The notes below the pieces were generated by a model. The model did not search any database. It was not told where the DNA came from and was given only the letters and a program-made list of their open reading frames with translations. Shown here in pieces: positions 1 through 64,000 of a stretch of DNA of 64,000 bases. The position numbers were made by a program, and so were the translations under genes. Numbering within the stretch: position 1 is the first letter of the stretch; each line of letters starts with the position of its first letter. Source of the DNA: Deltaproteobacteria bacterium. GTDB taxonomy: Bacteria > Myxococcota > Kuafuiibacteriia > Kuafuiibacteriales > Kuafuiibacteriaceae. The stretch lies in contig JAVJQW010000055.1 of the NCBI GenBank assembly GCA_040218735.1, positions 64,001 to 128,000 on the forward strand, in the 5' to 3' direction.

Positions 1-260
1 CGGTCGCCGAGACCCTTGAGCACGAGCCAGCTACCCACCACGAAGAGCCCGATCCAGAGGCCCTGTGCCTGGATGGCGAACAGCGCAACGGTGAATCCGG
101 CGGCGCCGACCCCCACCGTCATGCGCTGCCAGGATCGTGTGCGCAGCCCCGCGATGCGGATCGCGCGCTCCTTCTGTGCGTCGCCGTTTCTCAGGTCGAA
201 GCCGCATGCGCAGAAGCGCACGTGTGGCTCGCTGATGAGATCGCAGCGAGCGCACCTCAT
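1..260 (-). CDS. Zinc-ribbon + transmembrane hypothetical protein (runs off left edge; not in ORF track)
   Basis: ATG at 260 overlaps the TGA of the upstream phosphatase (ATGA). Manual translation MRCARCDLISEPHVRFCACGFDLRNG...VGVGAAGFTVALFAIQAQGLWIGLFVVGSWLVLKG shows CxxC...CxCG followed by hydrophobic helices. Confidence 0.7.
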   Translation of the reverse strand, partial: MRCARCDLISEPHVRFCACGFDLRNGDAQKERAIRIAGLRTRSWQRMTVGVGAAGFTVALFAIQAQGLWIGLFVVGSWLVLKGLGD

Positions 261-2374
261 CGGCGGCGCCTCAAAGCTATGAGGACGACGATGAGCCACC
301 CAGGCGAGCCGCTCCGCTCCGTCGCCGTGCACCCGCACCCGTCTTCCGCGTCGCGGTGGCCCGTCACCTCCACGTCGAAGTACAGGCTCGGCCCGAGCGC
401 GGCGTTTTTCTTCACCATCACCGCCATCGTGTTCTGACCGACCACCAGGAGGTCCTCGGGCACCGCGATCTCGACGCGACGGATCTCCGCCGCGAGCGCC
501 TCCGGGTCCGCCAAGGCTTCGAACGAATCGTCGTCGATCGATCGCGCGTAGACCTCGCGACCGTTGATCCAGATCTTCGCGCCGACCTCGTGCACGAGCT
601 CGAGGGTCAACCGATCGAACGGCGCCTCCACGTTGAAGTCCTTGCGGAAGTACACCGTCGGCGCGAGCAGCGCATCGAGCAGGTACGTGCGGCACGCGCA
701 CTCCCACGGCAGACACGCGCAGATCGAAAACGGCCCCTGACCGCGCTCCCAATCGCCGTCGCGGTACCCCGGCGAGGTCCAGTCCTCACCGTCCAGGGAC
801 TCCACGTGGTAACGCCACGACACGCCGGACCGAATCAAGCGCACCGGCGCCTCGGCGAGCACTTCGAGCGTTTCGCTCTCGTCCGCCGCGGCCCCCGACA
901 CCACCCGCACGCGCACGGTTTCCGCCTCCGGCACCGTCCATTCGTAGCGCCCCGAAGCCGCGGGCACGGTGGTCACCCGCTCCCAGTCGTCCTCCGCGCG
1001 ATACTCGATCGTCACTTCGTCGATCCCCGCCGAAACCCAAGTCACCGCGACCGTGCTCCCCTCGACCAAGTCATCCGCCGCGGTGGGGCCCGTCAGCGCG
1101 AGAGTCTCCCCGCGGGTGATCGAGAACGCGTCACTCACCACGCCGTCCATTCGCACGTTCTTCACGCGCATGAGATCGCCGTCGACCGAGACGATCACGG
1201 ACCCGTTCACCAGCTCCGTCATGTGCATCAACACGTGCTCTTCGTCGCCGTCGCGTCCCACGTTCGTCCCGCCGTGACCGGCGACGATGCAGACGTTGCC
1301 GTCGTCGGGGTTCGTCTTCACGTACGGCCGGTTCTCCTCGCCGTCCCCCGAGTCGACGATGTGCCCCTCCGCGGTGGTGGGTGTGTCGTACGCGCCCTTG
1401 ATGAGGTACGAGCGCTCGTAGATGTGCGAGTGACCGCCGAGCACGAGGTCGACCCCCGCCGCCTCCAACATCGGCATCACGCGCTCGCGCATCTCGATGT
1501 GTCCGATCTCGGTGTCGGAGTCGTGGCTGCCCTTCGTGTACGGCGGGTGGTGGAAGTAGACGACGAGCCAGTCCGCGTCCGTCGACGCGAGGTCCATCTG
1601 TAGCCACGCGAGCATCGCGCCCTCCGTCGCACGCAGCTCCGCGCGGTACGACTCGAGCGCGATGAAGTGCACGTTCGCCCAGTCCCACGAGTAGTAGGCC
1701 TCCGTCCCCGACGCGACGCCGCCGACCTGCGCCTGCGTCGGCAGCACGTACGCGTCGTAATACGGGCCCGTCGCCGTGAGTGAATCCGAAGCGCCCCCTT
1801 CGTGGTTGCCGATCGCCGGGTACGTCGGCGTGTTGCGCAGGATGTTCTGGTACATCGCGAAGAAGCGGTCCTGGAACTCCTGGTCCGTGCCGTCCGAGTA
1901 CGCCATGTCGCCCACGTGCAGATACACGTCCGGCGGCGACTGCCCGCTCTCGCGGAGCATCGCGTCGCGCACCCGCGCCTGCTTCGCCGTCGCGACCCCC
2001 GAGTCACCGACGACCCAGAACGTGAACGGCTTCGCCGCCCCGACTTCGGGCGCCGTGACGAAGAAGTGGTCCTCGTCGCCACCCGCCAGCGACGCGTCCG
2101 CCGGGCCGACCGCGTAGTAGTACTTCGTGTCGGGCTGTAGGCCCGTGATCTCGACCTCGTGCTGCGTCGCCGTCGAGCTGTCGGTCAGCGTCGCGTCGAG
2201 CGCGTCGGGTGAGGAGCCGTAACGGAGCGTCGTCGTCGACGCGCCGTCCGTCCGCCAGACCACCGTCGCCGACGAGGGCGTGGTCAATTGAATATAAGGG
2301 CCGCGGAGGGGGCGCGCCGCGGTCGTCGCCGTGACCAGGCACCCGAGCATCAGCGCTCTCGAGAACCACCTCAT
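257..2374 (-). CDS. Secreted purple-acid-phosphatase-type metallophosphoesterase with FN3-like N-domain and MYXO-CTERM-like tail
   Basis: Motifs GDSG, GDMAY, GNHE, HHPPY and GHSH; signal peptide; C-terminus GCGC...WLIVVLIALRRRR. Confidence 0.9.
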   Translation of the reverse strand: MRWFSRALMLGCLVTATTAARPLRGPYIQLTTPSSATVVWRTDGASTTTLRYGSSPDALDATLTDSSTATQHEVEITGLQPDTKYYYAVGPADASLAGGDEDHFFVTAPEVGAAKPFTFWVVGDSGVATAKQARVRDAMLRESGQSPPDVYLHVGDMAYSDGTDQEFQDRFFAMYQNILRNTPTYPAIGNHEGGASDSLTATGPYYDAYVLPTQAQVGGVASGTEAYYSWDWANVHFIALESYRAELRATEGAMLAWLQMDLASTDADWLVVYFHHPPYTKGSHDSDTEIGHIEMRERVMPMLEAAGVDLVLGGHSHIYERSYLIKGAYDTPTTAEGHIVDSGDGEENRPYVKTNPDDGNVCIVAGHGGTNVGRDGDEEHVLMHMTELVNGSVIVSVDGDLMRVKNVRMDGVVSDAFSITRGETLALTGPTAADDLVEGSTVAVTWVSAGIDEVTIEYRAEDDWERVTTVPAASGRYEWTVPEAETVRVRVVSGAAADESETLEVLAEAPVRLIRSGVSWRYHVESLDGEDWTSPGYRDGDWERGQGPFSICACLPWECACRTYLLDALLAPTVYFRKDFNVEAPFDRLTLELVHEVGAKIWINGREVYARSIDDDSFEALADPEALAAEIRRVEIAVPEDLLVVGQNTMAVMVKKNAALGPSLYFDVEVTGHRDAEDGCGCTATERSGSPGWLIVVLIALRRRR

Positions 2375-3237
2375 CGCGCACCCCCTTCGATGCGCTCCAG
2401 GAGCGTTTGCGCCCGGGTGAACGATGGCGCCCGCCGGAGCGCCCGCTGCAGATCCGCGACCGCGTCCTTACGACGCCCCACCGCGACGTACGCGGCGGCG
2501 CGCTCCGTCAGCGCGAGCGGCGTCGGTCGTCGCGCCACCAACCGCTCGGCGTCCGCGACCGCCGCGCGACGATCCGCCGCCGCGGCCGACGCGTCCGACT
2601 GGACCTCCGCCCGCAACAACAGCCACCGCGTCTTCACCCGCGCCGAACGCAGCCGCGCGTCGATGAGCGCTTTCGCCCGGGACGGATCGGGCTCCACCCG
2701 CGCGAGCTCCGCGACGAGGAGGTCGGAGCCCGTCGCCTCGACCCCACGCGCCAACCACGCCACCGCCTCGACGCGCCGCCCCGCGTTCACCAGGAGCCGG
2801 CCGCCCTCGTAGAACGCATCGACGCCGGGGGCCGCGTCGACCGCACCCGCGTAGTCCGCCATCGCCGCGACCGCGTCCCCGAGCGCCACGCGCGAGCGCG
2901 CCCGGAGGAGCCGCGCGCCGTACACGTCTCGTCCGTCGCGCTCCAGATACTTCGTGAACGCCGCGACCGCCGCCGAGTGTTGCCCGCGGTCTTGCTCGAG
3001 GCGCCCGCGCTCCAGCCACACCCGCGTCTCATCCGGGTGCAGCGCCTGCACTAGCTCCAGCGCGACGAGCGCGTCGTCGACGCGCGACAGGTTTCGGTAG
3101 GACTCCGCCCGCTCGAAGAGTGTGCTGGCGTTCGTGGCATCGGAGAGTCGCGACAGCGTCAGCGGCGCCCCCTCGTGTGCGTCGGCCTCGCTCACCACGA
3201 GCAGGGCGCAGACGAACCACCCGATTCGGATTCGCAT
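2371..3237 (-). CDS. Exported tetratricopeptide-repeat protein
   Basis: Signal peptide ending ADA-HEG; Ala-rich TPR-like helices (ALTERAAAYVAVGRRKDAVADLQRAL); 4-bp overlap with the phosphatase gene. Confidence 0.8.
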   Translation of the reverse strand: MRIRIGWFVCALLVVSEADAHEGAPLTLSRLSDATNASTLFERAESYRNLSRVDDALVALELVQALHPDETRVWLERGRLEQDRGQHSAAVAAFTKYLERDGRDVYGARLLRARSRVALGDAVAAMADYAGAVDAAPGVDAFYEGGRLLVNAGRRVEAVAWLARGVEATGSDLLVAELARVEPDPSRAKALIDARLRSARVKTRWLLLRAEVQSDASAAAADRRAAVADAERLVARRPTPLALTERAAAYVAVGRRKDAVADLQRALRRAPSFTRAQTLLERIEGGAR

Positions 3238-3280
3238 CCGCCCGTCCTCGCCCGGCTGACGCTTGCTGACAATACGTCGG

Positions 3281-4318
3281 CTACCGGCGCGAGGGGGGCA
3301 GGCGCCGGGTGCGGAGGAGCGCCTCGGCCACGTCCTGGCCGACGTCCCGCGCGTCGGACTTCGAGGGCTCCGCGGTGTGCTTCAGATCGTCGCGCAGCGC
3401 CACCAGCGCTGCTCGCGCATCGACGTAGTCCCAGACCGCGTCCAGCAGCGGCTCCATGTCCACGTCGCTCAGCGAAGCAGGCAGCTCGTCGGGCCGATAC
3501 TCGAACGAACGGCGCCGGCCGGAGGCGAGCTCGACGAGCGCGTCGACGCCGCGTTCGTCGCGCGGACCGAAGTAGGCATCGAACGACGTCTTCGACTCGA
3601 TACGGTCGAGCGCGCGCTTCGCTTCCTCGCGCCGCGGTGGGTGGGCCCCGTACGGTCGGAGGGGATGAAAGTGCGTCGTCGCCACGATGTGGAACGCCCC
3701 GCCGCTCTGCAGCGTCGCGTGCCGGATGCGACTCGGGACACGACCGAGCGTGGCGTGCGGCGTCGCCAGGAACTGCTCGACGTCCCGCTGGATCCCGTCG
3801 ACGGGGTCTAGGTGCCAGCCGCGACCGATGGTGATGGTGTTGATCGTCTGGAGCGCGTGCACGACGACGCGCTCGCGCTCGGCGCGATAGACGACCTCTT
3901 CGATCGTTCGCCGACTCCCGCCGCTCAACCCCAAACCGCCGGCGACCAACAGCAGCCGACGCTCGGCGCCGGGCGCCCACTTCACCGCATCCAGGGTCGA
4001 GTCGATCAGGTCCGCGGTCAGCGCCGCACGCGTGAGCTCGCCTCGACGGCGGAGCGCATCGGCGCGCGCCACGGCCGCGAGGAGCGCGTCCTTTAGCGAG
4101 CCACCATCGAACGCGAGATCCTCGACGATCTCCCCGGGGCCTCCGTGGACGACCGCGATTCGAACGCCGCGGTCTGCGAGCCGTTCTTCGGCGCGCACCA
4201 GCTCGTGAATCGTACGGTCCGCCAGCCGCTCGGCGCCGAGGACGACGACGACGTCCGTTCCGGCCCAGGCCGTCGCGGACACGAGCAGGGTGATAGCGAC
4301 GATCAGCGGACGAAGCAC
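3281..4318 (-). CDS. Exported hypothetical protein, degenerate vWA-like
   Basis: Signal peptide (LIVAITLLVSATAWA); beta/alpha pattern DVVVVLG...LDAVKWAPGAERRLLLVAGG resembles myxobacterial vWA proteins, with no MIDAS motif. Start uncertain (ORF extends to 4354). Confidence 0.5.
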   Translation of the reverse strand: MLRPLIVAITLLVSATAWAGTDVVVVLGAERLADRTIHELVRAEERLADRGVRIAVVHGGPGEIVEDLAFDGGSLKDALLAAVARADALRRRGELTRAALTADLIDSTLDAVKWAPGAERRLLLVAGGLGLSGGSRRTIEEVVYRAERERVVVHALQTINTITIGRGWHLDPVDGIQRDVEQFLATPHATLGRVPSRIRHATLQSGGAFHIVATTHFHPLRPYGAHPPRREEAKRALDRIESKTSFDAYFGPRDERGVDALVELASGRRRSFEYRPDELPASLSDVDMEPLLDAVWDYVDARAALVALRDDLKHTAEPSKSDARDVGQDVAEALLRTRRLPPSRR

Positions 4319-4347
4319 TCGCTCACCATGCACGGTCGGGCTCGCGA

Positions 4348-5484
4348 TCACCACCCGAGCTGCCGGGCCGCGAGCTCCTTCATGATCTCCTCGGCGCCCC
4401 CGCCGATCGCCATGACCTTCGTCTCCCGGTAGATGCGCTCCGACTTACATCCCCGCAGGTAACCGGCGCCGCCGAGGATTTGCACGGCCTCCTTCGCGCA
4501 CAGCTCCATCGTCTGCGTCGCTTGGTTCTTCAGCAGGCAGATCGGCCCGACCGGCGACTCCCCCTGCTGCATCGCGTACGCGATCTGCTCGAGGAACGCC
4601 TTCGTCGCGTGAAGCGCCTGCGCCATGTCGACGAGTTTGTGCCGGATGACCTGGTGCCCGATCAGCGGCTTGCCGAACGTCTCGCGGTCCTTCGCCCACG
4701 CGAGCGCCTCCTCGAAACACACCTGCGCAAATCCGTACGCCCCCGCCGCGAGGGACAGGCGCTCGTTGTTGAAGTTGAGCATGATGCCCATGAAGCCGGC
4801 GTTTTCGTCGCCGACCAGGTTCGCCGCCGGGACGCGGCAGTCGTCGAAGTAGAGCGTCGCGGTGTCGGACGCCCACCACCCCATCTTCTCGAGGGGCGTG
4901 CGCGTGAAGCCGGGGGTGTCCGCGTCGACGACGAAGATCGAGATGCCGCCCATCCCCTCGTCGCCGGTGCGCGCGGCGACCGTTACGAAGTCCGCGCGCA
5001 TCCCGGAGGTGATGAAGGTCTTCGACCCGTTCAGGACGTAGTGGTCGCCGTCCTTCTTGGCGGTCGTCTTCATCCGCGCGACGTCCGAGCCCCCGGACGG
5101 CTCGGTGATCGCGAGCGCTGCGATCTTCTCCCCGGCGAGCACGGGCGGCACGACCCGCGCCTTCAATTCGTCCGATCCGAGCGCGACGATCGGGGGCAGG
5201 GCGATCGTGTGGCTCATCAGCCCCGCGCTGACGCCGCCCGAGCCGCCCCGGGCGAGCTCCTCTCCGCCGATCAGGACGCCGAAGGGGTCCCCCTCTACGC
5301 CGCCGAGCGCCTCCGGGAAGCCCATACCGAGGAGCCCGATCTCGGCCGCGTCGACGTAGAGCTGGCGAGGGAACTCGGCCGCTTCGTCCCAAGCGTCCGC
5401 GAACGGGGCGATCTTTTCGCTCACGAAGCGCCTCAGGGTGCGCCGAAAGGCCTCGTGCTCGTCCGTATAGTAGGGGCTGACCAC
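4348..5484 (-). CDS. Acyl-CoA dehydrogenase
   Basis: ALAITEPSGGSDV, LNGSKTFITSG, RETFGKPLIGHQ, QILGGAGY, IGGGAEEIM. Confidence 0.95.
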   Translation of the reverse strand: MVSPYYTDEHEAFRRTLRRFVSEKIAPFADAWDEAAEFPRQLYVDAAEIGLLGMGFPEALGGVEGDPFGVLIGGEELARGGSGGVSAGLMSHTIALPPIVALGSDELKARVVPPVLAGEKIAALAITEPSGGSDVARMKTTAKKDGDHYVLNGSKTFITSGMRADFVTVAARTGDEGMGGISIFVVDADTPGFTRTPLEKMGWWASDTATLYFDDCRVPAANLVGDENAGFMGIMLNFNNERLSLAAGAYGFAQVCFEEALAWAKDRETFGKPLIGHQVIRHKLVDMAQALHATKAFLEQIAYAMQQGESPVGPICLLKNQATQTMELCAKEAVQILGGAGYLRGCKSERIYRETKVMAIGGGAEEIMKELAARQLGW

Positions 5485-5585
5485 GGCAGATGGTCCTAAC
5501 AGGCCCGACCACGCGTGGCGAGCCGCCGCCCCGAGGGTGCGCTTTTCTCGCAGTCTGGCGGCGGTTCTGGCCTGATAGGGGCGGC

Positions 5586-6929
5586 GTGTACATCGTCGTG
5601 ATCGGTCTGGGCGAGGTGGGTCGCCACCTCATTCGTGTGCTCGAGCTCGAAGGGCACGACGTCGTCGCGGTGGACCAGAGCCCCGACGCCGTCCGCTACG
5701 TCGAGGAGCACCACGACGTCATGACCCTCGTGGGTTACGGGGCGAGCGAGGAGATCCTCGAGAGCGCCGCCGTCGCGCGCGCGGATCTCGTGGTGGCGGT
5801 GACCGACCACGACGAGGTGAACCTCATCGCCGCGCTCGCCTCCCGGCAGCGGGGCGCAAAACGGGTCATCGCGCGTACCGAGGGCAACGAGTGGGCGCGC
5901 TCGCGCCAAGGTGTTCGTTACAACCTCCTGGGGGTCGACGTCGCGATCAACCCGAGTGTCCTCATCGCGACGGAGCTCGTGAAGATCGCGCGCTCCCACG
6001 GCGCGGTGGAGGTCATCGATCTCGCGCAGGATCGACTGGAGCTGGTGCAGGTCGAGATCACGGAGAAGACCCGCTTCATCCACCGCCCGATCTCCTCGAT
6101 CCCGATGCCGCGCGACACACTCATCGCGGCCATCGTTCGCAAGAACGAGCTGTTCGTCCCTGGCGGCGCCGACGTCGTCATCCCCGATGATCGCATCTAT
6201 CTGTTCGGGCGCCCGTCCGACGTCCCCGACGCCGAGGACCTCTTCACGACGAGCCGCGAAGCACGCCGCGCCTGCATCGCGGGCGGCGGCCTCACCGGAG
6301 AGATGGTCGCGCGCCAGCTCGCGGAGGAGGGCACCGAGGTGCTGCTCATCGAGTCGCAGCGCGACCGCGCGGAGGAGCTGTCCGCCGCGCTCCCCGACGT
6401 CGCGGTCCTGCACGGCGACGGCACCGACACCCGCTTGCTCGAAGAGGAGGAGGTCGGCACCTACGACCTGTTCGCCGCCGTCACCGCGGACGACGAGCTC
6501 AACCTGATGGCCGCGCTCCTCGCGCAGCGCCTCGGGACGCAGCGCACCGCCGCCATCGTGCAGCGCCCCGACTACCAGCCGATCTACCGGCAGCTCGGCA
6601 TCGACATCGTGGTGTCGCCGCGCACCGTCGCGTCGGACCACATCCTGCGCTTCTGCCGGCGAACGGAGCTCAAGAGCCTCACCGTCCTCCAGAACGGACA
6701 GGCGGAGGTCCTCGAGCTGGACGCGCAGCACGGTAGCCGCGTCGTGAACACACCGCTGCGTCAACTCAGCTTGCCGCGCGGTGCGATCATCGGCGCCATC
6801 CTGCACGAGGACCAGGTGATCGTGCCGCGGGGTGACGACCGCGTGATGGAGGGGGACACCGTCGTGGTGCTCACGACGATGGCCGCGCGCGCCACCGTCG
6901 AGCGGCTCTTCCGACCGGGGCTTCTGTGA
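5586..6929 (+). CDS. trkA: Trk potassium uptake NAD-binding subunit TrkA
   Basis: Two RCK_N/RCK_C repeats (VIGLGEVG; IAGGGLTG; HGDGTD); adjacent to trkH; GTG start at 5586 chosen. Confidence 0.93.
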   Translation: MYIVVIGLGEVGRHLIRVLELEGHDVVAVDQSPDAVRYVEEHHDVMTLVGYGASEEILESAAVARADLVVAVTDHDEVNLIAALASRQRGAKRVIARTEGNEWARSRQGVRYNLLGVDVAINPSVLIATELVKIARSHGAVEVIDLAQDRLELVQVEITEKTRFIHRPISSIPMPRDTLIAAIVRKNELFVPGGADVVIPDDRIYLFGRPSDVPDAEDLFTTSREARRACIAGGGLTGEMVARQLAEEGTEVLLIESQRDRAEELSAALPDVAVLHGDGTDTRLLEEEEVGTYDLFAAVTADDELNLMAALLAQRLGTQRTAAIVQRPDYQPIYRQLGIDIVVSPRTVASDHILRFCRRTELKSLTVLQNGQAEVLELDAQHGSRVVNTPLRQLSLPRGAIIGAILHEDQVIVPRGDDRVMEGDTVVVLTTMAARATVERLFRPGLL

Positions 6930-8422
6930 GACGCAACCTTCGCGACTATCGCGGCGTCTTCAAACCCGTCGGCGCCGTGGTCATGGGGCTCGGCGTGTGC
7001 ATCGCGCTGTGCGCGCTCGTCGGCTTTGGTTTCAACCTGGTCGACCCGCAGCCTTTCAAGGGACCGCCCGGCGGCGAGCTCGCGTTGGTGCTCGCCGCGG
7101 TCTCGACGATCGTCACCGGCGCGTCGTTCTTCGTCTACGGCCGCCGCTTCGAGAGCCCGACGCTCACCCGCCGCGAGGCGATCCTCTCCGTCGCGATGAT
7201 CTGGTTCGCGGCCGGAATCTTCGGCGCGATCCCGTTCATGTTCGGCGCGCGGATGTCGTTCGCCGACGCGTTCTTCGAGTCGGTCAGCGGCCTCACCACC
7301 ACGGGCGCCACCGTCATCACGCAGATCGAGTCCGGCCTCTCACGACCGCTGCTGTTGTGGCGCTCGCTCATCCAGTGGTTGGGCGGGATGGGCATCGTCG
7401 TCCTGTTCGTCGCGGTGTTCCCGAACATCGGCGCCGGCGGCAAACACATGTTCGGCGAGGAGGTCCCCGGCACCACCGCCGAAGGCCTCAAGCCGCGCAT
7501 CGCCGAGACGTCGCGGACGTTGTGGAAGCTCTACGCGCTCTTCACCGCGCTCGAGGTGCTCGCGCTGTGGCTCCTCGACATGTCCGTGTTCGAGGCGCTC
7601 TGTCACGCGCTCACCACGATGTCGACGGGCGGCTTCTCCACGCGCGACGCCTCCGCGGCGGCGTTCGAGAGCGCGGCGATCGAGCTGACGCTCGCCGCGT
7701 TCATGCTGATCGGGAGCGTGAACTACGGCCTCTACTACGCGTTCCTCCGGAACCGCACCCTGCGCGCGTTCACGCGCTCGGTGGAGTTCAAGGCGTACTT
7801 GGTCATCGTGTTCCTCTCCACGTGTGTCCTCACCTTCGGGCTGTTCGAGGTGCACGACCGCAACCTCTTCGACGCCTTCCGCTACGCCATCTTCATGGTG
7901 GCGACGACCATCTCTTCGACCGGCTACGGCACCGACGACTACATGGCCTATCCGCAGCCGCTGTTGTTCGTCGTCATCATCATCATGTTCGTCGGCGGCT
8001 GCGCGGGATCGACGGCCGGCGGAATCAAGATCGAGCGTATCGTCCTCATGGGTAAGGCGATCTGGGGTGAAATTCGTCGCTCGTTTCGCCCGAACCTCGT
8101 CCACGTCCTCCGCATGGGCAGGAACGTCGTGCCGCGCGAAGCGATCACTGACGTGCTCGTGTTCTTCGTCGTCTACATGATCGCGCTCGCGCTCGGCATC
8201 GCGCTCACGACGACCATCGAAGACCGCCCGATCATGACGTCGTTCGGCGCGGTGCTCACCTGCCTGTCGAACATGGGCCCGGCGCCGTTCTACATGGGCG
8301 CCGACAACTTCGCCTCCTACTCGTCGGTGATGAAGATCGTCTTCGCCGTCTTGATGCTCCTGGGGCGCCTCGAGTTCTTCGCGCTCCTGTCGCTGCTCGC
8401 CGCGGGGTTCTGGAAGCGATGA
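6926..8422 (+). CDS. trkH: Trk potassium uptake membrane protein TrkH
   Basis: FESVSGLTTTGAT, QWLGGMG, STGGFS, GGCAGSTAGGIK, LSNMGP, LGRLE. Confidence 0.95.
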   Translation: MRRNLRDYRGVFKPVGAVVMGLGVCIALCALVGFGFNLVDPQPFKGPPGGELALVLAAVSTIVTGASFFVYGRRFESPTLTRREAILSVAMIWFAAGIFGAIPFMFGARMSFADAFFESVSGLTTTGATVITQIESGLSRPLLLWRSLIQWLGGMGIVVLFVAVFPNIGAGGKHMFGEEVPGTTAEGLKPRIAETSRTLWKLYALFTALEVLALWLLDMSVFEALCHALTTMSTGGFSTRDASAAAFESAAIELTLAAFMLIGSVNYGLYYAFLRNRTLRAFTRSVEFKAYLVIVFLSTCVLTFGLFEVHDRNLFDAFRYAIFMVATTISSTGYGTDDYMAYPQPLLFVVIIIMFVGGCAGSTAGGIKIERIVLMGKAIWGEIRRSFRPNLVHVLRMGRNVVPREAITDVLVFFVVYMIALALGIALTTTIEDRPIMTSFGAVLTCLSNMGPAPFYMGADNFASYSSVMKIVFAVLMLLGRLEFFALLSLLAAGFWKR

Positions 8423-11400
8423 CCACCAGCGACGACATCCGGACGCAGCCGCCGCCCATCCCGGACACCACCGGCTCCATCTGGACCGCCGCGCTCGAGA
8501 TGCAGCAGGCGTGGGGCCTCCCGGTCGACACCGAGAGCGAAGAGCTGAACCAGGCGGCGCTCGAGCTGCAAGCTGACTTGCAGGCGCTCGTCGAAGACAT
8601 CCGACAAGGGCCGCTCGGCCGGTGGCGCTCCGCCGCGAGTGACTTCCTGCTGGAGCTGCGGCGTGAGTTCCTGCGGCACCACCGCCGCCTGGTGGTGAAG
8701 GCGCGCAACGAGTTCGAGGACTGCACCGCCGCCGAGGCCGCGGAATGGCTGCGCTCGGAGCTCGCGGAGCTCGCGGACCGCTTCCACACGATCGCGCTGA
8801 GTCGTTCGTCGCGCCTCACCCACGGCGGGTGGTCGCCGCTCGAAGTCGTCGACGCCGTCGACGCGAGCGTCCGCGTGATGCGCTCGCAGATCGTCGCGCC
8901 GTACGAGGCGCAGTCCTACGAAGACCCGGCGCACCAATCGCTCTACCGCTGGTTCGCGCGGCGTGCGCTGCGGTTCGACCGCTGGTCGCGCCGAATGGTG
9001 GGCGAGGAGCCGCGCACCCGTGTCGTCCCGTTCCGGTCGCTGGTGAGCTACCACCTCGCGAAGGCCTCTGCGGCGCGCGTCGAGGGGCTCGCCGCCGTGT
9101 TCCTCCAGTCGGAGGCGCAGCTCGCGGTCCGCGCGCGATTGATCCTCGACGGCATCGTCCGCGGGTGGGACGTGCTCGTCGAGCAGGTCGACGCGAAGGA
9201 CTTCGAGGACATCCTCGGTCGCTTGCGCACGCAGGTGGAGGAGGAGTTCTCGCTCGCCGACGAGGCGCTCCAGGAGATCGTCGACGAAGGGAGCCGCCGG
9301 GCGACCCGGCTCTTCTCCGACAGCCTCCGGGACATCAAGGCGGACCTCGCGGTCATCGACACCCTCGACCTCCCGGTGCAGCGCCGCACCGAGCGTCGGC
9401 TGATCGAGAATCGCGATCTGGAGATCCAACAGATCGCGACGCGGCTGGAGCGGTCGAAGGACACGGCGGCCGGGCAGTACGTGATGCTCGCGCTGCACCT
9501 CGAGTTCGTCGCGTTCAAGGCGAAGGCGAAGCGGCGCCTCGACGAGCTGCTCCTCGCGCTATCTCACGACATCCGCGGGCGCTCCCACGTGCACGTCGAG
9601 CGTGTGCTGCAGGTGCTCGACGAAGCGCTCGAAGTGCTCGGCGCCCCGCCGAAGGAGGACGAGGACGGCGACCTGGAGGACTGCCTCGAGCCGGTCGAGC
9701 ACGTCCTCGCGGAGGCGCAGCGCTCGGCGATGCAGCTGATGGATCAGTTCGGCGCCGACCAGTCGGTGGCGCCGCTGTTGGAGGCGCTCAACAAGGAGGC
9801 GACGTCGCTGACCGATCGCTACCGGGTGCCTTCGTCGCGGTTGCCGCACGCGGAGTACAAGCTCCCGCCGCCCGCCGTGATGGTCGAGGTCGCGTTCTCG
9901 GATCTGGTCGCGGCGTACATCCAGACGGACGTCGCGCCGAAGGTGCTCGGGGTCGCGGCGCAGTGCGGTGAGAAGCTGCGCCCGCTGCTGATGGCGCTCG
10001 AAGAGATCGAGCGCGTCGTGAACTTCTCGACGGAGCAGTTCGACGAGGAGATCGCGTACAAGGACACGCAGACCCTCGACATCGGGCGCGGTCAGATGCG
10101 CGAGGTCGTCGTCGGTTCGCTGAAGCGGAGCCGCGACGCGCTCGTGGAGCTGTCGAAGCAGACCGAGCTGTGGCCGAACGAGATCGCCGCGGCAGTGCGT
10201 CAGGCGGTGATCGACGAGCTCGCGGTGCTGCGCGACCAGCTCGGCGAGGCGGAGATCGCGGCCGCGCGGTCCGAGCGCGGCGCGGCGGCGCGCGCGTTGG
10301 ACCTTCAGGTCACGCGGTTCACCAAGCTGATCGAGAAGGCGTCGGAGGAGGGCGGTCGGACGCTCCGCCGCGTGGTCGGCGAGGACCGGCTGGAGGGCAT
10401 CTACACGCGGCTGGGGCTGGAGCCACCCGAGGAGGGCGGCCCGGATCTCGCGCTGCTCGAGCGCCCCGACAAAAACGAAGGCGTCCCGATTTATTACCGC
10501 CGTCTGTTCTCGCCGCAGGCGCACTGGGCGGGGGACGTCGTCGCCGCCCACGGCACGGCGATCGAACGGGTGCGCGGCGCGCTGGCGGGCGGGAGCGGCT
10601 CGCTGCGGACCGCGGCGCTCGTGGGCATCGAAGGCGTGGGGCGCGGCGCATTCCTCGGCGCGGCGGCGCGAAGCGATCGGTGGAGCGCGGTGAAGCGTGT
10701 GGCGTTCTCACGTCCTACGGAGGTGGCCGAGGTCGAGGCGGCGTTCGATGAGACGCCGCGCGGTGGGTTGATCGTGGTGAGCGGCCTGTCGTGGTGTGCG
10801 TCGCCGAAGGCCGGCGGGTTCGAGCCGCTGCGTCGATTCGTCGACCTCGTGGTCGCGGACCGCGGGCGCTCGGCGTGGCTGTTGGAGATCGACTCGATGG
10901 TGTGGCGGTACGCGTGTCAGTGCGCGCCGCTCGGCGATGTCTTCTCGGAGGTGGTGCACATCGAGCCACTCGGCGAGCCCGAGCTGCGCGAAGGCATCCT
11001 CGCGCGCCACCACCTCAGCGGCCTCGACCTGGTGTTCCGCCCCGACGACAGCGACGCGGACCGCGACCGGTTCTTCCATTCGCTGCACCTTTCGTCGGGC
11101 GGCATCCTGCAAGTTGCGTTGACATCGTGGATTGCGGCGGTGGGTCGCTTCGACGAGAACAATCGCGTCGTGACGATTGCGGAGCCGCCGCCGTCGCCGA
11201 TGGACGCGCTGCGGGCGCTCCCGAACGAGATCACCCACATCGTGTACCTCGTGGCCCGCCAGGGGTGGATCGACGCGGACGGCTTGGCGGCGCTGTTCCG
11301 CATCCCGCGGACGGCGGCGGAGGGGCGGCTGTCACGGCTCGTCGCGCTCGGTCTGCTGGAGCGCCCCGCCGGGCGCACGTTCGTGATTCGTCGGCACCTG

Positions 11401-11448
11401 CGCGGGACGGTGGAGCGCATGCTCGCGGAAGGCGGGTGGACGCAGTGA
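8419..11448 (+). CDS. Large helical protein with degenerate P-loop/AAA-like domain and C-terminal winged-helix-like segment
   Basis: 1009 aa with strong coding bias. About 700 aa of helical/coiled-coil sequence, then ALVGIEGVGRG (Walker-A-like), and a C-terminal GLAALFRIPRTAAEGRLSRLVALGLL. Translationally coupled to trkH and mscS. Confidence 0.7.
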   Translation: MTTSDDIRTQPPPIPDTTGSIWTAALEMQQAWGLPVDTESEELNQAALELQADLQALVEDIRQGPLGRWRSAASDFLLELRREFLRHHRRLVVKARNEFEDCTAAEAAEWLRSELAELADRFHTIALSRSSRLTHGGWSPLEVVDAVDASVRVMRSQIVAPYEAQSYEDPAHQSLYRWFARRALRFDRWSRRMVGEEPRTRVVPFRSLVSYHLAKASAARVEGLAAVFLQSEAQLAVRARLILDGIVRGWDVLVEQVDAKDFEDILGRLRTQVEEEFSLADEALQEIVDEGSRRATRLFSDSLRDIKADLAVIDTLDLPVQRRTERRLIENRDLEIQQIATRLERSKDTAAGQYVMLALHLEFVAFKAKAKRRLDELLLALSHDIRGRSHVHVERVLQVLDEALEVLGAPPKEDEDGDLEDCLEPVEHVLAEAQRSAMQLMDQFGADQSVAPLLEALNKEATSLTDRYRVPSSRLPHAEYKLPPPAVMVEVAFSDLVAAYIQTDVAPKVLGVAAQCGEKLRPLLMALEEIERVVNFSTEQFDEEIAYKDTQTLDIGRGQMREVVVGSLKRSRDALVELSKQTELWPNEIAAAVRQAVIDELAVLRDQLGEAEIAAARSERGAAARALDLQVTRFTKLIEKASEEGGRTLRRVVGEDRLEGIYTRLGLEPPEEGGPDLALLERPDKNEGVPIYYRRLFSPQAHWAGDVVAAHGTAIERVRGALAGGSGSLRTAALVGIEGVGRGAFLGAAARSDRWSAVKRVAFSRPTEVAEVEAAFDETPRGGLIVVSGLSWCASPKAGGFEPLRRFVDLVVADRGRSAWLLEIDSMVWRYACQCAPLGDVFSEVVHIEPLGEPELREGILARHHLSGLDLVFRPDDSDADRDRFFHSLHLSSGGILQVALTSWIAAVGRFDENNRVVTIAEPPPSPMDALRALPNEITHIVYLVARQGWIDADGLAALFRIPRTAAEGRLSRLVALGLLERPAGRTFVIRRHLRGTVERMLAEGGWTQ

Positions 11449-12224
11449 ACGGCACGGGGAGCAGCACGACGGCGATCGTCGATCGCCTCCAGCACCTCGA
11501 ACCCGTCGAGGTCGTACGCGAGCTCGGCAACCCGTGGTCGCTCGCGTTCCTGATCCTGCTGTTCTTCGTGCTCGTGCGCCTGTCACGCCGGCTCGGGCGG
11601 CGCCTCGCCGAGCGCGGGTTGTTACCGTGGCTCAACCGCGCGTCCCGGGTGGTGCTGCGCATCGGCATCGCGGTGTTCGGGCTGTGGCTGCTCGTGGTGC
11701 TGGTGCCCGCGTGGATGGGGCCGGCGCTGCCGTGGCTGCTGCTGGGCCTCCTCGTGATCGTGGTGTGGTCCGCGCGCGACGTGCTCCCGGACCTCATGGC
11801 GGGGCTCGTGCTGCGGCTCGAGCGGCGGATGCGCCTCGGGCGTCGCGTGCAGCTCGCTCAGGTCGCGGGTGTGGTGCAGGCGGTGGGGTTCCGGGTCACG
11901 ACGGTCCTCGACGTGGGCGGTCGCCTCGTCGACGTCCCGAACCGTGCGCTCCTCAACCAGACGGTGGCGAGTGATCCGGGGCCGTGGCCGGTCCACGAAG
12001 CGACGGTGTCGCTGCGTCGCGACGTCGACGTGGAGCGCGCGCGCCGCGCGCTGAAGGACGCCGCGTTGGCGTCGGCGTGGACGCCGCTGGAGCCCGACCC
12101 GGTGGTGCGCCGAGACGGGGTGACGCCGACGAAGTGGATCGTGCGCGTCCGCCTGCGCGATCTCCGTGACTCGGCGCGCTTCGACGGGGAGCTCGCGGAG
12201 CGCGTCGACGAGCTGCTGCGTTAG
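11445..12224 (+). CDS. MscS-family mechanosensitive channel protein
   Basis: GTG at 11445 overlaps the upstream TGA; three TM helices, then ARDVLPDLMAGLVLRLERRMRLGRRVQL...GVVQAVGFRVTTV...VDVPN, the MscS signature. Confidence 0.85.
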   Translation: MNGTGSSTTAIVDRLQHLEPVEVVRELGNPWSLAFLILLFFVLVRLSRRLGRRLAERGLLPWLNRASRVVLRIGIAVFGLWLLVVLVPAWMGPALPWLLLGLLVIVVWSARDVLPDLMAGLVLRLERRMRLGRRVQLAQVAGVVQAVGFRVTTVLDVGGRLVDVPNRALLNQTVASDPGPWPVHEATVSLRRDVDVERARRALKDAALASAWTPLEPDPVVRRDGVTPTKWIVRVRLRDLRDSARFDGELAERVDELLR

Positions 12225-12272
12225 CGGCAATGCCGTTCACTTGGCGGACGGGCCTGCCTCGCGGCCCCAATC

Positions 12273-12290
12273 AGGCGCCGAGGGGCGCCT
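12273..12290. terminator. GC-rich hairpin between convergent genes (possible terminator)
   Basis: AGGCGCC-GAGG-GGCGCCT, a perfect 7-bp stem; no U-tract. Confidence 0.3.
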
Positions 12291-12428
12291 CGACGTCGGG
12301 CAGCGCGCCGGCGCCGCGGAGCGACTCGTCCCTCGGCCGCCGTTTCGCCGGGCTGGTGAAGGCGGGGGTCCGCGGAGCGCAGTACTCCCAAGGAGGCCCG
12401 CGCTCTCGAACACCGGCTGGTATCGCTC

Positions 12429-13391
12429 TCACGAGCTGCCCTCCGCACGTGTCGGCGGCGTCGGATGCGCTTCACGCCGAGGACGCTCGGGACCCGAGCC
12501 TGGCCTGGGCTGGGTGGAGCGGCGCTCGTGAATCCTCCGCTCGATGAGGGCGCGACCCAACACCTCCCGCGCCGCGTGAAGGTTGTGCGCGCGACACAGC
12601 AATCGCAGCTCGCCGACCACGCTCTTGGCGCCCAGCGCGCGCCCGCCCACATGATCGAATTCGAGGTTCGACCGTTCGCTGCATCGCCGACCGTCCGAGC
12701 TCACGTACGTGCACTGCGCGCCGTCGCGTTCGACCACCGCACGTCGCGTTGCGGCCGGGACGTACGCTGCGCCCGCTGGCGCATCCTCGGCGGGTCTCGA
12801 TCGCGGACGACTCGTCATTCCGTTCCGCCTCTTCTCCAGCCTTTCGACGTACAGCGCGAGCGCCGCTTCGAAGATCTCCCCGATGTCCGTCCCAGGCGGG
12901 GTGAGCTCCTTGGCTCGATCCAAGAGCGCCTTCGCTTCTGCGCTGCCGTCGAAGTGAAAAGCGAACGTCTCGGCGGTCGTCGCCTCAACGCGATCGTCAC
13001 TGCTCTTCGCACCTGGGAACTCGGTAGCGATCAGCATCTCGACCTCGGCCTTGGACTTGTTCTTCGCCTGCTCGACGAGAGTGTGGGCGTTGTCGTCGTT
13101 CATGAACTTCGAGAGCTTCGCGACGCCGGTCATGTGCAGCTCTCCGGTCGCGAGCATCCCGAAGACCTCGGGCACCCGCCGCGCCGCGCGCACCACGGCG
13201 ACGCGCCGGCACGCCTGGTCCTCGGTCAGCCCGAGCCCCTCGACGCAGAACCGGAACAGCGAGCTGAAGCCCCGCTCGACGTAGACCTTGCGCCGCTCGA
13301 CCTCCGCCATGAACCGGAGCGCCTCGACACCGCTCTTTAGCTCCGCTCGAAGCGCTTCGCGAAGTCCGCTCAGGAGATCGCTCTGGGTCAT
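12429..13391 (-). CDS. HNH endonuclease with long helical N-terminal region (DUF222-like/myxobacterial HNH family)
   Basis: VPAATRRAVVERDGAQCTYVSSDGRRC...LEFDH...LRLLCRAHN; N-terminal GFSSLFRFCVEGLGLTEDQACRR; ATG at 13391 preferred. Confidence 0.88.
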   Translation of the reverse strand: MTQSDLLSGLREALRAELKSGVEALRFMAEVERRKVYVERGFSSLFRFCVEGLGLTEDQACRRVAVVRAARRVPEVFGMLATGELHMTGVAKLSKFMNDDNAHTLVEQAKNKSKAEVEMLIATEFPGAKSSDDRVEATTAETFAFHFDGSAEAKALLDRAKELTPPGTDIGEIFEAALALYVERLEKRRNGMTSRPRSRPAEDAPAGAAYVPAATRRAVVERDGAQCTYVSSDGRRCSERSNLEFDHVGGRALGAKSVVGELRLLCRAHNLHAAREVLGRALIERRIHERRSTQPRPGSGPERPRREAHPTPPTRAEGSS

Positions 13392-13473
13392 GCAAGACAG
13401 GTTGCAAGGGTCCGGGCTCACGCATCGAAGGTATCATCGAGCTCTCGAAACGCGATTTGGCGCAGCTGGAGGA

Positions 13474-13515
13474 TGACGGTCCGACACGTGCGAGGACGCG
13501 CAATACGGACCGTCA
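13474..13515. repeat. Perfect 10-bp inverted repeat with nested inner stem, upstream of the HNH gene
   Basis: TGACGGTCCG (13474-13483) and CGGACCGTCA (13506-13515); inner GTGCG-AGGA-CGCGC. Confidence 0.7.
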
Positions 13516-14025
13516 GCGTCCGAAGACGAGTCCAAGTCCAAGAACTTCGAAATGCGCTGCGTTCGTCGAGCAGATGGCCCGGACAGGGCCCTTGATTCCG
13601 TCAACCCCCAAGAGAGAAAAAGAAACCGCTTCTGCAACTCAACTTGCGCGACCGGCCATCCCCCTTGACCAGCCGGCGAATCTCACCGGTTCATCGCAGC
13701 CCTCGACCGCCGCCGGCGCAATCCTCCGACGCTCAATCCGGTGGTCTCGTGAACGCGTCGAAGTCGGCGTGGATTACTCGCGGGCAAAGCCGCGAAGATC
13801 CATCTGGAGGATGACCGCGCAGCGAGCGCGACGTGGGGAGCATGGCGAGTGCCGCCGACCATCGAGCGGAGCCTCCCGCCGTCCTCGTGCCTACGTGGAG
13901 CGCGGAGCGCGCGGGCCGGCGCGGCACTTCGGTTTCGGGCGATGGGTCCAAGGCGCGTCGGGCGCTTCCTTCCCCGCCTACGGCCTTTCCATGTGGTCAG
14001 GTCCGCTAAATGAATGGCCTTGGCG

Positions 14026-15555
14026 CTAGCGGCACACGTACGCGCGATACGCCACGCGGATCTCCGCCTCGTACTCCGGGGTACCAAACGGCGAGAAGCG
14101 CACGGCGTTCGTCGGGACGTCGAAGACCCAGTTCACCGTGCCCGCCGCGCTGATGCCGGGGACGCTCACGCCGTTCACGAACACCGCGACGGTCGACGGG
14201 ACCGCGAACCCGCTCAGCGCGAACCGCCTTTCGGGCTCGGCGGCGAACGGGCTCGGGCCGCCCGTGGTGATTGGCGCTTCCCACCACGCTGCGTTGCAGA
14301 AGTTGGTGAACCACTGCGTCGTCTCGCGCGCGGCCGTCTCCAGACGCGGGGCCGGGGTCGCGAGCAGCGGCCCTTCCCGGCAGCCGTCCGGCGAGGGACC
14401 CGCGGCGACGATCAGGGCGATCGTGTTCTGCACCGCCGGGTCCGTGAGCGCCTCGAGCTCGGCGACGTACTCCGCGACCGCGCGCGGGGAGGCGTCGTCC
14501 GAGTCCGCGAGGATCGCAACGAACTGCGCCGCGCCGGGGCGAGGGAAGTCGGGGTGGTCCGTCATCGCGCGCACCGCCGTCGCGAGGGGCTCCACGCGTG
14601 CCCCGTTCGTCCCGAGCTGGAGCGCGGCGGTCAGGGTCGCGAGCGCATCGGGATCGTCGCCCCGCACGATCCCCGGCGCCGCGAAGGCGCCGCCGAGCCC
14701 GTCCGGGTCCGCGTCGGTGACCGCGTACCTCGCGTCGCTACCGCTCACTTCGACGTAGCCGAGCAGGTTCTGGAGAGGTCCGGCGGCCATCGCCTGCGCA
14801 GCGCCCATCGAGGACGCGGTGCTGACGACGAAGAGGAAGTCGAGGCTCAGCGGGGGCACCTGCGTGAACGCGTCGGTGCGGTGCGTGCCGGGGCGCCCCG
14901 AGCCCGCGAGCGTCGCCGCGACTTCGAGCTCCACACCCGCGGCGCGGACCACGACGGACGCTTCGACCGTCGACGTGTCGACCGGACCGAACCCGACATC
15001 CACCATCGTGCTCGCGCCGGGCGCGATGACCAACGACGTCGGCGCGACGGTGAAGGGCGCCTCGACTTCGACGCCGTCGAGGACGATCTGTACGGACTCT
15101 TCGTTCACCAGCTCGACGCGCTCTGTCGCCGGTGCGCAGCCGATGTCCACCGCGCCGAAGTCGACGGACGAAGGCACGAACGAGATCCGCGGCGGACGTG
15201 CGCTCCCCGACAATGTCATCGAGGCGTCGCCGATCGACAGCGTCGCCTCGTGAGCGCCGATCGTGTCCGGTGTGTACCGCACGACGAGCTCGTCGCCGAC
15301 GCCATCGAACGTGAAGTATCCCGTGAAGTCGACGGGCGTGCGGGCGTCGAGGCACGCCGCGGGCCCCGCCAGCAGCCGCACCTCGAGCCGTTCGATCACT
15401 TCGACGCCCACCAGCGTCTCCCCGAGCTCGAGCTGCGTGGGCAGCTCGACGCGGCAGGGCGTGGGCGGGTCGGGCTCGTCCAGCGTCAGCGCCGACTCCG
15501 CGCACGCCGCCATCCACAGAGCCAGAACGCAGGGCACGAACCGGAACACGCGCAT
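14026..15555 (-). CDS. Lipoprotein with Ig-like (choice-of-anchor D/ASH-like) domains and vWA-like C-terminal domain
   Basis: Lipobox WMAAC; ISFVPSSVDFGAVDIGC; DFLFVVSTASSM (degenerate MIDAS); C-terminal NWVFDVPTNAVRF...IRVAY typical of myxobacterial surface proteins. Confidence 0.75.
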   Translation of the reverse strand: MRVFRFVPCVLALWMAACAESALTLDEPDPPTPCRVELPTQLELGETLVGVEVIERLEVRLLAGPAACLDARTPVDFTGYFTFDGVGDELVVRYTPDTIGAHEATLSIGDASMTLSGSARPPRISFVPSSVDFGAVDIGCAPATERVELVNEESVQIVLDGVEVEAPFTVAPTSLVIAPGASTMVDVGFGPVDTSTVEASVVVRAAGVELEVAATLAGSGRPGTHRTDAFTQVPPLSLDFLFVVSTASSMGAAQAMAAGPLQNLLGYVEVSGSDARYAVTDADPDGLGGAFAAPGIVRGDDPDALATLTAALQLGTNGARVEPLATAVRAMTDHPDFPRPGAAQFVAILADSDDASPRAVAEYVAELEALTDPAVQNTIALIVAAGPSPDGCREGPLLATPAPRLETAARETTQWFTNFCNAAWWEAPITTGGPSPFAAEPERRFALSGFAVPSTVAVFVNGVSVPGISAAGTVNWVFDVPTNAVRFSPFGTPEYEAEIRVAYRAYVCR

Positions 15556-15637
15556 GAGTGGCCGGTGCGCGTGAAATCCGTCACGTGAAAGCACCCCGTA
15601 ACTGCCACGCGCCGCTGCGCTGCGCACCATCGAAGCC

Positions 15638-16771
15638 GTGAAGCACCGAGCCCTCGTCATGCTCCCGTTCCTCGTAGCTGCGTGTGGCGGTATCGAAGAC
15701 CTGTCCTCCACCGAGGCCGCGGCCACGGCGGGCGGCGTGATTCCGAACCCCAACCTGCGCTTCCCCGCGCCGCCGAATACGACGCTCTACCGCAAGGACT
15801 GGAGCTCGCCGATCCGGTGGTCGATCGAGAACATCTGCTACCCGAACAAGTACGCCAACGTGGATCCGATCGTCGCCTTCGGTCGCCCGGGCTTCGGACA
15901 CGAACACGAGTTCCTCGCAAACGAGATCGTCGAGCACGACACCACCATCGACGATCTCATTCGCAGCCAGTCGGTCTCCTGCACGTACATCGCCGACCAG
16001 TCCGCGTACTGGTTCCCGTCGGTGATCGTGAACGGCCGACGCGTCGACGCCGACCACGCGAAGATCTACTACAAGGCCGCCGTCACGCCGGAGCGCATCC
16101 AGAACATCCCGACCGGCCTCCGGATGATCGCGGGCGACGCGACGCTGCAGAGCACGCCGCCCGCCAACGTCGGGTTCTGGTACGAACACGGCAACTACGA
16201 CGACAACAACACACGCGGCCGGAACACGATGATCACCGCGAGCTCCGGTCGCCTCGGTTTGCAGATCTACTTCCCGGACTGCTGGAACGGCCGTGATCTC
16301 GACAGCCCCGATCACAAGTCGCACATGGCGTACTCGGTCGGGCGCTTCGGCTCGCGCACGTGCCCGGGTTCGCACCCCGTCGCGCTCCCCCAGCTCTCCG
16401 CGAACGTCATCTACTTCACCCGCGCCGGCAGCACGATGCAGCTGTCGTCGGGCAAGTGGACGTCGCTGCACGGCGACTACATCAACGCCTGGAACCCCGA
16501 CACGCTGCAGGGCGCGATCGACGCGTGCCTCAAGACCCGACAGAACTGCCGCACGCACCAGACCGGCGACCTCGCGCAACGGCACGCCGTCGTCGTGCGT
16601 GGGTCCGCGCGTCTGCCGTACATGCCGCAAGGCGGGAGCACCGAGCCGCCCCCCGGGCCCACGCCGACCGTCGACCCCAACGGCTGGTACACGCCCGCGA
16701 GCGGCGGCAACCCGTGCAACGTTCATTGGAATCGCATCCCGAATCGCTGTCAGCCGGTCCCCGCGCACTGA
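15638..16771 (+). CDS. DUF1996-domain lipoprotein
   Basis: Lipobox VAAC; DPIV..G..HEHEF, DQSAYWFP, FPDCWNGRDLDSPDHKSH, CPGSHPV, HGDYINAW. Confidence 0.88.
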   Translation: MKHRALVMLPFLVAACGGIEDLSSTEAAATAGGVIPNPNLRFPAPPNTTLYRKDWSSPIRWSIENICYPNKYANVDPIVAFGRPGFGHEHEFLANEIVEHDTTIDDLIRSQSVSCTYIADQSAYWFPSVIVNGRRVDADHAKIYYKAAVTPERIQNIPTGLRMIAGDATLQSTPPANVGFWYEHGNYDDNNTRGRNTMITASSGRLGLQIYFPDCWNGRDLDSPDHKSHMAYSVGRFGSRTCPGSHPVALPQLSANVIYFTRAGSTMQLSSGKWTSLHGDYINAWNPDTLQGAIDACLKTRQNCRTHQTGDLAQRHAVVVRGSARLPYMPQGGSTEPPPGPTPTVDPNGWYTPASGGNPCNVHWNRIPNRCQPVPAH

Positions 16772-16809
16772 CGTTGCGCGCGACGTCGCTCCGCTTGGAC
16801 AATGATCGC

Positions 16810-17982
16810 GTGCTGCGCTTGCTGCACATCGCGTTCTTCTCCATCGCGCTCTGGTCGCCGGCGACGGCGCGCGCGCACATCTTCCCGGAGGTCTACGGCG
16901 TCGCCGCGTACGACGCCGAAGGTGTGCCGGTCGCGATCGAAGCGAGCCACGGTCTGATGCTCCGCGAGGGCGAAGCCTGGCGCTACGTTTGCCCGGTCGC
17001 GCACGGCGGCCCGGACACCCCCCGTACCGTCGCGCCGCGCGCCGATCGCATGTGGGTCAGCACCGTGGCCGGGCTCCGTCTCTACGACGCTGCGCTTAAA
17101 CCGCTGACGCCCGCGTTCCCCGACGTGCTCTACGCCGACGTCCCGGTCCTCGCGACCGGATCGGCGGGGACGTTCGTCGTTGCCCAACGCGAAGAGGACA
17201 CCGCGCTCTACGCATTGTCGCCGTCGGGGGTCACGTACCTCGCGCGCTTCGAGGGCCCCTGGCGCACGATCGCCGTCGCCGACGCGATCTGGATCGCGCG
17301 CACCACGTCCACCGGCATCGACCTTGTCGAGCTCGAGCGCGACGGGCGCGTCACGACGACCGCGACCGTCGCGTTCGAAGCGCGCGACGTCGCGCTGCAC
17401 ACCGCCGCCGGCCGGGTCTTCGCGGCGGCGAGCGACGGCTTGGTGTCACGGGTCTGGGAGGTGTCCTCCGGCGGCCTCGAGCTGCTCGTCCAGTACGAAG
17501 GATCGATCGTCGGCGACGTCACCGTGGTCGACGGTGCGGTGTACGTCGCGCTCGATCGATTCCTTCACCGCCTCGAAGGTGGGCGCGCGATCCCCACGGA
17601 TCCGATCGAACCCGTCTCGTGCCTCGCGAACGGTCCGACGGGGCCCTACCTGTGCTCCAACCTCGCGCTCTACGCCGTCACGCCCGAAGGTGTGATCGGC
17701 GCGCCGGTGTTCCTGCTCGATCAGGTCGAGCCGCCCGACACGTCGGCGCTGTCCCTCGCCGACGCCGCGACGTGTGAAGCGCAGTGGGCGGACTTCGAGC
17801 GCGAGTCCGGGCTCGATCCCCTCACGCGGCCCGTCGACCCGCCTCCGGATCCCGGCGGGTGCCGCTGTGTCGGGACGCGACGCGGAGGGCTCTGGCTCTT
17901 CGCGTTCGTCCTGCTATCATCGTTCGCGGTCCCGCGATGCAGATCAGCCCGTACCACGGCAACTTCGCCGCGTTCGCTCTGA
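16810..17982 (+). CDS. Exported beta-rich (propeller-like) protein with MYXO-CTERM-like tail
   Basis: Signal peptide ending ARA-H; WRYVC motif; Pro linker, then GGCRC and a hydrophobic helix. Confidence 0.7.
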   Translation: MLRLLHIAFFSIALWSPATARAHIFPEVYGVAAYDAEGVPVAIEASHGLMLREGEAWRYVCPVAHGGPDTPRTVAPRADRMWVSTVAGLRLYDAALKPLTPAFPDVLYADVPVLATGSAGTFVVAQREEDTALYALSPSGVTYLARFEGPWRTIAVADAIWIARTTSTGIDLVELERDGRVTTTATVAFEARDVALHTAAGRVFAAASDGLVSRVWEVSSGGLELLVQYEGSIVGDVTVVDGAVYVALDRFLHRLEGGRAIPTDPIEPVSCLANGPTGPYLCSNLALYAVTPEGVIGAPVFLLDQVEPPDTSALSLADAATCEAQWADFERESGLDPLTRPVDPPPDPGGCRCVGTRRGGLWLFAFVLLSSFAVPRCRSARTTATSPRSL

Positions 17983-19388
17983 TCCTCGTCATCCCGTTCG
18001 CGCTCTACATGTTCGCGACGAAGAAGCCGCCGAAGGCGGCGATGATCGTCTGCGTCGGCGTGATGATGTGGGGCCCCGAGAGCGTGTGGATTCGCATCCC
18101 GAGCACGCCGATCCTCAACTTAGTGAACGTCCCGGCCCTCGGGGGGCTCCTCGGCGTGTTCCTGTTCATGAACAAGGCGTTCATGAAGGCGCGGCCGGGC
18201 CGCGGACCCGAGGCGTTGATGTGGCTCAGCCTCCTCGCGTCGCTCGCGACCTGGAAGACGAACACCGACGTGCAGATCTTCGGCACGTGGATCCAGACGG
18301 TGCTGCCGGGCCTCACGTTCGTCGACGGCATGTCGATGGGCCTCGACCACGTCTACCGGCTGATGTTCCCGTTCCTGGTCGGGCGCATCGTCTACCAGAA
18401 CGGCGACGACCTGGAGACGGGCCTGAAGCTCTTCGTCGTGATGGCGCTGATCTACGTGTTCCCGATCCTCGTCGAGCTGAAGATGAGCCCGCGGGTGCAC
18501 GAGTGGATCTACGGCTACGCGGCGTCGAGTGACTTCCTCGCCGTCCTCCGTTGGGGCGGTTACCGCCCGATGGTGTGCATGCCGAACGGCCTCGCGCTGT
18601 CGCTGTTGATGCTGCAGATGTTGATGGCCGCCGCCGCGTTCCAGCGCGCGGGGATTCGCGTCACGAAGCGCATGAAGAACAAGACGGTGACCGCGGTGCT
18701 CTCCGTCATCCTCGTGCTCTGCAAGTCGACCGGCGCCATCATGTACGGTCTCGTCTTCATCCCCCTCATCCTGAAGGGGAAGCTGAAGAGCCAGCTCCGC
18801 CTCGCGACGATCCTCTCGGTCATCGCGCTCAGCTACCCGACACTCCGCGCCGCCGACCTCGTCCCCGTCGACGACATCCTCGCGGTCGCCGAGTCCATCA
18901 GCAAGGACCGCGCAGGTTCACTTGCGTTCCGTTTCAAGAACGAGAAGCTCCTCGGCGACAAGGCGCGCGAGCGGTTCTGGTTCGGTTGGGGGAGCTACGG
19001 GCGCAACTCGATCTACCACGACGAGATCGGCAAGGAGATGACCATCGCCGACGGCTACTGGGTCATCCTCCTCGGCGTGCGCGGCTTCGCGGGGTTTGCG
19101 TTGTCGTTCGGGCTCGCGCTGTGGCCGGTGTTCGTCGCACGGAAGGTGGTGCCGCGAATCGAGAACCCGAGGGATCAGTGGTTACTGGGCACGCTGTCCC
19201 TCATCGTGGCCGTGTCGATCTTCGACCTGATCCCCAACGGCCTCTTCACGAACTACAACTACTTCCTGTCGGGGATGTTGTACGGCGCGTGTAAGGCGCT
19301 CGATCCGAAGGGCCCGATTCAGCGCCGTCGCCGCCGCACCAGCCGGCCGTCGCCGGCGGCCGGGACGCCCGCCGCGCATCGCGGTTGA
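17937..19388 (+). CDS. O-antigen ligase/Wzy polymerase-like membrane protein
   Basis: About 11-12 TM helices; RWGGYRP, LCKSTGA, RAGSLAFRF, FGWGSYGR, DGYWVI. Confidence 0.8.
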   Translation: MQISPYHGNFAAFALILVIPFALYMFATKKPPKAAMIVCVGVMMWGPESVWIRIPSTPILNLVNVPALGGLLGVFLFMNKAFMKARPGRGPEALMWLSLLASLATWKTNTDVQIFGTWIQTVLPGLTFVDGMSMGLDHVYRLMFPFLVGRIVYQNGDDLETGLKLFVVMALIYVFPILVELKMSPRVHEWIYGYAASSDFLAVLRWGGYRPMVCMPNGLALSLLMLQMLMAAAAFQRAGIRVTKRMKNKTVTAVLSVILVLCKSTGAIMYGLVFIPLILKGKLKSQLRLATILSVIALSYPTLRAADLVPVDDILAVAESISKDRAGSLAFRFKNEKLLGDKARERFWFGWGSYGRNSIYHDEIGKEMTIADGYWVILLGVRGFAGFALSFGLALWPVFVARKVVPRIENPRDQWLLGTLSLIVAVSIFDLIPNGLFTNYNYFLSGMLYGACKALDPKGPIQRRRRRTSRPSPAAGTPAAHRG

Positions 19389-20204
19389 TCAGCGGTCGGT
19401 GAGGAGGCGCTTCAGGCCCTTCTTCGCACCGTGGTACGCCTTGCGCAGCTCGCGCTGCGTCTTCTCGATCGGCATCAACACGTTGCCGCGGAACTTCTCC
19501 TCCGGGCGCGCCTTGAAGACCGTCGTGTGCGCCTCGCCGGTCCAGCTCGCGGGCGCTTCCTTCGTGTAGTAGTACGCCGCGAACGACTTGCGCTCGACGC
19601 CCGGCGGCGTCGTCACCGGCTGCACGCCGTGGAAGCTGATCTCGCTCGTCTCGAAGATCAGGCAGTGGTTGAGCTTCGGCGGGATCGCGGCGTGCCGGTT
19701 CTGCACTTCCTTGTCCCACAGCTCGACCGCGCCACCCCAGGCGTCGTCCCACTCGGGGTTGAGGTAGATGAGGATGTTGAGCCGTCGGTGCAGCTCGTCT
19801 TCTTCGATGTAGTTGAAGTCGACGTGCACATCGAGCCGCCCGCGCGGCCCCGTGACGTGGATGCCGCCGCCGCGGAGCGCGTCGTCGGCGAGGAGGTTGT
19901 CGATGCCCGTGATGCGCTCGAGCTTGCCGAGGAACTCCGGTCCGGAGATCGCGTCGCTGAGTTTCTTCACCGCCTCGGGGAAGCGATCGGATTCGCAGAG
20001 CTGGACCTTGCCCATCTCGTTGACCGCCGTGAACGCGCGGCCGCCCTGGTTCTTACTCCATTCGAAGGACGGCATCGCGGCCGCGACCTCTCGGGCGAAG
20101 TCCTCTTCGAGGAACGGGTGGATGTGAATCCACGGGAAGGGCTCGGCCGAGCGAAACTCCTGCGTGAGGCGGTCGACATCGAGCGGCTTGATCAGCGTGC
20201 TCAT
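19389..20204 (-). CDS. 2OG-Fe(II) oxygenase
   Basis: PFPWIHI, GGGIH, LDVHVDFN (HxD), RRLNILIYLN, SFHGV, RKS; start at 20204 or 20213. Confidence 0.9.
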   Translation of the reverse strand: MSTLIKPLDVDRLTQEFRSAEPFPWIHIHPFLEEDFAREVAAAMPSFEWSKNQGGRAFTAVNEMGKVQLCESDRFPEAVKKLSDAISGPEFLGKLERITGIDNLLADDALRGGGIHVTGPRGRLDVHVDFNYIEEDELHRRLNILIYLNPEWDDAWGGAVELWDKEVQNRHAAIPPKLNHCLIFETSEISFHGVQPVTTPPGVERKSFAAYYYTKEAPASWTGEAHTTVFKARPEEKFRGNVLMPIEKTQRELRKAYHGAKKGLKRLLTDR

Positions 20205-20302
20205 CGGTTGCACCAGGGTGTTGCAGTCGCGTCGTCAAAGCAACCGGGTTCGTCACCGCGGTCGCTCGGAATACAAGCGCCTGTGCTACGGTCCCGCCCC
20301 GA

Positions 20303-21766
20303 GTGAGCGAGACCGCGAGCGTTCCGGATCCCTCGTCCGACAAACCGAGCATGAGGCGCCGCGCGATCCGCGGGAGCGTCGTCGCGGCGGGCGGGCAGGG
20401 CGTGAGCATGGTGCTCCGGTTCGCCTCGAACTGGATGGTCGCGCAGCTTCTGCTGCCGGACATGCTGGGCCTCGCGGGCACCGTGAACGCCGTCGTCCTC
20501 GGTCTGCAGATGATCTCCGACATCGGTGTTCACCAGAACATCGTGCAGCACGAGCGCGACGACGACGCCTTCACCGACACCGCGTTCTCCGTCAGCCTCC
20601 TCCGCGGCATCCTCCTGTTCCTGATGGGCTGCGCGCTCGCGTACCCCGCAGCCTGGTGGTACGAGCGCCCCGAGCTCGCCGCGCTGCTCCCCTTCACCGC
20701 GCTGAGCGCGCTCCTCAACAGCGCGATGCCGACCAAGTACGCGCGTTTGTCGCGCGACATGGAGCTGGTGCGCCTGACGCTCCTCAACCTCGGCTCCCAC
20801 GCGATCGGCATCGCCGTGATGGTGGCCTACGCCTACGTGTTCCGGTCGGTCTGGGCGCTGGTGCTCGGCGCGGTCGTGACCGCGGGGGCGAAGTGGTTCC
20901 TCTCCGTCGTCGCGATCCCCGGCCGCATGAATCGGTTCGCTTGGGAGCCGGAGGCGGTCCGCGACCTGATCAACTTCGGCAAGTGGGTCTTCCTCAGCAC
21001 GCTGCTGATGTACGTGTCGCGCCACTTCGATCAGCTGGTGATCCCGAAGCTCGAGAACATGGGGGTGGCGGGGGTGTACGGCATCGCGGTGAGCCTCGCG
21101 ATGACGCCGCTGTTCCTCGGCGGCGCGGTGATCGGCCAGGTGTTGTTCCCCGCGCTCGCGGAGTCGAAGCGTGTCGACGCGGAGACGTTCCAGCGACGCT
21201 TCGACAAGGCGCGCAACGTGATGCTGCCGCTGCACATCTACGTCTGCGCGGGTGTCGCGCTCGGGTCGGCGCCGCTGATCCGCATCTACAAACCGGTCTA
21301 CGCCGACGCCGCGTGGATGTGTCAGCTGCTCACGCTGTCGATGTGGTTCCAGTATCTGCAGGAGGCGTGGACGCAGGCGCTCGTCGCCGTCGGTGATACC
21401 CGCTCGCAGGCGATCTCCAACGCGGTGCGCGTGGTGATCATGGTGCCGCTGATCCTGATCGGCTTCGAGGTCGCGGAGGTCCCCGGGTTGATCCTCGGCG
21501 GCGCGCTCGGTGCGATCTCCGGGTACGCCGTGGTCGGGTGGCGGATCCGACGTCTCGGTTTGCGAGTGTTCGGTCCCGATACGAAGGCGTTCTTCGTGTT
21601 CGTCATCCTCGCGGGCGGCGGTGCGTACGCGCCGTACGTGATCGCCGAGCAGACCGGCGTCGACGCGCTCTGGCCGCAGCTCGGCATCGGCGGCGCCATC
21701 GGGGTCGCCCTCAGCGCGTACCTCTACGTGAAGGTTCTCCCGCGCCTCCGCGGCAGCGCGGCGTAG
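20303..21766 (+). CDS. Wzx-type oligosaccharide flippase
   Basis: Multi-TM MOP-family pattern: LLLPDMLGL, SDIGV, LINFGKWVFLST, DQLVIPKL, GVYGIA. Confidence 0.88.
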   Translation: MSETASVPDPSSDKPSMRRRAIRGSVVAAGGQGVSMVLRFASNWMVAQLLLPDMLGLAGTVNAVVLGLQMISDIGVHQNIVQHERDDDAFTDTAFSVSLLRGILLFLMGCALAYPAAWWYERPELAALLPFTALSALLNSAMPTKYARLSRDMELVRLTLLNLGSHAIGIAVMVAYAYVFRSVWALVLGAVVTAGAKWFLSVVAIPGRMNRFAWEPEAVRDLINFGKWVFLSTLLMYVSRHFDQLVIPKLENMGVAGVYGIAVSLAMTPLFLGGAVIGQVLFPALAESKRVDAETFQRRFDKARNVMLPLHIYVCAGVALGSAPLIRIYKPVYADAAWMCQLLTLSMWFQYLQEAWTQALVAVGDTRSQAISNAVRVVIMVPLILIGFEVAEVPGLILGGALGAISGYAVVGWRIRRLGLRVFGPDTKAFFVFVILAGGGAYAPYVIAEQTGVDALWPQLGIGGAIGVALSAYLYVKVLPRLRGSAA

Positions 21767-21938
21767 ACGTCGCAGGTCACCAACCCACGGCGGGCGCAAA
21801 CGCCAGGACGGGGAGGTCGAACGTCGCGCCCGTCGTTCGAGCTGGTCATCTCACGCGGCGCCGCGAGAAGCGCAGGTTGTCTTGCGAAGCGCGCGAAGGA
21901 GCCGCAACTCGAGCGCCCCCGGCGCCGATAACGTCGAT

Positions 21939-22493
21939 GTGGGGTCTGGCGCGCGCATCGAGAACGTTCGAGCGCCTTCCCCGCTCCGTTTCGAGGAGAT
22001 CGGCACGACCGACGCGTCGCGCAAGTACACGCTCCCCGATGCTCCGGCCGACGTCCCGAAGCGCACCAACGCGGCGCGTCACCCGGGCGCGGGGTGGCAG
22101 CTCCTTCGGAGGCTGAAGACGATGGCGGTGGTCGGCGCGGTCGCCGCGCTCTCGCTCGGCATGACGACCGGCGCCGCGCTCGCTGACTCCTGCGACGTCC
22201 CGGCCGCCGAAGCACGCACGATGGAGCGCGAAGAGGTCGTGTTGCGCGAGAGCCTGTGCCGCTACGTGCAGTCGGACTTCGGCGGAGACTGGGACGCCGC
22301 CTGGCGCCACCACGCGGGCGCCGACGATCGCGTCGACCGCGGTGAGCTTCGGCAGTTGTTGAAGGACGCGGACGTCGGCGGAGGTTTCACACGCGGGTTC
22401 TGGGTGAACGGCGTGCTCGAGAAGTTCGACGGCGTCGGTGGCCCGCAGAACGGAGCGATCGATCGCAGCGAGCTCGACGCCGCGCTCGACTAA
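21939..22493 (+). CDS. EF-hand-like small exported protein
   Basis: Hydrophobic segment ending AALA; EF-hand-like loops DDRVDRGEL and GPQNGAIDRSELD. Start uncertain (21882, 21939 or 22121). Confidence 0.6.
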   Translation: MGSGARIENVRAPSPLRFEEIGTTDASRKYTLPDAPADVPKRTNAARHPGAGWQLLRRLKTMAVVGAVAALSLGMTTGAALADSCDVPAAEARTMEREEVVLRESLCRYVQSDFGGDWDAAWRHHAGADDRVDRGELRQLLKDADVGGGFTRGFWVNGVLEKFDGVGGPQNGAIDRSELDAALD

Positions 22494-24157
22494 CCCATCG
22501 CCACGAGCGCGGTGTCCTCCAGCGACACGTCGTCGCGGATCATGTCCACGCCGCGCTGCGCGAACCGGTTCGCCACCGCGATCGCGCGCCGCCCGTGTTT
22601 GTTCGCTCGGCACCAGTCGGCGTGCTCGATCATCAGCGCGAGCTCCAACGTGCGTCCGAGCGTCATCGCGAAGCGGCGCGCGCCGCCTTCGAGACCGTCG
22701 CGCGAAGCGAGGTTCGCCTCGAGCCACGACTGCGCGTGTTGCATCGAGCGCTTCGCGGTGTCGACGGCGCCCTTGAGCTCGGCGTCGCTTGCGTTCGACA
22801 CGCGGCGATCGATCGCCTGCAGCACCACGCCCAACGAGTTGTCCTTCGCGAGCGCGCGCAGCGTGTCGAGGGACAGCACGTTCGTCGTGCCCTCCCAGAT
22901 CGGGAGCACCTGCGCGTCCGCGAGCAGCCGCGGCAGGCCCGTGTCCTCCACGTACCCCGCGCCGCCGAACGCCTCCAGCGTCTCCGACGCGACCGCGACG
23001 CCCTGCTTCGCGGTGGTGAGCTTCGTGATCGGCGTGAGCGCGCGAAGGAGCTGCCGGTCCGCGTCCGTCCCGTCGCCGTGTTCGAGCTGGCCGATCAACG
23101 TCACCGTCGCAAACGCGAGGTGGAACGCCGCCTCCGCCTCCGCGGCCATGTCCGCGAGGGTGTCGAGGTGCAGCGGCTTCTTCTCCAGGTACGCGCCGAA
23201 GGCGTGGCGGCGCTTCGCGTAGTCCCGCGCGAGCGCGAGCCCTCGGCGCGTCCCCCACGCGGCCGCAACCGCGTTCCACGTGCGGGTGATGTTGAGCATC
23301 GAGGAGATGTTCTTGATGCCGTCGGTCGTGCCGATCACCGGCGTCGCGAAGCAGCGGTCGAGCGTGAGCTCGGCGGTCGGGACCTTCTTCGTCCCGAACT
23401 TCTCTTTGAGCCGATTGATCTGGATGCCGTTGAGCGCGCCGCGATCGTCGCGCGTCTCCACGTAGAACAGCGCCAGCCCACGACCCCCCTCCGGGTTGCC
23501 CTCGGGGCGGCCCAGCGTCAGCGCCATCTCGGACGTCGTCGCGCTCGTGAACCACTTCGTGCCGTACAGGTGAAAGCCGCCGTCCGCCGCCTTCGCGATC
23601 GTCTCGGACTTGCCGACGTCCGAACCGCCCGTGCGCTCCGTCATCCACTGACCGGACGTCCACATCGTCGCCGGGTCGCGTGACAGCAGACGGGGAAGGG
23701 CGCGCTCCATCACCGCTTCGTTGTTCGTGTCGCGCAGCGTGCGCGCCGCGCCGTCGGTCATCGCGAGGGGGCAGGAGTAGATGTCGAGCGACGCCTGCAC
23801 GAGGTAGTTCATCAAGAACTGGTGCACGCGGTCGAAGCGACCGTGGCTCCCCTCATAACCCGCCGCCACCAGGCCGTGCTCCGCCGACAGCCGCTGCGCG
23901 CGCTGCCAGAGCGGGGTGAGCTCGATCTGGTCGATCCGGTTGCCCCACGGATCCCACTGCACGAGCGTGGGTTCGTTCGTGCGGTCCGCGAGCATCGCCT
24001 CGTAGAGGTCGCCGCCGGCGAGATCTCCGAGGTGGCGGTACTCCGCGTCGACCTTCATCCGCACGTCGTCCGGGAGCACACGTTGGACGAATTCGCGGGC
24101 GAGGGGATCCTCGTCGAACTGGTTGCCGAGCCTCGGGGGTGCCTGGAAGAACGCCAC
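22490..24157 (-). CDS. Acyl-CoA dehydrogenase, AidB/ACAD11-like subfamily
   Basis: SCPLAMTDGA, SGQWMTERTGGSDV, GTKWFTS, RLKEKFGT, QVLPIWEGTTNVL. Confidence 0.92.
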   Translation of the reverse strand: MAFFQAPPRLGNQFDEDPLAREFVQRVLPDDVRMKVDAEYRHLGDLAGGDLYEAMLADRTNEPTLVQWDPWGNRIDQIELTPLWQRAQRLSAEHGLVAAGYEGSHGRFDRVHQFLMNYLVQASLDIYSCPLAMTDGAARTLRDTNNEAVMERALPRLLSRDPATMWTSGQWMTERTGGSDVGKSETIAKAADGGFHLYGTKWFTSATTSEMALTLGRPEGNPEGGRGLALFYVETRDDRGALNGIQINRLKEKFGTKKVPTAELTLDRCFATPVIGTTDGIKNISSMLNITRTWNAVAAAWGTRRGLALARDYAKRRHAFGAYLEKKPLHLDTLADMAAEAEAAFHLAFATVTLIGQLEHGDGTDADRQLLRALTPITKLTTAKQGVAVASETLEAFGGAGYVEDTGLPRLLADAQVLPIWEGTTNVLSLDTLRALAKDNSLGVVLQAIDRRVSNASDAELKGAVDTAKRSMQHAQSWLEANLASRDGLEGGARRFAMTLGRTLELALMIEHADWCRANKHGRRAIAVANRFAQRGVDMIRDDVSLEDTALVAMG

Positions 24158-24236
24158 GGGCCCCAGCGTTATCCACTGCGACGCGCCGCGTCCAGCGACT
24201 CGGAACCGACGGCGTTGTATCCTCTGGGACCTTCGG

Positions 24237-27200
24237 ATGACGCCCCGCCGCCTCAGCCCCGTCTTCGCTCTGCTCGCGCTCGCTTGCGCGGGCCAACCCA
24301 AGACGGGCGGGCCGACGACGGGGGGCGACGCGCTGCCCCCGCTCCCGACCACCGCGCCGACGGCGTTCGAGGGCATACCGGTCGAGGTCACCGCCGAGGA
24401 GGCGCGCTACACGTTCGACGGCAAGGGCCGCAAGACGTTCACCTACCGCCTGACCTACCGCGTCCGTAGTGTCGCCGCGCTCGAGAAGTGGGGCACGATC
24501 TCCGCCGACTGGACGCCGTGGTACCAGGACCGCCCGCTGCTGAAGGCGACCGTCACCACCGCCGGCGGAAGGACGTTCGAGCTCGACCCCAAGAGCCTCG
24601 CGGAGCAACCCGTCGGGTCGCGCGATCGCCTGCTGTACTCGGACCGCCGTCGCCTCGTCGCGCCGCTCCCCGGATTGGAGGTCGGCGCGCTCGTCGAGCA
24701 GACCACCATCGTGAAGGACCGCATCCCGTTCTTCGCGGAGGGGGTGCTCGGCCGCTTCTACTTCGGGCTCGCCGTCCCGGTGTTCAACTCGCGGTTGATC
24801 CTCGACGCTCCCGAGGACACCCCGCTCGCGTTCGAGGTCCGCGGCAAGGAGCTCGTCGCCGACGACACCACCGAGGGAGGCCGTCGCGTCGTCACCTTCG
24901 AGACCGGGTTGCTGCTCCCGCAGGGGGCGTTCGAGCCGCTGCTCCCGCCGGAGGCGCCGCGGTACCCGTACGTCGCGTTCTCCACCGCGCGCTCCTGGCA
25001 GGACGTCGCCGCCCGCTACGGCGCGCTCGTCGAGCGGCAGATCCTCGGCGCGAACGTGACGGAGCTGGTCGAGGGCATCGACGTCGAAGCGATGCCGCGC
25101 GACGAGGTCATTCGTCTGCTCGTGCAGCGCCTTCACAAACGTGTGCGTTACACGGGCATCGAGTTCGGCAAGCAGGCGATCGTTCCGTGGCGGCCCGCGG
25201 AGACGCTCGGGCGCGGCTACGGCGACTGTAAGGACAAGAGCGCGCTGCTCGTCGCGATGCTGCGCGCGAAGGGGATCGAGGCGAACGTCGCGATCCTCAA
25301 GGCGGGCTACGGTGAGGACGTACGCCCCGCGCTGCCGGGGCTGGAGGCGTTCAACCACGCGATCGTCCACGTGCCCGGGGAACGCCCGCTGTGGATCGAC
25401 GCCACCGCGAACCTCACCCCCGTCGGCGAGATCCCGACGTCGGTGCAGGGGCGCCGCGCGCTGGTGGCGTCGTTCGACTCGACCGAGCTGGTCGAGGTGC
25501 CGGAGCACCCGGTGTCTCACGCGCGGTACCTCGAGGAGCGCACGATCAAGATGTCCGAGTGGGGCACCGCGACGATCGTCGAACGCACGACCGCGACCGG
25601 CGCGATGCAAGACAAGTTGCGCGTGCAGTACAGCTCGGCGCCGCGTGAGGGCATTCGGTCGGCGCTCAACAAGTACGTCACGAGCACCTACAAGGCCGTG
25701 GGGCTGACGCGCTTCGCGATGTCCGAGCCGATGGACGTCGCGACCCCGTTCGAGCTGGAGGTCGAGGCGATCGGCGCGCGTGTCGCGTCGACCGACGCAC
25801 GCAAGGCCTCCGTGCAGCTCCGCACCGCCGTACTGTTCTCCTGGATCCCCGAAGAGCTACGGCTCGCGGCGCTCGCGGAGGTCGATGAAGCCGATCGCGA
25901 CCGGCAGGTCGCCGCCGAGGCGATCCTCGGCCGCAAGAACGACCTCGAGATCTTCGAGCCCTACGTGGCGCAGATCCGTTACGTGGTGAAGGTCCCGAAG
26001 GGGTTCGAGGTCCGCGAGGTCCCGCAGGACCGGCGGTACGCGATGGGGCCGGCGTACTTCGACGCGAAGTACGAGGTCGGCGCCGAGGAGATCGTCGCGA
26101 CCTTCACCGTCGACCTCGCCAAGCGGCGCTACTCCGCCGACGAGGCGCGGGCGTTCGTCACCGGGCTGTACACGGTGTTCGACAGCCCCATCGAGCGCCT
26201 CGAGCTCGTACACCGCGGCGCACGCCTGCTCGCCGACGGCGACAACAAAGCCGCGCTCGAAGCCTACCGGGGCCTGATCGTCGCCGAGCCCGACGTCGCC
26301 TACCACCACGCGCGCCTCGCCGACGCGTACCTCTCCCTCGGCCTCGGTGCGCCAGCGCGCGAAGCGGCCGAGGAGGCGCAGCGGCTCGGGTCGGGTTCGG
26401 CCGAGGTGATGTACGCGGTCGCGCGGGTGTTCGCGCACGATCTGTTCGGACGCCCCTACGCACCCGGCTTCGACAAGGCGCGCGCCACCGCCGCGTACCA
26501 GCGGGTGCTCGACCTACAGCCCGACCGCCACGAAGCGCGCTTCGCGCTCGCGGTGACGATGGAGCACAGCGCGGACGGCGTTCGTTACGGCGACATCGAA
26601 GGCACGAAGGAAGCGGTCGAGCTGTACCGTCGACTCCCGCGCGGCGACGGCCATCCGAACCACGACAACAACCTCCTCATCGCGCTCAACGAAGCGCAGG
26701 ACTACGAAGGCCTCCTCGAAGCCGCGTCGATCGCCGAGCGATCCAAGCTCCGCGACACCCTCCTCGTCGCGGCGACCGCGATGACCGACGGGACCCGCGC
26801 AGCCTTCGAAGCGCTCGACGGGCTCGGCCTCGACCCCGACACCCGGCAGGCGATCGCGTCCGAAGTTGCGACGTCGCTCTCGCACAAACGCCACTACGAA
26901 GAGGCGCGCGCGATGTTGGAGCGCTTCGCGCGCAACGCGAAGGACCCGATCGCCATGCAGCAGCGCATCGCGACGCTCGCGCGGCTGCGTCGCCACGACC
27001 TCCCGGACGGACCGCCGCGCACACCGGTCGATGTCGTGCAGCGGGTGCTGTCCGCGATGTTCCATCCGACCGTGGATCGCGAGCGACTGAAGACGTTGTT
27101 CGCGGACCTGCAGGACGACGGCGCGCTGGAGTCCGAGGTCGAGCGGCTGACGGCGGGCTCCGCCGCGTTCACCAAGGCGGCGCGGACATCCGGGCTTCCG

Positions 27201-28346
27201 GCGCCGATGATGCGCGACCACGTCCTCGCGATGACGAAGTTCTTCGTCGAGGGGGACGACCGCACCGGTTACCGCGTGAGCGGCCGGGTCGTCGGGTCGG
27301 GCGGCCAGCGCACCACGTGGTGGTTCGTCGTGAAGGAGAAGGGCGCGTACCGGCTGCGCGCGAGCGAGGCGAGCCTGTCGTCGGTCGGTGAGGAGGCGCT
27401 GCACCTGTTCCGCCGCAAGAAGACCCGCGCCGCGCGTCAGTGGTTGAACTGGGCGAAGGAGGTCGTCCCGTACCGCGGGGGCGCCGACGTCCTGGAGCGC
27501 CACCCGTTCCTCGCGTTGTGGAGCGCGGGGCGTGGGCCGCTCGCCGCTTCGGCGGCGGCGCTCGCTGCGACGGGACCGCGCGGACACAAGGTGGTGGACG
27601 AGCTGGAGAAGGCGCGCCGTCGTCACAACGCGCCCGAGGTTCGGCGCCACATCGATCACGCCATCCTGATCGCGCTCGCGGAGACGGACCGGCACCAGGA
27701 GCGCTTGGAGGTTGCGCAGCGCCTCTACCGTCAGCTCCCCACGTCCGCGCTGGCGTTCGACTACTACTGTCGTGCGTTGCTCCAGGCGGGGCAGGGCAAG
27801 AAGGCGAAGAAGCTCCTCGCGCAGCGCGTCGACGAAGAACCGCGTGACGCCGTCGCTCGCGCTCGCCTCTCCGACACCCTCCTGGAGCTCGGCGAGACGA
27901 AGGCCGCCGACGCCTTGATGCGCGAGACCATCCGCCTCGGTGTCGCGACGCCGAGCACGTACAACAACCTCGCCTGGTTGCAGCTGTTCACGGGCGCCAT
28001 CGACGCCGACGACGTCGAGCTCGCGGTCGAAGCGAACACGATGACGCAGTTCGAGACGCCGAGTTTCCTGCACACCCTCGCGGCGCTCTACGCGGAGGTC
28101 GGCAAGACGACCGAGGCGTACTCGCTGGTGCTCCGGCGCATGGACCTGAACGGACAAACGACGCCCGAGAGCGCGGACTGGTACCTGATCGGGCTCGTGA
28201 TGGAGTCCTACGGGCTGACGCGCTGGGCGAAGGAAGCGTACGAGCGCGTCGAGGACGACGAGGCGCGGAGCCTCGACTCGACGTTTGCTCTAGCGCAGAA
28301 GAAGCTCGACCGGCTGCGTCGGGTCGGCGCGGGAAAACGAATCTGA
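24237..28346 (+). CDS. Lipoprotein with DUF3857 + transglutaminase-like domain + TPR repeats
   Basis: Lipobox LALAC; intact Cys-His-Asp motifs GDCKDKS, FNHAI and WIDAT; TPR helices (TYNNLAWLQL, LHTLAALYAEVG). Confidence 0.9.
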   Translation: MTPRRLSPVFALLALACAGQPKTGGPTTGGDALPPLPTTAPTAFEGIPVEVTAEEARYTFDGKGRKTFTYRLTYRVRSVAALEKWGTISADWTPWYQDRPLLKATVTTAGGRTFELDPKSLAEQPVGSRDRLLYSDRRRLVAPLPGLEVGALVEQTTIVKDRIPFFAEGVLGRFYFGLAVPVFNSRLILDAPEDTPLAFEVRGKELVADDTTEGGRRVVTFETGLLLPQGAFEPLLPPEAPRYPYVAFSTARSWQDVAARYGALVERQILGANVTELVEGIDVEAMPRDEVIRLLVQRLHKRVRYTGIEFGKQAIVPWRPAETLGRGYGDCKDKSALLVAMLRAKGIEANVAILKAGYGEDVRPALPGLEAFNHAIVHVPGERPLWIDATANLTPVGEIPTSVQGRRALVASFDSTELVEVPEHPVSHARYLEERTIKMSEWGTATIVERTTATGAMQDKLRVQYSSAPREGIRSALNKYVTSTYKAVGLTRFAMSEPMDVATPFELEVEAIGARVASTDARKASVQLRTAVLFSWIPEELRLAALAEVDEADRDRQVAAEAILGRKNDLEIFEPYVAQIRYVVKVPKGFEVREVPQDRRYAMGPAYFDAKYEVGAEEIVATFTVDLAKRRYSADEARAFVTGLYTVFDSPIERLELVHRGARLLADGDNKAALEAYRGLIVAEPDVAYHHARLADAYLSLGLGAPAREAAEEAQRLGSGSAEVMYAVARVFAHDLFGRPYAPGFDKARATAAYQRVLDLQPDRHEARFALAVTMEHSADGVRYGDIEGTKEAVELYRRLPRGDGHPNHDNNLLIALNEAQDYEGLLEAASIAERSKLRDTLLVAATAMTDGTRAAFEALDGLGLDPDTRQAIASEVATSLSHKRHYEEARAMLERFARNAKDPIAMQQRIATLARLRRHDLPDGPPRTPVDVVQRVLSAMFHPTVDRERLKTLFADLQDDGALESEVERLTAGSAAFTKAARTSGLPAPMMRDHVLAMTKFFVEGDDRTGYRVSGRVVGSGGQRTTWWFVVKEKGAYRLRASEASLSSVGEEALHLFRRKKTRAARQWLNWAKEVVPYRGGADVLERHPFLALWSAGRGPLAASAAALAATGPRGHKVVDELEKARRRHNAPEVRRHIDHAILIALAETDRHQERLEVAQRLYRQLPTSALAFDYYCRALLQAGQGKKAKKLLAQRVDEEPRDAVARARLSDTLLELGETKAADALMRETIRLGVATPSTYNNLAWLQLFTGAIDADDVELAVEANTMTQFETPSFLHTLAALYAEVGKTTEAYSLVLRRMDLNGQTTPESADWYLIGLVMESYGLTRWAKEAYERVEDDEARSLDSTFALAQKKLDRLRRVGAGKRI

Positions 28347-28789
28347 TGGGACAGCTCGATGCTCGCCGCGCCGCGGAGCGCGCCGACCGCGACCGGCGCG
28401 CGGTGCTCGCGTTCTTCACGGCCTTCGCGTCCGCGCGCTTCGAGGCCGCGCGAGAGAAGACGGCACCGGGCTTCACGTGGTTCGGCAAGGCGATCAACGC
28501 GGCCGACTGGGCGGGGGACAAGCTGAAGCGCTACGTCGCCGACGCCGCGCTGACCGCGCAGACCGCACGCGAGGTGCCCGCGGACATCGTCGACCGGTGG
28601 GTACGCGCCGACGCGGAGCGACTCTGCGACGGTGCGCTCGACGCCGAGGATTCGTTGGTGCTGGTCGACATCGACCGCGGTGGCGCGAGTTCGACGTGCG
28701 GCGTGGTCGTCACCCGCGACGCCCGGGTGCGGCGGGTCTTCGACCCCGAAGCGCTGCGGGCCGCGCTCGCGAACGCGAGCCCGAATTGA
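28346..28789 (+). CDS. Hypothetical protein (possibly NTF2/SnoaL-like)
   Basis: TGATG coupling to the upstream gene; AVLAFFTAFASARFEAA...FTWFG pattern. Confidence 0.6.
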   Translation: MGQLDARRAAERADRDRRAVLAFFTAFASARFEAAREKTAPGFTWFGKAINAADWAGDKLKRYVADAALTAQTAREVPADIVDRWVRADAERLCDGALDAEDSLVLVDIDRGGASSTCGVVVTRDARVRRVFDPEALRAALANASPN

Positions 28790-28829
28790 TTTCGGCGCGC
28801 GGCGCGGGCACGCTGACGCCGCGCTCGCC

Positions 28830-29237
28830 ATGGACTACCTCATCGTCGACATGACGCGTGTGCTGCGCGAGACGGACCACGGGAAGGCGGCGCACAGCTC
28901 GCTGGAGAAGCTCGTCGAGCGGACCCAGGCGCAGGAGGCGACGTTGAGGGAGAAGGTCGAGCAGGCGACCGGCGCCGCCGCCGCGCGGGAGGCGAAGACC
29001 AAGTACCTGGAGTTCACCCAGGCGCGCGGCCAGGAGCTCGAGCGGCGTCGTGCAGCGCTGGAGAGCGCGCTGGTGCGGGTCGCGAACGCCGCGGTGCGGA
29101 GCATCGCAGAGGAGCGCGGCGTCGAGCTGGTGCTCGAGCGCGCTTCGGTCCTGCATTTTCCAGAGGATGCGGATGTCACCGAGCTGGTGATCGCGAAGGT
29201 GAATTCGGTGAAGTTGGGCGCCCGCGAAGCGGGTTAG
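28830..29237 (+). CDS. OmpH/Skp-family chaperone-like protein (no signal peptide seen)
   Basis: LIVDMTRVLRETDHGKAA, coiled coil, then AVRSIAEERGVELVLE...DVTELVIAKVN. Confidence 0.8.
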   Translation: MDYLIVDMTRVLRETDHGKAAHSSLEKLVERTQAQEATLREKVEQATGAAAAREAKTKYLEFTQARGQELERRRAALESALVRVANAAVRSIAEERGVELVLERASVLHFPEDADVTELVIAKVNSVKLGAREAG

Positions 29238-29509
29238 CCGCCGATGGTCTCGCGACGCCGCACGGCCTCGTGGAAGAGGGCCAGCTGCTCGGCGGCGCGG
29301 TCGAGGGCTTCGAAGGCCTCCGACAGCTCTTGGTACTCCGAGGTCCACTCGGTCTCGAAGTAGCGGTTCTTGCTCGCGGCCTCCACGGCTCCGCGCGCTC
29401 GCTTGGCGAGCTGCTCGAGCCAGCCGCGGACGACGTCACCCTCGAAGAAGATCCCGTCGGCCCGGTCCAGGAGGTCTTTCGCGTTCACTCGTTCGGTTCG
29501 TCCGGCCAT
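29234..29509 (-). CDS. Small helical hypothetical protein (91 aa)
   Basis: Good codon bias, AAGGAG upstream, amphipathic helices. Confidence 0.7.
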   Translation of the reverse strand: MAGRTERVNAKDLLDRADGIFFEGDVVRGWLEQLAKRARGAVEAASKNRYFETEWTSEYQELSEAFEALDRAAEQLALFHEAVRRRETIGG

Positions 29510-29617
29510 GGTTGTCTCATTGCTCCTTTGGGGTCTTCGAATCGCCGCGATGGGCGCCGACCCACGTGATTGGTGGGATCAAGATGCGGGCTACGCGTGA
29601 GGACGTCAAGGCCCGAA

Positions 29618-29665
29618 GGCCCATATGTGGGGGGGCACGGGCGCTCGACCCCCCATATGGTGGAG
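29618..29665. promoter_or_regulatory. Tandem NrdR-box-like operator pair
   Basis: GGCCCATATGTGGGGG (29618-29633) and CCCCCATATGGTGGAG (29650-29665); CCATATG cores 32 bp apart. Confidence 0.5.
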
Positions 29666-29712
29666 TAGGCCTTCGACCTTCATCGGGGAAACATCGCAGA
29701 TCGATCCACCTC

Positions 29713-29744
29713 AGATCCGTTCCGTAAGTCTTCGAGATCCGTTC
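29713..29744. repeat. 10-bp direct repeat AGATCCGTTC x2, 22-bp period
   Basis: Exact copies at 29713-29722 and 29735-29744 in a divergent intergenic region. Confidence 0.65.
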
Positions 29745-29795
29745 GTGATCGTTTGTCTCACCCCACGGAGCCGACTAACGTCCGCGGCTCGCGTC

Positions 29796-30575
29796 GTGAG
29801 CACGCATTATTTCGTCGGTTGGAGCGTCGGGTCGTGGAACTGCGACGACGCGAAGCGCAAGGACGCGCTCGTCGTCCTCCACCAGCACGACGGAGCGCTG
29901 GAGGTCACGGGGATGCCGCTGCGCACCAACGTGCGCAGCGTGCTCGTGTCCACGCACCGCGAAGAGCTCATCCGACGTCTGCTCGGCGTGTGCAGCGTGC
30001 GCGTGCAAGCTGGCTTGCGCGTGACCCTCGCGGTCGATACGCCGCTCGGTTGGCCGGTCGCGTTCGTCGACCTGTTCACGACACGCCGAGCGCGCGACGT
30101 CCCCGAGGCCGCCGACGACAACCCCGTCCTCTTTCGCACCACGGAGCGCGCGCTCCTCGACCGAGGTTTCAGGCCGCTCTCCGCCGTGCGCGACATGATC
30201 GGCAGCCCGTCCAGCAAGGCGCTGCACTTCCTCAAACGCGTCGGATTCGCGCCGGTCGAACCCGGCGTCTTCCGCGTCGTCTCGCCGCGCACGTCGTCGG
30301 TCTACGAGGCGATCGAGACCATCCCGTCGATCGCCAAACGCAGCGCCACGCTCGCGGAGGCGTTCGCGCCGTTGATCGCGGACCCGCGCATCGAAGCGGT
30401 CGTCGAGGACGACAAACACGCCGCGCAGGACTTCACGAGCGCGGTGTGGTGCGCCCTCGTCGCGCGCCGCTACGTGACCATGCGCGACACACTCTACGTC
30501 CCCGAGGTCGACGTCCCGCCGAACGAAGGCTGGATTTGGATCCCGCGCGACGCCGAGCCGCCGAAGAAGCGCTAA
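29796..30575 (+). CDS. DUF429-family (RNase H-like fold) protein
   Basis: FVGWSVGSWNC, LAVDTPLGWP, NPVLFRTTE, PLSAVRDMIGS, IETIP, EGWIWIP. Confidence 0.8.
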   Translation: MSTHYFVGWSVGSWNCDDAKRKDALVVLHQHDGALEVTGMPLRTNVRSVLVSTHREELIRRLLGVCSVRVQAGLRVTLAVDTPLGWPVAFVDLFTTRRARDVPEAADDNPVLFRTTERALLDRGFRPLSAVRDMIGSPSSKALHFLKRVGFAPVEPGVFRVVSPRTSSVYEAIETIPSIAKRSATLAEAFAPLIADPRIEAVVEDDKHAAQDFTSAVWCALVARRYVTMRDTLYVPEVDVPPNEGWIWIPRDAEPPKKR

Positions 30576-31039
30576 CCCAGGCGCAGATCGGCGGACATGC
30601 GCAGGGCGTCTTCACGCCCTTGGTAGTAGCCCCGCAGTCGCGCGGTCACCGCGTAGCCGCGGGCGGCGTAGAACGCCCGGGCGCCGGTGTTCGACGCCCG
30701 CACCTCGAGCTGAATCGTGCAGATCCCCGCGGTGCGCGCCATCGCCTCCAGGTACCCCATCAACACCGTCGCCAGGCCCCTTCGCCGCGCGCCGGGGCTC
30801 ACCGCGAGGAGGATGAGGTGCGCCTCGTCGGCGTCGTAACGCATCACGCCGAAGGCCACCGGGTGACTCGTTTTGGCGCGGATGACGACGACCTCCGTCT
30901 CCGGGTCGCGCATGCACCGCCTCAGGGCTTCGGGGGTCCAACGCCAGCCCAAGCCGTGTTCGACGAGACGGCGCGACATGTCGGCCAGCACGGGCGCCTC
31001 GCGGATCCGCGCGAGCTCGACCTGGGCCTGCGTCGCCAC
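30572..31039 (-). CDS. RimI-like GNAT N-acetyltransferase
   Basis: EAHLILLAVSPGARRRGLA, LEVRASNTGARAFY, RGYYQGREDALRM. Confidence 0.88.
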   Translation of the reverse strand: MATQAQVELARIREAPVLADMSRRLVEHGLGWRWTPEALRRCMRDPETEVVVIRAKTSHPVAFGVMRYDADEAHLILLAVSPGARRRGLATVLMGYLEAMARTAGICTIQLEVRASNTGARAFYAARGYAVTARLRGYYQGREDALRMSADLRLG

Positions 31040-31112
31040 CCGAACAGGATACACGACCCGCACCGAGGCGGCTCGATTTGGCGCGCGATCCGCCGATGTG
31101 CCTCTTCGGGTC

Positions 31113-32624
31113 ATGGCGAGCTCCGGCGAAGAGATTAGCGATGTCGTTCTGCGTCGCCTGAAGGAGCACGGAGACTTCCCCGCGATGGCCGAGACCATCG
31201 TGAAGGTCAACTCCGTCACCAACGACGAAGACTCTTCCGCGTCCCAGCTCGCGACCGTCATCCTCGAGGACTACTCGCTCACCAACAAGGTGCTGCGCGT
31301 CGTCAACAGCGCCATCTTCGCGCAGACGACGGAGGTCACCACGATCTCCCGCGCGATCGTCGTCCTGGGGTGGAAGTCGATTCAGCGTCTGGTGCTGACC
31401 TTGAAGCTCTTCGACAGTCTGCCGGACGGCGCCGACGCCGAGACCGTGAAGAAGCGACTCGGCACCTCCTTCCTCAGCGGCGTCCTCGCGCGCAACGTCG
31501 CGAACGGAAGCGCCTCCGCGCTCCCCGAGGAGGCGTTCATCTGCGCGCTGTTCCACTCGTTCGGCGAGACCCTCGTGACGTTCTTCCTCCCCGAGAAGGA
31601 CGCCGAGATTCGGCGCCGCGTCGTCGAGCTGAAGAAGGCGCTCGCGCCGTCGGTGCGGCGCGTGCTCGGGATGAGCTACTCGGACGTCGGACGCATCGTC
31701 GCCCGCGAGCTCAACTTCCCCGAGCTGGTGCTCGAGGGCATGAAACCTTCGCCGCGACTGAGGAACCACGGGCAGCCGACGCGCGCGGAGGCCACGACCG
31801 GAATCGCCGCGCTCAGCGGCGCGATGGCGCAGGTGCTCATCGAGGAGGACCCCGACGCGAAGAAGAAGCTCAAGCAGATGATGAAGAGCTTCGAGTCCGC
31901 GTACGGCAAGGTCAGCATCCCGATCGACGACCTCGTCGAGAAGAGTGTCTCGGAGTTCGAGGAGCACGCGGCCGCGATGAACCTGCCCGTGTCGCCGAAG
32001 CGCACCGCGCACCGCGTGCGGCGGAACTACGGCGTGATCGTCGAGCGTGAGAAGGAAGAGGCGCGCGTCGCGAAGAAGGCGACGCAGGTCGAAGAGAAGA
32101 CCGAGCGCATCTTCTCCGACGGCATCCGCGACGCGACGACCTCACTCGTGTCGAAGTCGTCGCTGTCCGAGGTGCTCGTGGTCGTCCTCCAGACGATGTA
32201 CCGAGGCCTGAGCTTCGCCGGCGCCTCGCGCGCGGTGTTCATGATGCGCAACGCCGACACCGAAGAGCTGCGCTACCGCTCGGGCGTCGGCGCGGGGTTG
32301 GAGGACGCCGGCAATTGGCTACGCGTTCCGGCCAAGCGCGGCGGCATCTTCCACGTCGCGCTCGAGCAGCAGAAGGATCTCTACATCGAGTCGCTCCCCG
32401 CCGACGACGCAAAGAGCCTGTTGCCGCCGGCGCTCGAGCACCGGGTGCAGGGCGGCGCGTTCTTCGTGGTGCTCCCGATCGTGGTCGGGAACAGCCCGAT
32501 CGGTGTCTTCAGCATCGACGGCCACGGCGACGCGACGCTGACCGAGAAACACATGAAACACCTGGCCGTCCTGCGGGACCAGGTCGTGCTCGCGATCCGA
32601 CAGTCCTCCTCGAAGGCGGCCTGA
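31113..32624 (+). CDS. HDOD-domain signalling protein with C-terminal GAF-like domain
   Basis: DFPAM...ILEDYSLTNKVLRVVNSA...TISRAIVVLG; EEAFICALFHSFG; C-terminal FVVLPIVVGNSPIGVFSID. Confidence 0.88.
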   Translation: MASSGEEISDVVLRRLKEHGDFPAMAETIVKVNSVTNDEDSSASQLATVILEDYSLTNKVLRVVNSAIFAQTTEVTTISRAIVVLGWKSIQRLVLTLKLFDSLPDGADAETVKKRLGTSFLSGVLARNVANGSASALPEEAFICALFHSFGETLVTFFLPEKDAEIRRRVVELKKALAPSVRRVLGMSYSDVGRIVARELNFPELVLEGMKPSPRLRNHGQPTRAEATTGIAALSGAMAQVLIEEDPDAKKKLKQMMKSFESAYGKVSIPIDDLVEKSVSEFEEHAAAMNLPVSPKRTAHRVRRNYGVIVEREKEEARVAKKATQVEEKTERIFSDGIRDATTSLVSKSSLSEVLVVVLQTMYRGLSFAGASRAVFMMRNADTEELRYRSGVGAGLEDAGNWLRVPAKRGGIFHVALEQQKDLYIESLPADDAKSLLPPALEHRVQGGAFFVVLPIVVGNSPIGVFSIDGHGDATLTEKHMKHLAVLRDQVVLAIRQSSSKAA

Positions 32625-32682
32625 GCGCGCCCGTCGGGCGAATGCCTTGCGCCCGGGCGCCGCTTCGGCGATGCGTCTCGCC

Positions 32683-33231
32683 ATGCGTGGCATCGCTCTG
32701 TTCTCGCTCCTGTTGCTGACCGTCGCGTGTCAGTCGTCCAAGACGACGGCGCCCGCGTCCAAGCCCGCCACCGAACCCGCCGCCAGCGCTTCGCCGCCGC
32801 CGCCGCCGGCGAAGGCGCCGCCCGTCGAGGTCGCGCCCCCCACCGGCGCGGAGCCCACGCCGGCGGGTCCGCGTCCGTGTGCGTCGTCGTCGGAGTGTGG
32901 CAAGGGCGAGCGCTGCACGACGGAGTCGGGCGCTTGCGACAAGCCGCCGGGCTGCGGCGCGGGGGATATCTGTCCGCAGGTTTGTTACGGCGTGTGTGCG
33001 TCGGGCTCCGCTTCGACGAAGCCCCCGGCCACGCAGTGCAAGGCCGACGCGGACTGTCGGACCTACAGCGACTACTGCGAAGGCTGTAACTGCCGGGTCC
33101 TCGCCAAGGGGGAGGACGCACCCAAGTGTGCGACGAAGCCCGTCAACTGCATCGCGGATCCATGCATGAGGCAGCGCGCGTCCTGCGTGAAGGGCCGCTG
33201 CGCGCTGTTGTCGACCGCCGACGAGGAGTGA
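32683..33231 (+). CDS. Cys-rich lipoprotein
   Basis: Lipobox TVAC, Pro/Ala linker, two disulfide-rich modules (C..EC...C...CPQVCYGVC; CKADADC...CEGCNC...CIADPC...CVKGRC). Confidence 0.8.
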   Translation: MRGIALFSLLLLTVACQSSKTTAPASKPATEPAASASPPPPPAKAPPVEVAPPTGAEPTPAGPRPCASSSECGKGERCTTESGACDKPPGCGAGDICPQVCYGVCASGSASTKPPATQCKADADCRTYSDYCEGCNCRVLAKGEDAPKCATKPVNCIADPCMRQRASCVKGRCALLSTADEE

Positions 33232-33262
33232 CGCCGCTCGGACTTCGCGGTAGATCCGCCGC

Positions 33263-34279
33263 GTGCAGGTCTACGAAGTCCAAGAGGCGTTCGGTCTCGA
33301 CCACCTGAAGCTCACCGAGCGCCCCGATCCGAAGCCCGGCCGGCGGCAGGTCGTGGTCGCCGTGAAGGCGGCGTCGATCAACTACCGCGACCTGATGATG
33401 GTGCAGGGGTCGTACAACCCCAAGCTGAAGCTCCCGTTCGTCCCGCTCTCCGACGGCATGGGCGAGGTCGTCGCCGTAGGCGACGCCGTGACCCGCGCGG
33501 CGGTCGGTGACCGCGTCGCCGTGGCGTTCTTCGAAGACTGGATCGCGCGCCCCGTTCCGCCCGACCGGCGTCTTCACCGCGTCGCGCGCGGCGGACCCGT
33601 GGACGGGATGCTCACGAAGATGGCCGTGGTCTCGGAGGAAGCGGTGACGCCGGCCCCGAGCAACCTCACCAACGCGGAGGTCGCGACGCTCCCCTGCGCG
33701 GCGCTCACCGCGTGGAGCGCGCTGGTCTCGCAGGGCGAGGTGGGCCCGGGTCAGTGGGTCGTGGTGCAGGGTACCGGCGGCGTGTCACTCTTCGCGCTGC
33801 AGTTCGCCAAGAAGCTCGGGGCGCGCGTGATCGTGACGTCGTCGAGCGAGGAGAAGCTCGCGCGCGCGCGCTCGCTCGGCGCGGACCACGGCATCAACTA
33901 CAAGACGACGCCCGACTGGGGCAAAGCGGTCGCGAAACACACGACCCACGGCGCGGACCACGTGCTGGAGGTCGGCGGCGCGGGGACGCTCCAGCAGTCC
34001 CTCGTCGCGGTGCGTCCGGGCGGGCACATCAGCGTCATCGGCGTGCTGTCGGGCGTGAAGTCGGACCTGAACGTGGTGCCGATCCTGATGAACAACATCC
34101 GCCTGCAGGGCGTCCACGTCGGCTCGCGCACCGAGTTCGAAGCGATGAACCGGGCGATCGAACAGCAGAACCTCAAGCCGGTGGTAGACCGAATCTTCCC
34201 GTTCGAGGACGCGCCGCGCGCGTTCCGCTACGTCGAGGAGGCGAAGCACTTCGGGAAGGTTTGTATCTCGATGGAGTGA
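33263..34279 (+). CDS. NAD(P)-dependent MDR-family alcohol dehydrogenase/quinone reductase
   Basis: SINYRDL, PLSDGMGEV, ATLPCAALTAW, QGTGGVSLFALQ, HFGKV. Confidence 0.93.
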   Translation: MQVYEVQEAFGLDHLKLTERPDPKPGRRQVVVAVKAASINYRDLMMVQGSYNPKLKLPFVPLSDGMGEVVAVGDAVTRAAVGDRVAVAFFEDWIARPVPPDRRLHRVARGGPVDGMLTKMAVVSEEAVTPAPSNLTNAEVATLPCAALTAWSALVSQGEVGPGQWVVVQGTGGVSLFALQFAKKLGARVIVTSSSEEKLARARSLGADHGINYKTTPDWGKAVAKHTTHGADHVLEVGGAGTLQQSLVAVRPGGHISVIGVLSGVKSDLNVVPILMNNIRLQGVHVGSRTEFEAMNRAIEQQNLKPVVDRIFPFEDAPRAFRYVEEAKHFGKVCISME

Positions 34280-35149
34280 TCAAACGTACCGCCCCACGAT
34301 CCCCATCGCCTGCCCGACATACCCTCCGCCGAACAGCAGCGCGTGATTCATCACGTGGTACAGCTGGTACAACGCGTTCCGCGCCCGCCACCCATCCAGG
34401 GGCCGGACCTCCGCGTAAGCGTCATAGGTACGCGCGGAGAACCCACCGAACAAAGTCATCATCCCCAGCTCCGCCTCCGGGTGTGCGTAGGCCACGGCCG
34501 GGTCGATCAGCGCCGGCCGCGCGCCGTCGGCGTGCAGGTTCCCGCTCCACAGATCCCCGTGAATCAGCGCCGGAGGGTGCTCGACCAACAACTCATCCAA
34601 TCGCGAAAGCAGCCGCTCGATCCGCTTCGCGTCGCCCCGCGAATAAATACCCGCCTGCACGCCTTCCCGAAGCTGATATCCGAGCCGGTGCTCTCGATAG
34701 AACTCCACCCACCCGGAAGTCGCCGCGTTCGGCTGCAGAGTCAGGCCGCAGTAGGTGTCGATCTCGAACCCATAGGTTCGGCGCGTCGCGCCGTGTAACT
34801 CGGCCAGCCCGCGCCCGAGCACCTCGTCGAAGTCCGCCGTCCGTCGCCCGGGCTCCAGATATGTCGTCACCAGGAACCCCGCGGCCCCCGCGACCGGATC
34901 CTCGAAGGCGATCACCTCCGGGATCACCAGCGAGGTCGCCGCGGCGCGCATCGCCTCCAGCCCTGCGGCCTCCGCGGAGAAGATCGCGCTGGGCGTCGCG
35001 TTCGACTTCAGGAAGAACGTCCCCGCGTCCGTGTCGATGCGCGCGGCCTCGTTGATACACCCGCCGCCGAGTTGTGACTGATCGCGAACGTGGACGCTGC
35101 GTCCGAGCGCTCGACTCAGCGCCGCCTCGACGCGCGCCTGCAGCGTCAC
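34280..35149 (-). CDS. Fructosamine/ribulosamine kinase family protein
   Basis: GGGCINEA, FFLKSN, AEAAGL, LIHGDLWSGN, IDPA, FGGF, LYHVMNH. Confidence 0.92.
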   Translation of the reverse strand: MTLQARVEAALSRALGRSVHVRDQSQLGGGCINEAARIDTDAGTFFLKSNATPSAIFSAEAAGLEAMRAAATSLVIPEVIAFEDPVAGAAGFLVTTYLEPGRRTADFDEVLGRGLAELHGATRRTYGFEIDTYCGLTLQPNAATSGWVEFYREHRLGYQLREGVQAGIYSRGDAKRIERLLSRLDELLVEHPPALIHGDLWSGNLHADGARPALIDPAVAYAHPEAELGMMTLFGGFSARTYDAYAEVRPLDGWRARNALYQLYHVMNHALLFGGGYVGQAMGIVGRYV

Positions 35150-35607
35150 GCCTCGAGCTCGTCGGCGATGCGGTTGGCGCAGCGCTCCACGATGCGAACG
35201 ACCTCGTCGAACCCCTCCGGTCCCCCGTAGTACGGATCCGGCGTGTCGGGGTCGGCGCCTTCGTTGTCGTAGCTACGGAACAGCTTCACCCGCTCGGCGT
35301 ACTCGGGGGGGCACATCGCCATCAGGTCGGAGAGGTTGTCGCGGTCCATGGCGAGCACGAGGTCGAACGCTTCGAAGTCTTCGACGCGCACCTGCCGTGC
35401 CTGACCGCCGAGGGTGTAGCCGTGTTTCTTGGCGGCCTGCTTCATCCGGCGGTCTGGCGGGTTGCCGACGTGCCACGCGCCGGTCCCCGCGCTGTCGATC
35501 TCGACGCGGTCTTCGAGGCCCCGACGCTTCACGATCGCGCGGAACAGCCCCTCCGCGGTGGGGGAGCGACAGATGTTCCCGAGGCAGACGAACAGGATGC
35601 GTTTCAT
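35146..35607 (-). CDS. Low-molecular-weight protein tyrosine phosphatase
   Basis: FVCLGNICRSPTAE, DSAGT, DPYYGG. Confidence 0.96.
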   Translation of the reverse strand: MKRILFVCLGNICRSPTAEGLFRAIVKRRGLEDRVEIDSAGTGAWHVGNPPDRRMKQAAKKHGYTLGGQARQVRVEDFEAFDLVLAMDRDNLSDLMAMCPPEYAERVKLFRSYDNEGADPDTPDPYYGGPEGFDEVVRIVERCANRIADELEA

Positions 35608-35617
35608 CGCGTCGACT

Positions 35618-36466
35618 CTACTTCTTCTTCAGCTTCGCGTCGGCGCGCGCCCACTTCGCGTCGAATGCGACACCCTTCGCGTCGAGGTCCACGACCACCG
35701 GGGTGTGGTCGGAGGGGATCGGCTTGCCCTTGCGCGCCTCGCGGTCGATCTCGGTCCACACCGCGCGCTCGACGACGGCCGCGGAGGACATCAGCAGGTC
35801 GATGCGCATCCCCATGTTCTTGTGGAACGCGCCCTGCCGGTAGTCCCACCAGCTGTACCGGTTCCCCTCGGGGTGCTGCGCTCGGTACACGTCGACGAGC
35901 CCCGCCGCCTCCAGGTTCGCGATGCGCTCGCGCTCCGCGCCCGAGACGTGGGTGCCGCCGTGGCACTTCTCGGCGTCCCAGACGTCGATGTCCGCGGGCG
36001 CGACGTTGTAGTCACCGCCGACGATCAGCGCGTCGGCGCCCTCGTCCTCGACCCACTTCACCAGCCGGTCGAGCCACTCGAGTTTCTTCGCGTAGAACGG
36101 CGAGTCGACCTGGCGCCCGTTCGGCACGTACACACTCACCAGGCGGACGCCGTCGATCGTCGCGGCGATCATCCGCGCCTCGGTGAAGGGGTCCTCGGGA
36201 TCCACCTCGGTCGCGACCGGGTCACCGAAGTTCACGACGAGATCCGAAGCCTCGGACTTCGTCGCGATCGCCACTCCGTTCCATCGCCCCTGCCCGTGGT
36301 GATGGAACGTGTAACCCATCTTCTCGAAGGCCTCGTGCGGGCCGTCTTCGTCGGCGAGCTTCGTCTCTTGGATCAGCAGTACGTCCGGGGCTGCCCGTTC
36401 GATCCACCACTCGACTTTACCGAGCCGCGCGCCCAGGGAGTTCACGTTCCACGTCGCGATCCGCAT
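35618..36466 (-). CDS. xth: Exodeoxyribonuclease III / AP endonuclease
   Basis: MRIATWNVNS, QETK, SVYVPNG, GDYNVAP, YSWWDYR, RIDL, SDHTP. Confidence 0.95.
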   Translation of the reverse strand: MRIATWNVNSLGARLGKVEWWIERAAPDVLLIQETKLADEDGPHEAFEKMGYTFHHHGQGRWNGVAIATKSEASDLVVNFGDPVATEVDPEDPFTEARMIAATIDGVRLVSVYVPNGRQVDSPFYAKKLEWLDRLVKWVEDEGADALIVGGDYNVAPADIDVWDAEKCHGGTHVSGAERERIANLEAAGLVDVYRAQHPEGNRYSWWDYRQGAFHKNMGMRIDLLMSSAAVVERAVWTEIDREARKGKPIPSDHTPVVVDLDAKGVAFDAKWARADAKLKKK

Positions 36467-36570
36467 CGGGCCGGGACCGTCGTCCAACCGACCCGCCCGA
36501 GTCCACCCCGCATCGAGCGCCGACGGTTCATGCCCTTGGATGTGCTGATGACCAGACGTAGTCTCCCCGC

Positions 36571-38079
36571 ATGTCACGCCATCCCTTCGTTCCCTTACTC
36601 GTCGTCGGGCTCACGGCGGCCTGCATCGTGGAAGACAGCGATGGTCCAGGTCCTCAGGGTGAGATGGGTGCGCCGGGCGCGATGGGCGCCATGGGCGCGA
36701 TGGGCGAAAACGGTATGCCGGGCGACGATGGCTTTTCGAGCCTCGTCATCACGCGCACCGAGGGAAACTGCGTCGTGATCGAGACCGGGCTCGACACAAA
36801 TCGCAATGGTCAGCTCGACGCCAGCGAGCTCACCGCGGGGACGTCTTCGACGCTGTGCGAGAGCGTGCCCGCGGAGGTGACCGCGCTCTCCCAGCGCATC
36901 GATTCACTCGAGGGCGCGGTCATTTCGACGCCCGCCGTGATCACGGTGCGCGGTGGGGTGAGTACGTCCACGAGCACGTTTCCCAACCTCGATGGTGTGC
37001 TCTCGTTCCTCTCGTCGCGCCGACTCGGCGGTCAGGGGCTGCTCACCATTCAGGTCGAGCGCGGTCGCTACATGTTCTCGGAGCCGCTCACCTTCGACCA
37101 TCCGGATGGCGGGCGAATTCTGATCATCGGCGACGAGGCCGACCCCGGCACGGTCGACCTGATCTTTCAGCAGTCGAACGGGCTCGAGGTGCAGGGCGGC
37201 GCCACCCTCGCGAGGTTCTCCGGATTCGAGCTCGGCTATCAGGGCGCCGCGAGTGAGGCGCGAGGAATCGTCGTGACCCAGCACAGCGAGCTCGGCCTGG
37301 GCGCCGTCATCGTCAGCGACTTTCCTGGGGTCGGGATCCTCGTCGAGCGCCAGTCGGCCGTCACCCCCGTCGACCGCCAAGTGAGCTCGGGCGAGCCGAC
37401 GCTACCGGCGGTCGTCGCTTGTCCGGGAGCCGCATGCGGCGGCGTCGGTGTCCGCGTCACGGAGCGATCACTCGCGGAGTTCGTGAACACGCGGACTCCG
37501 GACGTCGGTCTGAACGTCACGGGCTTCGGCTCCGACGGAGTCGAGGTCTCGCGACAGTCGACGATGGTCGCGGACTTCCTGCGAAGCGCGAACCACGGCG
37601 GGCGCGGGATCCTCGTCGACTCGATGTCCATGATCATCGCCGACGATGCGACGGTGGCCTCGAACGTCGGGGACGCGGTGTTCGTTCAGCACAACGGTAC
37701 CGCTCGCCTCCATCGCCTGGAGGTGACCGGCAGCGGCGTGGCCGTGGCCGTCGAGGTTCGCAACGCCGCCTACGCATACATCTCGGCCTGTTCGCTCGAC
37801 GCGACCGACATCGGGATTCGCGCCGGCGAGAACTCGACGGTGATCGCCGATGGCTGCGAAATCGACGCTGACGAGGACGGCGTGCTCGCCATCGACCGCG
37901 CCTACGTCGACATCCGCAGCGTCACGGTCGGCGCGACCTCGGCTCCGATGCGCGGGGTGACCGCCCGAACCGGGGCCTACATCAACGCGGACGGCTCGAC
38001 GGTGAACGGATCGAACGCGACGTTCACTCCGGACGTGAACACCCCCGGTTCCGCGCACCAGTTCATCCACTGGCTCTGA
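36571..38079 (+). CDS. Lipoprotein with short collagen-like repeat, Ca-binding-like loop and right-handed beta-helix
   Basis: Lipobox TAAC; GPQGEMGAPGAMGAMGAMGENGMPG; GLDTNRNGQLDASE; repeated G-I/V-x-V-x-x-x-S beta-helix units. Confidence 0.8.
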   Translation: MSRHPFVPLLVVGLTAACIVEDSDGPGPQGEMGAPGAMGAMGAMGENGMPGDDGFSSLVITRTEGNCVVIETGLDTNRNGQLDASELTAGTSSTLCESVPAEVTALSQRIDSLEGAVISTPAVITVRGGVSTSTSTFPNLDGVLSFLSSRRLGGQGLLTIQVERGRYMFSEPLTFDHPDGGRILIIGDEADPGTVDLIFQQSNGLEVQGGATLARFSGFELGYQGAASEARGIVVTQHSELGLGAVIVSDFPGVGILVERQSAVTPVDRQVSSGEPTLPAVVACPGAACGGVGVRVTERSLAEFVNTRTPDVGLNVTGFGSDGVEVSRQSTMVADFLRSANHGGRGILVDSMSMIIADDATVASNVGDAVFVQHNGTARLHRLEVTGSGVAVAVEVRNAAYAYISACSLDATDIGIRAGENSTVIADGCEIDADEDGVLAIDRAYVDIRSVTVGATSAPMRGVTARTGAYINADGSTVNGSNATFTPDVNTPGSAHQFIHWL

Positions 38080-38086
38080 ACGAGGT

Positions 38087-38896
38087 TCAGCGCATCGCGA
38101 GGGCGGGGGTGGACTCCGCGTTGTCGACCTGGAAGACCGCGTGGTCCTCGACGCGCACCGCGGTGAGCTGGTGGCCCCAGACGCACCCCGAGTCGAGCGC
38201 GATGACCTGCTGCCAGCAGTGGTGGCCGAGCGCGGCCCAGTGGCCGAACATCACGACCTCGTCGGCCGTCTTGCGGCCGGGGACTTCGAACCACGCGCGG
38301 TAGCCGGGTGGGGCGTCTTCGAGCGCGCGCTTGAACTCGAACGCGGGGCGATCGTCGGGGTCCACGATCCGGATCAGCGTGCAGACGCTGACCGTCTTGC
38401 CGGGCCGCTCGTACTCGGGCGCGCGTTTCTTCGTCCACATCGACGCGAGCAACTCGGTCCACGCGTCGCTCGTCAGGATCGCTTGCACCTCGGCCGAGCG
38501 CTCCAGCGCGATCGCCTTCGTCCAGCTCGGGAGCAGCCCTGCGTGCACGACCATGTGCCCGGCCCGCTCGAACACCAGCGGCTGTTCCCGCAGCCAACCG
38601 ACGAGCTCGTCGCGGTCGTCCGCCTTCATGAGCGCGTCGAGTGTGTCGCGTTTGCCGGCGCGGCGAACGCCGGCCACGCGCCCGAGGAAGTGCAGCTCGT
38701 GGTTGCCGAGGACCATCCGCACCGAGTCGCGGTGCTGGTACGCGAAGCGCAGCGCTTCCAGCGAGCCAGGCCCGCGGTTGATCAGATCCCCCGCGAACCA
38801 GAGCTCGTCCTGCTTCGGGTCGAACGCGATCGCCTGCAGCAGGATCTCGAGCGTCTCGAAGCAGCCCTGCACATCACCGATCGCGTACGTCGCCAT
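38087..38896 (-). CDS. apaH: Symmetrical bis(5'-nucleosyl)-tetraphosphatase
   Basis: MATYAIGDVQGC, GDLINRGPGSL, LGNHELH, VHAGLLP, FGHWAALG, LDSGCVWG. Confidence 0.95.
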   Translation of the reverse strand: MATYAIGDVQGCFETLEILLQAIAFDPKQDELWFAGDLINRGPGSLEALRFAYQHRDSVRMVLGNHELHFLGRVAGVRRAGKRDTLDALMKADDRDELVGWLREQPLVFERAGHMVVHAGLLPSWTKAIALERSAEVQAILTSDAWTELLASMWTKKRAPEYERPGKTVSVCTLIRIVDPDDRPAFEFKRALEDAPPGYRAWFEVPGRKTADEVVMFGHWAALGHHCWQQVIALDSGCVWGHQLTAVRVEDHAVFQVDNAESTPALAMR

Positions 38897-38903
38897 GGCC
38901 CTC

Positions 38904-40820
38904 TCAGGTCGCGCGGGTCATCAGCTCCGTCACGAGCCGGGAGAACTCCGCGGGGTCCTCGAGCACGCCGCCCTCCGCGAGGATCGACTGCCCGTAGAGG
39001 AGCTTCGCATAGGTCTCGAGGTCTTGGCTCCCCTTGTCTTCGTCGTAGATGGACTGCAGGCGCGCGAGGACCCCGTGGTCCGGATTCAGCTCGAGGATGC
39101 GCTTCGTCTTCGGCACCTCCTGTCCGAGCTGCTTCATGAGTTTCTCCATCTGAGGCGTGAGATCACCCTCGTCACCCACGAGGCACGCCGCGGACGCGGT
39201 GAGGCGGCCGGAGAGGCGCACCTCCTTCACGTCGTCCTGCAGGTAGCTCCGGATCGCGGAGAGCAGATCCTTGTGCTCGCGCTCCTTCTCCTCGCGCGCC
39301 TTCTCGGCCTCCGCCTTCTCCTCCTCGGTGCCGAGGTCGACGTCGCCCTTGCCGGCGGAGACGAACTTCTTGTCCCCGTACTCGAGCCCGCGCGACATCC
39401 AGATCTCGTCGATCGGATCCACGAGGAACACGACCTCGTACCCCTTCGCCTTGAAACCCTCGAGGTGCGGCGAGTTCTTCACCGCGTCGAGCGACGGTCC
39501 GGCGAGGTAGTAGATCGCGTCCTGCCCTTCCTTCATGCGCTCGACGTACTCGGCGAGCGTCGTCCACTTCGAGACGTCGTGCGTCGAACGCACCTGCATC
39601 AGCTCCAGGATGCGCGCCTGCTCCTTGTCGCTACCGTTGACGAGGCCCTCCTTGAGCGCCCCGCCGAACTGCGACCAGAAGCCGTCGTACTTCTCGCGAT
39701 CCTCGCCGCGGATCTCTTCGAGCTTGTCGAAGGTCTTCTTGACGAGCTGCTTGCGGATCGCCGCGATCTGCCGGTCCTTCTGCAGGATCTCGCGCGACAC
39801 GTTGAGCGACAGATCCTGCGCGTCCACCACCCCCTTCACGAAGCGCAGGTACGCCGGCATCAGCTCCTTGCACTCGTCCATGATGAAGACGCGCTTCACG
39901 TACAGCTGCACGCCGCGCTTCATCTCGGGGTGGAAGAGATCGAACGGCGCGCGCTCGGGGAGGTACAGCAGCGCCTGCGCTTCGAACGTGCCCTCGATCT
40001 TCACCGGGATGTGGGCGAGCGGCTCGTTCCAGTCGCGCGAGATGTGTTTGTAGAACTCGTTGTACTCCTCGTCGGTGACCTCGGACTTGTTCTTCGCCCA
40101 GATCGCCTTGCCGGAGTTCAGCGTCTTCTCGTCGAGGACCTTCGCGCCCTCTTCCTTCTCGGTCCAGGTGAACACCTTCACCGGGTAGCTGACGAAGTCC
40201 GAGTAGCGCTTCACGATGTCACGAAGCACCCACTCCTCGGTGTAGTCGCGGACGTGGTTGTCCTCGTCGACGTCCTTCAGCTTCAGCGTGATCGTCGTGC
40301 CGGGCTCGTCGCGCTCGGCGTCTTCGAGGTCGTAGCCGCCGTCGCCCTGCGACGCCCACCGCGTGGCCTTCTCCTCACCGGCGCGCCGCGTGATGACTTC
40401 GACCTCCGCCGCGACCATGAAGCTCGAATAAAAACCCACCCCGAACTGACCGATCAGCTCGGGCGCCGCTTCGGAGTTCTCCTTCGCCTCCTTCAACTTC
40501 GACAGGAACTCTTTGGTCCCCGAGCGGGCGATGGTCCCGAGGTTCTCGACGACCTCGTCGCGGCTCATGCCGATCCCGTTGTCCGAGATCGTCAACGTGC
40601 GCGCTTCGGCGTCCGGCTTCAGGTGAATCTCGGCGGCGCGGTCGGAGCGCAGCGCTTCGTTCGTCAGCGACTCGAAGCGGAGGCGGTCCAGGGCGTCCGA
40701 GGCGTTCGAGATGAGCTCCCGAAGGAAGACGTCCTTGTTGGAGTAGAGGGAGTGAATCATCAGGTCCAGCAGCTGCTGGACCTCTGCGCGAAACTCGTGG
40801 CGGTTGCTGTCCGTACCCAT
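38904..40820 (-). CDS. htpG: Hsp90 chaperone HtpG
   Basis: YSNKDVFLRELISNASDA, DNGIGM, IGQFGVGFYS, ILELNPDH. Confidence 0.98.
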   Translation of the reverse strand: MGTDSNRHEFRAEVQQLLDLMIHSLYSNKDVFLRELISNASDALDRLRFESLTNEALRSDRAAEIHLKPDAEARTLTISDNGIGMSRDEVVENLGTIARSGTKEFLSKLKEAKENSEAAPELIGQFGVGFYSSFMVAAEVEVITRRAGEEKATRWASQGDGGYDLEDAERDEPGTTITLKLKDVDEDNHVRDYTEEWVLRDIVKRYSDFVSYPVKVFTWTEKEEGAKVLDEKTLNSGKAIWAKNKSEVTDEEYNEFYKHISRDWNEPLAHIPVKIEGTFEAQALLYLPERAPFDLFHPEMKRGVQLYVKRVFIMDECKELMPAYLRFVKGVVDAQDLSLNVSREILQKDRQIAAIRKQLVKKTFDKLEEIRGEDREKYDGFWSQFGGALKEGLVNGSDKEQARILELMQVRSTHDVSKWTTLAEYVERMKEGQDAIYYLAGPSLDAVKNSPHLEGFKAKGYEVVFLVDPIDEIWMSRGLEYGDKKFVSAGKGDVDLGTEEEKAEAEKAREEKEREHKDLLSAIRSYLQDDVKEVRLSGRLTASAACLVGDEGDLTPQMEKLMKQLGQEVPKTKRILELNPDHGVLARLQSIYDEDKGSQDLETYAKLLYGQSILAEGGVLEDPAEFSRLVTELMTRAT

Positions 40821-40863
40821 GGCGGCGACAGGGATGAACACTCCCGCCGCGAGCGTCAAGCGC

Positions 40864-42099
40864 TTACCGCCGCCCCTCCGCGCGGGCCTTCATCGCGGCC
40901 AGGGCCACAGTCCCCGAGGCCATCACGATGCCGTGCTCGAACAGGGGCTCCTTCTCCACGAGCTTCTTCGTGACCCAGGAGGACTCCCTGACGTCGGAAT
41001 AGGCGTAGTGCACCGGGATCGTGCGCCCCTCGCCGAAGGGCGAGAACTCCCAGCGCCAGCGCCCCCGCTTGATGTCGCCGCCCGTGGCGACCACGTCGAC
41101 GCTCCCGTCCGGCTCGATCGTCATCAGCGAGGTCCCCTCCAGGTTGGTGATCGGAACCTCCAGCTCCCACTCCATGTGCAGCTGGTTGTCGCCCTTCGGC
41201 GTGACGTTCTGCTCCGCGAAGTTCGGGATGAACTCGGGGTACTTCGCCGGGTCCTGGACGATCGCGGCGATCTTCGCCTTGGGCGCGTTCACCACCCCGA
41301 GGATCGCGGTCTGCATCAGCGTCCCATCCGGGTACGACTCGACGAGCGCGAGCTGCCCGTGCCCGAGGAGCCCCTTCAGCTTCGACAGGTCGAGGCCGTC
41401 CGGGCCGAGGCCGAGGCGCTTGAACGGCGGCACCGCCCCGGTCTTCGGGATGAGCTTCTGCTGCGGTTGGTCCTCTAGGTGCGCGCGCAGGCCGCGGATG
41501 TGGACGAACGCGGTCGACAGGTTCGCCCCCTGTTCCATCGACGGCTCGAGCTTCACCATCGTCTCGATGAGGATCCCACCCGTGTCGACGTCGAGCGACC
41601 GGTAGAACGCCGCGAGCGTGTGACGCCCGCCGTCGATCGGGTACAGCTCCCACCGCTCGCGGCTGCCGCGCATGTGCCCGGTGTTGCCGCGGACCTCGAT
41701 CAGCTCCGGGCGACGCCCGCGCTGGTGACGGCTCCCCTCGAGGTTGAAGAACGGGACGTCGAGCTCCCACTCGAACGTGGTGATCCCGCCGCGGCGCTTC
41801 ACGATCTTCGTCGCGACCACCGTGCGCAGAAACTTCGGATACGACTCGACGTCGGTGAGGACGTCGTAGACCTTCTCGCGCGGCACCTCGAAGCGCGTGA
41901 ACACCACGACCTGCCGCGCGCTACCGTCCGGCGCGTTCTCGATCAGCGCGACCTCGCCGCGCTTGGCGAGCTCGGCGAGCGTCGGGATGTCCATGTCACT
42001 CGCGCGGCTCACGACCCGGCGGGTCTTGGCCTCGACGGCGCCCGGGAGCAGGGCCGGCAACAGGAGCGCGGCGACGAGGACGAAGGGGAGGGCGCGCAT
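40864..42099 (-). CDS. Exported tandem SRPBCC/START-like (polyketide cyclase family) protein
   Basis: Signal peptide; two repeats (VYDVLTDVESYPKF / IAAIVQDPAKYPEF; EWELDVP / EWELEVP). Confidence 0.8.
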   Translation of the reverse strand: MRALPFVLVAALLLPALLPGAVEAKTRRVVSRASDMDIPTLAELAKRGEVALIENAPDGSARQVVVFTRFEVPREKVYDVLTDVESYPKFLRTVVATKIVKRRGGITTFEWELDVPFFNLEGSRHQRGRRPELIEVRGNTGHMRGSRERWELYPIDGGRHTLAAFYRSLDVDTGGILIETMVKLEPSMEQGANLSTAFVHIRGLRAHLEDQPQQKLIPKTGAVPPFKRLGLGPDGLDLSKLKGLLGHGQLALVESYPDGTLMQTAILGVVNAPKAKIAAIVQDPAKYPEFIPNFAEQNVTPKGDNQLHMEWELEVPITNLEGTSLMTIEPDGSVDVVATGGDIKRGRWRWEFSPFGEGRTIPVHYAYSDVRESSWVTKKLVEKEPLFEHGIVMASGTVALAAMKARAEGRR

Positions 42100-42146
42100 G
42101 ACCGCGGCATCCTGCCGGCGGGCGCTGCGCTCGGTCCATCCGAAAG

Positions 42147-43601
42147 TCAGCGCACCGCGTCGAAGCGCGCTGACCTGCGGTTCGCGCCGTCGGCCTGCAC
42201 GCGGTAGCCGAGGCCCTGACCGAGCGTCTGGACCAGGACGTCGCCGTCCGCGACCACGAGGGCCGGGTGCGAGGCCTCCGTCGCGCCCCCCGCCGCGCTG
42301 GTGGTCACCCAGAAGCGGCCCTGGCCGAGGCGACTGGCGTCGGTCCAGTGTTCGACGACGTCGTCGTGCGGTGAGCCGAGGTGCGCCGCGTTGATGCCCG
42401 CGACCACGTTGCGGCTGAGCCCGTCGTTCGGTGCGGACGCGTCGATGAACGCGGCGTTGGAGCTGGTGCGTCGTGCGTGGTGGTGCGCGTGCACGATGTC
42501 GACGCCGAGCGCGCCCGCGAAGGCCGGGAGCGCGCGCGACGCGACCGCCGATTCGACGTCCGGCTCCCCGGCGTCCCCGGAGCCGGTGAGATCGCCGCCG
42601 AACCAGTAGCGGAACGCGCCGTACGCGACGAGGCCGCCGAGGCTGCGCGCGTTCTCCTCGTTACTGTCGTCGTGCCCGAAGGCGGGGACGGCTTGGATCG
42701 TCGCGCCGTCGCTGGTGTGGCCGTCGACCACGGCGAAGGTGATGCGCGCGCCATCGAGGTCAATGAACGCGGGGAGGCCGTCGCCGTCGTCGTCCGTCGT
42801 GGCGAGATCTCCGGCGAACAGGCCTGGGCAGCCGACGGCGGGGTGCGGTCCGGAGGCGGCGTCGTAGGGGCAGGGCGCGGGCGTGGCGGCGACGCACAGC
42901 GGGCGGTCGAGCGGCGCGAGGTCGGTCGTGAGTCGATCGCAGAGGTCGTCGTAGTCGTTGGTGTTCATCGCGTCGCCGACGTCGACGAAGCCGCGGTGCA
43001 CGATCCCGTTGCGCACCTCGAGCGCGTCGGCGCCGGACATGAGATCCGCGAACGCGCCGACGTGGTCGCCGTGGACGTGGGTGAGGATCATCCACTCGAT
43101 CTGCAGTGCGTCGCGCGCCGCGAAGCCACGCGCCGGCGTGAGGAGCCGTGTGTTGAGATCGCGGACGACCGCGCGGACGTCGTCGTCGTGGTTCGAGTTG
43201 CCGACGTCGAGGAGCGCGATCGATCCCGCCGGCCCGACCAACACCGCGGCCTCGCCGAGGCGGACGGTGACGCCGGCGGGGAGATCGAGCTGCACGATCG
43301 TGAGCTCGCCGGGCACGGGGTCGAGGCGCTCGGTGGGCTCGGGGCCCGCGTCCGGTGCGCCGCCGTCCCGCGCCCCGGCGTCGCGCGCCCCGGCGTCGCG
43401 GTCGTTTTGTGCGCCGGCGTCGCGGTCGCCAGCGTCGCGCGACGCGCCGTCCGGCACGCCGGCGTCGCGCGGGCCGGCGTCCGCCGTCGCCCCGGTGTCT
43501 CGCATCCCGCCGTCCTCGCCGTCGCCGTTCGGAGGGTTCGGATCGTTCGAAGCACAGGCGAGAACACAGAGGAGCAGCGGGGCGGTGCGACGCACCCGCA
43601 T
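42147..43601 (-). CDS. Lipoprotein metallo-beta-lactamase-fold hydrolase (ComEC/Rec2-like)
   Basis: Lipobox VLAC; RDAG-repeat linker; THVHGDHVG (HxHxDH), NEENARS, FGGDL, HHH..TSS. Confidence 0.82.
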   Translation of the reverse strand: MRVRRTAPLLLCVLACASNDPNPPNGDGEDGGMRDTGATADAGPRDAGVPDGASRDAGDRDAGAQNDRDAGARDAGARDGGAPDAGPEPTERLDPVPGELTIVQLDLPAGVTVRLGEAAVLVGPAGSIALLDVGNSNHDDDVRAVVRDLNTRLLTPARGFAARDALQIEWMILTHVHGDHVGAFADLMSGADALEVRNGIVHRGFVDVGDAMNTNDYDDLCDRLTTDLAPLDRPLCVAATPAPCPYDAASGPHPAVGCPGLFAGDLATTDDDGDGLPAFIDLDGARITFAVVDGHTSDGATIQAVPAFGHDDSNEENARSLGGLVAYGAFRYWFGGDLTGSGDAGEPDVESAVASRALPAFAGALGVDIVHAHHHARRTSSNAAFIDASAPNDGLSRNVVAGINAAHLGSPHDDVVEHWTDASRLGQGRFWVTTSAAGGATEASHPALVVADGDVLVQTLGQGLGYRVQADGANRRSARFDAVR

Positions 43602-43705
43602 ACGTTGGCAGGGCGCGCTGGCCACGTCGATCCGCCATCGACGTTCGGACCGCCCGAGCTCGAACCGCTTGATCGCCCGCGGTCGCACCCGTACACCTCG
43701 TCGAG

Positions 43706-44419
43706 ATGTTCTCGTTCCCGTCCTTCGCCGAGCGCTCCACCGCGCTGGAGCTGATGGACGACCCCGCGTTCCAGGGGCCCGAGCTCGAACAGACCCTCGC
43801 GGAGATCGAGCGCATCAACGACAACCTCGGCGGCTACCCGCCGAGCCTGCACGGCATCGAAGCGCTCCTCCCTCCGGGTACGAAGAAGTTCTCCGTGCTC
43901 GACGTCGGCTGCGGCGGCGCCGACTTCCCGATGAAGATCGCCGACTGGGCGTCCTCGCGCGGGCTCGAAGCCGAGATCGTCGGCATCGATCTCCAACCCA
44001 CCACGGTCGACTTCGCGTCGCGCCGCACCCGGGCCTACGACGGCATCCGCATCGAGCTCGCCAACCTCTTCGACCTCGAGCCGACCGCCCCCTACGACAT
44101 CGTGCACGCCGCGCAGGTGCTCCATCACTTCGTCGGCGACGAAGCCGAGCGCGCCCTCGCTCAGATGGCCCGGCTCGCGCGTTGGGGCGTCGTCGTCAAC
44201 GACCTCCACCGCCACCCCCTCGCGTGGGGCGGCATCACGGTGATCACCCGGGCGCTCGCCAAGAGTCGGCTCGTGAAGTACGACGCCCCCCTGTCGGTGC
44301 TCCGTGGTTTCTCGCGCGATGACTTCGTCGGGATGTGCGCGCGCGCCGGGCTGGCCACGCCGAAGGTGACGTGGCGGCCGCTGTTCCGGTGGCAGGTGGT
44401 GATCCCCACGCGGGGGTGA
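43706..44419 (+). CDS. SAM-dependent methyltransferase
   Basis: ELMDDP...INDNLGG, VLDVGCGGAD, LHHF, VNDLHR, DAPLSVLRGF. Confidence 0.9.
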   Translation: MFSFPSFAERSTALELMDDPAFQGPELEQTLAEIERINDNLGGYPPSLHGIEALLPPGTKKFSVLDVGCGGADFPMKIADWASSRGLEAEIVGIDLQPTTVDFASRRTRAYDGIRIELANLFDLEPTAPYDIVHAAQVLHHFVGDEAERALAQMARLARWGVVVNDLHRHPLAWGGITVITRALAKSRLVKYDAPLSVLRGFSRDDFVGMCARAGLATPKVTWRPLFRWQVVIPTRG

Positions 44420-44455
44420 AGATCGGCCGCGGTGCCGGGAAGGAAGACCGAGAAC

Positions 44456-46735
44456 ATGCGCCTCACGCTCACGACCGCGCTCCTCCTGCTCACGTCCAAC
44501 GCGTGGGCCCAGACGACCATCCCCGTCGACTTCACGGTCAGCGGGCTGACGGGGCCCTCCGGCAGTGTGTCCTACTACGCCACGCCCACCGTGAGCTTCA
44601 CCGTGAACGACGCCAACGGCACGTTCACCGGCAACGTCGACTACCGCATCGAGCTGCAGGCGCCGTTCGGCGGCGGCGTCTGGGACGCCGGGACCGTGTT
44701 CCTCCAGAACGGCAGCGGCTTCTTCAACGCGATGCTGCCGTTCCCGGCCTTCGTCACGCCGGGCTCGTACAGCGTGCTCGTCACGGTCGACCCGAACAAC
44801 CTCTACATGGAGGTCCTGGAGAACAACAACGTCGCGTCCACCATGCCGTTCACCGTGCTCGGCTCGGACCTCGTCACCTCGAACCTCAACGCACCCTCGA
44901 CGCTGGTCATCGGAACGCCCACGACGATCGCGTGGCGTGTCGCGAACATCACCCCCGTCGAAGCGAACGACTTCGTGGTGCGCCTCGCGCTCACCGACGC
45001 GGCCGGCATGTTCACGGCGCTGTACGACTCCCCGCCGATAACGCTCGGGCCGAACCAGACGATGGACTTCTCGGAGTCGGTCACGGTGCCCGCCGGATTC
45101 ACGCCCGGGATTGCGACGGTCAGCGCCAACGCCGACATCACCTCCGTGGTCGTGGAGAACTCCGAGACCAACAACTCCGCGATCGCAAATGCGATGATCC
45201 GCGCGCGGCAACCGGACTTCACCATCGCGGTCGGCGACGTCCCGATGGCCGCGGAGCAGGGCCAGACGCTGGATCTCACGGTGTCCGTCGCGAACGAGGG
45301 TGAGATCGCCGGCACCAGCGACTACACCGTGTTCCTCTCGACGGACACGGTGATCACCCTCGCCGACCGCGCGCTCGGCGGCGGGACCGAGGCCGTGATG
45401 CCCGGGACGATCGTCGGCGCGCGCGCGGTCGTAACCGTCCCTTCCGACGTCACGCCGGGCACGTACTTCGTCGGCGCGATCGCGGACCCTGCCAACGCGG
45501 TCTTCGAGTCGAACGAGAGCAACAACGCGTTCTGGATCGGACCGATGGAGGTGTTTGCGTCGCCGCTGCAGATCCGAACGATGGGGCTGCCGCAGGGCGT
45601 GGTCGGTGTGGCCTATGCGGCGATGCTCGTCGCGGAGGGGAACGAAGGCCCGATGATGTGGAGCCTCGTCGAAGGGACGATGCCTCCCGGGCTGACGCTC
45701 CTTCCCAGCGGAGAGATCACCGGACGCCCGACGACGGCGGGTGGGTACGAGATTCGGGTGGAGGTCGCGGACGGCACGCGCTCCGCGAACGCCACGCTCG
45801 CGCTCCTCGTGACGGAGCGAAACCAGCCGTTGGCGATCCTCACGGGGACGATTCCGCCGGCCGTGGTCGGCGAGGCGTACGAAGCGCAGCTCGCCGCGGT
45901 CGGGGGCTCGCCGCCGTACTTCTGGCGGGTCGGCCTGTTGCCCGCGGGGCTCACGGCGGACACCGACGGGTTCATCGTGGGGACACCCAGCGAGGCGGGC
46001 AACTTCGACGTCCCGGTGAGCGTGGTCGACAACAACGGCATCGGCGTCGACGCGATCCTGCCGTTCTTCGTCGACTCCGCCGCGACCGGACCGCGACTGA
46101 TCCCCGCGGCGCTCCCCAACGGACTGCTCGGCGTCGACTACTGCGCGGGCGGGCCGGTGTTCATCCAGGCGCGCGAAGGTCGCCCGCCGTACGCGTTCAT
46201 GGCGGTCGGGGAGGGCGTCCCGGGGCTCGCGGTCGACGCGAGCGGCGCGATCTGCGGGATCCCGTCGGAGGCCGGCACCCACGGCGTCGTCGTGCAGGTC
46301 GTCGACGGCGCGGGCGGCGTCGACACCGAGCGCTACACGGTCGACGTCGACACGTCGCTCGTCATCGTCTCGAAGATCCTCCCCGACGCGCGCCGCGGTG
46401 CGCCCTACAGCCAGCCACTCCAGGCCATGGGGGGCGTCGAGCCGTATCGCTGGTTCATCGAGCAAGGCACCTTGCCGGACGGCCTCGCGCTCTCGGAGGG
46501 CGGCATCGTCAGCGGCACCCCGACGAAGGAGGGCCTCGCCTCGCTCACGCTCCGCCTCGAAGACGACGCGGGCGGGAGCACGATCGGCCCGCTCACCGTG
46601 CGCGTGGGGATGTCCGAAGGGCTGCTGGAGTCGGCGGACGAGGCGGGGTGCGGTTGCGCCGCGACGGGCGCGCCGAGAGGTGCGGGGCTCGGGTTCTTCG
46701 TGTTCGCTCTGCTGGCGTTGCGTCGGCGCCCCTGA
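44456..46735 (+). CDS. Surface protein with CARDB and putative Ig (He_PIG) repeats, MYXO-CTERM-like tail
   Basis: VDPNN...ENNN and ESNESNN (CARDB); LPPGLTL...GEITGRPT repeats; GCGC...FFVFALLALRRRP. Confidence 0.88.
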   Translation: MRLTLTTALLLLTSNAWAQTTIPVDFTVSGLTGPSGSVSYYATPTVSFTVNDANGTFTGNVDYRIELQAPFGGGVWDAGTVFLQNGSGFFNAMLPFPAFVTPGSYSVLVTVDPNNLYMEVLENNNVASTMPFTVLGSDLVTSNLNAPSTLVIGTPTTIAWRVANITPVEANDFVVRLALTDAAGMFTALYDSPPITLGPNQTMDFSESVTVPAGFTPGIATVSANADITSVVVENSETNNSAIANAMIRARQPDFTIAVGDVPMAAEQGQTLDLTVSVANEGEIAGTSDYTVFLSTDTVITLADRALGGGTEAVMPGTIVGARAVVTVPSDVTPGTYFVGAIADPANAVFESNESNNAFWIGPMEVFASPLQIRTMGLPQGVVGVAYAAMLVAEGNEGPMMWSLVEGTMPPGLTLLPSGEITGRPTTAGGYEIRVEVADGTRSANATLALLVTERNQPLAILTGTIPPAVVGEAYEAQLAAVGGSPPYFWRVGLLPAGLTADTDGFIVGTPSEAGNFDVPVSVVDNNGIGVDAILPFFVDSAATGPRLIPAALPNGLLGVDYCAGGPVFIQAREGRPPYAFMAVGEGVPGLAVDASGAICGIPSEAGTHGVVVQVVDGAGGVDTERYTVDVDTSLVIVSKILPDARRGAPYSQPLQAMGGVEPYRWFIEQGTLPDGLALSEGGIVSGTPTKEGLASLTLRLEDDAGGSTIGPLTVRVGMSEGLLESADEAGCGCAATGAPRGAGLGFFVFALLALRRRP

Positions 46736-46759
46736 CCGAGCCCGCCTACCTCTCGAACC

Positions 46760-49700
46760 TCACTCCACGACCACCCGGTCCGTGCCGGAGCGCCCGAACG
46801 TCTCGGGGAAGTACATCTCCTCCGCCTTCGTCGGCGGCACGACGAAGCGCCCCGGCGTCGTCGCGCGCGCGACGTAGCTGTACGCGTGCTCCCCGGGCCA
46901 CAGCGTGGTGGAGAACGCCTCGGCCCGCTCGTCGCGGAGGTTGTCGTGCACATACCAGGTGCGGCGCCACCAGAACCACGGGCTCTCGTACTCGGGGCTG
47001 TCCGGCGGGACGGACCCGGAGCCGGCGAGCGCAGCGTTGATGGGTTCGAGGCCCGCGGGGAGAGGATCGACGAGCGCGACGTGGTAGCGGCGCCCCGTGT
47101 TGATCATCGTGAGTTTGACCCGAACGCGAGCGCCGGCGACGAAGCGCCAGGTGCCGTCCTCGTCCCGCTTCACGTCGTTGGGATCGTCCACACCCTCGTA
47201 AGTACGCTTCACCTCGAACCCATAACTCGCCGGTTCGAGCATGAGATCGTTCGGCGCGTACTTCAGACCGATGCGGTAGTAGAGCCGCCCCTGACCGTCC
47301 TTCTGCAGGAGCAGATCCTGCTTCGGCTGGTCGACGAGGTAGGCCATCGGAATGTCGATGAGGTGCTGGTCCGTGGTGCGCCCCTCGAACGTGCGGTCCC
47401 CCGCGTACTGATCGCCGAGCCACACCCGCGCCACGAAGTTCGGCGTGAGTTTTTCGTACTGGCGGAAGTAACGGTCGAGCGCGACGAGCACCCACGAGCT
47501 CTCCTGAGTGTTCGCCCAGCGCCCCCTCGTGCGGTGCGCGAGGAGCCCACGCACGAGCTTCGGGATAAGGGTGTTCTTGGGTTGGTCGCGCATGAGCCCC
47601 TCGAGGATCAGCGCGTCCACGCGGCGTGCGGAGTGGAGCAGCACGTGACCGCCGTCCTCGTAGGAGGTCGCGAAGTGCGCGGTGGCCGCGGTCTCGGTCG
47701 CGCGGTTGTCGAAGAGGCGACGCAGTTGCGCGAGCTCGGCGCGCAACTCACCCGCTTCGACGGCCACCGGGTAGAGCCAGCCCGCCGCTTCGAGGGGGAG
47801 CTTCGAGACCCCGCCCGCGGAGCGGATGAGTTTCTTCGCGCGTGCGCCGTCGATCTCACCCATCATCGCGCGCACGTAGAGCGCGAAGGCGACGAGTGTG
47901 GTGCGCACGCCCGGCCCGTAGGTTCGGTCGATGTGTTTGTCGATGTCCCGTAGGTATTGGCGCCCACGGTTCATGACCGTCTTCGGTACTTCGAAGTTCT
48001 TGGCCTGGGCGCGGACGAGCGCGTGCATCACGTGAATCGTCAGGAACGGCCGGCTCGGTCGGCCGCGGCGCCACCAGCCCCACCCGCCGTCCGAGTTCTG
48101 AAGTTGCGCGAGTTTCTTGATGTCACGGCCGACGGCGGCGACGAGCTGGTCCTTCGGCGGCATGCCCTCCGCCTTGAACGCCTCCAGCACGTCCTTCAGC
48201 GCGGCGGTGGTGATCACCCGCGACGAAACCTGCTCGGCGCACCCGTACGGGTAGTCGAGGATGTAGATGTACGCGTCGGTCAGCGCCTGAAGCTGCGTCG
48301 ACGCGGTGGTGATCTCCAACCCACCGAACGACTTCGCGACGTCGGCCGGCGGGACCACCGGCTGCACGATCGCGCCCTTGTCGATCTCACCGTAGGTCGC
48401 GAACGCCTCGGTCGTCGCCGGCGTCCACACCGGTAGGTCGACCTCGGCCGCGTCCGCGTATTGATTCGCCGCCGCCGCGAACTGGAAGCGCGCGCGCCCG
48501 GGGGCGTCGGTCGAGCTCGGGAAGCGGACCTCCACGCGATCCTCCTTCGGGATCTCGACCGCGTAGCCGACGGCGTCGACGTTGGCGTTCGTCGCGCGCA
48601 CCACGACCTGCGCGGAGAGCGGCGCGCCGGTGCGGTTCTCGAGGACGACCGGGAGCTCGAACGTGTCTCCGTAGTTGAGGAACCGCGGCGCCGAAGGCCG
48701 CACCATCAGCGCACGTCGCGCCGTGATGTTCGCCTCCGCGACGCCGAAGTGGTTGTCGCCGTGCGCCGCCACCGCGATCACGCGGTACCGCGTGAGGTTG
48801 TCGGGGAAATCGAACTCGACCTCGGCGCGCCCGCGCGCGTCCGTCGTCACGCTGGGCCGGAACACCGCGAGCGCCGAGAAGTCCTTGCGCACCGCGATCG
48901 GCGGCGCCGCACCGCCGCCGCCGACGCCGCCGCCGGGGGCCATCTCCGCCGCTGCCTTCATCGCGGGCGCCGGTGCGCGTTTGCGACGCGCGCTCCGGTT
49001 CATCAGGGCGCCCGAGGACTCCATGTCGCCGAGGCCGGCTTCGTCCTCCTCGGGCGCGAACGCGGTCTGCGCCACCTCCTCCGGATCCGCGAGGTAGACG
49101 AACTGTCGCGACCGCATCACGCGCACGCCGTTGCTCCGGTGCGGGTAGATCGACAGCGGGTCGGGCGTCGCGTAGCTCGTCAGCGCGAGCACCGCTTCGT
49201 CGACCACGTAGAATGCGATCTCCGCCCCGGCCGCCGCCGCACCGTCCGCGGTCTTCACGGTCATCGCCACGCGACTCTTCGCGCCCGGCTCCACCTCGTA
49301 GGCGTCGGGCTCCAGATCGATCGCGAGGGTGCGGGTCGCCGGCGGGACCTCGATGTTCATGGTGCCGGCGGCGTACGCGGGTCGCGGCGGGAGGGTGTCG
49401 TCGACCTTGCCTTCCCCGTTCCGCCGCTTCTGCCGACCGACGAGGATGACCCGCAGATGCACGTTGGGCGTGAAGCGATCCTCGACTTCGATCTCGAGCA
49501 CCTGCGACGTCCCCTTCATCGTGAAGCGCCCGGTCTTCACCACCCCCTCGCGTTCGAGCGACCACAGCCCCTCGGCGTCCGCGAAGGGCGCCTGCACCAG
49601 CACCTCGGCGACGTCCCCCGTCGCGTAGGTCTTCTTGTTCGGGATGAGCTGCACCGTCTCTTCGCTGATGTTTCGGCTCGTCGGGACGTTGTCACCGCCC

Positions 49701-52700
49701 GACACCCACAGCGTCATCGACGACTCGTTCGGCCGCCCGCGGTCGTCCTTGGTGCGGGCGAGGACCGCGTACGGCCCGCCCTTCTTCGTCGTGAACGTGC
49801 AGGTCTGCTCGGCCTTGGTGACCGCGCACTTCTGCGGCTCGGCGTCGGCTTCGTTACTGAACGTGAACGTGAGCTCGGCGTCCGTCGGTGTCGCGAGGGC
49901 GCCGTCGAGCCCGACGTGGACGACGTCGATCTCGACGTCCTGACCCGCCTCCACGAAGTATCGCTCCGTCTTCAGCCCGATGTAGCGCTCCGACGGGTGA
50001 ACGAGGAACGACCCGGAGGCCGACCAGGTCTGACGGTTCACGTCCGAGACGGACGCCTCCGCCGAGACCACCGTCGGCCGCGGCGGCTCCACACCCTGAA
50101 GGTCGATGCGGAGGTGGTGCTCGCCGGATCCGTCGGTGGTCGCGGCGAAGCTCTTCGTGCTGGCCGGCCGGTGGCCGCGCCCGTGCCGTCCCCACCACCA
50201 CCAAGGTGACCACGTCCCAAAGACGAAGTCGGAGCGGTTGGGCGGGGTGTAGCTGCCCTCGTGCGAGCGAACTACCCATCGCACGTCCGCCGCCGCGAGC
50301 GGCCCCCCGGTGTAATAGGTCGCCTTGGACGAGAAGACGCCGTACTGACCGACGAGGTGCGGCCCCTCCGTGGTCGTCACGCCGACTTCGAACTCAGGCT
50401 TCCGGAACTCTTGAATCGAGAACGAGTGCGAGCCGCTGTACCCGGACTTCGAGCTCACGCCCGGCGCCGAGAATTGCGCGTAGGCGCGCCCGAGGTTCAC
50501 GTCGTCCGGCACCTTGAAGTCGAAGGCGAACCCACCGAGCTTCGACAGCTTCGTCTCACCCTTCGCGAACTCATTTCCGCGCGCGTCGCGCACCTTGTAG
50601 ACGAGGCGCCCTTCGTGCGCACCGAGCGATGCGACGTCGCCGTCCGGGCCTCGCGTCGTGCGGCGGAGGAAGCCCTTGATGTGCACGTCCTCCTTCGGCT
50701 TGTAGAGGCCGCGGTCGTCGAAGACGAAGTAACGGTAGCCGTCCGACTGCTCGTGCTGGATCCAGCTGCTGCCGCTCGAGCTCCAGTGGTTCTCGGGGAG
50801 GAGCGCGACGTCGTCGCCGCGCTTCGCAATCAAGAGCGCCGAGCGGTCGGGGCTCTTCGGCGGGAGGGCGAGCGTCGCGTAACCCTGTGCGTCAGCGGTG
50901 GCGGTCATCGGCGTGTTGGGCAGGACGGAGAGCTCCGCGGCGACGCCCGCGCCGTCGCTCAGCCGGGTGGCGAAGGTGTGCAGATCGGCGTGGTCGATCA
51001 GCGCGTCGAGGCCGATGTTCGTGACCTGCACCCAGCGGATCGCGCCGGGCCAGTACCACGAACGCTTCGGGTCGGGCTTGAAGCCGGCCGGTTGCACCCG
51101 GATGACGAGCTGTCCGTAGAAGTCGGTGAGCGCCGACGTGATATCGACCTTCGTCTCGACGAGTGTGTCTTGTCCGTCGGGTGCGTCGACGACGCCCGAG
51201 AAGACCTTCTTACCCGGCATGCGCGGAGCGTTCTTCTCGCGGTGGCGACGTTTGTAGTCGAGCCAGGCGTACCAGTCCTTCGGCTCGACCTTGTGGATGA
51301 GTACGTCGAGTTTGTCGTAATTGATCGTGTAGACCGACAAACTCGGTTTCTTCGTGCGCTCGAGCACCATGAAGTCACCGCCCGGAATGGTGAGCTGTGG
51401 CGCGGCGGGTCCGACGGCGATCTTGGTGTCGATCGCCTTGACCAGCTTCTGCCCGTAGACGTCCTCGAGCTCGGTACCGACGCGGAGGCGGTACGTCGTG
51501 CGCCCGACCGTCTTGCCCTGGATGTGAATCGAGCCGCCGCCGCTCGTGACCTTCACGTCCTCGATCGGCGGGTCGATTTTCACCATCTTCGCGTCGAAGT
51601 TCCCCATCGAGTTCGTCAGCTCGAGGGTGAAGGGCGCGCCGGGGTAACACGTCCCGCCCCACGCGCAGCGCGCGCGTCGGAACTCGAACGGACCGTACGT
51701 CTTGAACCGGTAGGTCTGGGTCTTGGTGGTCTTACGCGGGCCCTCCGCGGAAGGGAGTCCCTTCTCGAACACGACTTCGACGCTGGTCGCCTTCGGGAGC
51801 GGGCGCTGCACGACGAAAGCGATCGCGCGCTCCTCCTCCTGCGCGAGGCGCGCGGTGTAGCCGGCCGCCTCGATCTCCGCGGCCGTCGCGATGCGCGTCG
51901 CGACCCGCTTGCGGCCGGCCTTCACGGTGACCCGCGCGAGGACCGCCTTGGCGTCGACGCGCTGGTCGAACGTCGCGTACATCAGCGGCGTCAGGTTCGT
52001 GGTTCCGCCCGGCGAGAACGACTTCACCTGCGGGGGTGGCGTTCGGAACGTGTACTTCTCGGGCTCCTGCAGCGGTCCGCCGGTCTGGGACTTCAGCCCG
52101 GCGGGGATCGCGACCGTGAACGCGGTCGCCATCGGGAAGCGTGGCTTCGGCTCGAACAGCAGCGTGCGCGTGCCCGCCCAGCGCCACTGCCCCTCGACCT
52201 TCGGAGACAGGTTGGCCGGGAGGGCCTCCGCGAGCACCTGGTCGACGCTCGAAACCGGGACCATCGGCTGGGAGAACGTGATCGACAGGTGCGGCGCGAG
52301 CGGCACGTCGCCCTGCGGTTGCATCCGCTCGATCTTCAGCGGCTCGACCTGCGGCGCGGGTGGCTTCGGCCGGCTCACCTCGGGAGGGAACTTACCGAGC
52401 GTCGTCGCTCCGGCGAGCGGGAGCTTGCGCGTCGATGCGCGCATCGCGAAGTCGGCGCGGTCGGACGCCTTCGCGTCGATCGGCGGGAGGCGTGCGAGGA
52501 GGGGTTCAACCTCCGCCTTCGACAGCGCCCGAACCTCGGTCTTCTTCGCCGGCGGCGCGGCGGACTCCACGGGCGGCGGTTGCCCGTCGGTGAGCTCGAA
52601 GAGGAGCCCGCTCCCGCTCGGCTTGTCGGCGCCGGTCTTCAGCGTGATGTCACGGCTCGCGTGAATCTCGGTGGGCGGCGGCGCGCTCTTGGGCGGCGCC

Positions 52701-52792
52701 TTCGCCGGGGGCGGCGCCGGACTCTTGCCGGAGCGATCCGCAGAGCAGGCGAGCGCGAACAGAGCGAGCACGATCGAGGTACGCCGAAGCAT
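46760..52792 (-). CDS. Bacterial alpha-2-macroglobulin family lipoprotein
   Basis: Lipobox ALAC; DRGLYKP, EFRKPEF, PDNLTRYR, thioester YPYGCAEQ, AEEMYFPETFGRS. Confidence 0.95.
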   Translation of the reverse strand: MLRRTSIVLALFALACSADRSGKSPAPPPAKAPPKSAPPPTEIHASRDITLKTGADKPSGSGLLFELTDGQPPPVESAAPPAKKTEVRALSKAEVEPLLARLPPIDAKASDRADFAMRASTRKLPLAGATTLGKFPPEVSRPKPPAPQVEPLKIERMQPQGDVPLAPHLSITFSQPMVPVSSVDQVLAEALPANLSPKVEGQWRWAGTRTLLFEPKPRFPMATAFTVAIPAGLKSQTGGPLQEPEKYTFRTPPPQVKSFSPGGTTNLTPLMYATFDQRVDAKAVLARVTVKAGRKRVATRIATAAEIEAAGYTARLAQEEERAIAFVVQRPLPKATSVEVVFEKGLPSAEGPRKTTKTQTYRFKTYGPFEFRRARCAWGGTCYPGAPFTLELTNSMGNFDAKMVKIDPPIEDVKVTSGGGSIHIQGKTVGRTTYRLRVGTELEDVYGQKLVKAIDTKIAVGPAAPQLTIPGGDFMVLERTKKPSLSVYTINYDKLDVLIHKVEPKDWYAWLDYKRRHREKNAPRMPGKKVFSGVVDAPDGQDTLVETKVDITSALTDFYGQLVIRVQPAGFKPDPKRSWYWPGAIRWVQVTNIGLDALIDHADLHTFATRLSDGAGVAAELSVLPNTPMTATADAQGYATLALPPKSPDRSALLIAKRGDDVALLPENHWSSSGSSWIQHEQSDGYRYFVFDDRGLYKPKEDVHIKGFLRRTTRGPDGDVASLGAHEGRLVYKVRDARGNEFAKGETKLSKLGGFAFDFKVPDDVNLGRAYAQFSAPGVSSKSGYSGSHSFSIQEFRKPEFEVGVTTTEGPHLVGQYGVFSSKATYYTGGPLAAADVRWVVRSHEGSYTPPNRSDFVFGTWSPWWWWGRHGRGHRPASTKSFAATTDGSGEHHLRIDLQGVEPPRPTVVSAEASVSDVNRQTWSASGSFLVHPSERYIGLKTERYFVEAGQDVEIDVVHVGLDGALATPTDAELTFTFSNEADAEPQKCAVTKAEQTCTFTTKKGGPYAVLARTKDDRGRPNESSMTLWVSGGDNVPTSRNISEETVQLIPNKKTYATGDVAEVLVQAPFADAEGLWSLEREGVVKTGRFTMKGTSQVLEIEVEDRFTPNVHLRVILVGRQKRRNGEGKVDDTLPPRPAYAAGTMNIEVPPATRTLAIDLEPDAYEVEPGAKSRVAMTVKTADGAAAAGAEIAFYVVDEAVLALTSYATPDPLSIYPHRSNGVRVMRSRQFVYLADPEEVAQTAFAPEEDEAGLGDMESSGALMNRSARRKRAPAPAMKAAAEMAPGGGVGGGGAAPPIAVRKDFSALAVFRPSVTTDARGRAEVEFDFPDNLTRYRVIAVAAHGDNHFGVAEANITARRALMVRPSAPRFLNYGDTFELPVVLENRTGAPLSAQVVVRATNANVDAVGYAVEIPKEDRVEVRFPSSTDAPGRARFQFAAAANQYADAAEVDLPVWTPATTEAFATYGEIDKGAIVQPVVPPADVAKSFGGLEITTASTQLQALTDAYIYILDYPYGCAEQVSSRVITTAALKDVLEAFKAEGMPPKDQLVAAVGRDIKKLAQLQNSDGGWGWWRRGRPSRPFLTIHVMHALVRAQAKNFEVPKTVMNRGRQYLRDIDKHIDRTYGPGVRTTLVAFALYVRAMMGEIDGARAKKLIRSAGGVSKLPLEAAGWLYPVAVEAGELRAELAQLRRLFDNRATETAATAHFATSYEDGGHVLLHSARRVDALILEGLMRDQPKNTLIPKLVRGLLAHRTRGRWANTQESSWVLVALDRYFRQYEKLTPNFVARVWLGDQYAGDRTFEGRTTDQHLIDIPMAYLVDQPKQDLLLQKDGQGRLYYRIGLKYAPNDLMLEPASYGFEVKRTYEGVDDPNDVKRDEDGTWRFVAGARVRVKLTMINTGRRYHVALVDPLPAGLEPINAALAGSGSVPPDSPEYESPWFWWRRTWYVHDNLRDERAEAFSTTLWPGEHAYSYVARATTPGRFVVPPTKAEEMYFPETFGRSGTDRVVVE

Positions 52793-52875
52793 GACGGCTG
52801 CTTAACACGGGCTCGGGTCGGGGGCGCGCCGCGCCGAGTGATCTCTCGGCGGTTCTGTGTCAGGAAGGGCGGACG

Positions 52876-53598
52876 ATGAGCAGCAACCCGTTTGCCACGC
52901 CGCGCGCGAGCGCGGACCTCGAAGACGACAGCGGGCCCATTCCGCACCGGGGGCCGGTCAAGGCGGACTTGCGTCCGATCGAGCTGCTCAAGCGCGGTAA
53001 GGATCTCATCAGCGATCAATATTGGACGTTCTTTGGCGTGACGGGCCTCGGCATCCTGGTCGGTTCGGCGGCGCCCTTCGGCATCATCCTCGGACCGATG
53101 ATGTGCGGCATGTACCTGTGCCTGGTTCGGAAGGCGCGCGGCGACGACTCCGTGACCGTGAACGACCTGTTCAAGGGCTTCGACTTCTTCAAGCAGGGCT
53201 TCATCGCGATGATGATCGGGACGGTCGCGATCCTCTTGGCCATCGTCCCGTTCATGATCGCGCTGGTGGTGACGATCCGGAGCGACCCGGACTCGTTCAT
53301 CGCGGTGCTCTTGTCCATGTACGCGGCCATCTTCGCTCTGAGCATGCTCGTCAACGTGTTCATGATGTTCGCGTTCCCGCTCATCGTGGATCGCGGCTAC
53401 ACCGCGATCGATGCGCTGAAGACGAGCTTTCGCGCGGCGAAGATGAACCTGGGCGGGCTCCTCCTCCTCTCGCTCACGAGCGCGGTGGCCGGCCTCGTCC
53501 TCGCGCTCATGTGTTACGTCCCGGCGTTCCTGTTCATGCCGGTGAGCTTCGCGGCGTTCACGCTCGCGTACCTCGAGATCTTCCCCGACGCGGAGTGA
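52876..53598 (+). CDS. Integral membrane hypothetical protein
   Basis: N-terminal NPFATP; 5-6 TM helices; FPLIVDRGYTAIDALKTSF. Confidence 0.75.
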   Translation: MSSNPFATPRASADLEDDSGPIPHRGPVKADLRPIELLKRGKDLISDQYWTFFGVTGLGILVGSAAPFGIILGPMMCGMYLCLVRKARGDDSVTVNDLFKGFDFFKQGFIAMMIGTVAILLAIVPFMIALVVTIRSDPDSFIAVLLSMYAAIFALSMLVNVFMMFAFPLIVDRGYTAIDALKTSFRAAKMNLGGLLLLSLTSAVAGLVLALMCYVPAFLFMPVSFAAFTLAYLEIFPDAE

Positions 53599-53623
53599 GC
53601 CGGCGGCCGAGCTGCGAAACCGA

Positions 53624-55273
53624 TCAGGCGAGGCGATCCGAGAGGGCTTCGGTTCCGTCACCGCGGATGAGTTGGTCCGCCATGCGCTCGGCCACCGCCG
53701 CGATCGTGAGTGATGGGTTCACGCCGAGCGCGGAGGGGATGACGGCGCCATCCATCACGAAGAGGTTTCGATTGGTGAACGACTCGCCGTTGGCGTTGAC
53801 GATCCCCTCGGTGGGTTCGTCGGCCATGCGGCACCCGCCCAAGGGGTGGGACGTGTTGACGGTGCCGTCCTTGCGGTAGTTGTCGAGGAACAACTCACCG
53901 CCGAGGGCTTCGTAGATCCGGCGCATGGCGTCCACGGCTGCGCTCCAGCGCTCCTCGGTGCGGGCGGAGGTCTCGCGCCACCGGACCTGAACGCGGTCGC
54001 CGCTGAGGCCGATCTCACCTTCACACGCGTCGAGCGCGAGGCACCCCATCGTCAGGGAGCGCGCGCCGAACTCGGTGAGTTGTCGTTTGAAGTCGAAGCC
54101 CCAGTGACGGTGGCGTCTGCCGTCGTCACGCTCCGCGACGGTCGTGGAGCCGCGGCCGGTCGCGTCGGGGTGTTTCGGCGGGGACAGCGTCGAGATCTGT
54201 TCGAGCGCGGTGTAGAGCGGCGCCGCGTAGAACGGGATGAGGATGAATTGATGCTCGGGCCAGAAGCTCGGGCAGAAGCTCGACATCGGCTTGCCCTTGA
54301 AGCTCTCCACCCGCATCTCGAAGTCCGCGCCGACGCGCCCGGTGACACCGTAGTCACCGTTGGAGGAGAGGTTCTGGCCGAGCACGGCGCGGCCGTTTTC
54401 TTCGTCGCCGCGGTCGAGCGCGCGTTCGCCGACGAAGTGGTCGCGCGAGCGCATCAGCAGCGCCGACGACGCGACGCACCCGGCGGCGACGATCAGTACG
54501 CGGCACTCGATCTCGAACTCGACCTTCCTGCCGCCGCGGGTGTCGACGCCCTTCACGACGTAGCCGTCGTTGGTCGGTGCGATCGTGTCGACGTCGTGGC
54601 CGGTGCGGAACTCGACGCCGGACGCGAGGGCGTCGGCGAGGTAGTTCTTCGTGAGGTCTTGCCGCCCCGAGAAGCGCTGGCCCTGGTTCCACCAGCCCTC
54701 GTTGGCGTCCTGGTAGTCGGCGAGCTTGAGCGGCGCCGCGGTGGCGCCGATTCGGCGGCAGCCCTCCGCGAACACGAAGTCGCGCTTCGTCGCGAGCTGC
54801 CAGTGCGGGACGGTGGCGTCCGTCCACTCCAGCTTGTGCACGCGGAGTTTGTCCTCGACGACGCGGTACCAGGGGTCGAGCGCGGCGCGGTCGAATCCGG
54901 ACGGCCAGAGGCGTCGACCGCGGCGGGTCTGATCGAAGACGAGCTGCGGTGCCCGTAGGCTCACGCCGTCGTAGAGGAGCGAGCCGCCGCCGAGCCCTTT
55001 GCCGGTGACGACGTTCATACTCGCGACGCCGTCGCGGTAGGCGCCTTCGGTGTCGGTGAACAGCTCGCCGATCTCCGTGAGGTAGGTCGGCGACAACGAG
55101 TGCGCGAAGCGGTTGCCCTGTTCGTTGACTGGGGGGCCGTCCGAGGCGGGGTCGAAGCGCCCCGTGGGGTCGATGCCCTTGTCGAGAACGAGGACGCGGT
55201 TCGCGGCGGCGCCGAGGCGCGCGGCGGCGACCGCGCCGCCGAAGCCGGAGCCGATGATCACCACGTCGTGCAT
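53624..55273 (-). CDS. GMC oxidoreductase, cholesterol-oxidase-like
   Basis: DVVIIGSGFGGAV, GLGGGSLLY, HPLGGC, GVNPSLTIAAVAE; no signal peptide; TGATG-coupled to the upstream gene. Confidence 0.85.
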   Translation of the reverse strand: MHDVVIIGSGFGGAVAAARLGAAANRVLVLDKGIDPTGRFDPASDGPPVNEQGNRFAHSLSPTYLTEIGELFTDTEGAYRDGVASMNVVTGKGLGGGSLLYDGVSLRAPQLVFDQTRRGRRLWPSGFDRAALDPWYRVVEDKLRVHKLEWTDATVPHWQLATKRDFVFAEGCRRIGATAAPLKLADYQDANEGWWNQGQRFSGRQDLTKNYLADALASGVEFRTGHDVDTIAPTNDGYVVKGVDTRGGRKVEFEIECRVLIVAAGCVASSALLMRSRDHFVGERALDRGDEENGRAVLGQNLSSNGDYGVTGRVGADFEMRVESFKGKPMSSFCPSFWPEHQFILIPFYAAPLYTALEQISTLSPPKHPDATGRGSTTVAERDDGRRHRHWGFDFKRQLTEFGARSLTMGCLALDACEGEIGLSGDRVQVRWRETSARTEERWSAAVDAMRRIYEALGGELFLDNYRKDGTVNTSHPLGGCRMADEPTEGIVNANGESFTNRNLFVMDGAVIPSALGVNPSLTIAAVAERMADQLIRGDGTEALSDRLA

Positions 55274-56061
55274 CAGAGCAGGTCTCCGTTGGCGTCGAGC
55301 AGGGTCGCGAGGTCCTCGCCGGGGGTCGGGGCGGGCGTGCGGTTGAAGGTGTAGTCGTCGAGCACGCCCGCGGCGGCGAGGGCGCCGAGGTCTTCCGTCT
55401 CGGCGTCGACGAGGCGTCCGTCCGTCGTGCGCGGGTAGCCGCGAATCGCGATGTTCGCCGCGGGATCCTCGAACGGGGGGAAGCCGATCGCGACGAGGCC
55501 GGCCTTGGACTCGCCGCCGCCGAGCCACGCGAGGAAACACGCCGCGCGGAGGAAGGTCAGGCCGACGGCGCGCTCCGGATCTTCGAAGCCTTCGTCGATC
55601 GCGGCTTCCTGGAGGTCGCGGGGGAGCCGGCGGAACGCGGTGAACGGGCGTTGGTCGAAGGCGAGCGCGTCGAGGTCGGCGGCGAGCACCAAGCGCACGG
55701 CGTCGTCGAACGCCTCGGGGGTTCGGTCGAGGACGGCGGGGAGGACGGGGAGCAGGTTGAGCTCCCGAGCGGCCGGAACGAAATTCGCGAGCGCCAACAT
55801 CGCGAGGGTGTCGACGTCGTTCGCGCCGGGTGAGACGACTGACCCACTGGCGTCCCGCTCCGAGGGCAGGAGCACGTCGAACGCGACCCGCAGCGTGGCC
55901 TCCGCCTGGGTCAGCTCCTCGACCTCGCGGTACGTGTAGTTCTCGGGATCCAGGGCGTCGAACTTGCCTGGAGGGGGTTCTTCGGTGCGCACGCCGCAGG
56001 CCGCGCCCAGGCCGAGGAGGCCGAGCACCTGCATCACTTCGCGTCGGGAGAACCGCGTCAC
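55273..56061 (-). CDS. Tat-exported lipoprotein, gluconate-2-dehydrogenase subunit-3-like partner of GMC enzyme
   Basis: FSRREVMQ twin-arginine motif plus lipobox GAAC; DVLLP...PGA; FRRLPRDLQEA; IGFP. Confidence 0.7.
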   Translation of the reverse strand: MTRFSRREVMQVLGLLGLGAACGVRTEEPPPGKFDALDPENYTYREVEELTQAEATLRVAFDVLLPSERDASGSVVSPGANDVDTLAMLALANFVPAARELNLLPVLPAVLDRTPEAFDDAVRLVLAADLDALAFDQRPFTAFRRLPRDLQEAAIDEGFEDPERAVGLTFLRAACFLAWLGGGESKAGLVAIGFPPFEDPAANIAIRGYPRTTDGRLVDAETEDLGALAAAGVLDDYTFNRTPAPTPGEDLATLLDANGDLL

Positions 56062-56174
56062 CGTATCGTGCGTGTAGCAGCGGTCGAGTCGGGGGCTCTA
56101 TGACAATTTCCTGGAGTACGACTCTCGGATCCTGAAATGGAAGAAATCCACTCGCCTACGTAACGCAGTAGGTC

Positions 56175-58073
56175 GTGGGTCGCTTCGTGGGTCATCGCGT
56201 GCTCGGCATCGCTCTCGCGGTGTTCGGTCCCCCCGCGTGTTCCGCGGACCTGACCGTCGAGGCGCCGCTAGCCCCCCACGCGTGCGGCGCCTCGACGGGC
56301 CCACACGCCCACGACTACATCGTCGTCGGTTCGGGCGCGGGCGGCGGTCCGCTCGCCGCGCGCCTCGCACGCGCGGGGTGCCGTGTGCTCCTCCTCGAAG
56401 CCGGTGCCGACGTCGGCGGGCGCCTCGAGTACCAGGTGCCGGCGATGCACGCGCTCAGCACGGAGCACGAAGCGACGGCGTGGTCGTTCTTCGTCGGTCA
56501 CCACGCCGATTCGTCGATCGACCGAGAGGACTCCAAGTACACGGACGCCGGAATCCTCTACCCACGCGGGAGTGCGCTCGGCGGCTCGACGGCGGTCAAC
56601 GCGCTCGTCACCATCCGCCCCTCGCCGAGCGACTGGAATCGCCTCGCCCAGATCACCGGCGAGGCCGGCTTCCGCGCTGCGAACATGGACGGGTACTACG
56701 GCCGCGTCCGCGAGTGGCTCGACGTCGAGCTGCCGTCCCCCGAGCTCGCGGCCTCCGACGCGAAGATTGCGGACTACCTCATGGCCGCCGCCACCGCGTT
56801 TGCGAAGGACGAGGGGGCGCCGACGATCGACGGTCTGCCGGAGAACACCCGCGGCGCGGGCGCGCTGCACTCGCTCCTCGCGCACGACGTCAACGACGCC
56901 CTCGCCGACGGGGAGACCGCCGGCCTGTTCCGCCTGCCGCTCGCGACGAGCGCGGGCAAGCGCAACGGCACCCGTGAGTTCCTCGTCGACACCGCGGCGG
57001 AGGGCTACCCGCTCGAGATTCGCACCGGCGCGTTCGTGACCCGCGTCCTGTTCGAGCGGTTGTCGGCGCCGACGGCGGTCGGTGTGGAGTACCACCGCGG
57101 CGCGAAGCTCTACGGCGCGTCGATCGGCGCGCGCGGCGCGAGCGAGGGCGTCGAGGTCGCGTACGCGAACAACGAGGTCATCCTCGCGGCCGGCGCGTTC
57201 AACTCGCCGCAGCTGTTGATGCTGTCGGGCGTCGGCGATCCGGACCACCTCGCGGCGCACGGCATCGACGTCGTCGCGGCGCGCCCCGGCGTCGGTCGCA
57301 ACCTGCAGGACCGCAACGAGGTTGCCGTCGTGACCGAGTTCGACGAGGCGATCGACACCGTCGCGCCGTGCTCGCTGGGTGACGCGGAGGAGGATGACCC
57401 GTGCCTCGAAGCGTGGACGGAGGGGCAGGGCGTGTACCGGACCACCGGCTTCCTCGGCACGGTGCTGAAGCGTTCAACCCCCGACGTCGCGCTCGCCGAC
57501 CTGCAGGTGTTCGGCTCCCCCGGTGACGCGCGCGGCTACTACCCGGGTTACTCGAACGACGCGCTCGCGCAGGACGACCGCTTCTCGTGGCTCGTGCTCA
57601 AGGCGCACACCGAGAACCGCGACGGCCGCGTTTCCCTCGTGAGCCGCGACCCGTTCACGCGCCCCGACATTCGATTCAACTACTTCGACGAGGCGAACCC
57701 ACTCGCGGATCCGGATCTGAAGGCGGTCGTCGAGGGTGTGAAGTTCGTCCGCGAGATCATCGGAGAGATGCGCGACGACTACGACGAGGACGACCTCGTC
57801 GAGATCTGGCCCGGGCCGGAGGTGTCGACGGACGAAGCGATCGGCGAGTGGGTGCGGCGCGAGACGTGGGGCCACCACGCGTCGTGCTCCAACAAGATGG
57901 GCCTCGTCGACGACCCGATGGCGGTGGTGGACCCGACCTTCCGAGTCATCGGCGTCGACCGCCTCCGCGTGGTGGATGCGTCGGTCTTCCCGGAGATCCC
58001 GGGGACGTTCATCGCGGTGCCGACCTTCATGCTCTCCGAGCGTGCGGCCGACGTGATCCTGGAGGGCCTGTGA
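56175..58073 (+). CDS. Exported GMC oxidoreductase (choline-dehydrogenase-like), probable lipoprotein
   Basis: DYIVVGSGAGG, YPRGSALGGSTAVN, SPQLLMLSGVG, GRNLQD, HHASCS, LRVVDAS; N-terminal hydrophobic stretch ending PAC. Confidence 0.9.
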   Translation: MGRFVGHRVLGIALAVFGPPACSADLTVEAPLAPHACGASTGPHAHDYIVVGSGAGGGPLAARLARAGCRVLLLEAGADVGGRLEYQVPAMHALSTEHEATAWSFFVGHHADSSIDREDSKYTDAGILYPRGSALGGSTAVNALVTIRPSPSDWNRLAQITGEAGFRAANMDGYYGRVREWLDVELPSPELAASDAKIADYLMAAATAFAKDEGAPTIDGLPENTRGAGALHSLLAHDVNDALADGETAGLFRLPLATSAGKRNGTREFLVDTAAEGYPLEIRTGAFVTRVLFERLSAPTAVGVEYHRGAKLYGASIGARGASEGVEVAYANNEVILAAGAFNSPQLLMLSGVGDPDHLAAHGIDVVAARPGVGRNLQDRNEVAVVTEFDEAIDTVAPCSLGDAEEDDPCLEAWTEGQGVYRTTGFLGTVLKRSTPDVALADLQVFGSPGDARGYYPGYSNDALAQDDRFSWLVLKAHTENRDGRVSLVSRDPFTRPDIRFNYFDEANPLADPDLKAVVEGVKFVREIIGEMRDDYDEDDLVEIWPGPEVSTDEAIGEWVRRETWGHHASCSNKMGLVDDPMAVVDPTFRVIGVDRLRVVDASVFPEIPGTFIAVPTFMLSERAADVILEGL

Positions 58074-59266
58074 GAGCGCTCGCCGCGTTGCCGCTGCTGC
58101 TCGTCGGGTGCGGCGGCGAGCTCGTGTACTGCACCGACCTCGCGGCCGAGCTCGCGGAGTGTGACGTCGCGGCGACCGAGCTGTCGTGTGAGCTCATCAC
58201 GCTCGGCGACCGCGTCGCGCTGAAGAACGACTTCGACGCGCGCGGCTGCGACGCGGTGTGGAACGAAGACGGCGAGGTCGACGATCGCCTGTGTCGAGCC
58301 TTCAACTGGGACTGCCCGGAGCCGCTGCAACCCGCGCCGCACGAAGTGCCGCTCGCGAACCCCGTCGTGTTCGTGGGGGGCGTCGACAACGGCCCCGAGT
58401 TCGACTGGAACCCGGACGTCCTCGACCGCGTCGCGCGCGAGACCGGCGTCGATGTCTACCAGATCGCGCTGTCGGGCTGGGCACCGCGCGAGGTTCGCGC
58501 GCTCGAGCTGTGGCAAAAGATCCGTGTCGTCGCGACCGAGTCGCGGACGGGGCGCGTCAACCTGATCTGCTACGCGGTCGGCGGCCTCGACTGCCGGTTC
58601 CTCGTGAGCCCCGGCGGTCTGTTCGCGAACGACGCCGTGGGCGTCGAGGCGACCTCGAACGTCATCGCTTCGATCACCACGATCGCAACGCCGCACCGCG
58701 GAACCGACGTCGCGTCCGCGGCGCTCTACGCTTCGGACGAGGTCCTCGGCGCGGTGCTCGGACAGCGCGCCTCCTCCGGCCGGACGGACGCCGACGTCGT
58801 GCGCTCCCTCGAAGAGCTGACACCCGAAGCGATGGTCGAATTCAACGAGGTCGTGGTCGACGCACCGGACGTCGCCTACTACTCGTGGGCCGGCGTCACC
58901 CACTTCCTCGGTTCGTCGTTGTTCGTGAGCGAGGCGTCGATCCTCGAGCACTGCGTGGACGACTGGGACCGCCCGTCGATGCTGCGCCACCCCGACACGC
59001 AGGATCTGATGAGTGACCTCCTCGCGCCGGCCGCGCCGTTCGCGGGCCGGACGATCGATGCGTCCGGCGCCACCGCGACGAGTCCGCACGACGGGATGGT
59101 CTCCGTCGTCAGCGCGAAGTGGGGCGCGTTCATCGGCTGCATCCCGGCCGACCACTACGACGTGATCGGGCAGCACCACGACGGTGGCGCCGATCCGTAC
59201 ACCGGGTTCGATACCACGCGCTTCTACGCGAGCTGGATTCAGCAGCTCTTCGAGCGGGGGTTCTGA
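58070..59266 (+). CDS. Lipase-fold lipoprotein lacking the catalytic Ser (pseudo-lipase)
   Basis: Lipobox LVGC; VNLICYAVGGLDCR (Ala at the nucleophile position), TPHRGT, HDGMV, DHYDVIG. Confidence 0.85.
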   Translation: MRALAALPLLLVGCGGELVYCTDLAAELAECDVAATELSCELITLGDRVALKNDFDARGCDAVWNEDGEVDDRLCRAFNWDCPEPLQPAPHEVPLANPVVFVGGVDNGPEFDWNPDVLDRVARETGVDVYQIALSGWAPREVRALELWQKIRVVATESRTGRVNLICYAVGGLDCRFLVSPGGLFANDAVGVEATSNVIASITTIATPHRGTDVASAALYASDEVLGAVLGQRASSGRTDADVVRSLEELTPEAMVEFNEVVVDAPDVAYYSWAGVTHFLGSSLFVSEASILEHCVDDWDRPSMLRHPDTQDLMSDLLAPAAPFAGRTIDASGATATSPHDGMVSVVSAKWGAFIGCIPADHYDVIGQHHDGGADPYTGFDTTRFYASWIQQLFERGF

Positions 59267-60516
59267 TGCGCCGCCCGTGGGTCATCGGTTGCCTCGCGCT
59301 CTTCGCCTGCGATGGGTTCGCGGTCGATCAGGATGAGCGCTGCGAGGCGCTGAACCAGTCGATGCACGACTGCCTCGGCGAAGGGTTCCCGGAGATCTCC
59401 TGCGCGGGGATGAGCGACGCCGACATCGAGACGTTCGTCGACGGCGTCGAAGACTCCGAGTGTGAGTACTGGCGCGATGCGCTCCCCCAGGACGGTGATC
59501 TGCGGGCGTCTTACTGCCGCCTGTACGACGACGGCTGCGCGGCGGCGCGCAACCCGGCGCCCGCGAAGGCACCGACGCGTTACCCGGTGTTGATGGTGAA
59601 CGGCATCGATGTGTCGTTTGCATTCCGCTACAGCGACCGGATCTTCTACGTGATGCGCGAGGTCGCGGGGCACGACGTGCGCTTCGCGATCGTCCCGCCG
59701 TACGACGCGACGACGCGCCGCGCCGCGCGACTCTGGCAACACGTCCAGGACGTCAAAGCCGAGACCGGCGCCGAGAAGGTGAATCTGATCTGCCACTCGC
59801 TGGGGGGCCTCGACTGCCGCTACCTGGTGAGCCCCGGCGGGCTCCACTGGGAGGTCGAAGCGACGCACGAAGAGATCGTCGGTTCCGTCGCGTCGGTGTC
59901 GATGGTCTCGACCGCGCACCGCGGAACACGCGTCGCGGACGCTGCGCTCGGCGCGCTCCCCCACGCCGATCGTCGCGAGGCGCTCGACAGCATCGCGACG
60001 TTCGTCGGCGAGTGGTTCACGGAGGAGGCGCTCGAGCAGGACGTCGACCTGCGCGCGTCGGTCGCCGCGTTGAGCACGACGCAGGCGCGTGCGTTCAACG
60101 CGCAGATCGTCGACGCCGCCGGCGTCTACTACCAGTCCTGGGGTGGCTTCTCGCGCCCCTTCGGCTCCGACTCCGCGTCGCACGACGAACGCCTCGCGGA
60201 GGTCTGCACGCTCGACGACGGCACCGTCGCGGTGAGCACGTTCGCGGGTGAGCACGACTACCTCGCGACGTCGTTGTTGCCGAGCTACGAGATGGTCGGC
60301 CGCGAAGACGACGCGCGCCCCGACGACATCGAGCCGAACGATGGCCTGTGCACGATCGCGTCCGCCAAGTGGGGGCGCTTCCGAGGCTGCATTCCGATCG
60401 ACCACATGGAGCAGCTCGGGCAACTCAACCTGCCCGACGCCAACGTTCGGACCGGATTCGACGTCGCGTTCTTCTACGCGAACATCGCGACTGAGCTCGC
60501 GGGGATGGGGTACTGA
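59266..60516 (+). CDS. Triacylglycerol lipase/esterase-family lipoprotein
   Basis: Lipobox LFAC; KVNLICHSLGGLDCR, TAHRGT, NDGLC, DHMEQLG. Confidence 0.9.
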   Translation: MRRPWVIGCLALFACDGFAVDQDERCEALNQSMHDCLGEGFPEISCAGMSDADIETFVDGVEDSECEYWRDALPQDGDLRASYCRLYDDGCAAARNPAPAKAPTRYPVLMVNGIDVSFAFRYSDRIFYVMREVAGHDVRFAIVPPYDATTRRAARLWQHVQDVKAETGAEKVNLICHSLGGLDCRYLVSPGGLHWEVEATHEEIVGSVASVSMVSTAHRGTRVADAALGALPHADRREALDSIATFVGEWFTEEALEQDVDLRASVAALSTTQARAFNAQIVDAAGVYYQSWGGFSRPFGSDSASHDERLAEVCTLDDGTVAVSTFAGEHDYLATSLLPSYEMVGREDDARPDDIEPNDGLCTIASAKWGRFRGCIPIDHMEQLGQLNLPDANVRTGFDVAFFYANIATELAGMGY

Positions 60517-60517
60517 C

Positions 60518-60853
60518 ATGCGCCGGTTTGCGTTGGTGCTGTTGCTCGCGGCGTGTGACCCGGGGGTGGACCTCGCGGCGCCGGGGACGGTCTGCGCCGA
60601 TGCGCAGGACCACTTCCTGGAGTGCGGTGTTGCGCTCGGCATCCTGTCGGGCTCGACGTGCTCCGGCCCGGGGCGACTCGTCGCGGAGTGTGTGGTGGAG
60701 CGCGCCGGGTCGTGTGAGCGGCTCGCGTCGATCACCTACGACCAGTGCATCGCGGAGGCGGCGGAGCGCGCCGCGGAAGCCGCGGACGGACCGGGCTTCG
60801 ACCCGGTCAACCTGTTCAACCGGGCGCGGGACCAAGAGGAGGATGATTCATGA
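60518..60853 (+). CDS. Small 6-Cys helical lipoprotein
   Basis: Lipobox LAAC; C-x9-C module; coupled to both neighbours. Confidence 0.75.
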   Translation: MRRFALVLLLAACDPGVDLAAPGTVCADAQDHFLECGVALGILSGSTCSGPGRLVAECVVERAGSCERLASITYDQCIAEAAERAAEAADGPGFDPVNLFNRARDQEEDDS

Positions 60854-63225
60854 GGCACCTGACGGGATTCGAAGCGAAGGGGCGACGCATCGCCGAGCTG
60901 GTCCTCGCGCACCCGAAGAAGACCGTCGCGGCGTCGCTCGTGACGTTTGTCGCGTTCGCCGCCGGGCTCGTGTTCTCCGCGTTCTCGACCGACTACCGCA
61001 TCTTCTTCTCGGCGGAGGACCCGCAGCTGCTGGCGTTCGAGCAGCTCGAGCGCGTGTTCACCAAGACGGACAACGTGTTGTTCGTCGTGCACGACACCCG
61101 CGGTGACGTGTTCGATCGCGACACCCTCGCGTCGGTTCAGGCCATCACCGAGGCGGCGTGGAAGCTCCCCTACGCGAGCCGCGTCGACTCCCTCACGAAC
61201 TTCCGCAGCACACGCGCCGAAGACGAAGATCTGATCGTCGAGTCGCTGCTGAAGACGCCGGCCGCGAAGGCTTCGGACGCCGAGCTCCTCCGCGTGCGCG
61301 AGGCCGCAACGAGTGAGCCGCTGCTGGTCGGCGCGCTGCTGTCGCGTGACTACGCGACGACCGCCGTCAACGTGACGCTCCGCCTCCCCCGGAAGAGCCC
61401 GACGGAGGTCACCGATACCGCCGCCGCCGCGCGTGCGTTGGCGGCCGAGATCCAGGCTGCGCACCCCGGGCTCGAGGTTCGTGCGTGCGGGATGGCGCTG
61501 ATGAACGACGCGTTCATGGAGGCGTCCATCGAGGACATGTCGACGATCGTCCCGATCATGTACGCGGTGATGCTGCTCGTCATGATGCTGCTGCTGCGGA
61601 GCGGGCGGGCGACGGCGGCGATCGTCGCGATCGTTGCGCTCGCGTCGGGGGCGACCATGGGGCTCGGCGGGTGGCTCGGCTATCCGCTCACGCCGGTGAC
61701 GGCTTCGGCGCCGACGATCGTACTCACCCTCGCGGTCGCCGACGGCGTGCATATCTTTTCGTCGGTTCGCGAATATCTCGCGGCGGGCTACGACCGCCGA
61801 AACGCGGTCATCGAGTCACTCACGATCAATTTCCGTCCGGTGGTGCTCACCAGCGTGACGACGATGATCGGGTTCCTCTGTCTCAACTTCGCGGAAGCGC
61901 CTCCGTACTGGCACCTCGCAAACATGACCTCGGTGGGGATCCTGTTTGCGTTGGTCTTCTCGGTGACGCTCCTGCCCGTGATGCTCGTGTGGCTCGACAT
62001 CACGGAGCGCGCGGATGCTCCGAAGCGGTACGCGTGGCTGGATCGCTTCGCGGTCTTCGCGATCTCCGCCCCGAAGCTTTCGCTCGCGGTGGCGGCGGTG
62101 GCGACCGCAGTGCTCGGTCTCGCGGCCGCGCGCCTGCAATCCAACGATCACTTCCTGCAGTACTTCGACCACTCGATCGAGTTCCGCGGCGACGCGGAGT
62201 TCACGATGGAGCACCTCTCGGGGATCTACACGCTGGAGTACGCGATCGAGAGCGGCGAGGAGGGTGGGATCTCCGAGCCCGCGTATCTGGAGCGCCTCGA
62301 AGCGTTCACCGGGTGGCTCCGTGCACAGCCCGAGGTCGACCACGTCTACAGCTACACGGACATCGTGAAGCGGCTGAACCGCGACCTGAACGGGGGCGAC
62401 ACCGCATTCATGAAGCTCCCAGAGAGCCGCGAGCTCGCGAGTCAGTACCTTGTGCTCTACGAGATGTCGCTACCGTTCGGCCTCGACCTCACCGACCGCG
62501 TCGACATCAAGAAGTCCGCGACGCGTGTGTCGGTGATCGCCAAGGACCTCTCCAGCAGTCAGATGAAGGCGTTCAAGGAGCGCTCGGAGCACTGGCTGAA
62601 ACGCAACACCCCCCAACCCATGCACGCCCTCGCGACGAGCCCGGTGGTGATCTTCTCGCACCTCGCGGACCGGAACACGAAGAGCATGATGCGCGGGAAC
62701 GTCGCGTCGCTGGTGATGATCTCGCTGTGCCTCATCCTCGCGCTCGCGAGCCTGAGGCTTGGGCTGCTGTCGATCATCCCGAACGTCCTCCCGATCGTCT
62801 TCGGCTACGGGTTGTGGTCGTTGATGTTCTCGGAGATCAACATCGTCGCGTCGATCGTGGGGACGATCTGCCTCGGCATCATCGTCGACGACACGATTCA
62901 CTTTCTGTCGAAGTTCCAGTTCAAGCGGCGCGTCGAGGGGCTCGATGCTCGGAGCGCCGTCATCGAGACGATCAAGAACGTCGGTCCTGCGCTGATCGTC
63001 ACCACGCTCATCCTGGGGTGTGGGTTCGGCGTCCTCACGCAGTCCGGCTTCCAGATGAACCAGTACCTGGGATTGATGACCGTGATGGTCGTCGGCTTCG
63101 CGCTCGTCGCGGACCTGCTGATCCTCCCGCCGCTACTCGTGGCGCTCGAAGGGCGCCGACGTCCCGCAGAGACGTACACCAATGAATTCTCCCCGTCCGC
63201 GCACGGGGCCCGAGGAGTGCTCTGA
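60850..63225 (+). CDS. MMPL/RND-family transporter
   Basis: Two repeats of TM + periplasmic loop + 5 TM; LAVADGVH, LTSVTTMIGF, GIIVDDTIHF. Confidence 0.92.
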   Translation: MRHLTGFEAKGRRIAELVLAHPKKTVAASLVTFVAFAAGLVFSAFSTDYRIFFSAEDPQLLAFEQLERVFTKTDNVLFVVHDTRGDVFDRDTLASVQAITEAAWKLPYASRVDSLTNFRSTRAEDEDLIVESLLKTPAAKASDAELLRVREAATSEPLLVGALLSRDYATTAVNVTLRLPRKSPTEVTDTAAAARALAAEIQAAHPGLEVRACGMALMNDAFMEASIEDMSTIVPIMYAVMLLVMMLLLRSGRATAAIVAIVALASGATMGLGGWLGYPLTPVTASAPTIVLTLAVADGVHIFSSVREYLAAGYDRRNAVIESLTINFRPVVLTSVTTMIGFLCLNFAEAPPYWHLANMTSVGILFALVFSVTLLPVMLVWLDITERADAPKRYAWLDRFAVFAISAPKLSLAVAAVATAVLGLAAARLQSNDHFLQYFDHSIEFRGDAEFTMEHLSGIYTLEYAIESGEEGGISEPAYLERLEAFTGWLRAQPEVDHVYSYTDIVKRLNRDLNGGDTAFMKLPESRELASQYLVLYEMSLPFGLDLTDRVDIKKSATRVSVIAKDLSSSQMKAFKERSEHWLKRNTPQPMHALATSPVVIFSHLADRNTKSMMRGNVASLVMISLCLILALASLRLGLLSIIPNVLPIVFGYGLWSLMFSEINIVASIVGTICLGIIVDDTIHFLSKFQFKRRVEGLDARSAVIETIKNVGPALIVTTLILGCGFGVLTQSGFQMNQYLGLMTVMVVGFALVADLLILPPLLVALEGRRRPAETYTNEFSPSAHGARGVL

Positions 63226-63226
63226 G

Positions 63227-64000
63227 ATGAAGAAATCCACTACGATCACCGCCGTCGCGAGCGTTCTGCTCGCCGCCCCCGTCGCCTTCGCAGCGCTCGA
63301 CCGCGGCGAAGAGATCGCAAAGAAAGTCGCCGCCGCCAACCTGGGGTACGGGGACATGACCGCGCACCTCGAGATGATCCTCGAGGACGCCGAGGGGCAG
63401 TCGAGCCGCCGCGTCATGCGCGTGAAGTCGCTCGAGCGCCGCGCCGCCGACCAGGGTGACCTCTCCCTCGTGGTCTTCGAGAGCCCGCGCGACGTGAAGG
63501 GCATGGCGCTCCTCTCCCACGCGGGGGTCCTCGACGGTGACGAGCAGTGGCTCTACCTTCCCGCCGCCAAGCGGGTCCGGCGCATCGCCGGCGGAAACAC
63601 GTCGGGGCCGTTCGTCGGGAGTGAGTTCGCCTACGAGGACATCACGGGCACCGAAGTCGGAAAGTACGCCTGGCACTACGTCGCCGAGGGCCAGTGCCCC
63701 GGCGCCGCAGGGAAGTGCTTCCAACTCGAGTCGCGCCCGAAGTACGACGACTCCGGCTACAGCCGCCGGGTGGTGTGGGTCGACGAGTCGGCCTACCGGG
63801 TACACAAGATCGACTTCTACGATCGACGCGACGCGCTCCTGAAGACGCTCACGTACAAGAACTACAAGCAGCACGGTAAGTTCTGGCGGGCCGGTGAGTG
63901 GGAGATGAAGAACCACCAGAGCGGCAAGAAGACCCGGCTGGTGTTCACCGACTTCTCGTTCGGCAACGGCTTCGAAGAGAGTGACTTCCACCGCTCCGTG
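63227..64000 (+). CDS. Outer-membrane lipoprotein-sorting (LolA-like) protein, truncated at right edge; not in ORF track
   Basis: Manual translation MKKSTTITAVASVLLAAPVAFA...FESPRDVKGMALL...QWLYLPAAKRVRRI...FVGSEFAYED...KIDFYDRRDALLKTL. Confidence 0.88.
   Translation, partial: MKKSTTITAVASVLLAAPVAFAALDRGEEIAKKVAAANLGYGDMTAHLEMILEDAEGQSSRRVMRVKSLERRAADQGDLSLVVFESPRDVKGMALLSHAGVLDGDEQWLYLPAAKRVRRIAGGNTSGPFVGSEFAYEDITGTEVGKYAWHYVAEGQCPGAAGKCFQLESRPKYDDSGYSRRVVWVDESAYRVHKIDFYDRRDALLKTLTYKNYKQHGKFWRAGEWEMKNHQSGKKTRLVFTDFSFGNGFEESDFHRSV

Follow-up and report, generated by a model that had tools for sequence, protein, structure and literature searches.

Related transport systems

AmeABCD of Castellaniella defragrans affects monoterpene tolerance, and HpnN is described as a hopanoid transporter, both according to the available part of the same publication (PMC6394551). 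In Thalassolituus oleivorans, a fused MMPL-LolA-like protein and an adjoining porin-like protein, TOL_3187 and TOL_3188, are induced on the n-C28 alkane, as stated in the accessible text (PMC6304351). For Pseudomonas putida, a preprint reports DUF1302, DUF1329, BNR, and RND genes to be important for growth with Tween 20 and with butyl stearate, and its authors suspected that these genes are tied to ester hydrolysis (bioRxiv 10.1101/2020.07.04.188060). A role in placing aryl-polyene lipids into the outer membrane was proposed for ApeLMN (PMC8253772). In the cluster described here, a lipase and oxidases are encoded beside a transport module, which provides a first enzymatic clue to what this widespread, unexplained module may handle. 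A literature search retrieved no paper describing the nine-gene cluster.

Organization of the gene cluster

The genes claimed by the initial annotation for the window, the whole stretch of 64,000 nucleotides that was analysed, are all present, and their Pfam families, motifs, and tight junctions were confirmed (Table 1). The cluster is larger than the eight genes seen there, since a ninth gene, specifying a porin-like outer-membrane barrel, starts just past the window. The initial annotation had proposed to look for such a gene beyond 64 kb, and it is indeed located there and yields a porin-like model. Genes for a cytoplasmic enzyme, a regulator, or an electron acceptor were not found within the cluster.

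Table 1 Features of the cluster, numbered from the first base of the window
Feature	Position	Strand	Description
GMC-L	53624..55276	-	550-aa GMC-family FAD oxidoreductase, cholesterol-oxidase-like, without signal peptide
TatLP	55273..56061	-	262-aa twin-arginine lipoprotein, orphan family; predicted GMC-L partner and export carrier
Divergent spacer	56062..56174	.	113 bases separating the two arms; presumed promoter site
GMC-R	56175..58073	+	632-aa lipoprotein GMC oxidoreductase, choline-dehydrogenase/alcohol-oxidase branch
LipA	58070..59266	+	398-aa lipoprotein pseudo-lipase, nucleophile Ser replaced by Ala, Cys-rich N-terminal domain
LipB	59266..60516	+	416-aa lipoprotein lipase, intact Ser-Asp-His triad, Cys-rich N-terminal domain
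CysLP	60518..60853	+	111-aa lipoprotein, six invariant cysteines, no known family
MMPL pump	60850..63225	+	791-aa RND-superfamily inner-membrane pump, MMPL/HAE3 type
LolA-like periplasmic carrier	63227..64018	+	263 aa (PF17131); final 18 bases outside the window
Porin-like barrel	~64030..65217		395 aa, ninth gene; outside the window

Throughout the cluster, neighbouring genes overlap or are separated by at most 11 bases. In the window, three pairs of neighbours overlap by four bases (ATGA or GTGA) and one pair by a single base, and two pairs are one base apart; a 4-base overlap connects the TatLP stop with the GMC-L start, and the start codon of LipA is a GTG overlapping the GMC-R stop. Position 55540 was rejected as the start of GMC-L, the real start being the ATG at 55276. 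Judged from its position, the spacer presumably holds the promoters of both arms; a search of its 113 bases for sigma-70-like sites gave none, with 0.6 expected. Short contigs from one RNA library map on six cluster genes with 90-98% likeness, and one of them crosses the GMC-L/TatLP junction, but such contigs may be DNA carry-over, cannot show a transcript, and are a weak hint only.

Conservation among myxobacteria

Scanning one genome per species with a lipase profile revealed 31 related loci, every one from myxobacterial-type records. All nine genes are present in 16 of them. In the other 15, the absent genes are either past the end of the locus sequence, or the absent gene is that for CysLP, which is small and divergent and was not detected by tblastn. 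Gene order is rearranged in three loci (L013, L027, and L028), with the genes still linked; in L027, about 5 kb separate the gene for TatLP from that for GMC-L. Gene-neighbourhood conservation, suggested earlier as a check, is thus seen, the genes co-occurring in other genomes both in unchanged order and where they are rearranged, and the same gene set in 31 loci from other genomes is not a chance arrangement. No further flanking gene family is common to more than four loci. The full lipase tandem was detected in only 9 out of 401 sampled Myxococcota genomes; the cluster is rare and therefore does not serve a core function of the envelope. It is a self-contained nine-gene accessory unit of Myxococcota, the genes of which are inherited together and stay linked in about thirty species of myxobacteria.

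An intact and a dead lipase

LipA and LipB share 31% identity (E 3e-54). The nearest solved proteins of LipB are family I lipases from Burkholderia, Pseudomonas, and Proteus (E 1.5e-13 to 1e-10), which LipA resembles weakly (E 4e-9). LipB has at least 419 relatives, and those with names are triacylglycerol lipases according to one source. Its nucleophile elbow, CHSLGG, is kept in all 32 sequences, and D359 and H380 are invariant. At the same position LipA carries CYAVGG, and the pattern C[YW]A[VI][GAS]G is present in 30 out of 30 sequences, alanine replacing the nucleophile serine throughout, while the orthologs retain the Asp (DG), the His (DH), and all cysteines. The pair of a dead and an intact lipase, already noticed in the initial annotation, is by these counts real and old.

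CysLP has a lipobox cysteine and six further cysteines (C26, C36, C48, C58, C66, and C77) that are invariant in 23 sequences. It gave no Pfam match, and no Atlas match reached 0.9. A relationship to the N-terminal domain of the lipases is possible from an hhalign comparison (probability 89.7%, 49 columns), in which the aligned part takes in the signal peptide. Altogether, five proteins of the cluster have lipoprotein signals that are conserved in the orthologs, in line with the lipid-anchored components read from the window before.

Two GMC oxidoreductases and a probable export partner

Both GMC-L and GMC-R match GMC_oxred_N and GMC_oxred_C in Pfam, and they belong to separate branches of the family. 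GMC-R falls into a group with choline dehydrogenase, alcohol oxidase, and fatty-acid photodecarboxylase. Long-chain alcohol enzymes are also part of this branch, so that the grouping, listed in the initial annotation as a possible refutation, speaks neither for nor against a lipid substrate. In the PDB, GMC-R comes closest to fatty-acid photodecarboxylase and choline dehydrogenase (E ~1e-36), and it scores 283 bits on the NCBIfam choline dehydrogenase model versus a cut-off of 605. The motifs WGHH and FPEIPGTF are constant in 27 aligned sequences (FPRIPGTF in two), the His being kept, and a Cys follows the hydrophobic stretch of the signal in all orthologs shown. PGTFIA, which we take to be the site of the second catalytic residue of the family, contains neither His nor Asn, so that the chemistry of GMC-R may be unusual.

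GMC-L contains GSGFGG, HPLGGC, and GVNPSLTI. Its nearest solved protein is the Streptomyces cholesterol oxidase (88.7 bits, E 2.5e-24 for the single protein), and H477 and N520, invariant in 23 orthologs, align with the HPLGGC and GVNP motifs of that enzyme. Neither GMC enzyme comes near the curated threshold of any named enzyme family, and the substrates proposed for them below are therefore guesses.

All 24 GMC-L copies lack a signal peptide and begin directly at the FAD-binding motif. Each of the 25 TatLP sequences has both the RR pair and the lipobox Cys. For TatLP, Pfam gave nothing at E values up to 10, none of the PDB profile matches fell below E 0.06, Foldseek gave no match at E <= 0.001, and the best VIA Z was 4.2. 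A profile search yielded 43 relatives, each unnamed or 'hypothetical' and none with a Pfam domain. A complex model of GMC-L with TatLP scored 0.93 versus 0.00 for the best of three controls. This score is the model's own confidence; the mark was reached by 116 of 157 solved complexes and by 2 of 215 mismatched pairs, counts that apply only roughly because own alignments were used. At least 85% of the contacts are common to the three runs, with a partner pLDDT of at least 79. Since GMC-L has no signal peptide and is paired with TatLP in the model, its export as a passenger of TatLP is likely. The missing signal peptide and the probable ride on the Tat lipoprotein had escaped the first reading of the sequence.

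Pump, carrier, and barrel

The pump matches MMPL in Pfam (111.6 bits) and reaches 143 bits on the NCBIfam HAE3 model, the cut-off of which is 351.9. The carrier matches LolA_like (189.5 bits) and has a signal peptide without lipobox in 24 of 25 sequences. Pump and carrier are fused (MMPL plus LolA_like) in four of 24 loci, and a search limited to longer proteins revealed 212 relatives, most of about 1,050 aa with both Pfam domains. Barrel orthologs were found in every locus extending far enough. In sequence, the barrel matches nothing in Pfam or the PDB, but its AlphaFold model (mean pLDDT 87.8) is all beta and gave Foldseek matches to porins (E ~1e-9, TM ~0.5). The triad of pump, carrier, and barrel is widespread without the lipoprotein enzyme genes.

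Possible functions of the cluster

The cluster products are all predicted to be located in the cell envelope and most likely act on a very hydrophobic ester-type lipid. We favour, with slightly better than even confidence, a unit of the envelope by which a hydrophobic ester is hydrolysed and oxidised and a lipid is carried across the periplasm, with GMC-L as passenger of TatLP. LipB would cleave an ester, with LipA as a putative non-catalytic binding or regulatory partner, and the alcohol groups freed by hydrolysis would be oxidised by the GMC enzymes. Possible substrates are a primary long-chain alcohol for GMC-R and a secondary alcohol, sterol-like or otherwise, for GMC-L. The latter enzyme would fold with FAD in the cytoplasm, bind the twin-arginine lipoprotein TatLP, cross the membrane as its passenger, and stay lipid-anchored through it. 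RND pumps are known to export, which fits badly with a simple story of uptake and catabolism.

The initial annotation had named sterol esters as a possible substrate. In such a pathway, LipB would hydrolyse sterol esters, GMC-L would be a genuine cholesterol oxidase with sterols of prey or host as substrates, and the pump would remove or move the sterol or ketosteroid. Some family I lipases act as cholesterol esterases, and in a profile search no other solved family comes anywhere near as close to GMC-L as cholesterol oxidase (E 1.9e-30, next family 7.3e-12), with the His and Asn motifs retained. The pump shows weaker matches to Patched and to the sterol-sensing domain, and a strong oxidosqualene-cyclase-like match was obtained in six of the nine sampled genomes that bear the cluster. 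Within the same family, however, the cyclase is widespread (102 of 172 genomes), and the figure of six in nine is therefore confounded by kinship; no match was obtained in G000 (96.5% complete), G108, and G034. The genome studied here has no match to the oxidosqualene-cyclase model, which also detects hopene cyclases, and is thus unlikely to make its own sterols. GMC-L resembles the Streptomyces enzyme only distantly, reaching 90 bits on the NCBIfam cholesterol-oxidase model versus a cut-off of 850, and no alignment to cholesterol oxidase was obtained for its substrate-binding part (roughly residues 290-477), which leaves no position to compare with Glu361. To our knowledge, no cholesterol oxidase needs a partner subunit, and GMC-R would be left unexplained. 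The sterol-ester substrate is thus weakly supported, and we consider this pathway improbable.

Alternatively, the transporter could bring a lipid made by the cell itself to its outer membrane or surface, where the lipoprotein enzymes would trim or oxidise it as maturation rather than catabolism. Such a direction suits the known behaviour of RND pumps, endogenous lipids are exported by characterised relatives of this one, as described for HpnN in the available part of its source (PMC6394551), and the proposed role of ApeLMN is similar, again from a partly available report (PMC8253772). However, no biosynthetic gene is present in or beside the cluster, where flanking families are not shared beyond four loci; sterol and hopanoid cyclase matches are missing from this genome; the scarcity of the cluster in the phylum (9 of the 401 sampled genomes) does not fit; and a lipase with two oxidases resembles degradation more than synthesis. 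Export or remodelling of own lipids appears unlikely.

Pump, carrier, and barrel might also extract the five lipoproteins of the cluster from the inner membrane and pass them to the outer membrane, the surface, or vesicles, no free lipid being moved, which we regard as distinctly unlikely. Five of the nine products are indeed lipoproteins with a conserved lipobox Cys, the carrier has a LolA-like domain, and other LolA_like genes of the same genome adjoin FtsX/MacB-type ABC permeases, the kind driving lipoprotein release. The 'missing esterase' puzzle of P. putida, as far as the available text presents it, would fit an enzyme dependent on such a route. On the other hand, the triad is frequent where lipoprotein enzyme genes are absent, and we know of no RND protein that moves lipoproteins. 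A weapon of predation, with the lipase and peroxide-producing oxidases attacking prey membranes and the transporter serving self-protection or delivery, is very improbable, since the enzymes have lipoprotein anchors instead of secretion signals and neither an immunity-type gene nor a link to a secretion system was found near the cluster, even though myxobacteria are predators deploying hydrolases, GMC oxidases can make hydrogen peroxide, and the cluster is accessory and patchy.

Comparison with known systems

Family I.1/I.2 lipases (PDB 1YS1, 1EX9, 4HS9) are the nearest solved relatives of the lipase pair and share the order of Ser, Asp, and His and the surrounding motifs, but LipB matches them only at E 1e-13 and over the first half. 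The elbow is C-H-S-L-G in the cluster lipase and G-x-S-x-G in family I.1/I.2. Unlike the latter, the cluster lipases carry a Cys-rich N-terminal domain and a lipoprotein anchor, and a dead paralog is encoded alongside instead of a foldase.

GMC-L has the FAD-binding domain and the HPLGGC and GVNP motifs in common with Streptomyces cholesterol oxidase (PDB 1B4V, 4U2L), but is about 50 residues longer, has an unalignable substrate domain, and combines the lack of its own signal peptide with a predicted obligatory partner. Gluconate 2-dehydrogenase, fructose dehydrogenase, and Burkholderia glucose dehydrogenase use a passenger mechanism via a small subunit with a Tat signal, and as in GMC-L/TatLP a signal-less GMC-type FAD subunit adjoins a twin-arginine small subunit. 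TatLP has no sequence match (Pfam, E up to 10) and no clear fold match to these small subunits; it is a lipoprotein, and the cluster, unlike those of the flavoprotein dehydrogenases, has no cytochrome subunit.

Concerning transport, AmeABCD (PMC6394551) combines an HAE3-type RND pump, a periplasmic protein of the LolA superfamily, and an outer-membrane barrel of its own, without membrane-fusion protein and TolC, all as in the cluster, and is tied to very hydrophobic compounds, as the cluster probably is. AmeA is a 605-aa DUF1302 barrel and AmeB a 451-aa DUF1329 protein, whereas the cluster specifies a barrel of 395 aa without Pfam match and a carrier of 263 aa (PF17131); AmeABCD includes a fourth, Ycf48-like protein, which the cluster transporter lacks, and has no lipase or GMC genes (PMC6394551). 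The accessible text on ApeL/ApeM/ApeN (PMC8253772) likewise describes an RND transporter and a LolA-like chaperone proposed to place lipid in the outer membrane, but the third part is a LolB-like DUF3261 protein rather than a barrel, and the module lies inside a biosynthetic cluster, which is not the case here. TOL_3187 and TOL_3188 correspond to an MMPL plus LolA-like pump followed by a porin-like protein without conserved domains (PMC6304351). The fusion recurs in the four loci mentioned above, a likeness drawn from the description and not from direct sequence comparison; the pair is known only from induction on n-C28 alkane, and no enzymes are described beside it (PMC6304351). PP_0765/PP_0766 together with PP_2018/PP_2019 of P. 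putida also provide barrel, LolA-like, and RND genes and are needed for growth on fatty esters, but they are distributed over two loci, include a BNR protein, and belong to the DUF1302 and DUF1329 families (bioRxiv 10.1101/2020.07.04.188060, available part). While no lipase is encoded with the P. putida genes according to that text, the cluster contains real lipase genes in the same operon as the triad.

Gene organization of the cluster

Because the G+C content of the window is about 69%, it contains many spurious reading frames. The gene model was therefore derived from third-position G+C combined with inspection of start codons. In the source genome, G000, the window corresponds to C33:64001-128000. 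The cluster consists of two divergent arms. The left arm specifies GMC-L, one of two FAD oxidoreductases, and TatLP, a twin-arginine lipoprotein. The right arm comprises the genes for the second FAD oxidoreductase (GMC-R), a pseudo-lipase (LipA), its paralog with an intact triad (LipB), a small six-Cys lipoprotein (CysLP), an MMPL-type pump, a LolA-like carrier, and a barrel. In the initial annotation, GMC-L started at 55540, a position that start-codon inspection places upstream of the true ATG. The same annotation had asked for an outer-membrane barrel gene beyond 64 kb, and such a gene is indeed present as the ninth gene of the cluster.

Coordinates of the cluster genes and of the divergent spacer, in window numbering
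Feature	Position	Strand	Remarks
GMC-L	53624..55276	-	550 aa; true ATG at 55276
TatLP	55273..56061	-	262 aa
Divergent spacer between arms			113 bases
GMC-R	56175..58073	+	
LipA	58070..59266	+	
LipB	59266..60516	+	
CysLP	60518..60853	+	
MMPL-type pump	60850..63225	+	
LolA-like carrier	63227..64018	+	end lies past the window
Barrel (ninth gene)	~64030..65217	+	395 aa; signal peptide; C-terminal YFF; past the window on the same contig

The genes are tightly packed, with 4-base overlaps at three junctions, a 1-base overlap at one, and 1-base gaps at two. Scanning the cluster for promoters and terminators revealed nothing exceeding shuffled sequence, and it is solely from the gene spacing that we infer co-transcription. 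In one RNA library, short contigs of 90-98% likeness were found on GMC-L, the GMC-L/TatLP junction, GMC-R, LipA, the pump, and the carrier; DNA was possibly present in this library, and the contigs show no transcript, start or level, while uncovered stretches are uninformative.

Several features were noted in the surroundings. Directly upstream of the cluster, translation indicated a reading frame of 2010 aa whose N-terminus is of the lipoprotein type (46760..52792, minus strand). A membrane protein of 240 aa is specified at 52876..53598 (plus strand); it scores 39.9 bits with the BPSS1780 family model, for which the cut-off is 90 bits, and it is not located beside the cluster in other loci. 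Past the window on the same contig, between 67798 and 78134, inspection of translations by eye revealed frames resembling a GH3-type adenylating enzyme, a carboxyltransferase, a KAS III-type synthase, a short-chain dehydrogenase, and a second MMPL-type pump. None of these frames is kept beside the cluster in other loci.

Conservation and distribution

At least 419 relatives of LipB were found. Scanning 185,579 species, each represented by one genome, with a profile constructed from 25 of them yielded 38 matching stretches, 33 of which encode a relative, corresponding to 31 distinct loci. The source records of all these loci carry a myxobacterial lineage label or merely a generic one. According to tblastn searches with the nine proteins, all nine genes are present in the same order in 16 of the 31 loci. 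For ten loci (L001, L007, L010, L016, L018, L021, L022, L024, L028, and L031), the missing genes fall beyond the end of the locus DNA, and in L012, L013, L023, and L029 CysLP alone was undetected by tblastn, with a gap of 400-800 bases at its expected place. Rearranged gene orders were observed in L013, L027, and L028, with the genes still linked, and the cluster of L010 is split by an 8-kb insert (11161..19080) containing a reverse-transcriptase gene and no pathway genes. Between TatLP and GMC-R, L010 also harbors a gene (1800..3449) for a sigma-54 activator whose sensor domains are XylR_N and V4R, a possible sign that a hydrophobic effector takes part in regulation there. In the flanks of the related loci, no family outside the nine is common to more than four loci, and the unit is therefore defined by nine genes.

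The full LipA-LipB tandem was detected in 9 of 401 sampled Myxococcota genomes, and these nine belong to three families; the cluster is accessory and patchy in this phylum. Several of the sampled carriers, G247 among them, are assembled as a single contig. The cluster of the source genome, G000, or near-identical DNA is also represented in sponge, aquaculture, and biofloc metagenomes, and a single 42-kb metagenome contig spans the whole cluster with 165 differences. No publication on the nine-gene cluster was found in a literature search that misses most subscription journals. The cluster is real and conserved and, as a unit, apparently undescribed. It is composed of known kinds of parts and two orphan families.

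A lipase and a conserved pseudo-lipase

LipA and LipB are paralogs (31% identity, E 3e-54) and distant relatives of family I.1/I.2 lipases, and each carries a lipoprotein signal, with some 90 N-terminal residues forming a Cys-rich domain. In LipB, CHSLGG is present in 32 of 32 sequences, Asp and His are invariant, and NDGL and DH motifs occur in every ortholog, so that the Ser-Asp-His triad is found in the alpha/beta-hydrolase order of family I. The Ser region aligns to GHSQGG of Burkholderia lipases; alignment of the Asp/His region is weak. LipA carries Ala in place of the nucleophile Ser of family I in 30 of 30 sequences, within an elbow C[YW]A[VI][GAS]G, a count that omits the rows for L012 and L022, in which LipB genes were mis-assigned as LipA. 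Asp, His, and at least 11 cysteines are kept. Since Ala is found at this position without exception, loss of the nucleophile is ancient and maintained, and the sequences point to a non-catalytic role of LipA rather than to decay.

Family I.1/I.2 lipases have the gene for a lipase-specific foldase adjacent to them. Among the nine genes, Pfam and NCBIfam searches gave no match to such a foldase, and there was no extra conserved neighbour. A third lipase paralog is encoded elsewhere in the source genome (G000:C66:213787-214605). It is shorter, does not contain the Cys-rich N-terminal domain, and aligns to 59-68% of the length of LipA and LipB with about 34% identity. Most other sampled Myxococcota genomes harbor a single lipase of that shorter kind.

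For CysLP, neither a Pfam family at E up to 10 nor an Atlas match reaching 0.9 was obtained. Comparison with the lipase N-terminal domain by hhalign yielded 89.7% over 49 columns, with the signal peptides within the alignment, and a relation between the two sequences is regarded only as a lead. The CysLP orthologs of L002-L006 and L025 have a C-terminal extension of Cys-rich repeats with a DNDGDG-type motif, and another extension of about 100 residues is common to those of L008, L027, L028, and L030. In GMC-R, LipA, LipB, and CysLP, a Cys follows the hydrophobic stretch of the signal in essentially all orthologs, a few with atypical residues ahead of the Cys having escaped the lipobox pattern used.

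GMC-L, GMC-R, and the question of sterols

Both flavoproteins score above the gathering scores of Pfam PF00732 and PF05199, GMC-L with 60.2 and 64.4 bits and GMC-R with 92.2 and 98.8 bits, respectively. Sequence identity between the two over the FAD domain is 27%, which makes them no more than distant relatives.

The initial annotation had proposed a system processing lipids or sterol esters, and the sterol-ester part of this proposal draws on the motifs and the nearest solved relative of GMC-L. Its closest solved relative is the Streptomyces cholesterol oxidase, with E 2.5e-24 for the single protein and E 1.9e-30 for a profile of 23 orthologs, for which the next family follows at 7.3e-12. HPLGGC and GVNP align to the same motifs of 4U2L, and H477 and N520 are invariant in the 23 orthologs. 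His447 and Asn485 are the active-site residues of cholesterol oxidase, and Glu361 is its isomerisation base (Streptomyces numbering). As a whole protein, GMC-L reaches 90 bits with the cholesterol-oxidase equivalog model NF058674 (ChoxAB), far below the cut-off of 850, and its substrate/sterol-binding region, which would include the Glu361 part, gave no alignment to cholesterol oxidase in single-protein or profile searches.

The nearest NCBIfam family of GMC-R is choline dehydrogenase BetA, with 252 bits (TIGR01810) and 283 bits (PRK02106), below the respective cut-offs of 732 and 605 bits. In the PDB, fatty-acid photodecarboxylase, choline oxidase, and alcohol oxidases are nearest. WGHH is invariant, and among 27 aligned sequences FPEIPGTF is replaced only in two, by FPRIPGTF. 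The second catalytic residue of the GMC family presumably lies within this stretch, and no His or Asn is present at the presumed position.

No match was obtained in G000 (96.5% complete) or in two further cluster-bearing genomes, G108 and G034, with a model for oxidosqualene cyclase that also detects hopene cyclases, though with lower scores. In the six other cluster-bearing genomes the model scored more than 700 bits, but since the cyclase is common in the family holding most of those genomes, kinship is a sufficient reason to draw no association between cluster and cyclase. Judged from its genes, G000 is unlikely to make sterols or hopanoids. With no cyclase match, sterols of its own are an unlikely cargo here; prey sterols are a possible one. 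Sterol esters are one candidate among several, beside wax esters and cutin-type polyesters.

TatLP and its predicted pairing with GMC-L

In TatLP, the arginine pair (R6, R7) and the lipobox Cys (C22) are invariant in 25 of 25 sequences. With a twin-arginine motif, a hydrophobic stretch, and a lipobox Cys, the sequence fits a predicted Tat-exported lipoprotein. The family is compact and orphan. Profile searches retrieved 43 relatives, all with E below 1e-58 and all unnamed or designated hypothetical, and for none of the 43 is a precomputed Pfam domain available. No Pfam family was detected at E up to 10, and a profile search of the PDB returned chance-level rows only (best E 0.06). The AlphaFold model is helical, with a mean pLDDT of 79; Foldseek found nothing at E <= 0.001, and the highest Z among 48,161 chains compared by VIA-align was 4.2. 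Therefore, no fold or family can be named for TatLP.

A signal peptide was detected in none of 24 copies of GMC-L. Modelling GMC-L together with mature TatLP gave a score of 0.93, and none of three controls rose above 0.00. Of 157 solved complexes 116 attained the mark of 0.93, as did 2 of 215 mismatched pairs, counts that are rough because own alignments were used. At least 85% of the contacts were common to three runs, with a partner pLDDT of at least 79, and the predicted interface includes the invariant residues WTD 151-153 of GMC-L and DYT 236-238 of TatLP. According to this model, GMC-L is probably a passenger of TatLP that is exported by the Tat pathway, with TatLP remaining its anchor afterwards. 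Export as a Tat passenger is known for other flavoprotein dehydrogenases. No relation of TatLP to the small subunits of these enzymes was detected. Comparison with the gluconate 2-dehydrogenase subunit 3 type yielded no Pfam and no clear fold match, a result compatible with a distant relation.

Pump, carrier, and barrel

Among RND models, the pump matches HAE3 (TIGR00921) best, with 143.3 bits under a cut-off of 351.9; with Pfam MMPL it reaches 111.6 bits, above the threshold of 20.5. The carrier, which has an ordinary signal peptide, scores 189.5 bits with LolA_like (PF17131; gathering score 30). Pump and carrier form one fused frame in 4 of 24 loci (L013, L015, L024, and L026), and their genes overlap by 4 bases in 11 other loci. 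Among longer proteins, 212 relatives of the carrier were found in many phyla, mostly of about 1,050 aa and combining MMPL with LolA_like.

Scanning an ortholog of the barrel revealed no Pfam family at E up to 10, DUF1302 (PF06980) included, and the PDB contained no sequence match. The AlphaFold model is all beta (mean pLDDT 87.8). Foldseek related it to 16- to 18-stranded porins with E ~1e-9 and TM ~0.5, and the Atlas clusters closest to the barrel are porin-like, DUF1302 being no more than a lead among them. A lipobox-like Cys follows the signal peptide in 21 of 25 orthologs, so that most of them may be lipidated; the G000 copy has an ordinary cleavage site.

G000 contains eight LolA_like genes. 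The others adjoin RND pumps or FtsX/MacB-type ABC permeases, and none of them adjoins a lipase or GMC gene. In two of these loci, L034 (G000:C4:105500-121500) and L035 (G000:C23:466500-479415), pumps of about 1,290 aa combine an N-terminal WD40 beta-propeller with MMPL and adjoin one or two LolA_like genes each; L035 also has a radical SAM gene. At 3325..8291 of L037 (G000:C17:239500-255500), four consecutive genes specify a periplasmic protein of the phosphonate-binding type, an MMPL pump of 934 aa, a protein of 165 aa, and LolA_like. The pairing of binding protein and RND pump resembles the BstA/BstB sterol transporters, and it is present in a genome without a cyclase match. In L036 (G000:C58) and L038 (G000:C6), LolA_like is located beside FtsX/MacB-type ABC permeases, with no RND pump. 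A TetR regulator precedes the LolA_like gene in L036, and a 509-aa protein without a Pfam family comes after in L038.

Proposed function and comparison with known systems

The best-supported account of the cluster is an envelope unit for ester hydrolysis and oxidation coupled to lipid transport; its genes, residues, conservation, and predicted pairing are the observations, and the substrate, the site in the cell, and the cargo with its direction of transport are proposed from them. LipB would hydrolyse a hydrophobic ester in the envelope, with LipA as a silent partner, and the alcohols released would then be oxidised by GMC-R and by GMC-L with TatLP. These enzymes would be coupled to a proton-driven pump, a carrier, and a pore, by which lipid would be moved across the periplasm. 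A quite different and rather improbable reading is that the triad of pump, carrier, and barrel constitutes a proton-driven Lol-like route taking LipB, LipA, GMC-R, and TatLP-borne GMC-L to the outer membrane or the surface. If this were true, a widespread orphan triad would serve not as a lipid pump but as a second system for lipoprotein sorting. In a milder version, the cluster may reveal the cargo class of the triad, fatty esters or their alcohol and acid products.

The pump/LolA-like/barrel module is common across bacterial phyla, and in the cluster it is inherited as a single unit together with enzymes that can be recognised, namely a lipase and two flavin oxidases of the alcohol type. This enzymatic context makes the cargo question of an orphan triad accessible to bench tests with defined candidate substrates. 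Three smaller points are also of interest: the conservation of a pseudo-lipase next to its active paralog, the probable role of an orphan twin-arginine lipoprotein as bearer and anchor of a cholesterol-oxidase-like enzyme, and two protein families without known relatives. Should the enzymes act on steryl or wax esters, practical use may be possible.

Published hints on the cargo of such modules concern alkanes, fatty esters, and terpenes. AmeABCD of Castellaniella, in which an HAE3 pump is combined with a barrel of the DUF1302 family and a LolA-like protein of the DUF1329 family, affects monoterpene tolerance (PMC6394551). In Thalassolituus, a fused MMPL-LolA-like protein was 42-fold up on n-C28, and an adjoining porin-like protein was expressed on n-C28 only (PMC6304351). 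Genes for DUF1302, DUF1329, BNR, and RND proteins are important to Pseudomonas putida when it grows on Tween 20 and butyl stearate, and a link to an esterase was raised as a question by the authors (bioRxiv 10.1101/2020.07.04.188060). Operons of such kind are iron-responsive in Porphyromonas and Prevotella (PMC10434189), and in aryl-polyene clusters RND, LolA-like, and LolB-like proteins are proposed to place lipid in the outer membrane (PMC8253772).
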